From: a virus | Lineage: Duplodnaviria; Heunggongvirae; Uroviricota; Caudoviricetes | Virus record (IMG/VR): IMGVR_UViG_2526164601_000022 | Length of the DNA stretch: 17,593 nt | Direction: 5' to 3' (one strand) | Shown here: in pieces, positions 1 to 17,593 of the stretch | Position numbering within the stretch: position 1 is the first letter of the stretch | Layout of the letters: each line of letters opens with the position of its first letter | Notes under the pieces: generated by a model | The model's input: the letters and a program-made list of their open reading frames with translations, nothing else | The model's database searches: none | Told to the model about the DNA's origin: nothing | Position numbers and translations under genes: made by a program

Positions 1-1
1 C

Positions 2-55
2 CTGAAAGAACTGGCAGCGAAGCTGTCCGGAGGAGTGAATGGTTACAGTCGCTGA
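2..55 (+). CDS. A: Terminase large subunit, 3' end (partial; gene continues upstream of window)
   Basis: Frame open from window start to TGA at 53-55 (peptide LKELAAKLSGGVNGYSR); sits immediately upstream of and overlapping W, as A does in lambda. Identity rests on synteny only. Confidence 0.45.
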   Translation: MKELAAKLSGGVNGYSR

Positions 56-245
56 ACTGCAGGCGCTGCGTCAGGCGCGCCTTGATTTATTAACCGGTAA
101 ACGGGTGGTGTCTGTCCAGAAAGATGGACGAAGAATTGAATATACGGCGGCCTCTCTGGATGATCTTAACCGGGCGATCAATGATGCGGAGTCAGTGCTG
201 GGGACAACAAGCCGCCGCCGTCGTCCGCTGGGAGTGAGGTTATGA
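39..245 (+). CDS. W: Head-tail joining protein gpW
   Basis: 68 aa, same length as lambda gpW; motif TGKRVVSVQKDGRRIEYTAASLDDL matches recalled lambda W ([25 protein letters not shown]); stop overlaps the B start (ATGA). Confidence 0.85.
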   Translation: MVTVAELQALRQARLDLLTGKRVVSVQKDGRRIEYTAASLDDLNRAINDAESVLGTTSRRRRPLGVRL

Positions 246-1834
246 AACGAACGCCTGTCCTGATTGATGTGAACGGTGTTCCGCTTCGGGAGAGCCTCAG
301 CTACAACGGGGGCGGTGCAGGATTTGGCGGGCAAATGGCGGAGTGGTTGCCACCGGCGCAGAGTGCCGATGCGGCCCTGTTGCCCGCGTTGCGTCTGGGC
401 AATGCCCGTGCAGATGATCTGGTGCGCAATAACGGGATAGCGGCCAATGCGGTGGCACTGCATAAGGATCATATTGTCGGGCATATGTTTCTGATCAGCT
501 ACCGTCCGAACTGGCGCTGGCTGGGGATGCGGGAGACTGCAGCAAAAAGTTTTGTCGATGAGGTGGAGGCGGCCTGGTCGGAATACGCCGAAGGGATGTC
601 TGGCGAGATCGACGTGGAAGGGAAACGCACGTTTACGGAATTTATCCGTGAAGGTGTGGGCGTTCATGCGTTTAACGGCGAAATCTTTGTGCAGCCGGTC
701 TGGGATACGGAGAGCACGCAACTGTTTCGTACGCGTTTTAAAGCCGTGAGTCCGAAACGGGTGGACACGCCAGGACACGGTATGGGGAACCGTTTTCTGC
801 GGGCCGGGGTGGAGGTCGATCGATATGGCCGTGCCGTTGCGTACCATATCTGTGAGGATGATTTTCCGTTCTCTGGTAGTGGACGATGGGAACGGATCCC
901 GCGTGAACTACCCACCGGGCGTCCGGCCATGCTGCATATTTTCGAGCCGGTGGAGGACGGGCAGACCCGTGGGGCTAATCAGTTTTACAGCGTCATGGAA
1001 CGGCTGAAGATGCTGGATTCCCTGCAGGCAACACAGCTTCAGTCGGCCATTGTGAAAGCCATGTATGCAGCGACGATTGAAAGTGAACTTGATACCGAAA
1101 AGGCCTTTGAATATATCGCCGGTGCGCCGCAGGGGCAGAAGGATAATCCGCTTATTAATATTCTGGATAAGTTCTCCACCTGGTATGACACGAATAACGT
1201 GACGCTGGGCGGTGTCAAAATTCCGCACCTTTTCCCCGGTGATGATCTGAAACTACAGACTGCGCAGGATTCAGACAATGGATTTTCGGCGCTTGAACAG
1301 GCGCTGCTGCGGTATATCGCCGCCGGTCTTGGCGTTTCCTACGAACAGTTGTCCCGGGATTACTCGAAGGTCAGTTATTCAAGTGCCCGCGCCTCCGCCA
1401 ATGAGTCGTGGCGCTATTTTACGGGACGACGAAAATTTATTGCGTCCCGGCTGGCCACGCAGATGTTTTCCTGCTGGCTGGAAGAGGCACTTCTTCGGGG
1501 GATTATTCGTCCGCCACGGGCGCGTTTTGATTTTTATCAGGCGCGATCAGCCTGGTCACGGGCTGAGTGGATTGGAGCCGGAAGAATGGCCATTGACGGG
1601 CTCAAGGAAGTCCAGGAATCAGTGATGCGCATTGAGGCCGGACTGAGCACGTATGAGAAAGAGCTGGCGCTGATGGGCGAGGATTATCAGGACATTTTCC
1701 GCCAGCAGGTCAGGGAATCTGCTGAGCGACAAAAAGCCGGACTCTCACGTCCGGTGTGGATAGCGCAGGCGTATGAGCAGCAGATAGCGGAGAGTCGCAG
1801 GCCGGAAGAGGAGACAACACCACGTGAGACGTAA
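242..1834 (+). CDS. B: Portal protein gpB
   Basis: 530 aa ORF (lambda B 533 aa) following W; SD GGAGTGAGG upstream of ATG 242; lambda-like synteny. Confidence 0.9.
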   Translation: MKRTPVLIDVNGVPLRESLSYNGGGAGFGGQMAEWLPPAQSADAALLPALRLGNARADDLVRNNGIAANAVALHKDHIVGHMFLISYRPNWRWLGMRETAAKSFVDEVEAAWSEYAEGMSGEIDVEGKRTFTEFIREGVGVHAFNGEIFVQPVWDTESTQLFRTRFKAVSPKRVDTPGHGMGNRFLRAGVEVDRYGRAVAYHICEDDFPFSGSGRWERIPRELPTGRPAMLHIFEPVEDGQTRGANQFYSVMERLKMLDSLQATQLQSAIVKAMYAATIESELDTEKAFEYIAGAPQGQKDNPLINILDKFSTWYDTNNVTLGGVKIPHLFPGDDLKLQTAQDSDNGFSALEQALLRYIAAGLGVSYEQLSRDYSKVSYSSARASANESWRYFTGRRKFIASRLATQMFSCWLEEALLRGIIRPPRARFDFYQARSAWSRAEWIGAGRMAIDGLKEVQESVMRIEAGLSTYEKELALMGEDYQDIFRQQVRESAERQKAGLSRPVWIAQAYEQQIAESRRPEEETTPRET

Positions 1835-3329
1835 TCTTTCACACATTATTGCCGCAGCATTCAATGAACCGCTGCTTCTGGAGCCCGCCTATGCGCGGGT
1901 TTTCTTTTGCGCGCTCGGGCGCGAGATGGGGGCATCAAGTCTTTCGGTACCACAACAGCAGGTACAGTTTGATGCTCCCGGAATGCTGGCTGAAACGGAC
2001 GAGTACATGGCCGGAGGTAAACGACCGGCCCGTGTTTACCGGGTGGTGAACGGTATTGCTGTACTGCCGGTGACCGGCACGCTGGTGCACCGGCTGGGGG
2101 GTATGCGGCCATTTTCCGGAATGACAGGCTATGACGGCATTGTCGCCTGTCTTCAGCAGGCAATGGCGGATAGCCAGGTGCGGGGCGTACTGCTGGACAT
2201 TGACAGTCCGGGCGGGCAGGCCGCCGGCGCGTTTGACTGCGCTGACATGATTTACCGCCTCCGTCAGCAGAAGCCGGTCTGGGCACTGTGCAATGACACG
2301 GCCTGCTCTGCAGCCATGCTGCTGGCGTCGGCCTGCTCCCGACGGCTGGTTACCCAGACATCCCGTATCGGCTCCATTGGCGTGATGATGAGCCATGTCA
2401 GCTATGCCGGTCATCTGGCGCAGGCCGGTGTTGATATCACGCTGATTTACTCAGGGGCGCACAAGGTGGATGGCAATCAGTTTGAAGCGTTGCCGGCAGA
2501 GGTTCGCCAGGACATGCAACAGCGCATTGATGCGGCGCGCCGGATGTTTGCTGAAAAAGTAGCGATGTATACCGGTCTGTCTGTTGATGCTGTCACGGGA
2601 ACAGAGGCCGCCGTTTTTGAAGGTCAGTCCGGCATTGAGGCCGGGCTGGCGGATGAATTAATCAATGCGTCGGATGCCATCAGTGTGATGGCCACGGCGC
2701 TGAACAGTAATGTCAGAGGAGGCACTATGCCGCAATTAACTGCAACGGAAGCCGCCGCGCAGGAGAACCAGCGGGTGATGGGGATCCTGACATGCCAGGA
2801 AGCGAAAGGACGTGAACAGCTTGCCACGATGCTGGCAGGACAACAGGGCATGAGCGTTGAACAGGCCCGGGCGATTCTGGCCGCGGCGGCACCACAGCAG
2901 CCGGTGGCATCCGCGCAGAGTGAAGCCGATCGCATTATGGCGTGTGAAGAAGCGAAAGGTCGTGAACAACTGGCGGCAACGCTGGCGGCGATGCCGGAGA
3001 TGACGGTGGAAAAAGCCCGCCCGATCCTGGCTGCTTCACCGCAGGCGGATGCCGGACCCTCACTCCGTGATCAGATCATGGCACTGGATGAGGCAAAAGG
3101 GGCTGAGGCGCAGGCTGAACAGCTGGCTGCCTGCCCGGGAATGACTGTGGAGAGCGCCCGGGCTGTGCTGGCTGCGGGATCAGGTAAGGCAGAACCGGTC
3201 TCTGCATCCACAACCGCCATGTTTGAACGCATCATGGCGAACCATTCACCGGCAGCGGTACAGGGTGGCGTGCCACAGACGTCAGCAGACGGTGATGCGG
3301 ACGTGAAAATGCTCATGGCCATGCCATGA
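1824..3329 (+). CDS. C: Capsid maturation protease / scaffold gpC (S49 ClpP/SppA-like peptidase)
   Basis: 501 aa; N-terminus RNLSHIIAAAFNEPLLLEPAYARVFFCAL resembles recalled lambda C; S49 signature LLDIDSPGGQAAGAFD; GTG start at 1824 overlapping B end (exact start uncertain). Confidence 0.88.
   Translation: MRRNLSHIIAAAFNEPLLLEPAYARVFFCALGREMGASSLSVPQQQVQFDAPGMLAETDEYMAGGKRPARVYRVVNGIAVLPVTGTLVHRLGGMRPFSGMTGYDGIVACLQQAMADSQVRGVLLDIDSPGGQAAGAFDCADMIYRLRQQKPVWALCNDTACSAAMLLASACSRRLVTQTSRIGSIGVMMSHVSYAGHLAQAGVDITLIYSGAHKVDGNQFEALPAEVRQDMQQRIDAARRMFAEKVAMYTGLSVDAVTGTEAAVFEGQSGIEAGLADELINASDAISVMATALNSNVRGGTMPQLTATEAAAQENQRVMGILTCQEAKGREQLATMLAGQQGMSVEQARAILAAAAPQQPVASAQSEADRIMACEEAKGREQLAATLAAMPEMTVEKARPILAASPQADAGPSLRDQIMALDEAKGAEAQAEQLAACPGMTVESARAVLAAGSGKAEPVSASTTAMFERIMANHSPAAVQGGVPQTSADGDADVKMLMAMP
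2727..3329 (+). CDS. nu3: Nu3-like scaffolding protein from an internal in-frame start within C
   Basis: Strong SD AGAGGAGG (2715-2722) 4 nt before in-frame ATG 2727 inside C; lambda Nu3 is likewise the in-frame C-terminal part of C. Confidence 0.6.
   Translation: MPQLTATEAAAQENQRVMGILTCQEAKGREQLATMLAGQQGMSVEQARAILAAAAPQQPVASAQSEADRIMACEEAKGREQLAATLAAMPEMTVEKARPILAASPQADAGPSLRDQIMALDEAKGAEAQAEQLAACPGMTVESARAVLAAGSGKAEPVSASTTAMFERIMANHSPAAVQGGVPQTSADGDADVKMLMAMP
2772..3236 (+). repeat. Degenerate in-frame tandem repeats (3 copies plus partial 4th; units 44-56 codons) in the scaffold domain
   Basis: Protein units start RVMGILTCQEAKGREQLA (2772), RIMACEEAKGREQLA (2940), QIMALDEAKGAEAQAEQLA (3072), RIMANHSP (3228); each has a ...MTVE.AR.ILAA... 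core. DNA copies are diverged. Confidence 0.5.
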
Positions 3330-3365
3330 AGCCAGTGCTGACCATCAACAGGAGGTTTTTACAAT

Positions 3366-3713
3366 ATGGTGACGAAAACCATCACTGAACAGCGTGCGGA
3401 AGTACGTATTTTTGCCGGTAATGATCCGGCTCATACCGCCACAGGCAGCAGCGGGATTTCCTCGGCAACACCGGCACTGACGCCCCTGATGCTGGATGAG
3501 GCTACCGGGAAACTGGTGGTCTGGGACGGACAGAAAGCCGGTAGTGCGGTTGGCATACTGGTACTGCCGCTTGAAGGCACAGAGACGGTACTGACGTATT
3601 ACAAGTCGGGGACCTTTGCGACGGAGGCAATCCGCTGGCCTGACAGTGTGGATGAACACAAAAAGGCAAATGCCTTTGCCGGCAGTGCCCTGAGTCACGC
3701 GGCGCTGCCGTAA
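3366..3713 (+). CDS. D: Head decoration protein gpD
   Basis: 115 aa; NDPAHTAT...TPLMLDE...KLVVWDG...YYKSGTF...AFAGSAL matches recalled lambda D; SD CAGGAGG upstream. Confidence 0.9.
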   Translation: MVTKTITEQRAEVRIFAGNDPAHTATGSSGISSATPALTPLMLDEATGKLVVWDGQKAGSAVGILVLPLEGTETVLTYYKSGTFATEAIRWPDSVDEHKKANAFAGSALSHAALP

Positions 3714-3770
3714 CACGTTATCAGGCCACCGCGGTGGCCTGACTGATTTCTGAATGAAAGGAACTGATTT

Positions 3771-4799
3771 ATGGGATTGTTTACGACCCGCCAGTTACTC
3801 GGTTATACCGAACAAAAAGTGAAATTTCGTGCGCTGTTTCTGGAGCTGTTTTTCCGCCGTACGGTGAATTTCCATACCGAAGAGGTGATGCTGGACAAAA
3901 TTACCGGAAAAACGCCGGTGGCGGCCTATGTCTCCCCGGTTGTTGAAGGAAAAGTGCTGCGTCATCGTGGTGGTGAAACCCGCGTGTTACGTCCGGGCTA
4001 CGTCAAGCCGAAACACGAATTTAATTACCAGCAGGCGGTTGAGCGTCTTCCCGGTGAAGATCCGGCTCAACTGAACGACCCGGCCTACCGTCGTCTGCGT
4101 ATCATCACCGATAACCTCAAACAGGAAGAGCATGCCATTGTCCAGGTGGAAGAAATGCAGGCGGTGAATGCCGTGCTGTATGGCAAATACACCATGGAAG
4201 GGGATCAGTTTGATACTGTCGAGGTGGATTTTGGACGCTCTGAAGGAAATAACATTGAGCAGGCCGACGGTAAAAAATGGTCTGAGCAGGACCGTGATAC
4301 GTTTGATCCGACGCATGATATTGACCTCTACTGCGATCAGGCCAGCGGTCTTGTGAATATTGCCATTATGGACGGTACTGTCTGGCGTCTGCTGAATGGT
4401 TTTAAGCTGTTCCGCGAAAAACTGGATACCCGTCGCGGCTCAAATTCACAACTCGAAACGGCAGTGAAAGACCTGGGGGCGGTGGTGTCTTTCAAAGGGT
4501 ATTACGGCGATCTGGCCATTGTGGTGGCGAAAACGTCTTATGTGGCAGAGGACGGTACCGAAAAACGTTATCTGCCGGAGGGCACGCTGGTCCTGGGAAA
4601 TACGGCTGCAGATGGGATCCGTTGTTACGGTGCCATTCAGGATGCGCAGGCGTTGTCCGAAGGTGTGGTGGCTTCTTCCCGTTACCCGAAACACTGGCTG
4701 ACCGTGGGCGATCCGGCCCGTGAATTTACCATGACGCAGTCCGCACCGCTGATGGTGCTGCCGGATCCGGATGAGTTTGTGGTGGTGCAGGTGAAATAA
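3771..4799 (+). CDS. E: Major capsid protein gpE
   Basis: 342 aa (lambda E 341); blocks LFLELFFRR, RPGYVKPKHE, DPAYRRLRII, EEMQAVNAVLYGKYTMEGD, LDTRRGSNSQLETAVKDLG, GDPAREFTMTQSAPLM match recalled lambda E. Confidence 0.93.
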   Translation: MGLFTTRQLLGYTEQKVKFRALFLELFFRRTVNFHTEEVMLDKITGKTPVAAYVSPVVEGKVLRHRGGETRVLRPGYVKPKHEFNYQQAVERLPGEDPAQLNDPAYRRLRIITDNLKQEEHAIVQVEEMQAVNAVLYGKYTMEGDQFDTVEVDFGRSEGNNIEQADGKKWSEQDRDTFDPTHDIDLYCDQASGLVNIAIMDGTVWRLLNGFKLFREKLDTRRGSNSQLETAVKDLGAVVSFKGYYGDLAIVVAKTSYVAEDGTEKRYLPEGTLVLGNTAADGIRCYGAIQDAQALSEGVVASSRYPKHWLTVGDPAREFTMTQSAPLMVLPDPDEFVVVQVK

Positions 4800-4807
4800 T
4801 CCGTGAG

Positions 4808-4836
4808 CGGGGGCGAAATGCCCCCGTGTCTTTTTT
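4808..4836 (+). terminator. Candidate intrinsic terminator / attenuating hairpin downstream of E
   Basis: 7-bp G+C stem CGGGGGC (4808-4814) / GCCCCCG (4820-4826), loop GAAAT, then TGTC + T6 (4831-4836); 9 nt after E stop, in the FI leader. Confidence 0.45.
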
Positions 4837-4850
4837 CACAGGGGGCTGAT

Positions 4851-5234
4851 ATGGCAACAAAAGAAGAAAATCAGAAACATCTTCGTCAACTGGCTGGCCT
4901 GCTGGGGCGCGAGGCGGATATGTCGGGGAGTGCTGCGGATATTGCGCAACGTGTGTCTGAGTGGGAAGAGGAGCTTGCTGCTTCCCGGGAGGGCATTATG
5001 CCTGGTGATGAGAGCGGGCCTGAGCAAAATCACACAGACGATGGTGAGCAGTTGCACAACACTGATGCTACGGATGATGTTAAAGCGGTCCGTGTGCGGA
5101 AATGCCTGCATGTGATGGGGTATTGCCCGGAGACAGGCCGTCCCGTTGAACTGACGTACCGGGGCATGCGTGTTCTGGTGCCATCACCACTGGCGACAGC
5201 CATGATACAGCACGGAACGGCTGAGCATGCGTGA
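4851..5234 (+). CDS. FI: DNA-packaging/head assembly protein gpFI
   Basis: N-terminus MATKEENQKHLRQLAGLL...AQRVSEWEEEL aligns with recalled lambda FI (MTKDELIARLRSLGEQL...ALRVAELKEEL). ATG 4851 preferred over the upstream GTG 4803 of the ORF track. Confidence 0.75.
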   Translation: MATKEENQKHLRQLAGLLGREADMSGSAADIAQRVSEWEEELAASREGIMPGDESGPEQNHTDDGEQLHNTDATDDVKAVRVRKCLHVMGYCPETGRPVELTYRGMRVLVPSPLATAMIQHGTAEHA

Positions 5235-5433
5235 TTTTCAGAATGCCTTTGATGCTGCCCTTGCCGGGGTGGACAGCACGATTGTTGAAGTGATGGGGCT
5301 CTGTGCGCAGTTCACCTCGGGGGCACAGTGTGGCAGCGAAGTTCAGGGGGTTTTTGACGATCCGGAGTCGCTGGGGTTTGCCGGTAGCGGGGTCCGTATT
5401 GAAGGAAGCTGCCCGTCATTATTTAACTGGTAA
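5227..5433 (+). pseudogene. FII: Head-tail connector gpFII, C-terminally truncated (about 66 homologous codons, then NW-stop)
   Basis: MRDFQNAFDAALAGVDSTIVEVMG...GVFDDPESLGFAGSGVRIEGSCPSLF matches the first ~66 residues of recalled lambda FII (117 aa); reading frame ends at TAA 5431-5433 where homology stops. Confidence 0.7.
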
Positions 5434-5801
5434 AGGAACGGTCCAGACTGAAACGGGCCACGGTCAGAAATCCGAATGCCAGAATTATCGTTAACCGCGG
5501 TGATCTCCCGGTGATTAAGCTGGGGATCAGGATGCCGGGGCGTCGTCCGGACAGCATACTCAAAGCCGGTCAGCATCGGTATCAGCGGGCATTTATTCAG
5601 CGATTAAAAAATGGTCGCTGGCATGTCATGCAGCGTGTGGCCGGGAAAAACCGTTACCCCATTGATGTGGTGAAAATCCCGATGGCGGCCCCACTGAAAC
5701 AGGCGTTTGATGAGAATGTTGACCGTATCCGGCGTGAACGCCTGCCCGGAGAACTGGCATATGCGCTGAAACAACAACTGAGGATTGCGATAAAACGATG
5801 A
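5427..5801 (+). pseudogene. Z: Tail protein gpZ, N-terminally truncated (only the C-terminal ~124 codons remain)
   Basis: Frame-3 ORF opens right after an in-frame TAA (5424-5426): LVKERSRLKRATVRNPNARIIVNRGDLPVIKLG...QRLKNGRWHVMQRVAGKNRYPIDVVKIPMA...RIRRERLP matches the C-terminal part of recalled lambda Z (192 aa); no 5' end or SD; stop overlaps U start (ATGA). Confidence 0.65.
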
Positions 5802-6193
5802 AACATACTGATATCCGTGCTGCAGTGCTGGATGCACTGGAGCTGCATGAACACGGGGCGACGCTGTTTGATGGTCGCCCCGTTGTTTTTGACGAAGAGG
5901 ATTTTCCCGCGGTCGCGGTTTATCTGACGGATGCAGAGTATACCGGTGAAGAGCTGGATGCGGATACCTGGCGGGCCACACTGCATATTGAAGTTTTCCT
6001 GCCTGCTCAGGTGCCGGATTCAGAGCTGGATTCGTGGATGGAGTCCCGGATTTATCCGGCGATGTCCGCGATCCCTGCACTGGCAGGGATGATTACCACG
6101 ATGGTTCAGCAGGGCTATGACTATCGTCGTGATGACGATATGGCGTTATGGAGCTCTGCAGATTTGACTTATTCCATTACATACGAGATGTGA
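5798..6193 (+). CDS. U: Tail terminator protein gpU
   Basis: 131 aa, same as lambda U; [15 protein letters not shown]...[19 protein letters not shown]...[16 protein letters not shown]...[10 protein letters not shown] is near-colinear with recalled lambda U. Confidence 0.92.
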
Positions 6194-6200
6194 GGACGAT

Positions 6201-6953
6201 ATGCCAACACCAAATCCCCTGGCGCCGGTAAAAGGTGCCGGTACCACTCTGTGGGTTTACACCGGCAAGGGTGATGCTTATGCAAACCCGTTGTCAGATG
6301 ATGACTGGCAGCGACTGGCTAAGGTGAAGGATCTGACGCCGGGCGAGATGACGGCAGAATCCTACGATGATAACTACCTGGATGATGAAGACGCGGACTG
6401 GAGCGCGACCGGGCAGGGACAGAAATCTGCGGGTGACACCCGTTTTACACTGGCCTGGAAACCGGGAGAAGAAGGTCAGAAAGGGCTTATAGGCTGGTTT
6501 GAAAGCGGGGATGTGCGGGCCTATAAAATCCGTTTTCCGAATGGCACGGTGGATGTGTTTCGTTGCTGGATCAGCAGTATCGGTAAGGCAGTGACGGCGA
6601 AAGAAGTGATCACCCGAACAGTGAAAGTGACCAACGTGGGCAAACCTTCCGTGGCGGAAGAACGCAGCGAAATTACGCCGGCCACTGCAATTAAGGTGAC
6701 ACCGACATCCGGTACCGTGGAAAAAGGAAAAACAACCACCCTGACTGTTTCTTTTGAGCCGGAAAGTGCAACCGACAAGACGTTCAGAGCGGTTTCCGCC
6801 GATCCGTCAACGGGAACCATTGCTGTGAAAGATATGGTGATCACTGTGACGGGGGTTAAGGCTGGAAAAGTGAGTATCCCCGTGATTTCCGGTAATGGTC
6901 AGTTTGCCACGGTAGCTGAAGTCACCGTTACTGAAGCGGGCGCTGCAGGGTAA
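6201..6953 (+). CDS. V: Major tail tube protein gpV (with C-terminal Ig-like domain)
   Basis: 250 aa (lambda V 246); [12 protein letters not shown]...[23 protein letters not shown]...[14 protein letters not shown]...[15 protein letters not shown] matches recalled lambda V; SD GAGGA upstream. Confidence 0.93.
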
Positions 6954-6966
6954 ACGGAGGTCATAC

Positions 6967-7398
6967 ATGTTTCTGAAAACAGAACAATTTGAATATAACG
7001 GTGTGTCTGTCACGCTTTCCGAATTGTCTGCGCTGCAGCGTATTGAGCATCTTGCCCTCCTGAAACGGCGTGCAGAACAGGCAGAATCCAGCGGCAACCT
7101 GCAGGTAAGCGTGGAAGATCTCGTCAGAACCGGCGCGTTTCTGGTGGCGATGTCCCTGTGGCATAACCATCTGCAGAAAACGGGGTCACCGTCAATGAAT
7201 GAGGCCGTGATGCAGATTGAGCAGGAAGTCCTGACCACCTGGCCTGCTGATGCCATTGCCCGGGCGGAAGACGTGGTGTTGTGCCTGTCCGGGATGATCG
7301 AAGCTGTTCGTCCGGATACTGATATTACTGAAGTGGCGAAAAATAACACGCTGACTGATGATGATTTTTCTGCGGGAAAGTCTTCGACGGCGAGCTGA
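6967..7398 (+). CDS. G: Tail assembly chaperone gpG
   Basis: 143 aa (lambda G 140); MFLKTEQFEYNGVSVTLSELSALQRIEHLALLKRRAEQAES...GAFLVAMSLWHNH matches recalled lambda G; SD GGAGG upstream. Confidence 0.9.
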   Translation: MFLKTEQFEYNGVSVTLSELSALQRIEHLALLKRRAEQAESSGNLQVSVEDLVRTGAFLVAMSLWHNHLQKTGSPSMNEAVMQIEQEVLTTWPADAIARAEDVVLCLSGMIEAVRPDTDITEVAKNNTLTDDDFSAGKSSTAS

Positions 7399-7838
7399 AC
7401 TTTGCCCTCAGACTGGCGCGAGAGATGGGGAGGCCTGACTGGCGCGCCATGCTTGCCGGGATGACATCCACCGAATATGCCGACTGGCGACATTTTTACC
7501 GCACGCATTATTTTCAGGATACCCAGCTGGATATGCATTTTTCCGGGCTGACGTACGCTGTACTCAGCCTGTTTTTTTGCGATCCGGATATGCATCCCTC
7601 TGATTTCAGTCTGCTTGTCCCCCGGCATGAGGAAGAGCAGGTGGAGAGGCCGGATGAGGACAAAATGCTGATGCAGAAAGCGGCAGGACTTGCCGGAGGC
7701 GTCCGGTTCGGTGGGGACGGAGGGCGCGATATTTTATCGTCTGCGGATGTGGCGGATGTCATGGTGGATGATGCCGCATTAATGATGGCTTCAGCGGAGA
7801 TTTCCGGAGGTGTGAGATATGTCCCAGCCGGTTGGTGA
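6967..7838 (+). CDS. G-T: Tail assembly chaperone G-T fusion made by -1 frameshift (join 6967..7380, 7380..7838)
   Basis: -1 frame after the slippery site reads VFDGELNFALRLAREMGRPDWRAMLAGMTSTEYADWRHFYRTHYF...LMQKAAGLAGGVRFG, matching recalled lambda T; has no independent start/SD context. Confidence 0.75.
7374..7380 (+). promoter_or_regulatory. Programmed -1 ribosomal frameshift slippery heptamer G GGA AAG (G to G-T recoding site)
   Basis: GGGAAAG lies in G frame as G|GGA|AAG, 6 codons before the G stop; the -1 frame is open from 7365 to 7838 and encodes the T domain. Confidence 0.75.
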
Positions 7839-10398
7839 TCTTGTTATTGACCTGAGTCTGGATGCTGTCCGTTTCGATGAGCAGATGAGCCGGGTAAGGC
7901 GTCATTTTTCAGGTCTGGATACCGACGTCAGAAAAACCGCCAGTGCTGTTGAACAGGGCCTGAGCCGCCAGGCGCTGGCTGCACAAAAAGCCGGGATTTC
8001 CGTCGGGCAGTATAAAGCGGCCATGCGAACCCTGCCCGCACAGTTTACGGATATCGCCACGCAGCTTGCCGGTGGTCAGAATCCCTGGCTGATCCTGCTG
8101 CAACAGGGCGGTCAGGTGAAGGACTCCTTCGGCGGGATGATCCCCATGTTCAGGGGGCTTGCCGGTGCGATCACCCTGCCGATGGTCGGGGTCACCTCGC
8201 TGGCGGTGGCGACAGGTGCGCTGGCGTACGCCTGGTACCAGGGGGATTCCACGCTTTCAGCGTTTAATAAAACCCTGGTTCTTTCCGGTAATCAGTCCGG
8301 ACTGACTGCCGATCGTATGCTGACTCTCTCAAGAGCCGGGCAGGCAGCAGGGCTGACGTTTAACCAGGCGAGAGAGTCACTGGCAGCCCTGGTGAATGCC
8401 GGTGTGCGTGGTGGTGAACAGTTTGATGCCATCAACCAGAGTGTCGCGCGTTTTGCGTCTGCATCCGGTGTGGAGGTGGATAAAGTCGCTGAAGCCTTCG
8501 GGAAGCTGACCACTGACCCGACGTCGGGACTGATGGCGATGGCGCGCCAGTTCCGTAACGTGACGGCAGAGCAGATTGCGTATGTTGCGCAGCTGCAGCG
8601 TTCCGGTGATGAGGCCGGGGCCTTACAGGCGGCGAACGATATCGCCACGAAAGGCTTTGATGAGCAGACCCGTCGCCTGAAAGAAAACATGGGAACACTG
8701 GAGACCTGGGCGGATAAAACCGGGAAGGCATTCAAATCGATGTGGGATGCCATTCTGGATATCGGTCGTCCTGAGTCCTCAGCGGATATGCTCGCCAGTG
8801 CGCAGAAGGCATTTGATGAGGCGGATAAAAAATGGCAGTGGTACCAGAGTCGGAGCCAGCGCCGCGGTAAAACCTCCTCTTTCCGGGCCAACCTTCAGGG
8901 CGCATGGAATGACCGGGAAAATGCCCGTCTGGGGCTGGCAGCGGCCACGCTGCAGTCGGATATGGAAAAAGCCGGTGAACTGGCCGCCAGGGACCGGGCC
9001 GAACGGGACGCATCACAGCTGAAGTATACCGGAGAGGCGCAGAAGGCGTATGAGCGTCTGCTGACGCCGCTGGAGAAATATACCGCCCGTCAGGAAGAAC
9101 TGAATAAGGCACTGAAAGACGGGAAAATCCTGCAGGCAGATTACAACACGCTGATGGCGGCGGCGAAAAAGGATTATGAATCGACGCTGAAAAAGCCGAA
9201 ACAGTCCGGCGTGAAGGTGTCTGCGGGCGATCGTCAGGAAGACAGTGCTCATGCTGCCCTGCTGACGCTTCAGGCAGAACTCCGGATGCTGGAGAAGCAT
9301 GCCGGAGCGAATGAGAAAATCAGCCAGCAGCGTCGCGATTTATGGAAAGCGGAAAATCAGTATGCGGTCCTGAAAGAGGCAGCCACGAAACGGCAGTTAT
9401 CTGAGCAGGAAAAATCCCTGCTGACCCATGAGAAAGAGACGCTGGAGTACAAACGCCAGCTGGCTGAGCTGGGAGACAAAGTTGAACACCAGAAACGGCT
9501 GAATGAGCTGGCACAGCAGGCTGCGCGGTTTGAGCAGCAGCAGGGCGCGAAGCAGGCGGCAATCAGTGCCCAGGCGCGGGGCCTCACCGACCGTCAGGTG
9601 CAGCGGGAGTCGGAAGAGCAGCGCCTTCGTGACGTGTACGGTGATAATCCGGATGCGCTGGCGAAGGCCACATCTGCACTGAAGAACACCTGGTCTGCGG
9701 AGGAGCAGCTTCGTGGAAGCTGGATGGCCGGTCTGAAGTCCGGCTGGGGCGAGTGGGCAGAAAGTGCGACGGACAGTTTTTCGCAGGTTAAAAGCGTGGC
9801 CACGCAGACCTTTGACGGTATTGCACAGAATATGGCAGCGATGCTGACCGGCAGCGAACAGAGCTGGCGTGGTTTCACCCGTTCTGTGCTCTCCATGCTG
9901 ACAGAGATTTTTCTGAAGCAGGCCATGGTGGGGATTGTCGGGAGTATTGGCAGCGCCATGGGTGGTGCTTTCGGTGGTGGTGCGTCTGCCTCCACGGGGA
10001 CGGCCATTCAGGCTGCGGCGGCGAACTTCCATTTCGCGACCGGAGGATTTACGGGAACCGGTGGCAAATACGAACCTGCCGGTATTGTCCACCGCGGGGA
10101 GTTTGTCTTCACGAAGGAGGCAACCAGCCGGATTGGCGTCGGCAACCTGTATCGTCTGATGCGCGGGTATGCGGAAGGTGGTTATGTGGGCGGTGCCGGA
10201 AGTTCGGCGCAGATGCGGCGGACGGAAGGCATTAATTTTAATCAGAACAATCACGTGGTGATTCAGAACGACGGCTCCAACGGACAGGCGGGGCCGCAGC
10301 TGATGAAGGCGGTGTATGACATGGCCCGCAAGGGGGCGCAGGATGAGATTCAGGCGCAGATGCGTGATGGCGGCGTCTTTTCCGGAGGCAGGCGATGA
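7819..10398 (+). CDS. H: Tail tape measure protein gpH
   Basis: 859 aa (lambda H 853); N-terminus MSQPVGDLVIDLSLDAVRFDEQMSRVRRHFSG...AGISVGQYKAAMRTLPAQFTD...LILLQQGGQVKDSFGGMIPMFRGLAGAITLPMVG matches recalled lambda H; coiled-coil-like middle, Gly-rich C-terminal part. Confidence 0.93.
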   Translation: MSQPVGDLVIDLSLDAVRFDEQMSRVRRHFSGLDTDVRKTASAVEQGLSRQALAAQKAGISVGQYKAAMRTLPAQFTDIATQLAGGQNPWLILLQQGGQVKDSFGGMIPMFRGLAGAITLPMVGVTSLAVATGALAYAWYQGDSTLSAFNKTLVLSGNQSGLTADRMLTLSRAGQAAGLTFNQARESLAALVNAGVRGGEQFDAINQSVARFASASGVEVDKVAEAFGKLTTDPTSGLMAMARQFRNVTAEQIAYVAQLQRSGDEAGALQAANDIATKGFDEQTRRLKENMGTLETWADKTGKAFKSMWDAILDIGRPESSADMLASAQKAFDEADKKWQWYQSRSQRRGKTSSFRANLQGAWNDRENARLGLAAATLQSDMEKAGELAARDRAERDASQLKYTGEAQKAYERLLTPLEKYTARQEELNKALKDGKILQADYNTLMAAAKKDYESTLKKPKQSGVKVSAGDRQEDSAHAALLTLQAELRMLEKHAGANEKISQQRRDLWKAENQYAVLKEAATKRQLSEQEKSLLTHEKETLEYKRQLAELGDKVEHQKRLNELAQQAARFEQQQGAKQAAISAQARGLTDRQVQRESEEQRLRDVYGDNPDALAKATSALKNTWSAEEQLRGSWMAGLKSGWGEWAESATDSFSQVKSVATQTFDGIAQNMAAMLTGSEQSWRGFTRSVLSMLTEIFLKQAMVGIVGSIGSAMGGAFGGGASASTGTAIQAAAANFHFATGGFTGTGGKYEPAGIVHRGEFVFTKEATSRIGVGNLYRLMRGYAEGGYVGGAGSSAQMRRTEGINFNQNNHVVIQNDGSNGQAGPQLMKAVYDMARKGAQDEIQAQMRDGGVFSGGRR

Positions 10399-10724
10399 AA
10401 ACATTTCGCTGGAAAGTGAAGCCGGATATGGAGGTGAACTCGCAGCCATCGGTGCGTGAAGTGCGTTTTGGTGACGGGTATTCGCAGCGTATGGCGGCGG
10501 GGCTGAATGCTGACCTGAAAACATACCGTGTGACGCTTTCCGTGACCCGGGAGGAGGCCCGACATCTGGAGGCATTCCTGGCAGAGCACGGTGGCTGGAA
10601 GGCGTTTCTGTGGACACCGCCTTATGCCTGGCGGCAGATAAAGGTGACCTGTGCCGCCTGGTCATCACGGGTTCGCATGCTGCGGGTTGAATTCAGTGCC
10701 GAGTTTAAGCAGGTGGTGAACTGA
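10395..10724 (+). CDS. M: Minor tail protein gpM
   Basis: 109 aa, same as lambda M; MKTFRWKVKP...VRFGDGYSQR...KTYRVTLSV...HGGWKAFLWTPPYAWRQIKVTCAAWSSRVRMLRVEFSAEFKQVVN matches recalled lambda M; ATGA overlap with H and L. Confidence 0.92.
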   Translation: MKTFRWKVKPDMEVNSQPSVREVRFGDGYSQRMAAGLNADLKTYRVTLSVTREEARHLEAFLAEHGGWKAFLWTPPYAWRQIKVTCAAWSSRVRMLRVEFSAEFKQVVN

Positions 10725-11421
10725 TGCAGGATATTCACGAAGAAAGTCTGAACGAGTCGGTTAAATCAGAGCAGTCACCGCGGGTGGTGCTCTGGGAAAT
10801 TGACCTGACGGTGCAGGGCGGTGAGCGGTATTTTTTCTGTAATGAGCTGAATGAAAAAGGGGAGGCGGTCACCTGGCAGGGGCGGCAATATCAGGTATAC
10901 CCGATTGACGGCAGTGGCTTTGAGATGAACGGGAAGGGCAGCAGTGCCCGCCCGTCGCTGACGGTGTCGAATCTGTTCGGTCTGGTCACCGGAATGGCGG
11001 AGGACCTGCAGAGCCTGGTGGGGGCCACGGTGGTCCGCCGCCGGGTGTATGCCCGTTTTCTGGATGCGGTGAATTTTGTGGCGGGCAATCCGGAAGCGGA
11101 CCCGGAGCAGGAGCTGAGCGACCGCTGGGTGGTGGAGCAGATGTCAGAGCTGACGGCCATGACAGCCTCGTTTGTGCTGGCAACACCGACGGAGACGGAC
11201 GGAGCGCTGTTTCCCGGTCGCATTATGCTGGCGAATACCTGTATGTGGACCTACCGCTCTGATGAGTGTGGTTACACGGTCCTGCGGTGGCGGATGAGTT
11301 CGATAAACCCATCACCGATATCCGTAAGGACAGATGCAGCAAGTGCATGCGCGGGTGTGAGATGCGCGGCATGGTGGCTAATTTTGGCGGTTTCCTTTCC
11401 ATTAACAAACTTTCGCAGTAA
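10724..11421 (+). pseudogene. L: Minor tail protein gpL, 1-bp frameshift near codon 185 (or assembly indel)
   Basis: Residues 1-184 match recalled lambda L (…GRIMLANTCMWTYRSDECGY); the lambda-like C-terminus GPAVADEFDKPITDIRKDRCSKCMRGCEMRGMVANFGGFLSINKLSQ-stop continues from 11278 in frame +2 relative to the start, implying one missing base at 11276-11278. The uninterrupted track ORF (to 11731) is the out-of-frame readthrough. Confidence 0.75.
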
Positions 11422-11426
11422 ATCCA

Positions 11427-12170
11427 ATGACACAGACAGAATCAGCGATTCTGGCGCATGCCCGGCGGTGTGCGCCTGCGGAGTCGTGCGGCTTCGTGGT
11501 GAGAACGCCGGAGGGGGAGCGGTATATCCCTTGTGTGAATATCTCTGCAGAGCCGGAGGCGTATTTTCGTATTGCACCGGAAGACTGGCTGCGGGCAGAG
11601 ATGCAGGGGGAGATTGTGACACTGGTCCACAGTCATCCCGGTGGTCTGCCCTGGCTGAGCGAGGCCGACCGGCGGCTGCAGATAAAAAGTGCACTGTCCT
11701 GGTGGCTGGTCTGCCGGGGGGAAATTCATAAATTCCGCTGTGTGCCACATCTGACAGGACGGCGCTTTGAGCACGGGGTGACGGACTGTTACACGCTGTT
11801 CCGGGATGCCTACCATCTGGCGGGAATTGATATGCCGGATTTTGAGCGTGAGGATGACTGGTGGCGCAACGGTCAGAACCTTTACCTGGACAATATGGAG
11901 GCGACTGGTTTTTACAGGATTTCCCTGCCTTCCGCACAGCCTGGCGATATCCTGCTGTGCTGCTTTGGCGCATCGGTGGCCAATCATGCCGCCATATACT
12001 GCGGCAACGGTGAACTGCTTCACCATCTGCCTGAACAACTGAGTAAACGGGAGAGGTATTCCGAAAAATGGCAACGACGAACGCATTCAGCCTGGCGTCA
12101 CCGCCACTGGCACGTATCTGCCTTCACGGGGATTTACAACGATTTGGCCGCCGCCTCAGCCTGTATGTGA
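11427..12170 (+). CDS. K: Tail tip assembly protein gpK (JAB/MPN metalloprotease + NlpC/P60 domains)
   Basis: 247 aa; JAMM motif HSHPGGLPWLSEAD (HxHx7SxxD); C-terminal Cys/His region (GVTDCYTLF...NHAAIYCG...HH) consistent with NlpC/P60; 103-nt overlap with I as in lambda. Confidence 0.88.
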   Translation: MTQTESAILAHARRCAPAESCGFVVRTPEGERYIPCVNISAEPEAYFRIAPEDWLRAEMQGEIVTLVHSHPGGLPWLSEADRRLQIKSALSWWLVCRGEIHKFRCVPHLTGRRFEHGVTDCYTLFRDAYHLAGIDMPDFEREDDWWRNGQNLYLDNMEATGFYRISLPSAQPGDILLCCFGASVANHAAIYCGNGELLHHLPEQLSKRERYSEKWQRRTHSAWRHRHWHVSAFTGIYNDLAAASACM

Positions 12171-12748
12171 ACACGGCAGCGGAAGCCATCCGTGCCCTGT
12201 CGATGCAGATGCCGGGATTCCGCCGTCAGATGAACGAAGGCTGGTACCAGATACGTATTCGCGGTGAGGACACGGCACCGGAGGCGGTGTACGCCCGTCT
12301 TCACGAACAGCTGGGTGAGGGAACGGTCATCCACATTGTGCCGCGACTGGCCGGGGCCGGAAAGGGTGGACTGCAGATTGTGCTGGGGGCGGCAGCCATC
12401 GTGGGGTCGTTCTTCACGGCCGGGGCATCAATGGCGTTATGGGGTTCAGCCCTGGCAGCCGGTGGTTTTTCTGCCACCACGATGCTGTTTTCACTGGGGG
12501 CCAGCATGATTCTGGGTGGTGTGGCCCAGATGCTGGCCCCGAAGGCAAAAGCACCGGATTACCGCGCAACGGATAACGGCAGACAGAACACGTACTTTTC
12601 CTCACTGGACAACATGATTGCTCAGGGGAACCCGATGCCGGTGCCTTACGGTGAAATGCTGGTTGGCTCCCGCCGTATATCCCAGGACATCAGTACCCGT
12701 GATGAAGGCGGTGACGGGAAGGTGGTGGTTATCGGGCGGCAGGCATAA
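12068..12748 (+). CDS. I: Tail tip assembly protein gpI
   Basis: 226 aa (lambda I 223); MATTNAFSLASPPLARICLHGDLQRFGRR...GWYQIRI...VIHIVPRLAGA...QNTYFSSLDNM matches recalled lambda I. Confidence 0.9.
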   Translation: MATTNAFSLASPPLARICLHGDLQRFGRRLSLYVNTAAEAIRALSMQMPGFRRQMNEGWYQIRIRGEDTAPEAVYARLHEQLGEGTVIHIVPRLAGAGKGGLQIVLGAAAIVGSFFTAGASMALWGSALAAGGFSATTMLFSLGASMILGGVAQMLAPKAKAPDYRATDNGRQNTYFSSLDNMIAQGNPMPVPYGEMLVGSRRISQDISTRDEGGDGKVVVIGRQA

Positions 12749-12752
12749 AAGC

Positions 12753-12791
12753 GAAAAAATCCCGCAGTGCTCACGGACAGGAACTGCGGGA
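12753..12791 (-). terminator. Candidate intrinsic terminator for - strand transcription (distal to sodC)
   Basis: 9-bp inverted repeat TCCCGCAGT (12760-12768) / ACTGCGGGA (12783-12791), 14-nt loop; on the - strand the stem is followed by U6 (complement of A6 at 12753-12758). No U-tract on the + strand. Confidence 0.35.
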
Positions 12792-12901
12792 GAGTTACGA
12801 AGATTGAGTGTAAGGAATTATTCTTATGTCACGACAAAAACATTAACTCAGAGAGGGAGGATGTGCCGTTCTTTTCAGGGAGAAAGGATTTATCGTCCTG
12901 A

Positions 12902-12929
12902 GGAATAAAGGTAAGGGCCCGCCCTTACC
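12902..12929 (-). terminator. Candidate intrinsic terminator of sodC
   Basis: Perfect 9-bp inverted repeat GGTAAGGGC (12910-12918) / GCCCTTACC (12921-12929), 2-nt spacer; on the - strand followed by UUUAUUCC; 8 nt downstream of the sodC stop. Confidence 0.45.
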
Positions 12930-12936
12930 TGACTGA

Positions 12937-13464
12937 TTATTGAATGATGCCGCAGGCCATTCTCGCACCACCACCGCCCAGGGGCTCCGGATGGTCATGA
13001 TGGTTATCACCGCCAGCATGAAGCATGAGAGAACGCCCTTTAATCTCTTTTAATGAGTTCAGTCTCGGGGCCAGGACCGGGTAGTTCGCTTTTCCGTCAT
13101 GCGTCACGAACAGCGCAGGGAGGTCGCCCAGGTGTCCATCCGGAGACCAGGGGCCAAGATGTTTGCCGGTGTTTTTCGGGTCAAAGTGACCGCCAGCCGA
13201 TAATGCTGCGACCGGTTTTCCGTCTTTCAGTGCCGGGGCGCAATTTCCTTTTTCGTGCACATGAAAACCATGAATGCCTTCAGACAGAGAGTGAAGGGCT
13301 GGTGTGAACAGCAGACCGTAGGGGGTCTCCTGAATGGTTATTTTTCCAATGCTGACTTCTTTTCCGTCAGCACTGACAAGGTTCATTGGGACTTCCTGTT
13401 CTGCTGCGTATCCGCATGATGCTGCTGTCAGCATGGCAATGGCAGCAATGATTTTACATTTCAT
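12937..13464 (-). CDS. sodC: Periplasmic Cu,Zn superoxide dismutase (prophage cargo/moron)
   Basis: 175 aa from ATG at 13464-13462 with SD GAGGG 6 nt upstream; signal peptide [20 protein letters not shown]; Cu/Zn-SOD motifs [47 protein letters not shown]. The 344-aa track ORF is an upstream over-extension. Confidence 0.9.
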
Positions 13465-13597
13465 AAAACCCTCATTAATTCCGTTAACAGACTGAGCTTG
13501 CTGGTTACAGGGTAACAAACAGCGTTCTGATGATATCGCGCAATAGCTGTGCAATATCCTATCACTGCGATTAATAATACCAATTGAGAGGAACATT

Positions 13598-16500
13598 ATG
13601 GGTAAAGGTGGCGGCAGGGCGCACACACCTCGTGAGGCGAAGGACAATCTCAAATCCACGCAGATGATGAGCGTGATTGACGCCATTGGTGAAGGGCCGA
13701 TTGAAGGTCCGGTGAAGGGGCTGCAGAGTATCCTGGTGAACAAAACCCCGCTGACGGACACGGACGGTAATCCTGTGATACATGGTGTGACCGCGGTCTG
13801 GCGCGCCGGGGAGCAGGAGCAGACACCACCTGAAGGCTTTGAGTCCTCCGGGGCGGAAACCGCACTGGGCGTGGAAGTGACGAAGGCAAAGCCGGTGACG
13901 CGCACCATTACATCCGCGAACATTGACCGCCTGCGGGTCACCTTCGGGGTGCAGTCACTGGTGCAGACCACGTCAAAGGGTGACCGAAACCCGACATCCG
14001 TCCGACTGCTGATTCAGTTACAGCGTAACGGTAACTGGGTGACGGAAAAGGATGTCACCATTAACGGCAAGACCACCTCGCAGTTTCTGGCGTCGGTGAT
14101 TCTGGATAATCTGCCTGAGCGGCCCTTTAACATCCGGATGGTCCGGGAGACAGCGGACAGCACCTCGGACCAGCTGCAGAATAAGACGCTCTGGTCGTCA
14201 TACACCGAAATCATCGATGTGAAACAGTGCTACCCGAACACGGCGATTGTGGGGCTGCAGGTGGATGCGGAGCAGTTCGGCGGCCAGCAGATGACGGTGA
14301 ACTACCATATCCGCGGTCGCATCATCCAGGTGCCGTCAAACTATGACCCGGAAAAACGCACGTACAGTGGTATCTGGGACGGCAGTCTGAAACCGGCATA
14401 CAGCAACAACCCGGCCTGGTGTCTGTGGGACATGCTGACTCACCCGCGCTACGGCATGGGAAAACGTCTGGGGGCGGCGGATGTGGACAAGTGGGCGCTG
14501 TATGCCATCGGGCAGTACTGCGACCAGACGGTCCCGGATGGTTTCGGGGGGACCGAGCCGCGGATGACCTTTAATGCGTACCTGGCACAACAGCGTAAGG
14601 CGTGGGACGTTCTCAGTGATTTCTGCTCTGCGATGCGCTGTATGCCGGTATGGAACGGTCAGACGCTGACGTTCGTTCAGGACCGCCCGTCGGATGTGGT
14701 GTGGCCGTACACCAACAGCGATGTGGTGGTGGATGATAACGGCGTGGGATTCCGCTACAGCTTCAGTGCCCTGAAGGACCGGCACACGGCGGTGGAGGTG
14801 AATTACACCGACCCGCAGAACGGCTGGCAGACCTCCACGGAACTGGTGGAAGACCCGGAAGCCATACTGCGCTACGGACGCAACCTGCTGAAGATGGACG
14901 CGTTCGGCTGTACCAGCCGCGGTCAGGCCCACCGTGCCGGACTGTGGGTGATAAAGACCGAACTGCTGGAAACGCAGACGGTGGATTTCACGCTCGGGTC
15001 TCAGGGGCTGCGGCACACACCCGGTGACATTATTGAAATCTGTGATAATGACTATGCCGGGACCCTGACCGGCGGACGTGTCCTGTCCATTGATGCTGCC
15101 ACCCGCACCCTGACGCTGGACCGTGAGGTGACCCTGCCGGAGACAGGTGCCGCCACGGTGAACCTGATTAACGGCAGCGGTAAGCCGGTGAGTGTGGCCA
15201 TCACTGCACACCCCGCGCCGGACCGGATACAGGTCAGCACCCTGCCTGATGGTGTGGAGACATACGGTGTATGGGGACTCTCCCTGCCGTCACTGCGTCG
15301 TCGCCTGTTCCGCTGTGTCTCCATCCGGGAAAACACGGACGGCACCTTTGCCATCACGGCGGTGCAGCACGTACCGGAAAAGAAGCCATCGTGGATAACG
15401 GGGCCAGCTTTGAGCCGCAGTCAGGCACCCTGAACAGCGTTATTCCACCGGCAGTGCAGCACCTGACGGTGGAGGTGAGCGCGGCTGACGGTCAGTATCT
15501 GGCACAGGCGAAATGGGACACGCCGCGGGTGGTGAAGGGTGTGCGCTTCAGTCTGCGCCTGACCAGCGGAAGCGGAGAAGACAGCCGTCTGGTGACCACC
15601 GCCATCACTGCGGATACAGAGCATCGTTTCAGTGGTCTGCCGCTCGGGGAATACACCCTGACAGTCAGGGCAATTAACAGTTATGGCCAGCAGGGGAACC
15701 GGCCACCACCACGTTCAGGATTAATGCACCTGCGGTACCGCCACGATTGAGCTGACACCGGGCTATTTTCAGATAACAGCGGTCCCGCGTCTTGCGGTGT
15801 ATGACCCGACGGTACAGTTTGAGTTCTGGTTTTCGGAGGCAAAAATCGCAGACATATCTCAGGTGGAAACCTCTGCCCGTTATCTGGGGACCGGCAGTCA
15901 GTGGAGTGTATCCGGCCCGCACATTAAGCCCGGGAAGGATTTCTGGTTTTACGTGCGCAGCGTCAACCTGGTGGGGAAATCTGCTTTTGTGGAAGCCAGT
16001 GGCCGGGCCAGCAATGATGCAGAAGGGTATCTGGGACTGTTTCGGGAAAAAATAGGAAAACTGCATCTGGCTCAGGGGCTGTGGGAGCTGATAGACAACA
16101 GCCAGCTTGCGGATGAGATGGCGGAGATGAAGACCACCATCACCGAAACCCGCAATGAAATCACACAGACGGTCAGTAAAACGCTGGAAGACCAGAGCGC
16201 CACCATACAGCAGATACAGCGCGTGCAGAAGGACACAAATGATGACCTTGCTGCACTTTACATGCTGAAGGTACAGAAAACAAAAAATGGCATACCCTAT
16301 GTTGCCGGTATTGGAGCGGGGATTGAGGATACTGATGGCCAGCCCCTGAGCAACATACTGCTGCTGGCTGACCGTATTGCGATGATTAACCCGGAGGACG
16401 GCAACACCACGCCGTTATTTGTGGCGCAGGGGAATCAGTTGTTCATGAACGATGTGTTCCTGAAGCGGCTGTTTGCGGTGAGTATCACCTCGTCCGGCAA

Positions 16501-17069
16501 TCCCCCGACGTTTTCCCTGACGCCGGAGGGCAGGCTGACCGCAAGAAATGCTGATATCAGCGGTAACGTGAATGCGAATTCCGGGACGCTCAACAACGTC
16601 ACGATTAACGAGAACTGTCGGGTTCTGGGAAAACTGTCCGCGAACCAGATTGAAGGCGATCTCGTTAAAACAGTGGGCAAAGCTTTCCCCCGGGATTCCC
16701 GTGCACCGGAGCGGTGGCCATCAGGGACCATTACCGTCAGGGTTTATGACGATCAGCCGTTTGACCGACAAATTGTTATTCCGGCGGTGGCATTCAGCGG
16801 CGCTAAGCATGAGAGAGAGCATACTGATATTTACTCCTCATGCCGTCTGATAGTGCGGAAAAAACGGTGCTGAAATTTATAACCGTACCGCGCTGGATAA
16901 TACGCTGATTTACAGTGGCGTTATTGATATGCCTGCCGGTCACGGTCACATGACGCTGGAGTTTTCGGTATCAGCATGGCTGGTGAATAACTGGTATCCC
17001 ACAGCAAGTATCAGCGATTTGCTGGTTGTGGTGATGAAGAAAGCCACCGCAGGCATCAGTATCAGCTGA
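13598..17069 (+). pseudogene. J: Central tail fiber / host specificity protein gpJ, interrupted by four 1-bp indels (or assembly errors)
   Basis: Colinear with recalled lambda J (1132 aa) from [22 protein letters not shown] to the C-terminal ...[14 protein letters not shown]-stop (17067-17069), but homology hops frames at ~15378-15381 (A4, -1), ~15693-15696 (G4, -1), ~15744-15746 (-1) and 16859-16864 (A6, +1). SD GAGAGGAACATT before ATG 13598. Confidence 0.8.
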
Positions 17070-17088
17070 ATTTTATAACCCATATACG

Positions 17089-17112
17089 GGCGCCAGAAAT
17101 GGCGCCTTTTTT
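17089..17112 (+). terminator. Intrinsic terminator downstream of J
   Basis: 7-bp stem GGCGCCA (17089-17095) / TGGCGCC (17100-17106) with GAAA tetraloop, immediately followed by T6 (17107-17112); 20 nt after the repaired J stop. Confidence 0.6.
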
Positions 17113-17136
17113 ATTGCAGAAAAGCGAGAGGTAATT

Positions 17137-17593
17137 ATGCGTAAACTTTATGCCGCCATTTTGTCCGCAGCCATTTGTCTGGCCGTATCCGGTGCGCCTG
17201 CATGGGCGTCTGAACATCAGTCCACGCTGAGCGCGGGGTATCTTCATGTCTCGACGAACGTTCCTGGCAGCGATGAACTGAACGGGATTAACGTGAAATA
17301 CCGTTATGAGTTTACGGACACTCTGGGAATGGTGACGTCATTCAGCTATGCAGGAGACAAGAATCGCCAGCTGACCCGTTACAGCGATACCCGCTGGCAT
17401 GAAGATTCCGTGCGTAACCGCTGGTTCAGCGTGATGGCGGGGCCGTCTGTGCGCGTGAATGAATGGTTCAGCGCGTATGCGATGGCGGGTGTGGCTTACA
17501 GCCGTGTGTCGACTTTCTCCGGGGATTATCTTCGCGTAACTGACAACAAGGGGAAAACGCACGATGTGCTGACCGGAAGTGATGACGGTCGCC
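17137..17593 (+). CDS. lom: Ail/Lom-family outer membrane protein (partial; continues past window end)
   Basis: ORF open from ATG 17137 (SD GAGAGG 5 nt upstream) to window end, 152 codons; signal peptide MRKLYAAILSAAICLAVSGAPAWA; GINVKYRYEFTD, SVMAGPSVRVN, SAYAMAGVAYSR match recalled lambda Lom blocks. Absent from the ORF track because it has no in-window stop. Confidence 0.8.
   Translation, partial: MRKLYAAILSAAICLAVSGAPAWASEHQSTLSAGYLHVSTNVPGSDELNGINVKYRYEFTDTLGMVTSFSYAGDKNRQLTRYSDTRWHEDSVRNRWFSVMAGPSVRVNEWFSAYAMAGVAYSRVSTFSGDYLRVTDNKGKTHDVLTGSDDGR

Follow-up and report, generated by a model that had tools for sequence, protein, structure and literature searches.

Locus and Nested Scaffold Gene

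The window is the whole 17,593-nucleotide stretch of DNA that was analyzed. Its open reading frames are arranged in the order 39-245, 242-1834, 1824-3329, 3366-3713, and 3771-4799, which agrees with the RefSeq annotation of a near-identical prophage. The third frame is gene 5, a homologue of lambda C. Its first 11 nt lie within the end of the portal gene, and it precedes the decoration and major capsid genes, as expected for the head operon of a lambda-like phage. The coordinates of the gene and of the features within it are presented in Table 1.

Table 1. Features of gene 5 and of the scaffold gene nested within it, numbered from the first nucleotide of the window
Feature	Position	Strand	Description
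Shine-Dalgarno-like sequence of gene 5	1808-1813	+	GAGGAG; 10 nt upstream of the GTG; read from the sequence
Gene 5 (lambda C homologue)	1824-3329	+	501 aa from a GTG start; S49 prohead protease continuing into the scaffold region
Peptidase_S49 domain	2259-2702	+	C residues 146-293; Pfam PF01343, E = 3.7e-35, 121.6 bits
Shine-Dalgarno sequence of nested gene	2715-2722	+	AGAGGAGG; 4-nt spacer to the ATG at 2727-2729
Gene 6 (Nu3 homologue), scaffolding protein	2727-3329	+	nested in frame; 200 aa, identical to the C-terminal part of the gene 5 product
Module R1 (Tri1 box)	2763-2894	+	ENQRVMGILTCQEAKGREQLATMLAGQQGMSVEQARAILAAAAP; HMM E ~1e-21 to 6e-24; GenBank-equivalent span 2794-2897
Module R2 (Tri box 2)	2922-3044	+	EADRIMACEEAKGREQLAATLAAMPEMTVEKARPILAASPQ; HMM E ~2e-23 to 1e-25; GenBank-equivalent span 2934-3044
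Module R3 (Tri3 box)	3063-3185	+	LRDQIMALDEAKGAEAQAEQLAACPGMTVESARAVLAAGSG; HMM E ~1e-20 to 6e-23; GenBank-equivalent span 3075-3188
C-terminal tail	3186-3326	+	47 aa; two short predicted helices; low AF2 confidence; not a repeat

The product of gene 5 is matched by PHROG 53 (head maturation protease) with an E-value of 2e-228. The TIGR00706 model (SppA_dom) also matches, with an E-value of 1e-31 that nevertheless falls under the curated cutoff. Residues C161, S162, A163, and K214 are invariant in an alignment of five phages, and the codon for Ser162 is located at nucleotides 2307-2309. With an S49 (SppA-like) peptidase domain and the conserved serine and lysine, gene 5 belongs to the lambda C/Nu3-type genes. 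By homology, its product would catalyze the proteolytic maturation of the prohead and the degradation of the scaffold. The Shine-Dalgarno-like sequence in front of the gene corresponds to the ribosome binding site annotated in two records for phage 21, M81255.1 and the genome OL657228.1.

The start of the nested gene coincides with that of the CDS annotated as gene 6 in M81255.1 and as the scaffolding protein in OL657228.1. The ribosome binding site is marked in both records at the position of AGAGGAGG, which is encoded by conserved Gly-Gly codons of gene 5. The internal start codon, Met302, is invariant in the alignment. A predicted in-frame start with its own Shine-Dalgarno sequence lies about 60% of the way into the gene, and the scaffold is the C-terminal part of the protease protein. 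In the first-pass annotation the start at 2727 had been placed just upstream of the first repeat, and this is its location. The arrangement GGAGG-N4-5-ATG is found at the homologous methionine in most of the relatives examined, including lambda, phi80, N15, Gifsy-1, and Trabulsiella; GGAGT replaces GGAGG at two loci, and a variant with four modules contains AAGGAGA-N5-ATG. The RNA around the internal start is predicted to be no more stable than shuffled sequences (z = 0.36), and no promoter-like site was found inside gene 5.

Three Modules in the Scaffold Protein

The 200 residues encoded from position 2727 onward were compared with themselves. The best split self-similarity score is 107, against 38.6 ± 6.4 for 200 composition-preserving shuffles (z = 10.8), the highest of which scored 61. 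The internal repetition that had been read from the letters of the C protein is thus significant. Pairwise alignment of the three units gave 19-23 identities over 35-36 residues with z values of 11.6-19.3. A profile HMM of the module provided exactly three matches in C, at residues 314-357, 367-407, and 414-454. The modules are 41-44 residues long, in tandem and in frame. The scaffold thus consists of a 12-residue leader (the methionine and 11 further residues), the three modules separated by variable linkers of 6-9 residues, and the tail.

Three to four copies had been proposed for this region, and the three are confirmed by the alignments above. The fourth, residues 165-200 of the nested protein, was rejected with z values of at most 0.4 against every true copy. 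The supposed copy had been recognized by an ERIM motif that is confined to the window and a few close variants. The same position is occupied by EHFM in phage 21 and by DQFM, DAFM, or ERFM in other relatives. The substitution of EHF by ERI in the window accounts for the illusory fourth RIM motif.

The repetition is visible at the protein level only. Tandem Repeats Finder with a minimum score of 30 returned 0 rows, and a search for DNA repeats gave only 12-nt seeds that are 150 and 153 nt apart. The nucleotide sequences of R1-R3 are 57-67% identical to one another, and a VNTR-like DNA tandem array, with copies at least about 70% alike, was rejected on these values and on the empty Tandem Repeats Finder output.

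Structural models were obtained with AF2 from shallow alignments of 15-21 sequences. The model for a single module contains three short helices with a mean pLDDT of 86.3, and the model for the whole scaffold resembles beads on a string with linkers of low confidence. The prediction for each module is thus a compact fold of three helices. The title of a 2011 paper by Medina et al. calls the gpNu3 protein of lambda intrinsically disordered, and this is not easily reconciled with a folded three-helix unit. Searches of Pfam and NCBIfam provided no model for the scaffold part other than a subthreshold HHH match, and PHROGs provided generic scaffold/protease families only. Nothing significant was found for the scaffold or the module in the PDB by phmmer and profile searches, and no relative of the whole scaffold or of one module was found in the PDB by Foldseek. 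The high-probability Foldseek matches in BFVD were all to other S49 prohead proteases.

Relatives with One to Four Modules

The three repeats are not new. In the GenBank record of phage 21 (M81255.1, 1993/early 1990s) they are annotated as "Tri1 box", "Tri box", and "Tri3 box" with the note "function unknown; putative", together with the nested gene 6 and its ribosome binding site. The Tri boxes, gene 6, and the ribosome binding site appear at identical offsets in the window (record coordinate minus 2748). Gene 5 of the window is 98.6% identical to gene 5/6 of phage 21 over its full length of 1506 nt (97% at the protein level). Both encode nested products of 501 and 200 residues with the same ribosome binding site and ATG, and there are six amino acid substitutions in the scaffold part, including the change from EHF to ERI. 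Unlike that of phage 21, the gene in the window belongs to a prophage whose tail genes are affected by a deletion and by frameshifts. This appears to be an ordinary, partly decayed E. coli lambdoid prophage that seems defective, and for this reason the gene 5/6 pair may not be in use there. Of 5426 complete E. coli genomes, 1865 (about a third) contain the 603-nt segment.

Like the window, lambda (gpC/gpNu3), N15 (gp5/gp6), and phi80 (gp5) encode an S49 protease and, nested in the same frame, a scaffold with the same C-terminus. The type of module, a similar tail, the position in the head operon, and the Gly-Gly-x-Met internal start with its embedded GGAGG are also common to these phages and the window, at an overall identity of about 52%. 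Their scaffolds are 131-137 residues long with one module, whereas that of the window is 200 residues long with three. The linker after the internal methionine is 47 residues in lambda, about 55 in phi80 and N15, and 11 in the window. A single module match was obtained for lambda, phi80, N15, and about 45 other loci, and even with relaxed HMM settings (--max, E up to 10) no degenerate module was detected in the long linker of lambda. The earlier statement that lambda C/Nu3 apparently contains the module once is therefore correct, and the copy numbers are not equal (1 vs 3). R1 is the positional orthologue of the lambda module, and a GIL.C extension is common to both. The C protein had been described as about 60 residues longer than that of lambda, and the difference is 62 residues (501 vs 439). 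The excess is composed of +97 for two modules with their linkers, -36 for the shorter linker after the internal methionine, +8 for the tail, and -7 for the protease part. Together with the S49 domain and the gene order, the copy numbers bear out the proposal that a tandem module has been expanded in the Nu3 scaffold region of a gene resembling lambda C.

Three matches each were obtained for the window, phage 21, Gifsy-1, Trabulsiella guamensis, and Providencia alcalifaciens. In STM2605 of Gifsy-1, a homologue of lambda gpC, orthologues of R1, R2, and R3 are present in the same order, and the internal start is the same as in the window. Its scaffold is 56% identical to that of the window, linker 1 being shorter and the C-terminal tail longer. 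R1 has 72-82% identity with the R1 modules of Gifsy-1, Trabulsiella, and Providencia, and R2 is 78% identical to its Gifsy-1 counterpart. Overall, R1, R2, and R3 are 59-82% identical to their positional counterparts in other phages and 50-59% identical to each other. On these values, the triplication is older than the divergence of the lineages of phage 21, Gifsy-1, Trabulsiella, and Providencia.

Copy numbers of 2, about 2.5 (partly deleted), and 4 are also found in nature. The four-copy variant, P0028, is an E. coli prophage form in about 104 complete genomes that belongs to the same gene family and has the same R1 and tail as the window. It differs in its four modules and its 235-residue scaffold. 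Among copies 2-4 of P0028, identity is 80-85% at the protein level and 76% at the nucleotide level, and these copies were therefore duplicated or homogenized more recently.

The census of copy number was compiled from genome loci and an exhaustive profile search; a first homologue search gave mostly partial proteins of fewer than 350 residues. The module profile is matched by 875 representative proteins at E ≤ 1e-3. Among the best 150 matches there are 144 new representatives, and 130 of these 144 are single-copy. The full-length single-copy proteins are 350-850 residues long (mostly 410-550), with the module near the C-terminus. On this evidence, no element other than the module is conserved throughout the scaffold parts of the S49 prohead protease/scaffold family, where it is normally present once. 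Expansion is the parsimonious direction as judged from these sequences, because one copy is the predominant state in a much more varied group of relatives.

The values of pN are 0.12-0.34 for the modules, 0.13-0.23 for the protease, and 0.44-0.50 for the tail. The dN/dS values, for comparisons with an estimable dS, are 0.07-0.33 for the modules and 0.10-0.12 for the protease; they are rough, several others being inestimable with synonymous sites near saturation. R3 is the least constrained module (pN of 0.27-0.34; dN/dS of 0.22-0.33 where estimable). The modules are thus more constrained at nonsynonymous sites than the linkers and the tail.

Proposed Role of the Modules in Head Assembly

In the E. 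coli lambdoid prophage of the window, the gene 5/6 pair is very probably of the phage 21 type and corresponds to lambda C/Nu3. A single reading frame would provide two proteins, the 501-residue S49 prohead protease from the GTG and the 200-residue scaffold from the ATG at 2727. Because it is found in both the scaffold and the protease and forms the conserved scaffold core, the module is most likely a unit of protein-protein contact. These contacts would be between scaffold proteins, between the scaffold and the major capsid protein, or both, and through them the scaffold would nucleate the shell and carry the protease into the prohead. Interactions of Nu3 with Nu3, with C, and with E have been reported for lambda (PMC3224144). 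With three copies joined by flexible linkers, the scaffold of the 21 type would be multivalent, the copies standing in for the long Ser/Thr/Ala/Gln-rich linker of lambda. After assembly, the scaffold would be degraded by the protease, as described for lambda. The role of the modules is thus probably that of multivalent assembly contacts.

Two systems offer a functional analogy only. In phage P22, a small helical unit (helix-turn-helix) at the C-terminal end of the scaffold gp8 contacts the coat protein. In herpesviruses, the nested in-frame genes UL26 and UL26.5 encode proteins with a common C-terminus, by which the protease is co-assembled with the scaffold. Each of these carries a single binding element rather than three in tandem. 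No likeness of the module to the herpesvirus proteins or to the coat-binding domain of P22 gp8 was found by sequence matching in the PDB or by Foldseek at E < 1, where short helical domains are difficult to detect.

The additional modules might instead serve mainly as a spacer that sets the length or reach of the scaffold in the prohead, as the low-complexity linker of about 47 residues would in lambda, and contribute no further valence. The number of modules does trade off with the length of the linker (11 residues here, 47 in lambda, and about 55 in phi80 and N15), and since natural forms exist with 2, about 2.5, or 4 copies, a range of lengths is tolerated. A pure spacer should however drift like the linkers and the tail (pN of 0.44-0.50), whereas R2 and R3 have pN values of 0.20-0.34 and retain the invariant A-K-G-(R)-E...L-A...M...A positions of R1. 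On balance, a mainly spacing role is unlikely. That the repeat is an artefact of chance or composition in an alanine-rich, low-complexity tail, with an internal ATG that is not used, is scarcely credible. The region is rich in Ala, Gln, and Glu, and Tandem Repeats Finder detected no repeat in the DNA. This explanation is refuted for the repeat by the shuffle maximum of 61 against 107 and by pairwise z values of up to 19. The three units are also conserved position by position in phages that are only 56-71% identical, and the Shine-Dalgarno sequence and ATG recur at the nucleotide level at the homologous methionine in most of the relatives examined.

It is very improbable that the modules are nucleic-acid-binding units of the helix-hairpin-helix type by which the scaffold or protease contacts DNA. 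The Pfam HHH match on R3 (E = 0.018-0.093, 13-15 bits), the profile matches to the C-terminal helix-hairpin-helix repeats of NusA (E of about 0.6), and the resemblance of L-A-x-x-P-G-M-T-x-x-x-A-x-x-I-L to L-x-x-L-P-G-I-G-x-x-x-A all point in this direction, the first two weakly. The best score for PF00633 is nevertheless 15.3 bits against a gathering threshold of 24, the hairpin reads P-G-M-T/S without the second glycine, and no helix-hairpin-helix protein was retrieved from the PDB by Foldseek. In lambda head assembly, moreover, the scaffolds leave or are degraded before the DNA enters.

An extension of the reading as assembly contacts, possible but offered tentatively, is that the number of Tri boxes (1, 2, about 2.5, 3, or 4) is a tunable scaffold valence. 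Each module would bind one subunit of the major capsid protein or a neighboring scaffold, and lineages would trade a long disordered linker for binding units. If this is true, the natural series of copy numbers would be a ready test system for the nucleation of procapsids and the loading of the protease.

As a discovery the feature carries little weight: the triplication, the nested gene, and its ribosome binding site have been in GenBank since the early 1990s, and the segment is present in about a third of E. coli genomes. The module is the one conserved, apparently folded scaffold element of the large S49 prohead protease/scaffold family, and no Pfam or NCBIfam model covers it. The variants with one to four copies may thus offer a simple genetic handle on how scaffolds of the lambda type contact the shell and recruit the protease.

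The gene 5/6 locus and its internal start

The window is a lambda-like block of head and tail genes, and its features are collected in the table together with the corresponding entries of GenBank record M81255.1 ("Bacteriophage 21 head gene operon"), whose coordinates were converted to window positions by subtracting 2748. In phage 21, gene 5 is the counterpart of lambda C (the S49 prohead protease) and the nested gene 6 that of the lambda scaffold gene Nu3.

Features of the window and their counterparts in M81255.1
Feature	Window nt	Strand	M81255.1 nt	Remark
Portal-like ORF	242-1834			5' neighbour of gene 5
Gene 5 (C homologue)	1824-3329	+	4572-6077	ORF, GTG start, 501 aa
RBS	2716-2720		5464-5468	
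Internal in-frame ATG	2727-2729	+		AGAGGAGG at 2715-2722, 4-nt spacer
Gene 6	2727-3329		5475-6077	nested CDS
Module R1	2763-2894	+		C residues 314-357, profile match
"Tri1 box"	2794-2897		5542-5645	repeat_region
Module R2	2922-3044	+		C residues 367-407, profile match
"Tri box"	2934-3044		5682-5792	repeat_region
Module R3	3063-3185	+		C residues 414-454, profile match
"Tri3 box"	3075-3188		5823-5936	repeat_region
Decoration-like protein ORF	3366-3713			3' side of gene 5
Major-capsid-like protein ORF	3771-4799			3' side of gene 5
G-like ORF	6967-7398			tail assembly chaperone
T-like ORF	7425-7838			tail assembly chaperone
sodC moron	12937-13464	-		between tail assembly gene I and gene J
J-like gene, pieces	13598-15433; 15797-16873			tail tip gene

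Peptidase_S49 (PF01343, E = 3.7e-35) matches residues 146-293, in the N-terminal two thirds of the gene 5 product. The internal ATG, described in the first-pass annotation as a strong internal start lying just 5' of the first repeat, is the annotated start of gene 6 and is followed by 200 codons before the stop. Gly299, Gly300, and Met302 are invariant in the five-phage alignment. In phage 21, lambda, phi80, N15, and Gifsy-1, GGAGG lies 4-5 nt 5' of the ATG and is spelled by both Gly codons. The same GGAGG-N4-5-ATG occurs at the homologous Met in E. albertii, Trabulsiella, Enterobacter, and others; the site reads GGAGT, not GGAGG, in two loci, and AAGGAGA-N5-ATG in a four-copy variant. Across the protease/scaffold family, then, a putative ribosome binding site inside the coding region is widely conserved, which supports the nested gene and its putative start. 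Local RNA structure near ATG 2727 has no marked stability (z = 0.36). The GTG start of gene 5 follows GAGGAG by 10 nt, an arrangement that would fit an excess of scaffold over protease. In lambda, the scaffold is made in excess of the protease.

Lambda nu3 is annotated in RefSeq/GenBank (NC_001416) at 5132-5737 (201 aa), from an ATG without a good Shine-Dalgarno sequence. The family-wide GGAGG-N5-ATG is found in lambda at 5342 and would give a product of 131 aa (the two starts are at 833 and 1043 in locus L003). The N15 and phage 21 annotations take the homologous downstream start, unlike that of lambda nu3.

By megablast, the gene matches that of phage 21 at 98.6% identity over its full length and some 18 further coliphage records at 95-99%. 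The M81255.1 features coincide exactly with the feature described in the first-pass annotation, and all three Tri boxes carry the note "function unknown; putative". We take M81255 to belong to Smith and Feiss (Gene 1993). The same nested "scaffolding protein" is annotated in the complete genome OL657228.1 (2022), the announcement of which names M81255 among earlier phage 21 fragments. Of 5426 complete E. coli genomes, 1865 carry the 603-nt scaffold segment, O157:H7 EDL933 among them, and the length of the segment is almost always exactly 603 nt. The feature is therefore already known and very common. OL657228.1 also carries "CII binding site" pattern matches (ttgynnnnnnttgy) within the scaffold gene, at window 2732-2745 and 2966-2979 (- strand); the pattern is loose, with several chance matches expected per 43-kb genome, and these sites are thus probably non-functional.

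Compared with strain B1_2, its best match in E. coli (98.6%), the window is missing 327 bp at 5424/5425. This deletion truncates the FII-like head-tail joining gene at its 3' end and the Z-like tail gene at its 5' end, so that ORFs of 68 and 96 aa are left. A 1-bp deletion at 11282 shifts the frame of the L-like minor tail gene, whose ORF extends to 11731 (335 aa vs 232), and single-base indels at 15378, 15696, 15738, 16859, and 17085 fall in the J-like gene, which is split into pieces. From the deletion and the indels, the prophage is probably defective, or else the assembly contains indel errors; the single-base indels in L and J are either prophage decay or homopolymer errors of the source assembly. 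Gene 5/6 is intact. The sodC gene (Cu/Zn superoxide dismutase family) is annotated in the same arrangement in a near-identical STEC prophage, and the G-like and T-like ORFs are arranged as for the programmed -1 frameshift of lambda G/GT.

Module copies in the scaffold half

Modules R1, R2, and R3 are units of 41-44 aa that correspond to the Tri boxes. When the 200-aa segment was aligned with itself, a score of 107 was obtained, compared with 38.6 +/- 6.4 (maximum 61) for 200 composition-preserving shuffles (z = 10.8). Identities are 22/35 for R1/R2 (z = 19.3), 23/36 for R2/R3 (z = 17.8), and 19/36 for R1/R3 (z = 11.6). The repeat is real and consists of three copies, and an artefact is unlikely. 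DNA identity among the copies is just 57-67%, and Tandem Repeats Finder reported no repeat in the DNA. The first-pass annotation had proposed three to four copies; the fourth, in the last 36 residues, was rejected because it scores like the shuffles (z <= 0.4). The "ERIM" from which it arose is a substitution in the window and a few close variants, the position being EHFM in phage 21 and DQFM, DAFM, or ERFM in other relatives.

The C genes in the records of lambda, phi80, N15, Gifsy-1, and phage 21 were translated. The single module that the first-pass annotation gave for lambda was recovered by profile search, and the window protein is indeed longer than lambda C, by 62 aa (501 vs 439 aa). 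One module each is present in phi80 and N15 (447 aa each), and three in phage 21 (501 aa) and Gifsy-1 (498 aa). Relative to lambda, two extra modules with their linkers add 97 aa and the tail a further 8 aa, and the shorter linker and the protease part take away 36 aa and 7 aa, respectively. The linker 3' of the internal Met is 11 aa in the window and 47 aa in lambda, where a relaxed profile search detected no degenerate module. The original observation is confirmed save for the fourth copy, and its interpretation is supported.

The module profile also aligned, in several family members, with the S49 segment RRMFAEKVAMYTGLSVDA (C residues 239-256, nt about 2538-2591) at a non-significant E = 0.14-5.6; this could be a chance helix-loop-helix likeness or a very old internal relationship.

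Distribution, age, and copy-number variants

The module profile was searched exhaustively against 1.84 billion representative proteins; 875 matched at E <= 1e-3, and copies were counted in the 144 new ones that ranked among the best 150. One copy is found in 130 of the 144, two in 9 (some of them fragments), and three in 4. Full-length single-copy proteins among these best 150 are 350-850 aa (mostly 410-550 aa) with the module near the C-terminus. Some of the two-copy proteins, P0148, P0105, and P0111 among them, arose by independent, divergent duplication. Within the GTDB set of species representatives, E. coli, Shigella, E. albertii, Trabulsiella guamensis, and Providencia alcalifaciens carry three copies, and about 45 other loci carry one.

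Each module resembles its positional counterpart in Gifsy-1, Trabulsiella, or Providencia (59-82%) more than it does the other modules of its own protein (50-59%), and the triplication is therefore older than these lineages. In Nei-Gojobori comparisons of the window gene with the same three, the modules have pN 0.12-0.34 and dN/dS 0.07-0.33, the protease domain pN 0.13-0.23 and dN/dS 0.10-0.12, and linker 1 and the tail pN 0.44-0.50. The dN/dS values are given where dS is estimable; they are rough, with several undefined, because synonymous sites are near saturation.

About 104 complete E. coli genomes carry a full-length four-copy form (P0028), which encodes a scaffold of 235 aa from the internal start. 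Its copies 2-4 are alike at 80-85% (protein) and 76% (DNA), and this greater likeness than among the 21-type copies suggests later duplication or gene conversion. A 19-aa deletion within R2, between two "LAA" motifs, is found in P0009 and in P0011, which represents 53 sequences; a 546-nt version occurs in a complete genome (H151). Two-copy forms, among them the in-register R1/R2 hybrid P0020, are rare, and the rare forms, some singletons included, could be assembly artefacts. P0015 and P0021 are further shortened variants.

Lambda-type C genes (one module, about 54% identical to the window protein) were also found on short contigs, several labelled near 1x coverage, from unrelated organisms, among them Neobacillus, Chromatium, Kitasatospora, Shewanella, Leeuwenhoekiella, and Akkermansia (L016-L024, L042-L043, L048-L053, and similar loci). 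These look like lambda control-DNA contamination of public assemblies.

Predicted fold and proposed role of the module

The module consensus is I-M-A-C-x-E-A-K-G-R-E-x-L-A-x-x-L-A-x-x-P-G-M-T-V-E-Q-A-x-x-x-L-x-A-A-P, with A, K, G, E, A, L, A, M, and A invariant in the module alignment. AlphaFold2 predicts a single module (15 aligned sequences, mean pLDDT 86.3) as three short helices (2-13, 21-28, and 35-44) and the whole 200-aa protein (mean pLDDT 67.8) as three such units with low-confidence linkers and a poorly predicted tail. Pfam and NCBIfam contain no model for the module, and no PDB relative was found by sequence or by fold. The sole high-probability matches in BFVD are other S49 prohead proteases (TMq 0.83-0.87), from Salmonella phage 37, Synechococcus virus S-ESS1, and a metagenomic siphovirus. 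Lambda gpNu3 is called intrinsically disordered in the title of Medina et al. 2011, and the three-helix fold is thus a prediction that needs experimental confirmation.

These comparisons show a nested protease/scaffold architecture. Both products contain three modules, conserved and apparently folded, that are joined by variable linkers, and throughout the family the module forms the conserved core of the scaffold half. Binding of the modules to DNA is unlikely, since the HhH-like signal that would point to it is weak and far under threshold. That the extra copies serve as a spacer is a fair rival to a role in protein contacts. Nu3-Nu3, Nu3-C, and Nu3-E interactions are reported in lambda, none of them mapped to the module (PMC3224144). 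Most likely, the module acts as the contact unit for scaffold self-association, binding of the major capsid protein, or both; its contacts would take the protease into the prohead, and three copies would make the scaffold multivalent.

Follow-up and report, generated by a model that had tools for sequence, protein, structure and literature searches.

In bacteriophage lambda, amber mutants lacking FII produce filled heads that are unable to join tails, and those lacking Z produce tails that give rise to non-infectious particles. In the lambda virion, gpFII assembles into a ring of six subunits, the 'stopper', which sits between the adaptor gpW and the tail terminator gpU (PMC10721106). The protein is built from a helix (residues 4-24), a beta-sandwich (formed by residues 25-41 plus 63-107) and a hairpin (residues 46-62), while its C-terminal loop (residues 108-117) contacts gpU (PMC10721106). 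Lesions in morphogenesis genes are already known from the lambdoid prophages of EHEC and EPEC, where they are common. Most of the prophages Sp3-Sp15 of O157:H7 Sakai carry deletions, frameshifts or IS insertions in such genes, and only 3 of the 10 lambda-like prophages retain all morphogenetic genes (Asadulghani et al. 2009, PMC2669165). According to the same study, interactions between prophages nevertheless allow many of the defective ones to be induced and packaged, and in some cases transferred (PMC2669165).

The locus described here lies in the late operon of a lambda-like prophage of Escherichia coli DEC9E and affects the same two genes as the lambda mutants, at the same operon position (FI-FII-Z-U). 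The phenotype would be expected to be the same. Unlike the lambda mutations, which were engineered or selected in the laboratory, the lesion is a single 327-bp deletion that hits both genes at once, and it lies in a prophage residing in a pathogenic strain from the wild. The Sakai prophages are comparable in being lambda-like, in carrying virulence cargo and in residing in a polylysogen where other prophages can complement or recombine. They differ in their host, which is O157:H7 rather than the O26:H11 atypical EPEC considered here, and this particular FII-Z deletion is not among the lesions noted in the Sakai study (PMC2669165). Furthermore, induction and packaging were measured in Sakai, whereas the DEC9E prophage is known as a sequence. 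Much closer counterparts are the sister prophages of B1_2 (NZ_CP074764.1), DEC9B (NZ_CP074760.1) and AUSMDU00014361 (NZ_CP045827.1), which have 98.3-98.6% identity over 17.6 kb, the same gene order and FI-U flanks that are 100% identical to the DEC9E contig. The isolated PhiR12 phages (PV340549 and others) are 94% identical in this region. In contrast to DEC9E, the sister prophages and the PhiR12 phages all possess the 327 bp, and their FII, Z, L and J genes are uninterrupted.

The stretch of DNA analysed (the window, 17,593 nucleotides) was identified by exact-protein matching as the whole of contig AIGO01000013.1 (17,593 bp) in assembly GCA_000249975.2 of E. coli DEC9E. This strain (AIGO00000000) is O26:H11, stx-negative and of ST29, originates from Mexico in 1986, and was sequenced as a draft by Hazen et al. 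in 2012 (Table 1, PMC5592225), the only form in which its genome is known. Eighteen prophage regions have been predicted in it (PMC5592225). An ORF map and gene-by-gene tblastn against an annotated relative show that the contig holds the late genes, for head and tail, of a lambda-like prophage that carries sodC. Their order is W-B(portal)-C-D-E-FI-FII-Z-U-V-G-T-H-M-L-K-I, followed by a minus-strand sodC, by J and by the first part of lom. At its 5′ end (1-55) the contig has the final codons of the gene for the large terminase, and its 3′ end (17137-17593) lies inside lom, so that it breaks at sequences repeated among the many lambdoid prophages of the strain; it includes neither an attachment site nor a chromosomal flank. 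Gene-by-gene tblastn finds truncations in FII and Z and frameshifts in L and J, with the remaining genes intact. A lambda-type late gene order in which at least one essential morphogenesis gene is disrupted is characteristic of a defective (cryptic) lambdoid prophage, and the contig shows this combination.

Alignment with the intact relative from AUSMDU00014361 (segment L001, NZ_CP045827.1) reveals one clean gap of 327 nt with both flanks 100% identical. The deletion junction falls between positions 5424 and 5425 of the window and has 0 nt of microhomology. Since no bases are common to its two sides, the breakpoint is unambiguous; the junction is moreover a direct result of alignment and not a statistical signal. 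From the annotated CDS limits, FII has lost 156 nt, corresponding to codons 67-117 and the stop. A further 14 nt are missing from the FII-Z spacer, where the ribosome-binding site of Z should lie, and 157 nt are missing from Z (codons 1-52 plus 1 nt). The join creates a TAA in the Z frame (5424-5426), composed of the T of FII codon 66 and the leftover AA of Z codon 53. The breakpoints (L001 positions 2126 and 2452) are bracketed by none of the eight families of direct repeats that the intact segment contains, nor by any of its short inverted repeats. With neither microhomology nor a bracketing repeat, slipped mispairing, recombination between short direct repeats and hairpin-mediated loss are rejected as routes to the deletion. 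No new terminator was found at the junction. A sigma-70-like match does run across it on the minus strand (5445-5418; TGGACC, a 16-nt spacer and AATAAT; 9/12 positions), at a level expected by chance (1 found, 0.5 expected).

Upstream of the junction, the truncated head-tail joining (stopper) gene, FII′, extends from 5227 to 5433 on the plus strand. It comprises 66 FII codons (5227-5424), an out-of-frame Asn-Trp and a TAA at 5431-5433, and is translated as MRDF...EGSCPSLF followed by N, W and the stop. The FII start is overlapped by the 3′ end of the intact DNA-packaging gene FI (4851-5234, plus strand), which matches residues 1-127 at 100% identity by tblastn and belongs to Pfam PF14000. The FII′ product is 100% identical to residues 1-66 of the 117 residues of WP_001204560.1 (tblastn), an intact homologue that itself aligns over residues 1-117 with lambda gpFII (PDB 1K0H, E=1.7e-51). 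Against Pfam PF05354 (Phage_attach) it covers profile positions 3-58 of 99 and scores 20.1 bits, below the cut-off of 26. Homology to gpFII is thus evident, and the complete fold, with its sandwich, gpU loop and length of about 117 aa, is absent. Because only residues 1-66 are retained, most of the beta-sandwich and the whole C-terminal loop are gone. Judging from these comparisons, FII′ is a gene remnant (pseudogene) of the ordinary gpFII family and not a functional member of it.

Downstream of the junction, the remnant of the tail-completion gene, Z′, spans 5427-5801 on the plus strand and encodes residues 54-177, its native start codon and ribosome-binding site having been lost. In the Z frame the sequence reads II*LVKERSRLKRATV..., the asterisk being the TAA at 5424-5426, and is then open to the Z stop at 5799-5801. 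The earliest in-frame starts are a GTG at 5511 (96 aa) and an ATG at 5532 (89 aa), the second of which begins the 89-aa ORF called as the Z′ gene in a public gene index. Z′ is 100% identical to residues 54-177 of WP_000975031.1 (tblastn) and matches profile positions 52-190 of 190 in Pfam PF06763 (Minor_tail_Z; E=7e-41). The homology to gpZ is therefore clear, and what is absent is a complete reading frame that begins immediately after FII with a start codon and ribosome-binding site of its own. No solved gpZ structure was found by sequence search. Z′ is a pseudogene of the ordinary gpZ family. Production of an FII′-Z′ fusion through programmed frameshifting is ruled out, as the TAA at 5424-5426 stands in the -1 frame and 5427-5433 contain no slippery heptamer.

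These results bear out most of an initial annotation of the window, made from the letters alone, that had proposed a deletion fusing a truncated FII to a truncated Z. Its estimate of 0.3-0.4 kb of missing DNA agrees with the 327 bp obtained by alignment with intact relatives, and its loss of about 50 C-terminal FII codons agrees with the absence of codons 67-117. Translation of 5227-5433 reproduces the FII end that it described, ...GSCPSLF with a stop two codons later at 5431-5433. Translation likewise confirms Z homology in another frame right after the TAA at 5424-5426, as well as the claim that Z has no start until an internal GTG or ATG (5511 and 5532). The proposed loss of about 65 N-terminal Z codons was too high: 53 residues are missing, whether the comparison is made with the 177-aa Z of close relatives or with the 192-aa Z of phage 21.

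The tail terminator gene U, which follows Z′ (5798-6193, plus strand), is intact and matches residues 1-131 at 100% identity by tblastn. Its ATG overlaps the Z stop (ATGA, 5798-5801). This arrangement suggests that translation of U may normally be coupled to that of Z, in which case it might be reduced here.

The distribution of the junction was surveyed with junction-specific queries (a 44-mer, a 40-mer and a 23-mer), the centred 44-mer matching only if the join is present. The 44-mer gave no match in 5,426 complete E. coli genomes or in 50,697 phage records, and no exact junction string occurs in the GTDB species representatives, IMG/VR or the JGI metagenomes. In an index of 153 billion gene positions, the exact 68-aa product of FII′ occurs on one contig only. 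No second assembly or read-derived contig was found with the exact FII′, L or G protein; the source contig alone was matched. When a 111-nt query spanning the junction was used, all 30 of the 30 best listed matches had the intact form and aligned as two blocks separated by 327 nt. The 1.4 kb surrounding the junction is 100% identical to eight complete E. coli genomes, where it occupies 1,728 bp and aligns in two pieces. Full-length genes are also found in isolated phages, with FII of 117 aa and Z of 177 aa in PhiR12_1 (host K-12), and FII of 117 aa and Z of 192 aa in phage 21. The absence of the junction everywhere searched and the restriction of FII′ to one contig fit a recent private event. 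It is therefore probable that the late operon of DEC9E has undergone a genuine, recent 327-bp deletion that is private to this strain and arose by illegitimate, repeat-independent end joining. The deletion would then be present in the cells and not just in the assembly.

An artefact of assembly or consensus calling is unlikely, though not so unlikely as to be set aside lightly. Under this explanation, FII-Z is intact in DEC9E, and reads from near-identical lambdoid prophages were collapsed into one draft contig. In line with such a collapse, FI-U-like regions number 6 in the sister strain DEC9B, and related strains have 6-8 paralogous copies per genome. The contig is short (17.6 kb) and ends within the repeated terminase and lom sequences, and its FII-Z junction appears in no other sequence searched, as an artefact would predict. 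A frameshift in cas3 of DEC9E was earlier suspected to be a sequencing or assembly error (PMC5592225). The contig also carries five private 1-nt indels that are error-like, three of them at homopolymers, together with unique mosaic alleles in G and L. These five other frame-breaking changes in a draft contig cast doubt on its quality and make the deletion less certain.

The first of the five indels is a frameshift in L at residue 185/186 (11276-11282, plus strand), where a deficit of 1 nt sits in a scrambled stretch. It yields a 335-aa ORF (10724-11731) that overruns the K start. This L allele is private, the best complete genome being 97.7% identical and the exact 335-aa protein occurring on this contig only. 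The tail tip gene J (13598-17069, plus strand) is broken, by comparison with relatives, by four 1-nt indels between 15378 and 16859. They are located at 15378 (A5 to A4), 15696, 15738 (C3 to C2) and 16859 (A5 to A6), with 3/4 at homopolymer sites; the changes in both L and J were scored relative to nine relatives. Over J 15340-15780, the best of 2,358 records differs from the contig by three gaps only (444 versus 441 nt) and 0 substitutions, and indels without substitutions are likewise seen relative to dozens of complete genomes. Such a pattern points to homopolymer sequencing error or, alternatively, to decay of very recent date.

Eleven substitutions are clustered towards the 3′ end of G (7272-7348), and 0/9 of the relatives compared share this cluster. 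Over 7180-7420, identity to the closest complete E. coli genome is 97.9%, and the exact gpG protein is encoded on this contig only. The cluster represents either a natural mosaic allele or the consensus of a collapsed repeat. The divergent E allele of the contig is 99.9-100% identical to that of natural prophages having the same FII-Z flanks, such as those of strains C7 and 12A. The idea that a chimeric contig accounts for the best identity of only 98.6% is unsupported, since the E allele co-occurs naturally with these flanks. The mosaicism is thus at least partly natural.

Pseudogenes are also annotated in members of this prophage family from two complete genomes, namely L, K, I and J in the homologous prophage of UTME-9 (L010 11151-17512), and FII, T and sodC in that of 14EC047 (L013 5660-6012, 8227-8639 and 13740-14266). 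Frameshift calls are therefore common in the family, whether real or derived from sequencing.

Whatever the origin of the small indels, several properties of the FII-Z junction itself argue against its being an artefact. Homopolymer miscalls cannot produce a loss of 327 bp. Neither shared bases nor a repeat exists at the junction to lead an overlap or de Bruijn assembler astray, so that spanning reads would have been needed to build it. In addition, apart from the gap, the 1.4 kb on either side taken together matches eight complete genomes at 100% identity, which indicates a clean local consensus. More generally, private indels in draft contigs of polylysogenic E. coli should not be taken as biology without read checks.

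Taken as a genuine deletion, the lesion is most likely an ordinary loss-of-function event, private to one strain, in a defective prophage. Both FII and Z are almost certainly null, a prediction that follows from the extent of the lost sequence and the known roles of gpFII and gpZ. Illegitimate end joining would have removed FII codons 67-117, the FII-Z spacer and Z codons 1-53. The prophage alone should still be capable of building DNA-filled heads, as W, B, C, D, E and FI are intact. These heads would lack the gpFII hexamer, the docking site for tails, and the tails would lack the completion protein gpZ. No infectious particles would be expected unless co-resident lambdoid prophages provide FII and Z in trans or recombination repairs the locus. 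With 6 FI-U regions in DEC9B and up to 8 in relatives, such trans-complementation is conceivable. L and J are also frameshifted on the contig, and failure of assembly would therefore be over-determined; if all of the lesions are real, the FII-Z deletion is just one of several blocks to virion formation.

The deletion marks the DEC9E prophage as non-autonomous, and the 327-bp size difference constitutes a strain-specific PCR marker. As it is already established what gpFII and gpZ do and how often EHEC/EPEC prophages carry defects of this type, the locus raises no new question of phage assembly. The initial annotation had concluded that both genes are inactive, which is supported by an FII′ devoid of most of its fold and a Z′ devoid of its start. 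Its further expectation that virion assembly should fail holds for the prophage alone and does not hold as a general claim, given that co-resident prophages could supply FII and Z. It had also reasoned that virion-forming relatives with the same short FII and Z would speak against inactivation; the junction occurs in no phage record or complete E. coli genome of those searched.

Two further readings accept the deletion as real and assign a role to the disabled prophage. One holds that the prophage still spreads by using the FII, Z, L and J of co-resident lambdoid prophages of the O26:H11 host, so that it would depend on helpers while mobilizing sodC and cargo close by; this is improbable. The other, a sub-case of the genuine deletion with an adaptive twist, proposes that the deletion has been kept because disabled assembly holds the cargo (sodC and lom) in the chromosome. 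In keeping with selection of this kind, the lesions fall in structural genes whereas the cargo gene sodC is undamaged (100% identity), and T3SS effector genes (NleG, NleB2 or EspK) neighbour the tail genes of homologous prophages in relatives. The lesion is, however, a singleton, absent from the indexed proteins of the sister DEC9 strains and from the 5,426 complete genomes, and hence gives no sign of spread or recurrence. Neutral decay explains the same facts equally well, and a block to assembly prevents neither excision nor killing of the host upon induction. Selective retention is accordingly a very remote prospect. That some lambdoid phages naturally build functional virions from an FII of 66 aa and a Z shortened at its N-terminus is next to inconceivable: no support for it was found, the junction is in no phage record and no complete genome searched, FII is 117 aa and Z 177-192 aa long in every close relative, among them phages grown on K-12 or E. 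coli C, and FII′ is missing most of the beta-sandwich and Z′ the start codon and ribosome-binding site at the natural position.

Several minor features of the prophage and its relatives may be recorded alongside the private deletion. In E. coli C7 (NZ_CP010240.1), a second lambdoid late region, in inverted orientation, adjoins the homologous prophage head to head (L011 18197-20834). The join lies inside the tape-measure gene H and leaves two partial tape-measure genes on opposite strands, an inter-prophage rearrangement. On the DEC9E contig, the Cu/Zn superoxide dismutase gene sodC (12937-13464, minus strand) is intact, with 100% identity, and lies between I and J, both tail genes. Beyond it comes a GC-rich hairpin (ggtaagggcccgcccttacc) at about 12908-12930, and sodC cargo is found at the same position in many EHEC/EPEC prophages. 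Finally, an intact slippery heptamer, GGGAAAG, is located at 7374-7380, where G (6967-7398) is about to end and where a -1 programmed frameshift of the lambda G/GT type would be expected.

Follow-up and report, generated by a model that had tools for sequence, protein, structure and literature searches.

A frame break in minor tail gene L of an Escherichia coli O26:H11 prophage contig is probably a consensus artefact of multi-copy prophage DNA

In the draft genome of Escherichia coli O26:H11 strain DEC9E, the minor tail gene L of a lambda-like prophage is split between two reading frames at a small block of sequence that belongs to a second common allele of the gene. We consider this frame break to be probably an artefact of sequencing or consensus calling, in prophage DNA present in many copies. 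It is likely to be absent from the DEC9E chromosome, and we infer that it originated in the sequencing or assembly and not in the cell. The true L gene of DEC9E probably encodes a normal 232 aa homologue of lambda gpL, so that the frameshift probably has no biological reality. The hybrid structure of the site, its uniqueness, the co-residence of the two alleles in related genomes and an excess of 1 nt changes in the same part of the contig were all observed directly.

The stretch of DNA analysed here (the window) is the entire 17,593 bp contig AIGO01000013.1 of the draft assembly GCA_000249975.2 (2012) of E. coli O26:H11 DEC9E, an stx-negative strain isolated in Mexico in 1986 (AIGO; PMC5592225, Table 1), for which frameshifts in cas3 have been flagged as possible sequencing or assembly errors (PMC5592225). 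According to the gene calls and Pfam families, the window encodes a lambda-type head and tail module with the gene order W, B, C/Nu3, D, E, FI, FII′, Z′, U, V, G, T, H, M, L, K, I, sodC, J and the start of lom, with sodC on the minus strand and lom only begun at the window end. The sodC gene (12937-13464, minus strand), located between I and J, is a phage-borne cargo gene encoding an intact Cu/Zn superoxide dismutase (PF00080, 175 aa), and is found at the same position in B1_2, H19, DEC9B and E2. The complete E. coli genomes closest to the contig were the O26-type genomes B1_2, DEC9B and H19 (98.4-98.6%), and the whole contig was contained in no complete E. coli genome searched. The finished sister strain DEC9B served as the main reference for the difference lists, and the contig-wide comparison was based on ORF lengths, chunked alignments and the sequences of DEC9B and of prophage L008.

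Gene L is located between M and K, as in the lambda-type tail module, but in the window it is not the single ORF of about 232 aa that covers the whole Phage_tail_L domain: the ORF at 10724-11731 translates into 335 aa, while L is 699 nt (232 aa) in every relative checked for gene length. The product leaves the lambda gpL sequence after ...WTYRSDECGYT (codon 185) and continues with VLRWRMSS..., with the window reading GGTTACACGGTCCTGCGG at 11270-11287. The 5′ part of L in the native frame (codons 1-185, 10724..11278, plus strand) represents the A-type allele of the DEC9 lineage, and the sequence is identical to that of DEC9B over 10994-11279. The 3′ part (11278..11421, plus strand; 47 codons and the stop codon) is present intact one frame off, where the frame from 11278 reads GPAVADEFDKPITDIRKDRCSKCMRGCEMRGMVANFGGFLSINKLSQ up to the stop codon at 11419-11421 and encodes GPAVADEF...CSKCMRGC...SINKLSQ, which aligns to lambda gpL residues 186-232. 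In the frame of the 5′ part, translation proceeds instead into an out-of-frame read-through of 150 codons (11279..11731, plus strand) that is unrelated to gpL by translation and Pfam, covers the 3′ end of L together with 305 nt at the start of K, passes the K start codon at 11427 and stops at 11729-11731. Gene K itself (11427..12170, plus strand) is intact and encodes JAB and NlpC/P60 domains (Pfam), and the exact 247 aa K protein adjoins an intact 232 aa, fully B-type L in three other assemblies.

Profile searches placed the interruption at the same point. The PF05100 (Phage_tail_L) profile matched residues 31-186 of the 335 aa product with its positions 3-159 (E = 2.7e-71), with no Pfam match past residue 186, and the 47 aa piece from 11278 matched positions 159-206 (E = 2.5e-12); as the profile is split at position 159 over two frames, the domain is broken exactly at the frame break. 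When the two frames were joined, the resulting 232 aa sequence aligned over residues 1-232 with lambda gpL (PDB 8iyk chain L, E = 1e-123). The C-terminal cysteine cluster CSKCMRGC is absent from the 335 aa product and is encoded only in the shifted frame. The gpL-family proteins are said to bind an iron-sulfur cluster through their C-terminal cysteines, as reportedly described by Tam et al. in 2013. Alignment to related L genes, which a preliminary description of this DNA had proposed as a check, showed that all relatives compared carry one extra base at the break site, with 707 bases in the query versus 708 in the phage records and 801 versus 802 in the E. coli genomes. The same description had placed the break at this position, had read an intact lambda-like C-terminus from 11278 in the other frame and had considered the 150-codon extension non-homologous. 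Translation and the split of PF05100 bear out the first point, and translation and the gpL alignment the second, while the extension indeed lacks a Pfam domain and has as its only database look-alikes other frame-shifted L products (for example P0007 and P0008).

The break is located in a polymorphic patch of L (11224..11287, plus strand), for which alignments and difference lists revealed two linked haplotypes, A and B, differing at approximately 20 of the 64 positions. The A haplotype reads ...GGTTAC-ACGG-GCGGGGCT and is carried by B1_2, H19, 12867 and DEC9B (...ACCTACCGCTCTGATGAGTGTGGTTAC ACGG GCGGGGCT, protein ...TYRSDECGYTGGA), with the codons TAC ACG GGC GGG GCT at the site in DEC9B, whereas the B haplotype reads ...GGGTATA-ACGG-TCCTGCG and is carried by Stx1 phage EH1995, L008 and L009 (...GATTACCGGGGAGATGAATGCGGGTATA ACGG TCCTGCG, protein ...DYRGDECGYNGPA). 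The window contains both: it is A-type over 11224-11275, at all 14 diagnostic bases, followed by the junction ACGG (11276..11279, plus strand), which is common to A and B, and then by an island of seven B-type bases, TCCTGCG (11280..11286, plus strand), which replaces the 8 nt GCGGGGCT of DEC9B with a net change of -1. The hybrid is represented by the string GAGTGTGGTTACACGGTCCTGCGG, and likewise by GAGTGTGGTTAC followed by ACGGTCCTGCGG, and the A-type sequence by ACGGGCGGGGCT. Since ACGG stands in a different codon phase in A and B, an A/B hybrid is one base short, and it is here that the frame is lost.

With the exception of the island block, the window L is identical to DEC9B over 10994-11405. 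This includes a T at 11312 that is common to the window and DEC9B and absent from every other relative aligned, and because this DEC9B-specific base returns at 11312, the B-type tract is between 7 and at most 36 nt in length. The patch is flanked by perfect identity, over 272 nt on one side and >100 nt on the other. A simple crossover of two parents, in which the left side would be 12867-like and the right side L008-like, was also considered, and is weakened by DEC9B sharing the rare T at 11312. Judged from the aligned sequences, the L lesion is a templated B-type island in an A-type gene of the DEC9 lineage, and not a plain one-base deletion. The preliminary description had proposed that one base is missing between TAC and GGT, which holds when the window is compared with the allele TAT AAC GGT CCT, but not when it is compared with DEC9B, where an 8 nt block has become a 7 nt block. 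Its reading as the mere loss of one base from a gene that is normal elsewhere is not supported by the DEC9B comparison, with 7 nt of a second allele standing in place of 8 nt. The observation was correct in every detail, and its interpretation is only partly supported. Among the gpL homologues P0001-P0120, residues 185-188 (window 11276-11287), which follow ...ECGY, are hypervariable, with NGPA, HGPA, SGPA, TGGA, TGPA, TGRA, DGPA and other variants seen, and the flanking ECGY and VADE[FY]D are nearly invariant.

The hybrid was not found outside this contig in the collections searched. An 81 nt query across the L junction gave a best match of only 93.9% in 5,426 complete E. coli genomes, neither frameshifted nor in-frame hybrid patterns were detected in IMG/VR, GTDB representatives or JGI metagenomes, and the 335 aa product was present in no contig besides AIGO01000013.1 in an index of 153 billion genes. 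As a positive control, the A-type left side was recovered from at least 120 IMG/VR loci, and was followed by the 8 nt A-type right side in 120/120. Both alleles do occur together in single genomes, since several O121 strains (such as RM8352 and 2014C-3599) have an A-type copy and an exact B-type copy, and O26:H11 strains such as 11368 have the exact B-type 122-mer among approximately nine matching L-gene copies per genome. As both alleles co-reside in these related genomes, the B-type template was very probably also present in DEC9E, where it would have been available to recombination in the cell as well as to the read pile of the assembler.

The patch also shows variation and breakage elsewhere. 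In the P0045 haplotype, which stands for 1,713 member sequences, the A-type CGCTCT is present within a B-type background, and fine-scale shuffling inside the patch thus occurs naturally. Many L proteins in the databases are of aberrant length, and about 4 of the 32 complete A-type L genes in the IMG/VR loci are out of frame or truncated. In L proteins annotated as 'partial' (1,691 and 199 member sequences), the last residues are precisely ...CGYTG or ...CGY, from which it follows that contigs break there and that the patch is troublesome for assemblers. Several independent L fusion proteins (P0055, P0059, P0067 and P0071) break exactly after ...CGY and enter I, J or other sequence. P0059 looks as if the DNA between two copies of ATAACGG, one in L and the other in I, had been deleted; such breaks may represent a fragile site or an assembler artefact. 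An independent frameshift of L, caused by GGGG becoming GGG in an A-type patch, is located 9 nt from the window site in E. coli 2013C-3264 (locus L005, NZ_CP027544.1, 1201-1281), where L is annotated as 'frameshifted' and the same prophage has frameshifted tape-measure and tail-assembly genes beside it. In the complete genome of E. coli E2 (locus L014, NZ_CP104509.1, 1-120), L is cut and joined directly to the last codons of I, so that K is missing along with most of I, and sodC and J are retained; this truncated L was considered as a break at the window site and rejected, as its junction is at ...AAGGACAGATG.

Gene L is not the only part of the contig with 1 nt changes. According to the gene calls, alignments and the DEC9B difference list, gene J (13598..17069, plus strand) is broken into pieces of 611, 119, 358 and 46 aa by four 1 nt changes, these being A5 to A4 at 15378-15382, loss of C from GGGCG at ~15696, C3 to C2 at ~15738 and A5 to A6 at 16859-16864, the last an insertion that follows the three deletions relative to DEC9B. 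Over 15320-16767 the contig has no substitutions compared to DEC9B, yet it has three 1 nt deletions in 1.45 kb. Natural divergence is expected to give far more substitutions than indels, and the contig does not have this spectrum; going by the sequence comparison, three deletions without a single substitution are a sign of an unreliable consensus and not of natural gene divergence. Two further changes are in a GC-rich hairpin between I and sodC (12915..12925), where G4 has become G3 and C4 has become C3 compared to DEC9B and L008, one in each arm. The hairpin is GGTAAGGG-CCCG-CCCTTACC in the window and GGTAAGGGG-CCCG-CCCCTTACC in DEC9B, L008 and E2. In the window each arm is shorter by one base, so the stem still pairs, and the change represents either paired run-length miscalls or a compensated variant.

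Besides the change in L there are six 1 nt length changes, five of which are changes in homopolymer length. All seven are located in the 3′ 6.9 kb of the contig and none in the 5′ 10.7 kb, in which 12 ORFs have exactly the reference length and the net indel is zero, apart from one deletion of 327 bp. The 5′ part holds 52 homopolymers of at least 5 bases, and yet is without 1 nt changes. Under uniform placement, the chance that seven changes would all be in the 3′ 39% of the contig is 0.39^7, or ~0.001. The region from L to J is the part that is highly identical to other lambdoid prophages of such genomes. Differences between the window and DEC9B in L-K-I (window 10900-12800) are grouped in discrete patches (10915-10993, 11406-11438, 11899-11996, 12089-12209, 12309-12367 and 12493-12622), most of which match alleles of other prophages (12867, L008 and Stx1 phage EH1995), and this patchwork may reflect either gene conversion among co-resident prophages or the consensus of collapsed copies.

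The 327 bp deletion, with its junction at 5424..5425 (plus strand) in the comparison with B1_2 and H19, has cost FII its 3′ end and Z its 5′ end. Its flanks are 100% identical to both genomes. The deletion lacks terminal repeats and looks genuine. None of the eight best matches among complete genomes, DEC9B included, shares it. If it is real, the prophage would be unable to join heads to tails or to complete tails. That L is essential for the lambda tail tip, as had been pointed out in the preliminary description, therefore adds little here, since the prophage taken at face value is already defective through the FII/Z deletion and a J gene in four pieces.

The genomes of O26:H11 strains contain many lambdoid prophages with near-identical L-K-I-J paralogs, and both L alleles are among these. 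In the explanation that we favour, the consensus over this multi-copy stretch would have been built from error-prone or mixed reads, and 8 nt of the resident A-type allele (GCGGGGCT, which includes two G runs) would have been swapped for the 7 nt that follow ACGG in a B-type paralog, with the phase mismatch of ACGG between the alleles leaving the consensus hybrid one base short. A graph-type misassembly, in which the path switches between paralogs, was excluded since the junction shares only 4 nt; a misjoin in the assembly graph cannot form on a 4 nt overlap, and hence an artefact needs a consensus of mixed reads. An artefact is favoured because the contig shows the same signature of 1 nt errors in the same region, clustered in multi-copy DNA, because the hybrid is unique in all collections searched, and because RecA-type recombination does not favour an exchange as short as 7-36 nt, whose left end falls in a 4 nt match although hundreds of identical bases flank the patch. 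It resembles the homopolymer and consensus errors known from draft assemblies of repeated DNA in that five of the six other changes are run-length changes and in the clustering in multi-copy tail genes, but differs from these in that the L lesion is a templated 7 nt block and not a run-length miscount. Counting against an artefact are the FII/Z deletion, which if real would leave the prophage without selection, so that real frameshifts would be tolerated, and the natural fine-scale mosaics in the patch, as in the P0045 haplotype.

These last two points are shared with the reading that takes the frameshift as genuine and L as a pseudogene of a decaying, already defective prophage, which we regard as possible but doubtful. 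The lesion could then have arisen by short ectopic gene conversion or a template switch, in which a co-resident B-type L donated no more than 36 nt to the A-type copy, with the junction in ACGG separating compensating +1 and -1 differences and leaving a net -1, in the way that separating a (+) from a (-) frameshift mutation does. The exactness of the hybrid, with 14 A-type diagnostic bases and then 7 B-type bases, is as expected from such an event, and single related genomes do have both L alleles; the FII/Z deletion, if the record is right, would have freed L to decay, patch mosaics of this fine scale occur naturally, and disrupted L genes are common in databases, judging from the IMG/VR A-type loci (~4/32), the aberrant protein lengths and the 2013C-3264 frameshift 9 nt away. 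However, the tract would be extremely short, with a left junction of 4 nt despite 272 nt and >100 nt of perfect flanks, the hybrid allele is found nowhere else in the collections searched, and the implausible excess of 1 nt changes within stretches identical to DEC9B indicates that the consensus is unreliable in the same multi-copy region. A real frameshift produced specifically by recombination between co-resident L alleles with compensating +1/-1 patch phases is judged unlikely.

Two further explanations fit the site less well. A plain 1 nt deletion, either real or a homopolymer undercall, in a hybrid that was otherwise in frame would require a parent with TAC ACG GGT CCT GCG (TGPA, with G3 reduced to G2) or TAC AAC GGT CCT GCG (NGPA, with an A lost), the in-frame parent strings being GGTTACACGGGTCCTGCGG or GGTTACAACGGTCCTGCGG. 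At the protein level the TGPA motif is indeed found in L homologues of ~75% identity, and run-length undercalls (C3 to C2, for example) are seen elsewhere in the contig; nevertheless, neither in-frame hybrid with these flanks is present in any collection searched, the DEC9B lineage has the full A-type block, so that at least five changes in 7 nt would be required, and the deletion would need to coincide exactly with the hybrid junction, all of which makes this origin very improbable. Still less credible is a functional arrangement, be it programmed -1 frameshifting to full-length L or a purposeful extension of L over K, to which we attach next to no weight. If the ribosome slipped by -1 after ACG (11276-11278), ...GYTGPAV... 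would formally be regained, but U UAC ACG G (11272-11279) is not a slippery heptamer of the X XXY YYZ type, all relatives have a single-frame L and none has the two-frame arrangement, and the extension is without a domain, its homologues being frame-shifted products only.

When its two frames are joined, the window L has the same full-length alignment as lambda gpL (PF05100; PDB 8iyk chain L) and is found in the same M-L-K-I-J order, whereas the deposited gene differs in being split at profile position 159 and lacking the last 47 residues, including the CSKCxxxC cysteines. The contig is like the decaying lambdoid prophages of Shiga toxin-producing E. coli in being one of many in an O26:H11 genome and in having several inactivating lesions, and a frameshifted L has also been annotated in 2013C-3264; unlike in those prophages, the lesions in the window are mostly 1 nt run-length changes in stretches identical to the sister strain, which points to data quality and not to decay. 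Whether an artefact or a real pseudogene, the L lesion falls in well-known categories, either draft-assembly error or prophage decay. What is mildly new, as far as the alignments can tell, is that the two common L alleles share ACGG in different codon phases, so that any chimera across it, whether formed in the cell or by computer, would be frameshifted.

In practical terms, L-K-I-J of this contig cannot be trusted at single-base resolution, and neither the frameshifted L nor the J in four pieces should be scored as a pseudogene, or taken as proof of a defective prophage, without read-level checks. If the lesion is real, it would add to the inactivating lesions of a lambdoid prophage that is only one of many defective ones in an O26:H11 strain, which is a well-known state. 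An in vivo origin would make it a minor case from nature in which recombination has parted frame differences that compensate each other. Should the recombinational origin be true, an exchange ending between the phase differences would kill L, which would amount to a built-in incompatibility of co-resident tail-tip alleles, and the breaks after ...CGY in P0055, P0059, P0067 and P0071 would be a hint that L contains a site prone to breakage or exchange.

The programmed -1 frameshift of lambda G/T is similar to the arrangement in L in being a change of frame in a tail gene of the same module, and differs from it in that the L site has no slippery sequence and is conserved in no relative. The canonical G/T -1 slippery heptamer GGGAAAG is present in the window at 7374-7380, near the end of G, and this prophage has thus kept the programmed frameshift by which the tail assembly chaperone is made.

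Follow-up and report, generated by a model that had tools for sequence, protein, structure and literature searches.

What occupies the space between the tail genes I and J of this prophage, what does it encode and how much of it is foreign to the phage backbone? The stretch analysed here (henceforth the window) is a whole contig, the 17,593 bp of AIGO01000013.1 from the draft assembly GCA_000249975.2, and in it the stop of gene I (12748) and the start of gene J (13598), placed by the open reading frame map and Pfam matches, bound 849 bp (12749–13597). We consider it about 90% probable that this region carries a prophage moron, a self-contained lysogenic-conversion gene that encodes a SodC-F-type periplasmic Cu,Zn superoxide dismutase and lies in reverse orientation in a variable I–J spacer of a lambda-like prophage. 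The features to which the argument refers are as follows.

12068–12748, plus strand: tail assembly gene I (open reading frame list; Pfam Lambda_tail_I, 5.6e-16; TAA stop at 12746–12748).
12749–12855, no strand assigned: backbone spacer after I, 107 bp, common to sodC-less Stx1a and Stx2c phages and holding the hairpin T2.
12754–12791, minus strand: T2, an intrinsic-terminator-like hairpin in which 12783–12791 pairs with 12760–12768 (9-bp stem, 14-nt loop).
12856–13597, minus strand: variable sodC module, comprising T1, sodC together with the region 5' of it, and the ribosome-binding site of J (comparison with the sodC-less L003).
12899–12930, minus strand: T1, the module-borne terminator hairpin from the terminator scan, a stem-loop at 12909–12930 followed by UUUAUUCCUC.
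12937–13464, minus strand: sodC coding sequence, 175 aa plus stop (ATG at 13464, stop codon at 12937–12939).
13414–13464, minus strand: signal peptide region, residues 1–17 or 1–20, as read from the translation.
13465–13597, minus strand: sodC 5' region, divergent from J (GC 0.398).
13469–13473, minus strand: sodC Shine-Dalgarno sequence GAGGG, 4 nt 5' of the ATG and kept in the variant of strain cM8a.
13586–13592, plus strand: ribosome-binding site of J, GAGAGGA, inside the sodC module.
13598–16873, plus strand: tail tip gene J (FNIII-A_GpJ, 3e-42; Phage-tail_3, 1.4e-38).

A preliminary description of this DNA had I and J separated by about 850 bp holding one intact minus-strand gene with its own Shine-Dalgarno sequence. 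The open reading frame map and the translation agree with it, giving a spacer of 849 bp and an uninterrupted 175-aa frame with GAGGG before its ATG; the gene runs opposite to the late (tail) operon. Two other frames in the region were discarded as chance occurrences, namely a 15-codon plus-strand frame (12865–12912), whose Shine-Dalgarno-like GGGAGG, by inspection, leaves no spacing before the ATG, and a 58-aa minus-strand frame (12843–13019) that runs out of frame over the 3' end of sodC. RefSeq copies of gene I are annotated as 'tail assembly protein'.

The identity of the product is supported by several independent profiles. When the 175-aa protein was compared with Sod_Cu (PF00080), the check proposed in the preliminary description, it matched at 3.9e-32 (111.9 bits, cut-off 28.9); it also exceeded the cut-off of the NCBIfam SodC equivalog NF007628 (218.4 bits, cut-off 165) and fell into PHROG 1975, 'superoxide dismutase precursor', of the moron category (9.5e-97). 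Its relatives in the PDB (1e-56 to 1e-62) include 1z9n, 2wwn, 1eqw, 6d52 and 1eso, all except 1eso labelled SOD [Cu-Zn] 1. In an alignment with Fels-1 SodCIII, Gifsy-2 SodCI and other members of the family, the metal-ligand motifs that had been noted earlier turned out to be complete and invariant, for copper (H68, H70, H93 and H149) as for zinc (H93, H102, H111 and D114), and so were the disulfide cysteines C75 and C171 and the catalytic R168. The roles of these residues are assigned by homology to the human SOD1 numbering. Judged from its sequence, sodC is an intact and bona fide gene for a Cu,Zn superoxide dismutase of the periplasmic type. Between the window gene and a divergent copy in strain cM8a, which represents a second E. 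coli prophage lineage, dN/dS is 0.13, a value that shows sodC to be under purifying selection.

By inspection, the N-terminus resembles a signal peptide, with a positively charged n-region and a hydrophobic core, and it offers two candidate cleavage sites, CGYA/AEQ (signal peptidase I) and an AASC lipobox (signal peptidase II). Both agree with the LipoP analysis published for SodC-F1 and SodC-F2, where signal peptidase I cuts between residues 20 and 21 and signal peptidase II, acting at AASC, takes off 16 residues (PMC2569942).

The composition of the region also sets it apart. Its GC content of 0.494 is the lowest among all 849-bp windows of the contig (mean 0.565, sd 0.029), and GC at third codon positions is 0.506 in sodC against 0.665 in I and 0.737 in J, so that the cassette is AT-richer than the flanking tail genes, as had been supposed. 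The non-coding parts are lower still, with 0.398 in the 133 bp between sodC and J and 0.430 in the spacer 12749–12855.

How much of the 849 bp came with sodC can be judged from relatives that lack the gene. Aligned with L003, the window shows unbroken similarity from I to 12854/12855, and homology is back exactly at the ATG of J; from these two points the variable module was delimited as 12856–13597. Its length in the window is 742 bp, and that of all listed copies from complete genomes 744 bp; in its stead the sodC-less phages of the L003 type, which are Stx1a- and Stx2c-converting, have some 130 bp of unrelated sequence. Phage records with this family of tail genes have I–J spacers of about 238, 245, 251–259, 342 and 851 bp.

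The whole 849 bp, both terminators included, might instead be regarded as one cassette placed between an otherwise adjacent I and J. The I–J gap of lambda-type phages is indeed about 50–60 bp (a Lambda_4C10 match of 1648 bp for 1597 query bases; lambda J at 15505), and T1 and T2 both face the direction of sodC. However, the spacers of the nearest sodC-less relatives already measure 238–342 bp, against 849 bp in the window, and these relatives carry 12749–12855, T2 included, nearly base for base; moreover, the divergent cM8a cassette still has, on its left side, some 57 nt more of the module found in sodC-less phages. The shared 107 bp, the spacer lengths and the cM8a remnant all point to a replacement within a pre-existing spacer, and we regard a single 849-bp cassette as quite unlikely. 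The earlier claim of a sodC cassette inserted between I and J thus stands as far as extra sodC DNA is concerned, but the change is a replacement of 742 bp and does not take in the whole of the approximately 850 bp. The mobile unit of 742 bp, which brings with it the ribosome-binding site of J, replaces a segment of about 130 bp that in the sodC-less relatives contains a plus-strand terminator-like hairpin.

The terminators have to be divided in the same way. Hairpin terminators on the sodC strand had been reported as part of the cassette; two were found, one of which (T2) belongs to the shared backbone. The stem-loop of T1 begins 6 nt past the sodC stop and folds with −14.1 kcal/mol, compared with −17.4 in the complete-genome copy L002. 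T1 has one G and one C fewer than the other copies (indels at 12918 and 12922), and since one base is missing from each arm the stem is still paired. Its U-tract is interrupted and its fold is not unusual relative to shuffled sequences (z = −1.47). T2, for its part, has an uninterrupted UUUUUU (12754–12759) after its stem-loop (12760–12791; −16.1 kcal/mol), and its fold stands out from shuffles (z = −3.30, with 1 of 200 shuffles equally good). The T2 stem is kept in all five other slot variants examined, with loops of varying length, and in every variant examined a minus-strand terminator hairpin stands right after I, even where there is no minus-strand gene. T1 and T2 are both predicted by folding to end transcription, and T2 is likely a back-up terminator for sodC that is carried by the backbone.

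The plus strand of the spacer has structure of its own. A plus-strand hairpin with a T-run behind it is present in three of the four sodC-less spacer variants, with one compensatory base-pair change in the stem between variants (GGCATCC/GGATGCC and GGCACCC/GGGTGCC), while the hairpin in the spacer of PPompW is another one, with an A-run and T-rich sequence flanking it. An Rfam scan of the sodC-less spacer of L003 gave no match. One could imagine from this that the I–J spacer is a structured regulatory slot, with an undescribed small transcript or attenuator setting the level of J against that of the upstream tail genes; we think this doubtful. Were it true, the sodC module would have displaced that element and given J a new ribosome-binding site, altering the expression of the tail-tip gene.

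We then have to ask when sodC would be expressed. A strict sigma-70 scan found no consensus promoter for the gene, and a lenient one gave matches of 8 out of 12 only. The candidates that emerged on the minus strand are an extended −10-like element, TGGTATTAT (TGnTATnAT) at 13574–13582, supported by the lenient scan and by conservation in cM8a, and a TATCAT at 13530–13535, inside a block of 32 nt identical in both E. coli lineages. The promoter is presumed to lie within 13465–13597 or in the first ~170 bp of J. In Salmonella, sodCI is regulated by PhoPQ, and by analogy a PhoP box was sought by eye in GCTGTTTGTTACCCTGTAACC; the sequence fits at a single half-site and cM8a does not conserve the other, so this candidate was rejected. 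Rfam matches in 12300–14000 (E up to 1) were at chance level only, namely a snoRNA and STnc400, the latter scoring 20 bits where the gathering score is 80. For sodC-F, the 299 bp preceding the gene were fused to lacZ, and the fusion was reported to be free of rpoS regulation (data not shown in that work), and the promoter inside this fragment was left unmapped (PMC2569942).

Since no convincing sigma-70 promoter can be recognised by sequence, independent transcription of sodC in the window strain rests on homology to copies that have been characterised. [quoted passage not shown] 2008; PMC2569942), and their proteins, which differ from each other by one residue, are present in lysogens in log phase, in stationary phase and under anaerobiosis, rising relative to chromosomal SodC in bacteria inside Caco-2 cells (PMC2569942). 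Likewise, RNA-seq of a Gifsy-2 lysogen found the lytic genes silent and sodCI highly expressed (PMC7067206). The inference of the preliminary description, a lysogenic-conversion gene expressed independently of the late operon, is thus supported by analogy with its relatives.

A different role would be in lytic growth, for instance in protecting the infected cell, with sodC expressed not in the lysogen but solely alongside late transcription or as its consequence. Such a role would suit a gene located within the late structural operon and with no independent promoter clear from the sequence. It lies, however, on the strand opposite to that operon, so that late transcription gives only antisense RNA, and comes with a ribosome-binding site and terminators of its own; the SodC-F enzymes of O157:H7, matched by the window protein, build up in lysogens that have not been induced (PMC2569942). 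In O157:H7 strain PV15-279, furthermore, the J gene beside an identical sodC is annotated as frameshifted while sodC is intact, which argues for selection independent of virion production. A purely lytic role therefore appears very improbable. Read-through of the late operon during lytic growth would nevertheless be expected to yield antisense sodC RNA.

For a moron expressed in the lysogen, events might run as follows. With the late operon silent, polymerase would start within the AT-rich 133 bp that separate sodC from J, or a little way into J, and would transcribe sodC away from J until stopped at T1 or, failing that, at the stronger backbone T2 beside the end of I; stopping at either would keep antisense transcription out of the tail genes. 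The pre-protein would be exported by Sec and processed in one of two ways, by signal peptidase I after Ala20 to a soluble periplasmic enzyme, or by signal peptidase II at the AASC lipobox to a membrane-anchored one, the processing published for O157:H7 SodC-F. The enzyme would bind Cu and Zn and dismutate external superoxide, such as that from the oxidative burst of phagocytes or epithelial cells.

The window comes from a draft assembly, and two further explanations turn on its quality. Frameshifting 1-bp indels were found in L (11282) and, relative to L002, in J (15378, 15696, 15738 and 16859), three of the five in homopolymers. As a result J is split in the contig into three open reading frames (13598–15433, 15271–15750 and 15797–16873), all of which bear Pfam J domains. 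Compared with complete genomes, the contig has also lost 327 bp of FII/Z (at 5424/5425) and 5 intergenic bp (at 11426); the 327-bp deletion and one of the J frameshifts were searched for in complete genomes and not found there. The L and J indels may be sequencing errors, the window being a whole contig of a draft assembly, or may reflect genuine decay of the prophage, and the shortened T1 stem and similar differences could be errors for the same reason.

If the decay is genuine, sodC might be an inert remnant of a dying prophage, for which the five indels and the 327-bp deletion, seen against all complete genomes, would speak. Apart from the chance that the indels are draft-sequencing errors, the state of the gene itself contradicts this: the frame is intact, its translation is identical to those of the copies L001, L002 and L004, the catalytic residues are all present and dN/dS is low. 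PV15-279, with its frameshifted J beside an identical sodC, demonstrates that tail-gene decay next to an intact sodC does occur. We give the idea of an inert remnant very little credence. Still less can be said for an assembly artefact, i.e. a chimeric contig or collapsed repeat in a strain harbouring several prophages that resemble one another. In its favour, the 17.6-kb window is a complete contig made of multi-copy late genes of prophages, and its indels are unique to it, but phage records and 546 records of complete genomes have I, sodC and J contiguous, and we practically dismiss this explanation.

The moron interpretation places the window next to systems already known. The moron concept is due to Hendrix and Juhala, with lom and bor of lambda as examples. 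Three such traits are seen here, namely additional DNA separating genes that lie nearer to each other in relatives, predicted terminators on the sodC strand and a deviant GC content. Lambdoid morons share with the window gene the form of a single extra gene with its own terminator, a deviant composition and, as the Gifsy-2 lysogen would suggest (PMC7067206), probable expression in the prophage; the differences are that sodC runs against the late operon and lom with it, and that the window promoter is not recognisable by consensus.

The closest relatives are SodC-F1 and SodC-F2 of O157:H7. The window product is the same RefSeq protein, WP_000649829.1, also found between I and J in O157:H7 PV15-279, and it shares with them the location in a lambdoid prophage, the AASC lipobox and the putative signal peptidase I site at 20/21. 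The O157:H7 copies of the module are 99.7% identical to the window, with two bases in T1 as the only difference; beyond the T1 stem, shorter by one base pair, and the frameshifted L and J of the draft contig, the two are alike. SodC-F enzymes are dimeric, more active (19380 U/mg for SodC-F1), more stable and more protease-resistant, and partly membrane-anchored through the lipobox, and sodC-F deletion mutants are more sensitive to peroxide (PMC2569942). Chromosomal SodC is, by contrast, monomeric, fully soluble, less active and less stable, and is made in an RpoS-dependent manner in aerobic stationary phase only (PMC2569942). The chromosomal E. coli protein (1eso) is of the same family and fold (1.4e-56) and is likewise periplasmic, with about 59% identity to the window protein, an approximate figure.

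Two Salmonella prophages provide more distant parallels. Fels-1 sodCIII (STM0924) is reversed in the same slot between homologues of I and J and keeps the metal ligands, but with 60% amino-acid identity, no convincing alignment upstream and a leader without the Cys of AASC. Gifsy-2 sodCI (STM1044) is prophage-borne and antisense to the tail operon, as in the window, and has a conserved 10-residue region in common with the window protein, whereas its slot is another one, between homologues of lom/M and L, where it is also reversed (59% identity). Its product is dimeric (PMC2569942).

In both enterohaemorrhagic E. coli and Salmonella, SodC encoded by prophages is known to contribute to fitness and virulence, clearing superoxide of the host in the periplasm. 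The sodC of the window is an already described and characterised prophage gene in its usual place, and confirms only that this draft contig belongs to the SodC-F prophage family. What is added is modest: the definition of the 742-bp unit, a terminator borne by the backbone, the use of the slot in three lineages and a prevalence of about 10%.

The last of these figures comes from 547 of 5426 complete E. coli genomes, in which there are 724 copies of the module, up to five per genome. Identity is at least 99% in 542 of 549 records, which come from O157:H7, O55:H7, O111, O103, O145 and others, and the module is also present in two records of Stx2a-converting phages. A query spanning I, sodC and J was covered to at least 80% in 546 complete E. 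coli records, so that the location of the module is essentially fixed. Between the same records the flanking tail genes differ by ~1.5–5%, while the window sodC has no mismatch to L002 over 13000–13499. An invariant sodC beside divergent tail genes would fit recent recombinational spread among prophages, strong constraint or a combination of the two. The variant of strain cM8a, at 79% nucleotide and 81% amino-acid identity, is again reversed in the I–J slot. Elsewhere, among the matches listed in a scan of species representatives, sodC is chromosomal (47–69% identity; Serratia, Pseudomonas and others), and none of these listed chromosomal loci has lambda-like tail genes nearby. The presence of sodC in the same I–J slot in three diverged lineages suggests an old association that has been repeatedly exchanged.

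The space between tail genes I and J has been occupied by more than one type of sodC cassette. Escherichia coli cM8a carries in this same slot (L088 2775–3678) a second cassette lineage that is 79% identical, and its left junction lies ~57 nt deeper into the segment of about 130 bp that takes the place of the sodC module in relatives devoid of sodC. Because of the position of this junction, the comparison suggests that sodC arrived in an already existing spacer, and that the common cassette afterwards lost more of it.

The spacer also has hairpins of its own. We compared window 12754–12791 with the spacers of a Stx phage without sodC (L003 1757–1987) and of three further variants of the slot (L089, L090 and L091). 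The terminator-like minus-strand hairpin found directly after I (window 12754–12791) is kept in spacers that have no minus-strand gene at all. Three of the four spacers of this kind also present a plus-strand hairpin followed by a T-run, with one compensatory base-pair change. The fourth, that of PPompW, has another hairpin, which lies between an A-run and T-rich sequence. An Rfam search of the L003 spacer gave no match.

The hairpin carried by the sodC module itself differs in the window by two bases:

12909–12930: T1, the terminator hairpin of sodC, with base losses at 12918 and 12922

Each arm is short of one base (one G and one C are gone), and the stem is still fully paired, with 9 bp as against 10 bp without the losses. 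The module measures 742 bp, versus 744 bp in every complete-genome copy listed. Either the paired bases changed together, or a homopolymer was undercalled.

Single-base indels with respect to the closest complete genome were also found in L (window 11282) and in J (15378, 15696, 15738 and 16859), three of the five within homopolymer runs. They break J into three ORFs and make L run on in another frame, to a length of 335 aa. Of these, 15378 was checked against complete E. coli genomes and occurs in none. Either L and J have truly become pseudogenes, or the draft assembly is wrong at these positions. In the complete genome of O157:H7 PV15-279 (L092 2245–3744), the annotation lists the J beside an identical sodC as a pseudogene with a frameshift.

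A larger loss is located at window 5424/5425, where 327 bp present in all close relatives are missing. The lost DNA comprises the 3′ part of the FII-like head-tail joining gene and, from the Z-like tail gene that follows, its 5′ part; this junction was found in no complete genome. At 11426, in the short L-K intergenic spacer, five bases (CGGTT) are absent relative to the L002 copy.

Mismatches to the closest genome are clustered at 4000–4499 (41 per 500 bp), in the major capsid gene, and at 17000–17499 (31 per 500 bp), near the end of J and the start of lom, versus 0–17 per 500 bp elsewhere; both clusters are probably mosaic recombination patches. Finally, 80 nt of the K/I overlap (window 12034–12113) are 97.5% identical to the extreme end (253765–253844) of the 254-kb record of Aeromonas phage AP1 (MT713136.1), probably reflecting contamination or a chimeric end of that record.

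What the first reader, a model, noticed from the sequence alone, without database searches (positions are those of the whole stretch)
15370..15760. Three single-base deletions within ~370 bp of J that together restore the frame
J homology moves through three frames: at GGAAAAG (15376-15382; expected 5 A for VPEKE), at CAGGGGAAC (G4, 15693-15696) and near 15744-15746 (CCACG/ATTGAG). The net change is -3, so the distal two-thirds of J is back in the starting frame, but each shifted segment ends in a stop (15431-15433, 15748-15750, 15753-15755). Either genuine decay of J or homopolymer-biased sequencing error; two of three sites are homopolymers.
Basis: partly seen in the sequence, partly recalled or inferred. 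Interest (0 to 1): 0.5.

Follow-up and report, generated by a model that had tools for sequence, protein, structure and literature searches.

The report
Frameshifts in a draft-assembly prophage J gene
The three one-base deletions that break the phage tail-tip gene J are really in this deposited sequence, but they are most likely consensus errors in a 2012 draft contig built from a multi-copy prophage, so the finding is ordinary.

Summary
The stops at 15431, 15748 and 15753 are correct. A fourth frameshift (A5->A6, 16859-16864) also breaks the distal part.

The window is the whole contig AIGO01000013.1 of the E. coli DEC9E (O26:H11) draft. Every broken product occurs only on this contig. The closed genome of the clonal sister DEC9B has intact J. 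It shows zero substitutions across 15320-16767, where the three deletions lie.

Repairing four bases gives a 1157-aa J. Of its 27 substitutions against DEC9B, 26 are pre-existing natural alleles. The contig is a patchwork of at least two DEC9B co-resident prophages. Two frameshifts sit exactly at allele switches: L at 11281 is an out-of-register hybrid, and J site 1 combines PB's A4 with PA's single G.

Best reading is sequencing or assembly artefact (about 0.75). Genuine decay is about 0.2. Interest is low either way.

The parts
13598..17069 (+). Lambda-type tail-tip/host-specificity gene J, broken into four ORFs in this record
   Evidence: Intact 3474-nt gpJ lies at the same place in DEC9B, B1_2 and H19. 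Repairing four single bases gives a 1157-aa ORF. Pfam on the pieces: FNIII-A_GpJ, Phage-tail_3, Ig_J, Ig_J_second, Phage_Tail_Tip, Ig_GpJ_C.
13598..15433 (+). J piece 1: 611-aa ORF, with true J homology to 15381 and then 17 out-of-frame codons before a TGA
   Evidence: The product is found on this contig only.
15378..15381 (+). Site 1: A4 run where homologues have A5 (or A4GG)
   Evidence: DEC9B PA has AAAAAG and PB has AAAAGG, while the window has AAAAG. There is no match to this variant in 5,426 complete genomes. One unrelated draft-derived contig, L129, has the same variant.
15391..15750 (+). J piece 2: called 119-aa ORF carrying J homology in the second frame (15382-15696), ending at TGA 15748-15750
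15693..15696 (+). Site 2: G4 where homologues have GGGCG (87 copies) or GGGGG (42 copies)
   Evidence: The same G4 variant occurs in two complete genomes, both annotated as frameshifted.
15697..15755 (+). Short third-frame stretch: J homology 15697-15737, with the frame running to TGA 15753-15755
15738..15739 (+). Site 3: CC where homologues have CCC
15797..16873 (+). J piece 3: called 358-aa ORF. J homology is back in the starting frame from 15740.
16859..16864 (+). Fourth J frameshift: A6 where PA, PB, B1_2 and H19 have A5
16929..17069 (+). J piece 4: 46-aa C-terminal remnant (Ig_GpJ_C)

Best explanation
The three deletions are consensus errors of a draft assembly, not mutations in the bacterium. 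The same probably applies to the fourth J frameshift, the L frameshift and the shortened hairpin.

The window is a complete 17.6-kb contig of the 2012 E. coli DEC9E draft. It consists entirely of lambdoid late-region DNA, which is present in several similar copies per genome. Reads from co-resident prophages were probably merged wherever the copies are about 97-100% identical.

That would give a chimeric consensus. It follows one copy where the copies diverge. Elsewhere it switches between copies and miscounts short runs. Run-length miscalls and out-of-register switches then appear as single-base indels.

Shown:
- The lesions are unique to this contig.
- J is intact in the sister strain.
- There are no accompanying substitutions.
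- The contig has a patchwork structure.
- Two frameshifts coincide with allele switches.

Inferred: the read-level mechanism. The sequencing platform could not be verified.
For: 1. Source. The window is the entire contig AIGO01000013.1 of GCA_000249975.2, which is the DEC9E draft (PMC5592225).

2. Uniqueness. The 611-, 119-, 358-, 335- and 68-aa broken products each occur on this one contig in an index of 153 billion gene positions. As a control, the intact sodC product of the same window is listed in 14,716 index blocks.

3. Sister strain. In the DEC9B closed genome, prophage PA has intact gpJ. Window 15320-16767 has 0 substitutions but 3 deletions against it.

4. Repair. Correcting four bases restores a 1157-aa J with only 4 aa differences from DEC9B. 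Of the 27 nt differences, 26 are seen in other natural alleles and only one is private. The indel variants are absent from that panel, apart from copies fetched by searching for them. Private indels therefore outnumber private substitutions by at least 4 to 1. That is the reverse of spontaneous mutation, by established knowledge of E. coli mutation spectra.

5. Complete genomes. The A4G variant has no match in 5,426 complete genomes. None of 1,198 places has both downstream deletions.

6. Patchwork. Window 1-3500 matches DEC9B prophage PB. Regions 3503-10090, 12649-15080 and 15381-16702 match PA. Region 16807-17433 matches PB, and the rest matches neither. Even the intact 859-aa tape-measure allele is unique to this contig. 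No genome matches 10090-12120 at 99% or better.

7. Frameshifts at allele switches. The L frameshift at 11281 joins PA sequence to an FDAARGOS_1059-type allele through an ACGG that is offset by 1 nt between the alleles. J site 1 combines PB's A4 with PA's single G, and the nearest upstream marker (15319) is PB-type.

8. Hairpin. The hairpin at 12910-12929 has G3/C3, whereas 39 of 39 other copies have G4/C4.
Against: - No reads, coverage or quality values could be examined, and the announcement paper is not held. The platform and the collapse of repeats are therefore inferred.
- Inside 15381-16702 the consensus is pure PA with no base bleeding through from another copy. Sites 2 and 3 therefore cannot be attributed to mixing of copies. 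They are plain miscalls under this reading.
- A C3->C2 error and loss of a lone C are not the most typical homopolymer errors.
- The 327-bp deletion at 5424/5425 has no junction homology and could be a real lesion. A real lesion there would make a defective, decaying prophage plausible.
- Frame-breaking changes in this part of J occur in about 7% of other prophage contigs. Broken J genes are therefore not rare, whatever their cause.
Confidence: 0.75

Rival explanations
1. Genuine pseudogenisation. DEC9E carries a defective lambdoid prophage whose tail genes are decaying. J has acquired four slippage indels at short runs, L one, and FII/Z a 327-bp deletion.
For: - Lesions cluster in one prophage that also has a large deletion removing parts of two essential head-tail genes. 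After such a deletion, selection on J would be relaxed.
- Run-length changes are also the commonest real indels.
- Frameshifted J genes are annotated in complete genomes, including the same G4 at site 2.
- Defective lambdoid prophages are well known in EHEC and EPEC strains (established knowledge).
Against: - No neutral substitutions accompany the indels in about 1.45 kb. In J overall, private indels outnumber private substitutions 4 to 1.
- The clonal sister DEC9B has the same allele intact.
- Once the first frameshift existed, nothing favours three more in so short a time.
- The L frameshift and J site 1 are out-of-register hybrids of two alleles. In-register homologous recombination does not produce these.
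- No lesion recurs in any other assembly of this lineage.
Confidence: 0.2
2. Real but recombinational. The contig faithfully shows a DEC9E prophage rebuilt by many short gene-conversion events with co-resident prophages. Some events resolved out of register and left 1-nt deletions.
For: - The contig is a patchwork of PA-, PB- and other-type tracts.
- Two indels lie exactly at type switches.
- Lambdoid prophages in one cell do recombine (established knowledge).
Against: - The switch in L occurs inside a 4-nt identity, between diverged blocks less than 40 nt apart. That is far below the identity needed for RecA-type exchange.
- Sites 2, 3 and 4 lie inside uniform tracts.
- It would require dozens of exchanges since the split from DEC9B, while the rest of the tract stayed identical.
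Confidence: 0.04
3. Functional recoding or phase variation. The short runs are slippage sites that switch J expression on and off, or ribosomes shift frame three times to make full-length J.
For: - Site 1 (GAA AAG) would allow a tRNA-Lys -1 slip.
- The same runs are hit in unrelated assemblies.
Against: - Homologues encode J as one uninterrupted ORF with A5, GGGCG or G5, and CCC.
- Runs of 3-5 nt are too short for known phase variation.
- Each shifted segment ends in a stop within 9-318 nt of the next required shift, and three to four consecutive shifts would give negligible product.
- There is no conserved slippery heptamer.
Confidence: 0.01

Closest known systems
Bacteriophage lambda gpJ (tail tip attachment / host specificity protein, TipJ family)
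   Same: It sits in the same position after I (here with a sodC cargo gene between) and before lom. The domain order is the same across the pieces: FNIII-A_GpJ, Phage-tail_3, Ig_J, Ig_J_second, Phage_Tail_Tip, Ig_GpJ_C. Once four bases are repaired it is 1157 aa, with 4 aa differences from DEC9B gpJ.
   Different: In this record it is split into four ORFs of 611, 119, 358 and 46 aa by three -1 changes and one +1 change.
Run-length (homopolymer) indel errors and chimeric consensus of collapsed repeats in draft genome assemblies
   Same: The single-base changes affect run length. They are private to one draft contig made only of multi-copy prophage DNA. Indels outnumber private substitutions. 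Two indels sit at switches between paralogous alleles.
   Different: Platform, read depth and read-level heterogeneity could not be checked. Two of the sites (C3->C2 and loss of a C in GGGCG) are shorter runs than the classic error-prone ones.
Defective lambdoid prophages of EHEC/EPEC (for example the O157 Sakai 'defective prophage pool'; from my own knowledge, not re-read here)
   Same: These are lambdoid prophages with frameshifts and deletions in morphogenesis genes, many similar copies per genome, and effector or sodC/lom cargo.
   Different: Those lesions come from finished, verified sequence. Here the lesions are absent from the closed genome of the sister strain and from every other assembly searched.
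Programmed -1 frameshift of lambda G/GT tail assembly chaperones
   Same: A change of reading frame within the tail gene cluster.
   Different: G/GT uses a slippery site conserved in all relatives. At the J sites, all relatives have an uninterrupted frame.

Membership tests
Lambda gpJ / TipJ tail-tip protein gene | Full-length colinear similarity to gpJ, with the family's domain order | tested here: met
   99.1% nt identity over 3473 nt to DEC9B gpJ. The Pfam domains of the four pieces are in gpJ order.
Lambda gpJ / TipJ tail-tip protein gene | Position in the late operon after M-L-K-I and before lom | tested here: met
   The gene order in the contig and in three annotated relatives agrees.
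Lambda gpJ / TipJ tail-tip protein gene | One uninterrupted ORF of about 1130-1165 aa | tested here: not met
   The record has four ORFs. The ORF is restored only after four single-base repairs.
Genuine frameshift pseudogene | The lesion is reproducible in independent sequence of the same strain or lineage | tested here: not met
   The lesions are absent from DEC9B. The broken products occur on no other contig. DEC9E itself could not be re-examined.
Genuine frameshift pseudogene | Neutral substitutions accompany the indels, with relaxed constraint | tested here: not met
   There are 0 substitutions in 15320-16767. Only 4 of 27 differences change an amino acid, and 26 of 27 are pre-existing alleles.
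Assembly/sequencing artefact in a repeat-derived contig | The sequence is multi-copy in the genome, and the contig consists only of the repeat | tested here: met
   The sister genome has 8 J places and 4 or more late-region places. The contig runs from the terminase end to lom only.
Assembly/sequencing artefact in a repeat-derived contig | The consensus is a chimera of co-resident copies | tested here: inconclusive
   There is a patchwork of DEC9B PA and PB plus other types, with out-of-register hybrids at 11281 and 15378. However, natural mosaic alleles also exist, since H19-type J matches 15091-15296.
Assembly/sequencing artefact in a repeat-derived contig | Reads show mixed alleles, excess depth or low quality at the sites | not testable with these tools
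   There is no access to reads or qualities, and the announcement paper is not held.
Programmed ribosomal frameshift / phase-variable tract | A slippery motif or long tract conserved in relatives that share the split frame | tested here: not met
   All relatives are in one frame at these sites. The runs are only 2-5 nt.

The most novel reading that the evidence does not exclude
The indels are real. On this reading, the same short runs in J are recurrent slippage hot spots through which resident lambdoid prophages repeatedly lose the tail tip. These are the A-run in the VPEKE codons and the G-run in the QQGE codons. They are also shortened in an unrelated draft contig (L129) and in two complete genomes (16-9255 and FORC_044). 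This would be a semi-reversible on/off switch for tail or particle production.
Probability: 0.03. Interest if true: 0.3.

Novelty: not a real feature. Interest (0 to 1): 0.05.

Why it matters
It matters mainly as a caution. Apparent 'compensated' frameshifts in multi-copy prophage genes of draft assemblies should not be read as gene decay or recoding without read support. If the lesions were real, they would be one more defective lambdoid prophage in an EPEC/EHEC-lineage strain, which is already a well-known situation.

Tried and rejected
- The DEC collection announcement (Hazen 2012) is not held, by DOI or PMC id. A text search for the platform found nothing useful. The sequencing technology therefore stays unverified.
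- I tried to recover a third DEC9B paralogue to explain the 'neither' patches and sites 2 and 3. For 10090-12120 and 13560-15340, no DEC9B copy was better than PA, and no genome reached 99% or more except PA. The search tool lists only one place per record, so the other J copies of DEC9B stayed out of reach.
- I considered that site 2 arose by averaging a GGGCG copy with a GGGGG copy. I set this aside because no other base of a G5-type allele (about 2% divergent) appears anywhere in 15381-16702.
- I checked whether strain 2014C-3061, whose match was 1 nt shorter, shared a deletion. Its frameshift is at a different run, near 15646.
- I looked for junction microhomology at the 327-bp deletion. 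There is none.
- I scanned IMG/VR for the window's L variant, with or without the missing base. There were no hits. The matching natural allele was found instead in FDAARGOS_1059.
- The 5-bp 'deletion' at 11426 and the +T at 17085 turned out to be natural allelic forms, FDAARGOS_1059-type and PB-type respectively, and not lesions.

Full report
**What is in the sequence**

The window is the late (head and tail) region of a lambdoid prophage. The gene order is W, portal, C, D, E, FI, FII, Z, U, V, G, T, H, M, L, K, I, then sodC on the minus strand, then J and the start of lom.

J starts at 13598 with the typical MGKG...[13 protein letters not shown]-terminus and reads in one frame to ...AVQHVPEK. 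After that, the J homology continues in a second frame (EAIVDNGASFEPQ...YGQQG). It then runs for 14 codons in the third frame. From ...IELTPGYFQ onward it is back in the starting frame.

**The three deletions**

I aligned the window globally to the intact prophages of E. coli B1_2, H19 and DEC9B. This places the three events precisely:
- Site 1 is A5->A4 at 15378-15381.
- Site 2 is GGGCGAA->GGGGAA at 15693-15696.
- Site 3 is CCC->CC at 15738-15739.

- The third site is a C-run about 6 nt upstream of where it was placed.
- The nearest relatives have GGGCG, not G5, at the second site. G5 is nevertheless a common natural allele, at 42 of 129 IMG/VR copies against 87 with GGGCG.
- The part of J that returns to frame is about 38% of the gene, and it carries a further +1 frameshift (A5->A6, 16859-16864).

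As deposited, J is therefore four ORFs of 611, 119, 358 and 46 aa.

**Where the window comes from**

An exact-protein look-up shows that the window is the whole of contig AIGO01000013.1 (17,593 bp) of assembly GCA_000249975.2. A published strain table identifies this as the draft genome of E. coli DEC9E. DEC9E is O26:H11, ST29, isolated in Mexico in 1986, from the DEC collection drafts of 2012 (PMC5592225). The announcement paper is not held, so I could not verify the sequencing platform.

**Are the lesions seen anywhere else?**

Each broken product is encoded on this one contig only, in an index of 153 billion gene positions. This applies to the 611-, 119- and 358-aa J pieces, the 335-aa L read-through and the 68-aa FII remnant. 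As a control, the intact sodC product of the same window is listed in 14,716 blocks of that index. In nine of the ten places shown, the neighbouring J is a single ORF of 1157-1165 aa.

Results in 5,426 complete E. coli genomes:
- The best matches to 15200-15900 all span 704 nt against the window's 701.
- A 44-nt probe carrying the A4G variant finds nothing.
- Of 1,198 places matching an 85-nt probe over sites 2 and 3, none has both deletions.
- Two of those places (O121:H19 16-9255 and FORC_044) have G4 at site 2, and both are annotated as frameshifted J.

One unrelated draft-derived viral contig (L129, with a J allele only 92% identical) has the same A4 at site 1. In IMG/VR, 8 of 122 J copies carry some frame-breaking change in the same 483-bp stretch. 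Broken J genes in this region are therefore commonplace in assemblies, whatever their cause.

**Comparison with the clonal sister strain**

DEC9B belongs to the same ST29 clone and has a closed genome. Its prophage next to zinT, which I call PA, has an intact 1157-aa gpJ. It is the best match to the window's J in the whole collection.

Between 15320 and 16767 (1,448 nt) the window has no substitution against PA, yet it has all three deletions.

I repaired four single bases: +A at site 1, +C at site 2, +C at site 3, and -A at 16859. This gives a complete 1157-aa ORF differing from DEC9B gpJ at 27 nt and only 4 aa. Of the 27 substitutions, 26 are found in other natural J alleles in a local panel of about 160 loci, and only 16768A is private. 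The indel variants are absent from that panel, except in loci I fetched by searching for them.

In J, private indels therefore outnumber private substitutions by at least 4 to 1. Spontaneous mutation in E. coli gives several-fold more substitutions than small indels. That is established knowledge from mutation-accumulation work, not re-derived here. The pattern fits base-calling or consensus error better than decay.

**The contig is a patchwork of co-resident prophages**

- The first 3.4 kb matches a different DEC9B prophage, PB (the cif/nleH prophage at 1.77 Mb), at 99.9%. It matches PA at only about 98%.
- A three-way alignment assigns 1-3500 to PB, 3503-10090 mostly to PA, and 10092-12115 to neither. 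It assigns 12136-12568 to PB, and 12649-15080 and 15381-16702 to PA. Region 16807-17433 goes to PB.
- The window follows PA cleanly where PA and PB are strongly diverged. It switches type where they are about 97-99% identical.
- Even the intact 859-aa tape-measure protein is unique to this contig.
- No complete genome matches 10090-12120 at 99% or better.

A consensus built from merged reads of similar repeats would look like this. Natural mosaicism cannot be excluded from sequence alone. For example, the H19-type J allele already carries the window's bases at 15091-15296.

**Two frameshifts sit exactly at allele switches**

In L, the window reads GGTTACA|CGGTCCTGCGGTGG. The left part is PA (GGTTACACGGGCGGGGCTGTGG). 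The right part is the allele found in FDAARGOS_1059 (GGGTATAACGGTCCTGCGGTGG). The shared ACGG is offset by one base between the two alleles, so joining them there loses one base. The next PA-type marker follows within 36 nt. This is not what homologous recombination produces.

At J site 1, DEC9B PA has CCGGAAAAAGAAGCC and PB has CCGGAAAAGGAAGCC. The window has CCGGAAAAGAAGCC, which is the shorter A-run of PB with the single G of PA. The nearest upstream marker (15319) is PB-type, and everything downstream is PA-type. An aligner or consensus caller that treats a substitution next to a run as two length differences would give this result. That mechanism is inferred, not shown.

Sites 2 and 3 and the A6 insertion lie inside uniform PA or PB tracts. 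Under the artefact reading they are plain run-length miscalls.

The I/sodC terminator hairpin (12910-12929) has G3/C3, whereas all 39 other copies found have G4/C4.

**Other differences in the window**

- The 5-nt gap at 11426 and the extra T at 17085 are natural allelic forms, FDAARGOS_1059-type and PB-type respectively.
- A 327-bp deletion at 5424/5425 removes the end of FII and the start of Z. It has no junction homology and is unique to the contig. It could be a real lesion or a mis-join, and I cannot tell which.

**Verdict**

The best explanation is sequencing or assembly artefact in a repeat-derived draft contig (about 0.75). Genuine decay of a defective prophage remains possible (about 0.2). 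A faithful but recombination-scrambled prophage has about 0.04. Recoding or phase variation is essentially excluded (about 0.01). All relatives have one uninterrupted frame, the runs are only 2-5 nt, and several consecutive shifts would be needed.

Either way the finding is ordinary. Reads, or PCR and Sanger sequencing anchored in sodC and the PA-specific part of J, would settle it.

Noticed in passing
window 5424/5425: A 327-bp deletion relative to B1_2, H19 and DEC9B removes the C-terminal third of FII and the first ~52 codons of Z. The junction has no microhomology. The resulting 68-aa product is unique to this contig.
   Followed up: partly
window 11270-11290 (gene L, 10724-11731): There is a one-base loss in L. 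The sequence is PA-type up to GGTTACA and then FDAARGOS_1059-type from CGGTCCTGCGG, joined through an ACGG that is offset by 1 nt between the alleles. L then reads on for 335 aa into K.
   Followed up: yes
window 12910-12929: The terminator-like hairpin between I and sodC is GGTAAGGG-CCCG-CCCTTACC. All 39 other copies found have one more G and one more C (a 9-bp stem), so both arms are shortened symmetrically here.
   Followed up: partly
window 16859-16864: A fourth J frameshift: an A6 run where PA, PB, B1_2 and H19 have A5. It cuts off the last ~70 codons of J, leaving a 46-aa ORF at 16929-17069.
   Followed up: yes
window 1-17593: The window is an entire draft contig and a patchwork of two or more prophages of the sister strain DEC9B. 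PB-type tracts are 1-3500, 12136-12568 and 16807-17433. Most of the rest is PA-type, and 10092-12115 matches neither.
   Followed up: yes
window 7819-10398: The intact 859-aa tape-measure protein allele is found on no other contig in the 153-billion-gene index. That is odd for a heavily sampled O26 prophage family and fits a chimeric consensus.
   Followed up: partly
window 12937-13464 (minus strand): An intact Cu/Zn superoxide dismutase (sodC) cargo gene lies between I and J. The identical product is listed in 14,716 index blocks. PB lacks this insert.
   Followed up: partly
L129 703-733; L154 and L155 2501-2586: The same run-length variants occur in unrelated assemblies. A4 at site 1 is in an IMG/VR draft-derived contig with a 92%-identical J. 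G4 at site 2 is in O121:H19 16-9255 and FORC_044, both annotated as frameshifted. In 16-9255, J is split into several pieces.
   Followed up: partly
window 11426 and 17085: A 5-nt shorter L-K spacer and an extra T with compensatory hairpin changes after J look like lesions against PA. Both are natural allelic forms, FDAARGOS_1059-type and PB-type.
   Followed up: yes

Follow-up and report, generated by a model that had tools for sequence, protein, structure and literature searches.

An A6 run near the 3' end of the J gene of a lambdoid prophage raises the question of whether one additional adenine has severed the receptor-binding end of the encoded tip attachment protein, or whether the extra base is an error of sequence determination. 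The initial annotation of this locus described the run as the fourth lesion in J and treated it as a biological one.

The prophage contig and its gene order

The window, by which is meant the whole 17,593-bp stretch of DNA analysed here, was identified by exact look-up of its 611-amino-acid J fragment as the complete contig AIGO01000013.1 of assembly GCA_000249975.2. The AIGO accession belongs to E. coli DEC9E (O26:H11, ST29), which was isolated in Mexico in 1986 (PMC5592225). The same source, together with protein names, places DEC9E among the draft genomes of Hazen et al. (2012). The window comprises late genes of a lambdoid prophage, including those for head and tail, and its principal features outside J are the following:

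Gene order: W, portal, protease/scaffold, D, E, FI, FII/Z, U, V, G, T, H
Gene order, continued: M, L, K, I, sodC (minus strand), J, start of lom
242-1834, 6201-6953, 7819-10398 and 12167-12748: portal, V, tape-measure (H) and I, whose exact proteins occur on this contig only
12937-13464, minus strand: sodC (Cu,Zn superoxide dismutase), an intact cargo gene between I and J
17088-17112, plus strand: terminator-like GC hairpin with a T-run, directly 3' of J
17137-17593, plus strand: lom (Ail/Lom outer membrane protein), 5' part, truncated at the contig end

The ends of the window are the ends of the contig, one lying near the terminase/W junction and the other within lom, and this is the look expected of a prophage contig bounded by repeats. 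A total of 18 prophage regions have been predicted in DEC9E (Delannoy et al.), and a single E. coli genome can hold sequences of the J 3' end at as many as 14 places; given these two counts, a consensus derived from repeats is plausible. The complete E. coli collection holds no closed DEC9E genome, and the best whole-window match within it, the chromosome of DEC9B, is approximately 98.5-98.6% identical. In a look-up across about 15 billion proteins, exact copies of the portal, V, tape-measure and I proteins came from this contig only, while the protease, capsid, M and sodC proteins were each encountered on at least 1000 contigs. The contig-unique proteins could reflect a rare mosaic prophage or, alternatively, a mixed consensus. 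The placement of sodC between I and J, which is unlike lambda, is shared with DEC9B, with B1_2 and with some Stx2a phages; sodC is absent upstream of J in phage JLK-2012 and in both of the other prophages found to carry an A6 run, described below. The terminator hairpin of sodC differs by 2 bp from that of DEC9B.

The J gene and its receptor-binding end

Alignment of the window with the DEC9B chromosome, its best complete-genome match, provided a complete list of indels across the full window. Within and around J the relevant features are:

13598-17069, plus strand: J (tip attachment / host specificity protein), four times frameshifted as deposited
13598-15433, plus strand: first J fragment, a 611-amino-acid ORF and the only product possible from the J start codon
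15378-15381, plus strand: lesion 1, A4 where relatives have A5 (-1; pairwise alignment with DEC9B)
15693-15696, plus strand: lesion 2, GGGG where relatives have GGGCG (-1; alignment with DEC9B)
15738-15739, plus strand: lesion 3, CC where relatives have CCC (-1; alignment with DEC9B)
15797-16873, plus strand: third J fragment, a 358-amino-acid ORF as called, open from 15725 and ending in RKKRC-TGA owing to A6
16673-17066, plus strand: C-terminal receptor-binding Ig-like domain, PF12421 (Pfam scan, residues 1027-1157 of repaired J; coordinates converted by hand, taking the three upstream deletions into account)
16859-16864, plus strand: lesion 4, A6 where relatives have A5 (+1; alignment with DEC9B, B1_2 and JLK-2012)
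16871-16873, plus strand: premature TGA resulting from the +1 shift, which ends the upstream J frame in RKKRC
16863-17069, plus strand: 68 out-of-frame codons, N1090 to S1157, and the natural stop; distal half of the receptor-binding domain

The local description given in the initial annotation holds in each of its particulars. The six adenines are read directly in the deposited sequence, translation confirms that the upstream frame terminates in RKKRC at the TGA while the next frame runs to 17069, and the 68 codons said to be out of frame correspond exactly to N1090 to S1157 of the repaired protein, the shift falling after K1089 (N1064 in lambda J). It had also been predicted that five adenines would give one continuous frame; removal of one A does join 15725-17069 into a single frame, and five is the number present in the DEC9B chromosome, the B1_2 chromosome and phage JLK-2012, all of which are otherwise near-identical in context. 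The count of four lesions was likewise correct, the alignment with DEC9B placing three 1-bp deletions upstream of the run.

These upstream deletions alter the meaning of the A6 run. Lesions 1, 2 and 3 together restore the original J frame, which A6 then shifts again, so the last 68 codons are indeed out of frame as had been claimed. However, J is first broken 1.5 kb upstream of A6, and since translation from the J start codon already ends at 15433, after 611 residues, the A6 run is not what disconnects the receptor-binding end. As deposited, J does not form the single uninterrupted reading frame of a trimer-forming protein: it contains four frameshifts and specifies a 611-amino-acid product. 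When all four indels are repaired the result is a J of 1157 amino acids that differs at 4 residues from the J of DEC9B, which is intact and also 1157 amino acids in length.

The repaired protein scores above the cut-off for all six Pfam families expected along its length (FNIII-A_GpJ, Phage-tail_3, Ig_J, Ig_J_second, Phage_Tail_Tip and Ig_GpJ_C), and the J fragments bear the same families in the source annotation. Lambda gpJ (PDB 8iyk, 8xcj) resembles it in gene position, after I and before lom, and in domain order; it is slightly shorter, at 1132 residues compared with 1157, and is free of the four frameshifts found in the deposited J of the window. Comparison of repaired J with chain 8iyk_J gave E = 0, with residues 1-834 and 863-1156 aligned. 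By its domain set, its full-length homology and its position between I and lom, repaired J belongs to the tip attachment proteins of the lambda type. The A6 run splits PF12421 near its middle. Because the +1-frame peptide completes this domain, and because the last 167 residues of repaired J align with lambda J 966-1131 (E = 1.8e-38), the peptide is judged from these sequence comparisons not to be a chance ORF.

The initial annotation stated that this C-terminus matches that of lambda J. Homology is evident from the alignment just described, but identity over the severed part is limited, with only 25 of 67 aligned residues beyond the frameshift being the same (37%). In lambda J, four loops of the C-terminal Ig-like domain contact LamB (PMC11101478). 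Since identity to lambda over the last 67 aligned residues is only 37%, the J of the window probably represents a different specificity type from that of lambda, with a receptor other than LamB. The nearest solved relative of the severed domain is the C-terminal fragment designated 'A8 gpJ 713' (PDB 9wca/9wcb), which aligns with the last 166 residues at E = 3.3e-61. In the uncoupled part, C-terminal end included, A8 gpJ (9wca) is identical to the J of the window at 44 of 68 positions (65%), and it differs by a 5-residue insertion and by the sequences of its loops. A search for a paper describing the receptor of A8 gpJ found none.

The J of phage JLK-2012 (NC_049942.1) is itself deposited as two CDSs, 1789-4590 and 4639-5262 (1789-5262 overall), with the interruption at a different place from those in the window.

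Origin of the extra adenine

Taken as a whole, the indel pattern suggests that the extra A is probably a sequencing or consensus artefact, namely a homopolymer error in an early draft contig derived from repeats. The biological status assumed for the lesion in the initial annotation is therefore not upheld, the sequence being a 2012 draft contig whose indels point to homopolymer miscalls. Directly observed are the A6 run itself, the A5 of relatives, the restriction of the upstream lesions to this contig, the excess of indels over substitutions and the comparable homopolymer indels of two drafts with neighbouring accessions; a technical cause, for both A6 and the upstream deletions, is what we infer. 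Under such a cause, the extra A would be a one-base error in homopolymer length within the J of a lambdoid prophage contig in the DEC9E draft, and the three upstream 1-bp deletions would share its origin. The error was most probably a miscall of the pyrosequencing type, made at consensus calling of a prophage sequence repeated many times in the genome. A6 would then probably be absent from the DNA of the strain, and the real gene would be an ordinary, intact J of 1157 amino acids with a C-terminal Ig-like domain that binds the host receptor. The DEC drafts of Hazen and colleagues from 2012 reportedly combined 454 and Illumina reads.

Several properties of the J lesions argue for this origin. 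The stretch from 15319 to 16768 shows no substitution at all relative to DEC9B, its only differences being three 1-bp deletions, and the substitutions that do occur in J relative to DEC9B are confined to three tight patches, which look like recombination tracts. Three of the four J lesions are changes of homopolymer length, and the remaining one merges G3-C-G into G4. No complete E. coli genome record was at least 99% identical to the 66 bases of window sequence surrounding lesion 1, the best matches listed for this query being one base longer, and none of the complete E. coli genomes that matched has lesion 2 or lesion 3. A look-up across 153 billion gene positions found the 611-, 119- and 358-amino-acid fragments into which J is divided nowhere but on this contig. 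What is observed in J are hence singleton homopolymer indels accompanied by few or no substitutions, the pattern by which homopolymer error is recognized.

The indels are also unevenly distributed, with four of the five coding 1-bp indels falling in J, which makes up 20% of the window (binomial p = 0.006). Homopolymer content was considered as the cause of this clustering and rejected, as J holds 19% of the homopolymer bases of the window and 20% of its length, nearly equal shares. Such clustering could come from difficulties of consensus calling where the prophage sequence is most repeated.

Indels of the same kind have been found in related drafts. Look-up of the separately called 46-amino-acid C-terminal ORF led to two more drafts of the AIG accession series, AIGX01000026.1 and AIGP01000013.1. 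The first of these (positions 900-1700) has A4 at the run, A3 reduced to A2 twelve bases further on, T4 reduced to T3 and one more 1-bp deletion, making three 1-bp deletions besides A4 within 500 bp, in addition to a change of T6 to T7 in the spacer. In the second (positions 1-900), J has gained a T and lom has two homopolymer frameshifts. From the ORF to the end of lom, the non-AIG assemblies recovered by this look-up are free of such indels and vary only by a common spacer polymorphism. This type of error thus recurs in drafts of the same series and not in others, in a sample that is small and in part ascertainment-biased, given that a look-up with the 46-amino-acid ORF selects for a broken J C-terminus; the lom lesions of AIGP01000013.1 are free of this bias. 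Frameshift errors have previously been suspected in the DEC9E assembly, in which the frameshifts of cas3 were questioned (Delannoy et al.). As a result of the AIGX/AIGP draft indels, lom is split into ORFs of 106 and 96 amino acids.

The alternative with the best claim to attention is genuine mutational decay, in which replication slippage in A5 would have added an A within a defective, unselected prophage, alongside other inactivating changes in J, L and FII/Z, and the receptor-binding end would truly not be made. We consider it unlikely, although the prophage does contain lesions that extend beyond J and beyond single bases:

5424/5425: loss of 327 bp that are present in DEC9B and in the other relatives checked, producing an FII/Z fusion
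11270-11295: -1 frameshift of L in a garbled patch (1-bp deletion at about 11282), relative to DEC9B
11426: 5 bp missing from the L-K spacer, immediately ahead of the K start codon

The first of these takes away 52 codons from the end of FII and 52 from the start of Z; no microhomology was found at its junction, and the 327 bases are present in all 15 of the best complete-genome matches listed for the junction. The patch in L, which counts on the side of a technical origin, has as its best match in any complete E. coli genome a sequence 93.5% identical over 76 bases, and the frameshift within it extends the ORF to 11731, giving 335 amino acids instead of 232. Homopolymer miscalling does not typically produce deletions of 327 bp and 5 bp, which would fit a truly defective prophage accumulating frameshifts and count against an artefact. 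Together with the four J frameshifts and the L frameshift, they supply what defines a frameshift pseudogene, namely a disrupted ORF in an element that carries other lesions. EHEC and EPEC lineages commonly carry defective lambdoid prophages. Decay is further favored by J pseudogenes with the same A6 in two complete genomes, annotated as frameshifted by PGAP and lying on unrelated J backgrounds, and by a J interrupted by IS66 in another genome. The occurrence of A6 in those two genomes means that a change from A5 to A6 can arise, or be called, elsewhere, which again weighs against an artefact, and a consensus seldom miscalls runs as short as C3.

Decay nevertheless accounts poorly for the pattern within J itself. 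A set of four J indels, with no substitution across 1.45 kb, is a poor fit to neutral mutation. In mutation-accumulation studies of E. coli, small indels are about one tenth as frequent as substitutions, and with this ratio the probability of three out of three events being indels is about 0.001. Neutral decay would be expected to spread lesions evenly, in contrast to the concentration of coding 1-bp indels in J given above (p = 0.006). The upstream lesions are found in no other isolate. The same kind of indel occurs in other drafts of the same series, including the A4 at this very run.

An error at consensus calling hence remains the preferred origin of the extra A, and the window serves mainly as a lesson in data quality: prophage frameshifts in sequence of this kind are unsafe to read as decay, or as something exotic, without read-level support. 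The biological importance of the A6 run is small, and under every reading it is unremarkable. If real, it would add one more frameshifted J pseudogene of a kind already flagged at the same site in two complete genomes.

Run-length variants and recoding

Comparison of the homopolymer length across isolates had been proposed as a check on the lesion, and it was carried out with a 66-base query centred on the A-run, which matched 3265 complete-genome records at 6702 places. Close relatives have A5, as described above, and the A6 66-mer is identical in only 2 of the 3265 matching records, those of 2014C-3057 and of the O1:H42 strain CLSC36; the next-best among the matches listed are all one base shorter. 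An exact 43-mer across the A6 run had no match in viral_contigs or genome_contigs. J is labelled a frameshifted pseudogene by PGAP in both 2014C-3057 (NZ_CP027387.1) and CLSC36 (NZ_CP041300.1); A6 occupies the homologous site, and the same 68 codons are cut off as in the window. The two are otherwise dissimilar: in 2014C-3057, A6 is the only lesion of a J that differs from that of the window by 108 substitutions, while the J of CLSC36 is very different (841 substitutions relative to DEC9B) and has one further frameshift. The change of A5 to A6 has arisen, or has been called, independently at least three times, and is still very rare.

With the A4 of draft AIGX01000026.1, variants of run length are known on four J backgrounds, the other three being the A6 of the window, of 2014C-3057 and of CLSC36. 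It might be proposed that the A5 run is a true recurrent mutational hot spot, at which the receptor-binding end is repeatedly switched off in resident prophages. Such a hot spot, if true, would suggest that lysogens are selected for disarming the J of the prophages they carry, but we regard it as highly improbable.

Even less credible is a functional switch, in which the A-run would govern production of the receptor-binding end by programmed +1 ribosomal or transcriptional slippage or as a phase-variable tract. The four different J backgrounds with run-length variants might be taken to favor a switch, re-pairing of tRNA-Lys after a +1 slip on AAA-A would be possible, and the local RNA fold is slightly better than that of shuffled controls (z = -2.1). 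However, the run consists of only 6 A and is predicted to lie in a hairpin loop rather than ahead of a downstream stimulatory stem. Tracts longer than 5-6 nt are usually needed for efficient slippage or phase variation. No conserved arrangement that requires a shift was found, close relatives having A5 in frame and A6 being restricted to 2 of the 3265 matching records, both of them annotated frameshifted pseudogenes and followed in the matches listed only by sequences one base shorter. Appreciable variation of tract length among isolates was likewise not found, the variants amounting to two A6 among the 3265 complete-genome records and one A4 draft. Finally, the J of the window is interrupted 1.5 kb before the run, which leaves no product able to use it. 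Programmed frameshifting and phase variation were accordingly rejected on both conservation and context.

A real programmed site does occur elsewhere in the window, in the G/T region, where a conserved slippery heptamer is present in the correct frame:

7374-7380: GGGAAAG, the lambda-type G/GT programmed -1 site, in frame near the end of G
6967-7398 and 7425-7838: G and T ORFs, with T open in the -1 frame

The -1 frameshift of lambda G/GT resembles the J A6 in that both involve a change of frame in a tail gene at a purine run. They differ in that the G/GT heptamer is conserved and needed by every relative, whereas in J relatives read straight through an A5, of which A6 is a rare variant.

A separate interruption of J is seen in GCA_026135215.1 (positions 1301-4000), where an IS66-family element lies inside the region coding for the receptor-binding domain and strands the same 46-amino-acid C-terminal ORF; this is clearly a real lesion.

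What the first reader, a model, noticed from the sequence alone, without database searches (positions are those of the whole stretch)
17070..17593. Strong terminator after J followed by an Ail/Lom-family OMP gene
A GAAA-tetraloop hairpin plus T6 (17089-17112) ends the tail operon. 25 nt later, lom starts with its own SD and a signal peptide. Established knowledge: lambda lom is expressed from the prophage, and Ail/Lom/PagC-family proteins mediate adhesion and serum resistance. The lom promoter is not obvious in the short spacer and may overlap the J 3' end or the terminator.
Basis: partly seen in the sequence, partly recalled or inferred. Interest (0 to 1): 0.4.

Follow-up and report, generated by a model that had tools for sequence, protein, structure and literature searches.

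The report
Terminator hairpin then prophage lom gene
This is the ordinary, already annotated junction between the tail-tip gene J and the outer-membrane protein gene lom in a lambda-like E. coli prophage. A real, conserved terminator hairpin sits between them, but it does not end the tail operon.

Summary
A 7-8 bp GC-rich hairpin with a GAAA loop (17088/9-17106/7) is followed by T6 (17107-17112). It lies 18 nt after the J stop codon (17067-17069). The lom ATG (17137) starts 25 nt after the T-run and has a GAGAGG Shine-Dalgarno. The ORF stays open for 152 codons to the window end.

The hairpin is beyond chance: it is the only strict terminator motif in the window, with none in 300 shuffles. It is also under selection: 3 of 8 stem pairs show compensatory changes across 23 distinct relatives, and lambda has a different hairpin at the same place.

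The protein is Ail/Lom (PF06316, E 3e-89). It is 100% identical to the first 152 residues of 199-aa relatives, but only 38% identical to lambda Lom.

- Relatives and lambda carry side tail-fibre genes after lom, so the hairpin does not end the tail operon.
- J as written in this window is broken by four 1-bp indels, probably sequencing errors.
- No sigma-70 promoter for lom was found.

The arrangement is annotated in thousands of E. coli genomes. It is ordinary.

The parts
13598..17069 (+). Tail-tip / host-specificity gene J. As written in the window it is split into five frame segments by 1-bp indels near 15377, 15692-15695, 15737 and 16859.
   Evidence: tblastn of an intact relative's J (1157 aa) matches 13598-15385, 15379-15696, 15693-15740, 15740-16861 and 16860-17066 in different frames, at 98.5-100% identity. 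The indels appear against L001 and L003. Relatives annotate the gene as gpJ.
17070..17087 (+). Spacer between the J stop and the hairpin. It contains a -10-like TATAAC (17074-17079) and an AACCC motif shared by type A and type B relatives.
   Evidence: Sequence and upstream variants. No partner -35 was found. Function unknown.
17088..17112 (+). Intrinsic-terminator-type element: 8-pair stem (7 Watson-Crick pairs plus an outer G.U), GAAA tetraloop, then T6.
   Evidence: -15.7 kcal/mol. Covariation in 3 of 8 pairs, with 96.7% of cells paired against 39-59% for slid controls. RNAalifold predicts the same helix and nothing else.
17113..17136 (+). lom leader with Shine-Dalgarno GAGAGG (17126-17131), ending 5 nt before the ATG. 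Together with the T-run it is nearly invariant in type A relatives: 17107-17139 varies in only 2 of 17 distinct type A sequences.
17137..17208 (+). Signal peptide of Lom (24 residues, MRKLYAAILSAAICLAVSGAPAWA). No lipobox.
   Evidence: Translation. The n/h/c pattern was read by eye. The Pfam profile match starts at residue 1.
17137..17593 (+). lom, first 152 of an expected 199 codons, cut off by the window end.
   Evidence: PF06316 Ail_Lom, E 2.9e-89, profile positions 1-152 of 199. 100% identical to residues 1-152 of a 199-aa relative. PDB relatives: lambda Lom 9wso, OmpX, Ail.

Best explanation
The region is the J-lom junction of a lambda-like (Stx-phage-type) E. coli prophage.

Shown by sequence and comparison:
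- A conserved RNA hairpin plus U-tract lies directly after J.
- It is followed by an independently translated gene for a secreted Ail/Lom-family outer-membrane beta-barrel protein.

Inferred from established lambda biology:
- The hairpin acts as a Rho-independent terminator for ordinary RNA polymerase. In a lysogen it stops stray transcription coming out of the silent late region.
- During lytic growth, Q-modified polymerase ignores it. It then transcribes lom, passes a second terminator after lom, and continues into the side tail-fibre genes.

Least certain step:
- Prophage-state expression of lom would have to come from a weak or non-sigma-70 promoter in the J 3' end, or from leak through the terminator. 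The 24-nt leader holds no recognisable promoter.

By family analogy, Lom would sit in the host outer membrane as an adhesion or serum-resistance type conversion factor.
For: Hairpin:
- Anatomy as described.
- Unique in the window under a strict definition, with 0 of 300 shuffles matching.
- Stem pairs 17-28, 18-27 and 20-25 of alignment A4 switch GC/AU, CG/UA and AU/UA. 96.7% of cells are paired against 39-59% when the partner is slid, and the covariation score is 0.278 against 0.129 in shuffles (0 of 500 reach it).
- RNAalifold predicts only this helix.
- Lambda and a third Lom type carry hairpins of different sequence at the same position.

Gene:
- Ail_Lom E 2.9e-89.
- PDB relatives are lambda Lom, OmpX and Ail.
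- 100% identity to residues 1-152 of a 199-aa relative ending ...GVGYKF.
- Annotated as an Ail/Lom family protein next to gpJ in the closest of several thousand matching E. coli genomes.

Read-through requirement:
- Tail-fibre genes lie after lom in relatives and in lambda.
- Other strong hairpins sit inside the same late operon, after D (3721-3742) and after E (4807-4827).
Against: - No transcript data exist for this element, so termination and read-through are inferred.
- No promoter for lom could be found. There is no 9-of-12 sigma-70 match in 16000-17593, and the best weighted hit, at 16847, is weak. The prophage-expression part is therefore unexplained.
- Lambda lom expression in lysogens was detected in one array study and not in another.
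- The sequences used for covariation are close relatives, so the shuffle control overstates significance. The slid control is the fairer one.
- J, L and the FII/Z region look damaged in this window. The prophage may be defective, or the sequence may be error-prone.
Confidence: 0.8

Rival explanations
1. The hairpin is mainly an RNA-stability or processing element. It would protect the 3' end of processed J/late mRNA, or the 5' end of a lom message, from exonucleases, and would not work chiefly as a transcription stop.
For: Similar GC-rich hairpins follow the abundantly needed D and E genes inside the same operon, where termination cannot be complete. Late transcription must continue past this site to reach the tail-fibre genes.
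Against: A perfect T6 directly abuts the stem in nearly all type A and type B relatives (T5 in one, L121), and lambda has TTTTATT there. That feature is specific to intrinsic terminators and is not needed for a stabiliser. The two roles are also not exclusive.
Confidence: 0.15
2. The hairpin and U-tract form a leader attenuator for lom. A promoter in the last bases of J, or in the 18-nt spacer (for example the -10-like TATAAC at 17074-17079), would start a transcript whose first structure is the terminator. Lom output in lysogens would then be set by conditional read-through.
For: There is no room for a promoter between the T-run and the SD. A TATAAC/TATTAA-like element followed by AACCC is shared by type A and type B spacers, whose J ends differ. 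The lom promoter is unknown in the literature.
Against: The hexamer lacks the conserved final T and has no -35 partner. It is replaced by GTTTAAC in L165 and is absent in lambda. No alternative anti-terminator pairing is predicted.
Confidence: 0.08
3. The locus is part of a decaying, non-functional prophage. J is a pseudogene, and the terminator and lom are relics with no current role in this host.
For: The window has four frameshifts in J, one in L (11281) and a 327-bp loss at the FII/Z boundary relative to close relatives. None of 5,426 complete E. coli genomes shares the J indels at full identity (best 99.3%).
Against: Amino-acid identity within the J frame segments is 98.5-100%, with no other decay. 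All the J indels lie in short homopolymer runs. This fits sequencing error better than four independent mutations. The lom part is intact and 100% identical in protein to a relative. The hairpin, SD and ATG are intact.
Confidence: 0.12

Closest known systems
Bacteriophage lambda J - lom - stf (orf-401/orf-314) region (NC_001416, 18.9-21 kb)
   Same: Same gene order. Lambda has a hairpin plus T-run 17 nt after the J stop and 29 nt before the lom ATG (CGTCCG-GGAA-CGGGCG-TTTTATT). The SD is GAGAGGT. A second terminator and the tail-fibre start after lom are nearly identical in sequence to those of the window-type relatives.
   Different: The stem sequence differs, and lambda's hairpin is weaker (-9.7 against -15.7 kcal/mol) with an interrupted U-tract. 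Lom protein is only 38% identical over the first 150 residues, while the last 24 or so residues are identical.
Lom of Stx-converting and related E. coli prophages (e.g. BAT32440.1 of phage Stx2a_1447; WP_001230532.1, 'Ail/Lom family outer membrane beta-barrel protein')
   Same: DNA is 97-99% identical across the J end, spacer and lom. The context is the same, including sodC between the tail-assembly gene and J. Protein identity is 93-100%.
   Different: The window carries the GGGCGCC/GGCGCC stem variant where these two relatives have GGGCGTC/GACGCC. It has one extra base before the stem, and frameshifts in J that relatives lack.
Ail (Yersinia), OmpX (E. coli), Rck/PagC (Salmonella): small 8-stranded outer-membrane beta-barrels
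   Same: Same Pfam family (PF06316) and the OMP_b-brl superfamily. Sequence matches to the solved OmpX and Ail structures.
   Different: Scores fall below the NCBIfam equivalog cut-offs for OmpX and Rck, so this is not an orthologue of either. It is phage-borne and placed inside a late operon. Adhesion or serum-resistance activity has not been tested for this allele.
Intrinsic terminators inside Q-antiterminated late operons of lambdoid phages
   Same: A GC-rich stem followed by a U-tract, located between late genes that must be co-transcribed. Q-modified polymerase reading through such sites is established lambda biology, cited here from memory.
   Different: Termination and read-through have not been measured at this site. 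I recall named late-operon terminators (t'J series, Luk and Szybalski 1983) further into the b region, but could not check whether the post-J hairpin is one of them.

Membership tests
Ail/Lom family (Pfam PF06316) | Profile HMM match above the curated gathering score | tested here: met
   298.5 bits against a cut-off of 23, E 2.9e-89, profile positions 1-152 of 199.
Ail/Lom family (Pfam PF06316) | N-terminal Sec signal peptide for export to the outer membrane | tested here: met
   MRK, then a hydrophobic core, then AWA|S in the translation. This was read by eye; no dedicated predictor was available.
Ail/Lom family (Pfam PF06316) | Complete 8-stranded barrel ending in a C-terminal aromatic residue | not testable with these tools
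   The window ends at codon 152. Relatives identical over residues 1-152 continue to 199 aa and end in GVGYKF.
Orthologue of lambda Lom | High identity to lambda Lom along its length | tested here: not met
   38% identity over 138 aligned residues. It has the same position and the same family, but is a different allele type.
Rho-independent (intrinsic) terminator | GC-rich stem-loop immediately followed by a run of at least 5-6 U | tested here: met
   7 Watson-Crick pairs plus 1 G.U pair, 6 of them GC, GAAA loop, U6 abutting the stem.
Rho-independent (intrinsic) terminator | Structure maintained by selection (compensatory changes) | tested here: met
   3 of 8 pairs show double changes, and 96.7% of cells are paired against 39-59% for slid controls.
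Rho-independent (intrinsic) terminator | RNA 3' ends form at the U-tract in vivo or in vitro | not testable with these tools
   No transcript data were available.
Phage 'moron' (Juhala et al. 2000 sense: extra gene with its own promoter and terminator, expressed from the prophage) | Terminator directly downstream of the gene | tested here: met
   This lies outside the window. In relatives, GCCCGCC-GGTTCA-GGCGGGC-T6 starts about 29 nt after the lom stop. Lambda has the same.
Phage 'moron' (Juhala et al. 2000 sense: extra gene with its own promoter and terminator, expressed from the prophage) | Own promoter directly upstream | tested here: inconclusive
   No sigma-70 match of at least 9 of 12 in 16000-17593, and only weak weighted hits. 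Other sigma factors and activator-dependent promoters were not covered.
Phage 'moron' (Juhala et al. 2000 sense: extra gene with its own promoter and terminator, expressed from the prophage) | Transcribed in the lysogen | not testable with these tools
   Only lambda literature is available, and its results are mixed.

The most novel reading that the evidence does not exclude
The conserved hairpin and U-tract may be a regulatory attenuator rather than a passive boundary. The long-unidentified lysogenic promoter of lom would lie in the receptor-binding end of J or in the 18-nt spacer. Lom output in lysogens would then be set by conditional read-through of this terminator. The stronger terminator of the Stx-prophage type (-15.7 kcal/mol, U6), compared with lambda's (-9.7 kcal/mol, UUUUAUU), would give different Lom levels.
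Probability: 0.08. Interest if true: 0.4.

Novelty: already known. Interest (0 to 1): 0.12.

Why it matters
It matters little beyond correct annotation. The J-lom-tail-fibre order and the Lom family are textbook lambda biology, and they are annotated in thousands of E. coli genomes.

Two small points come out of the check:
- The post-J hairpin is under selection. It shows compensatory changes and is retained across three Lom types.
- lom is bracketed by two terminators with no visible promoter. This restates a minor open question, namely where lom is transcribed from in a lysogen.

For anyone using this sequence, the practical point is that J and L appear frameshifted. They should be checked before the prophage is called intact or defective.

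Tried and rejected
- Rfam scan of 16500-17593 with a permissive threshold gave only one chance-level hit (E 0.92). No known RNA family is present.
- Promoter searches found nothing convincing. There is no 9-of-12 sigma-70 match. A weighted -35/-10 scan of 16300-17140 gave only weak hits; the best is CTGATA-18-TGAAAT at 16847. -10-like readings of the T-run/ATT region and of TATAAC were rejected, because they lack the key A2 or T6 base or a -35 partner.
- I tried to find the source genome, and so extend lom, by exact search for a 43-mer spanning the A6 frameshift. There was no match in IMG/VR or in the GTDB representative genomes. No complete E. coli genome is more than 99.3% identical.
- Loci where the DNA upstream of lom differs (L011, L040, L137) looked at first like alternative architectures. 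They are IS66-family and IS4-family insertions into the spacer or hairpin.
- A bidirectional terminator was rejected. On the minus strand the stem is followed by GTATATGGG, not by a T-run.
- Literature searches for a mapped lom promoter or start site found only the statement that little is known about it. Liu et al. 2013 (ribosome profiling of lambda) was not held.
- I looked for what PDB entry 9wso contains besides lambda Lom. It does not contain J, and no paper mentioning it was found.

Full report
**1. What is in the sequence**

Reading 16800-17593 gives the following layout:
- The J reading frame ends with TGA at 17067-17069.
- After an 18-nt spacer comes a hairpin. G17088/G17089-A17095 pairs with T17100-C17106/T17107, the loop is GAAA (17096-17099), and the outermost pair is a G.U wobble.
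- The stem runs straight into T6 (17107-17112).
- A GAGAGG Shine-Dalgarno lies at 17126-17131.
- ATG lies at 17137-17139, with 5 nt between the SD and the start.

Translation from 17137 gives MRKLYAAILSAAICLAVSGAPAWA|SEHQSTLSAGY... and stays open for 152 codons, to the last base of the window. My first attempt started one base late and gave nonsense.

**2. Is the hairpin more than chance?**

- The general scan reports the hairpin, but at a rate no better than shuffles for the local 1.6 kb (1 found, 1.4 expected). Over the whole window it lists 25 lax sites against 14.6 expected.
- I therefore applied a strict definition: at least 7 Watson-Crick pairs, at least 5 GC, loop of 3-6, and T6 within 1 nt. 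Site 17089-17112 is the only hit on either strand of the 17.6-kb window, and 300 dinucleotide-preserving shuffles produced none.
- The hairpin folds at -15.7 kcal/mol.

**3. Comparative evidence for the hairpin**

The region is 96-99% identical to many Stx-converting phages and E. coli prophages. I collected about 160 loci around Lom relatives from IMG/VR and 41 more from species-representative genomes.

Three Lom types appear, and each has the layout J stop, hairpin, T-run, about 24-25 nt, ATG:
- Type A, the window type: GGGCGCC-AGAAAT-GGCGCC-T6.
- Type B: GGGCACC-TCAGGA-GGTGCC-T6.
- Lambda: CGTCCG-GGAA-CGGGCG-TTTTATT.

Within types A and B there are 23 distinct sequences (alignment A4). On these:
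- Three of the eight stem pairs carry compensatory double changes (GC/AU, CG/UA, AU/UA).
- 96.7% of cells are paired, against 39-59% when the 3' partner is slid by 1-3 columns.
- The covariation score is 0.278 against 0.129 in shuffles, and 0 of 500 shuffles reach it.
- RNAalifold predicts this helix and nothing else in the spacer.

Other variants fit a maintained hairpin:
- One G.U intermediate (L029).
- One recombinant with a broken stem (L075).
- One in which the loop and its closing pair are inverted, AGAAAT to ATTTCT (L030 and L142).

These sequences are close relatives, so the shuffle control flatters the result. The slid control, and the independent hairpin in lambda, are the stronger arguments. 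I conclude the hairpin is real and maintained.

**4. The gene**

- The 152-residue fragment matches Pfam Ail_Lom (PF06316) at E 2.9e-89 over profile positions 1-152 of 199. It also matches the general OMP beta-barrel family.
- Against solved structures it matches lambda Lom (9wso), OmpX and Yersinia Ail.
- It scores below the NCBIfam equivalog cut-offs for OmpX and Rck, so it is a Lom and not an orthologue of either.
- It is 100% identical to residues 1-152 of a 199-aa protein in IMG/VR locus L009, and 93% identical to WP_001230532.
- Those full-length relatives end in ...GFIVGVGYKF.
- It is only 38% identical to lambda Lom. The C-terminal 24 or so residues and the 3' flank of the relatives are nearly the same as lambda's, so lom is itself mosaic.

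**5. What the hairpin does not do**

In the closest relatives and in lambda, lom is followed by a second strong terminator. About 13 nt after that terminator's T-run is the start of the side tail-fibre genes. The tail operon therefore does not end after J.

Strong hairpins also follow D (3721-3742) and E (4807-4827; GAAA loop, T6) inside the same operon.

It is established lambda biology, cited here from memory, that Q-modified polymerase reads through terminators along the whole late operon. I infer that it does so at this site. In a lysogen, where Q is absent, the hairpin would stop unmodified polymerase.

**6. The promoter problem**

Only 24 nt separate the T-run from the ATG. That stretch holds the SD and no credible -10 element.
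- No sigma-70 match of 9 of 12 or better exists in 16000-17593.
- A weighted scan gives only weak candidates. The best is CTGATA-18-TGAAAT at 16847, whose spacer includes the suspect A6 run.
- A -10-like TATAAC (17074-17079) followed by AACCC is shared by type A and type B spacers. It lacks the final T and has no -35 partner. It is altered in L165 and absent in lambda.

The literature I could reach adds little:
- lom is reported as transcribed in lambda lysogens (Chen 2005, PMC1151598, citing Reeve and Shaw 1979).

**7. State of J and of the prophage**

Against intact relatives, the window has 1-bp deletions near 15377 (A5 to A4), 15692-15695 (G run) and 15737 (C3 to C2). It has a 1-bp insertion near 16859 (A5 to A6).

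tblastn with an intact 1157-aa J finds five segments in different frames. Identity within them is 98.5-100%, and exactly 100% across residues 595-1089.

Further differences from relatives:
- A 1-bp gap at 11281, in L.
- Two 1-bp gaps in the hairpin at about 12917-12921.
- A 5-bp gap at 11425.
- A 327-bp gap at 5424/5425, at the FII/Z boundary.

No complete E. coli genome shares the J indels (best match 99.3% identity). A 43-mer spanning the A6 run is absent from IMG/VR and from the representative genomes.

Four frameshifts in short homopolymer runs with no other decay point to sequencing error rather than a true pseudogene. I cannot prove this. It does not affect the hairpin or lom, which are intact.

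**8. Verdict**

It is wrong that the operon ends here, and it is loose in equating this gene with lambda's lom.

The arrangement is the standard one, already annotated, for lambdoid prophages of E. coli, Shigella, E. albertii and E. ruysiae. Interest is low.

The one open thread is where lom transcription starts in a lysogen, and whether the conserved terminator sets its level.

Noticed in passing
window 13598-17069 (indels near 15377, 15692-15695, 15737, 16859): J is split into five frame segments by four 1-bp indels in short homopolymer runs. Amino-acid identity to intact relatives is 98.5-100% within the segments, so sequencing error is more likely than a pseudogene.
   Followed up: yes
window 5424/5425; 11281; 11425; 12917-12921: Relative to close E. 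coli prophages, the window lacks 327 bp at the head-tail joining (FII) / tail protein (Z) boundary. It also has a 1-bp gap in L, which makes the L ORF run on to 11731, a 5-bp gap between L and K, and two 1-bp gaps in an intergenic hairpin.
   Followed up: partly
window 12937-13464 (- strand): A sodC (Cu/Zn superoxide dismutase family) gene sits on the opposite strand between the tail-assembly gene I and J, as in related STEC prophages. It is a second cargo gene in the tail region. A 9-pair hairpin at 12909-12930 lies between it and gene I.
   Followed up: partly
window 3721-3742 and 4807-4827 (+ strand): Strong GC-rich hairpins lie directly after the decoration gene D and the major capsid gene E. 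The one after E has a GAAA loop and a T6. They are terminator-like elements inside the late operon.
   Followed up: no
L040 and L137 (about 1440-1480), L011 (about 1445-1480): In three IMG/VR loci, IS elements are inserted between J and lom. IS4-family elements sit in the left arm of the hairpin (L040, L137). An IS66-family element sits 21 nt before the lom ATG (L011).
   Followed up: yes
L030 and L142, hairpin about 45 nt before lom ATG: The loop and its closing pair are inverted (AGAAAT becomes ATTTCT) while the stem is unchanged. This looks like a hairpin-loop inversion event.
   Followed up: no
L004 (lambda) 1000-1150 versus L009 2020-2170: lom is mosaic. Lambda and the window type differ strongly over the first 150 or so residues (38% identity). 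They share an identical C-terminal 24 or so residues, the downstream terminator region and the tail-fibre gene start.
   Followed up: partly
L174-L185 and other loci: Assemblies named as Pseudomonas, Shewanella, Neobacillus, Kitasatospora, Bradyrhizobium and others carry a Lom hit on low-coverage contigs. All these hits show the same 47% identity to the type A query, and some contigs are about 48.4 kb long. This looks like phage lambda control-DNA contamination, though I did not compare these loci with lambda directly.
   Followed up: no
PDB 9wso chain C: A solved structure containing lambda Lom now exists. The entry does not contain J, and I found no paper describing it. It might bear on what Lom binds.
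   Followed up: partly
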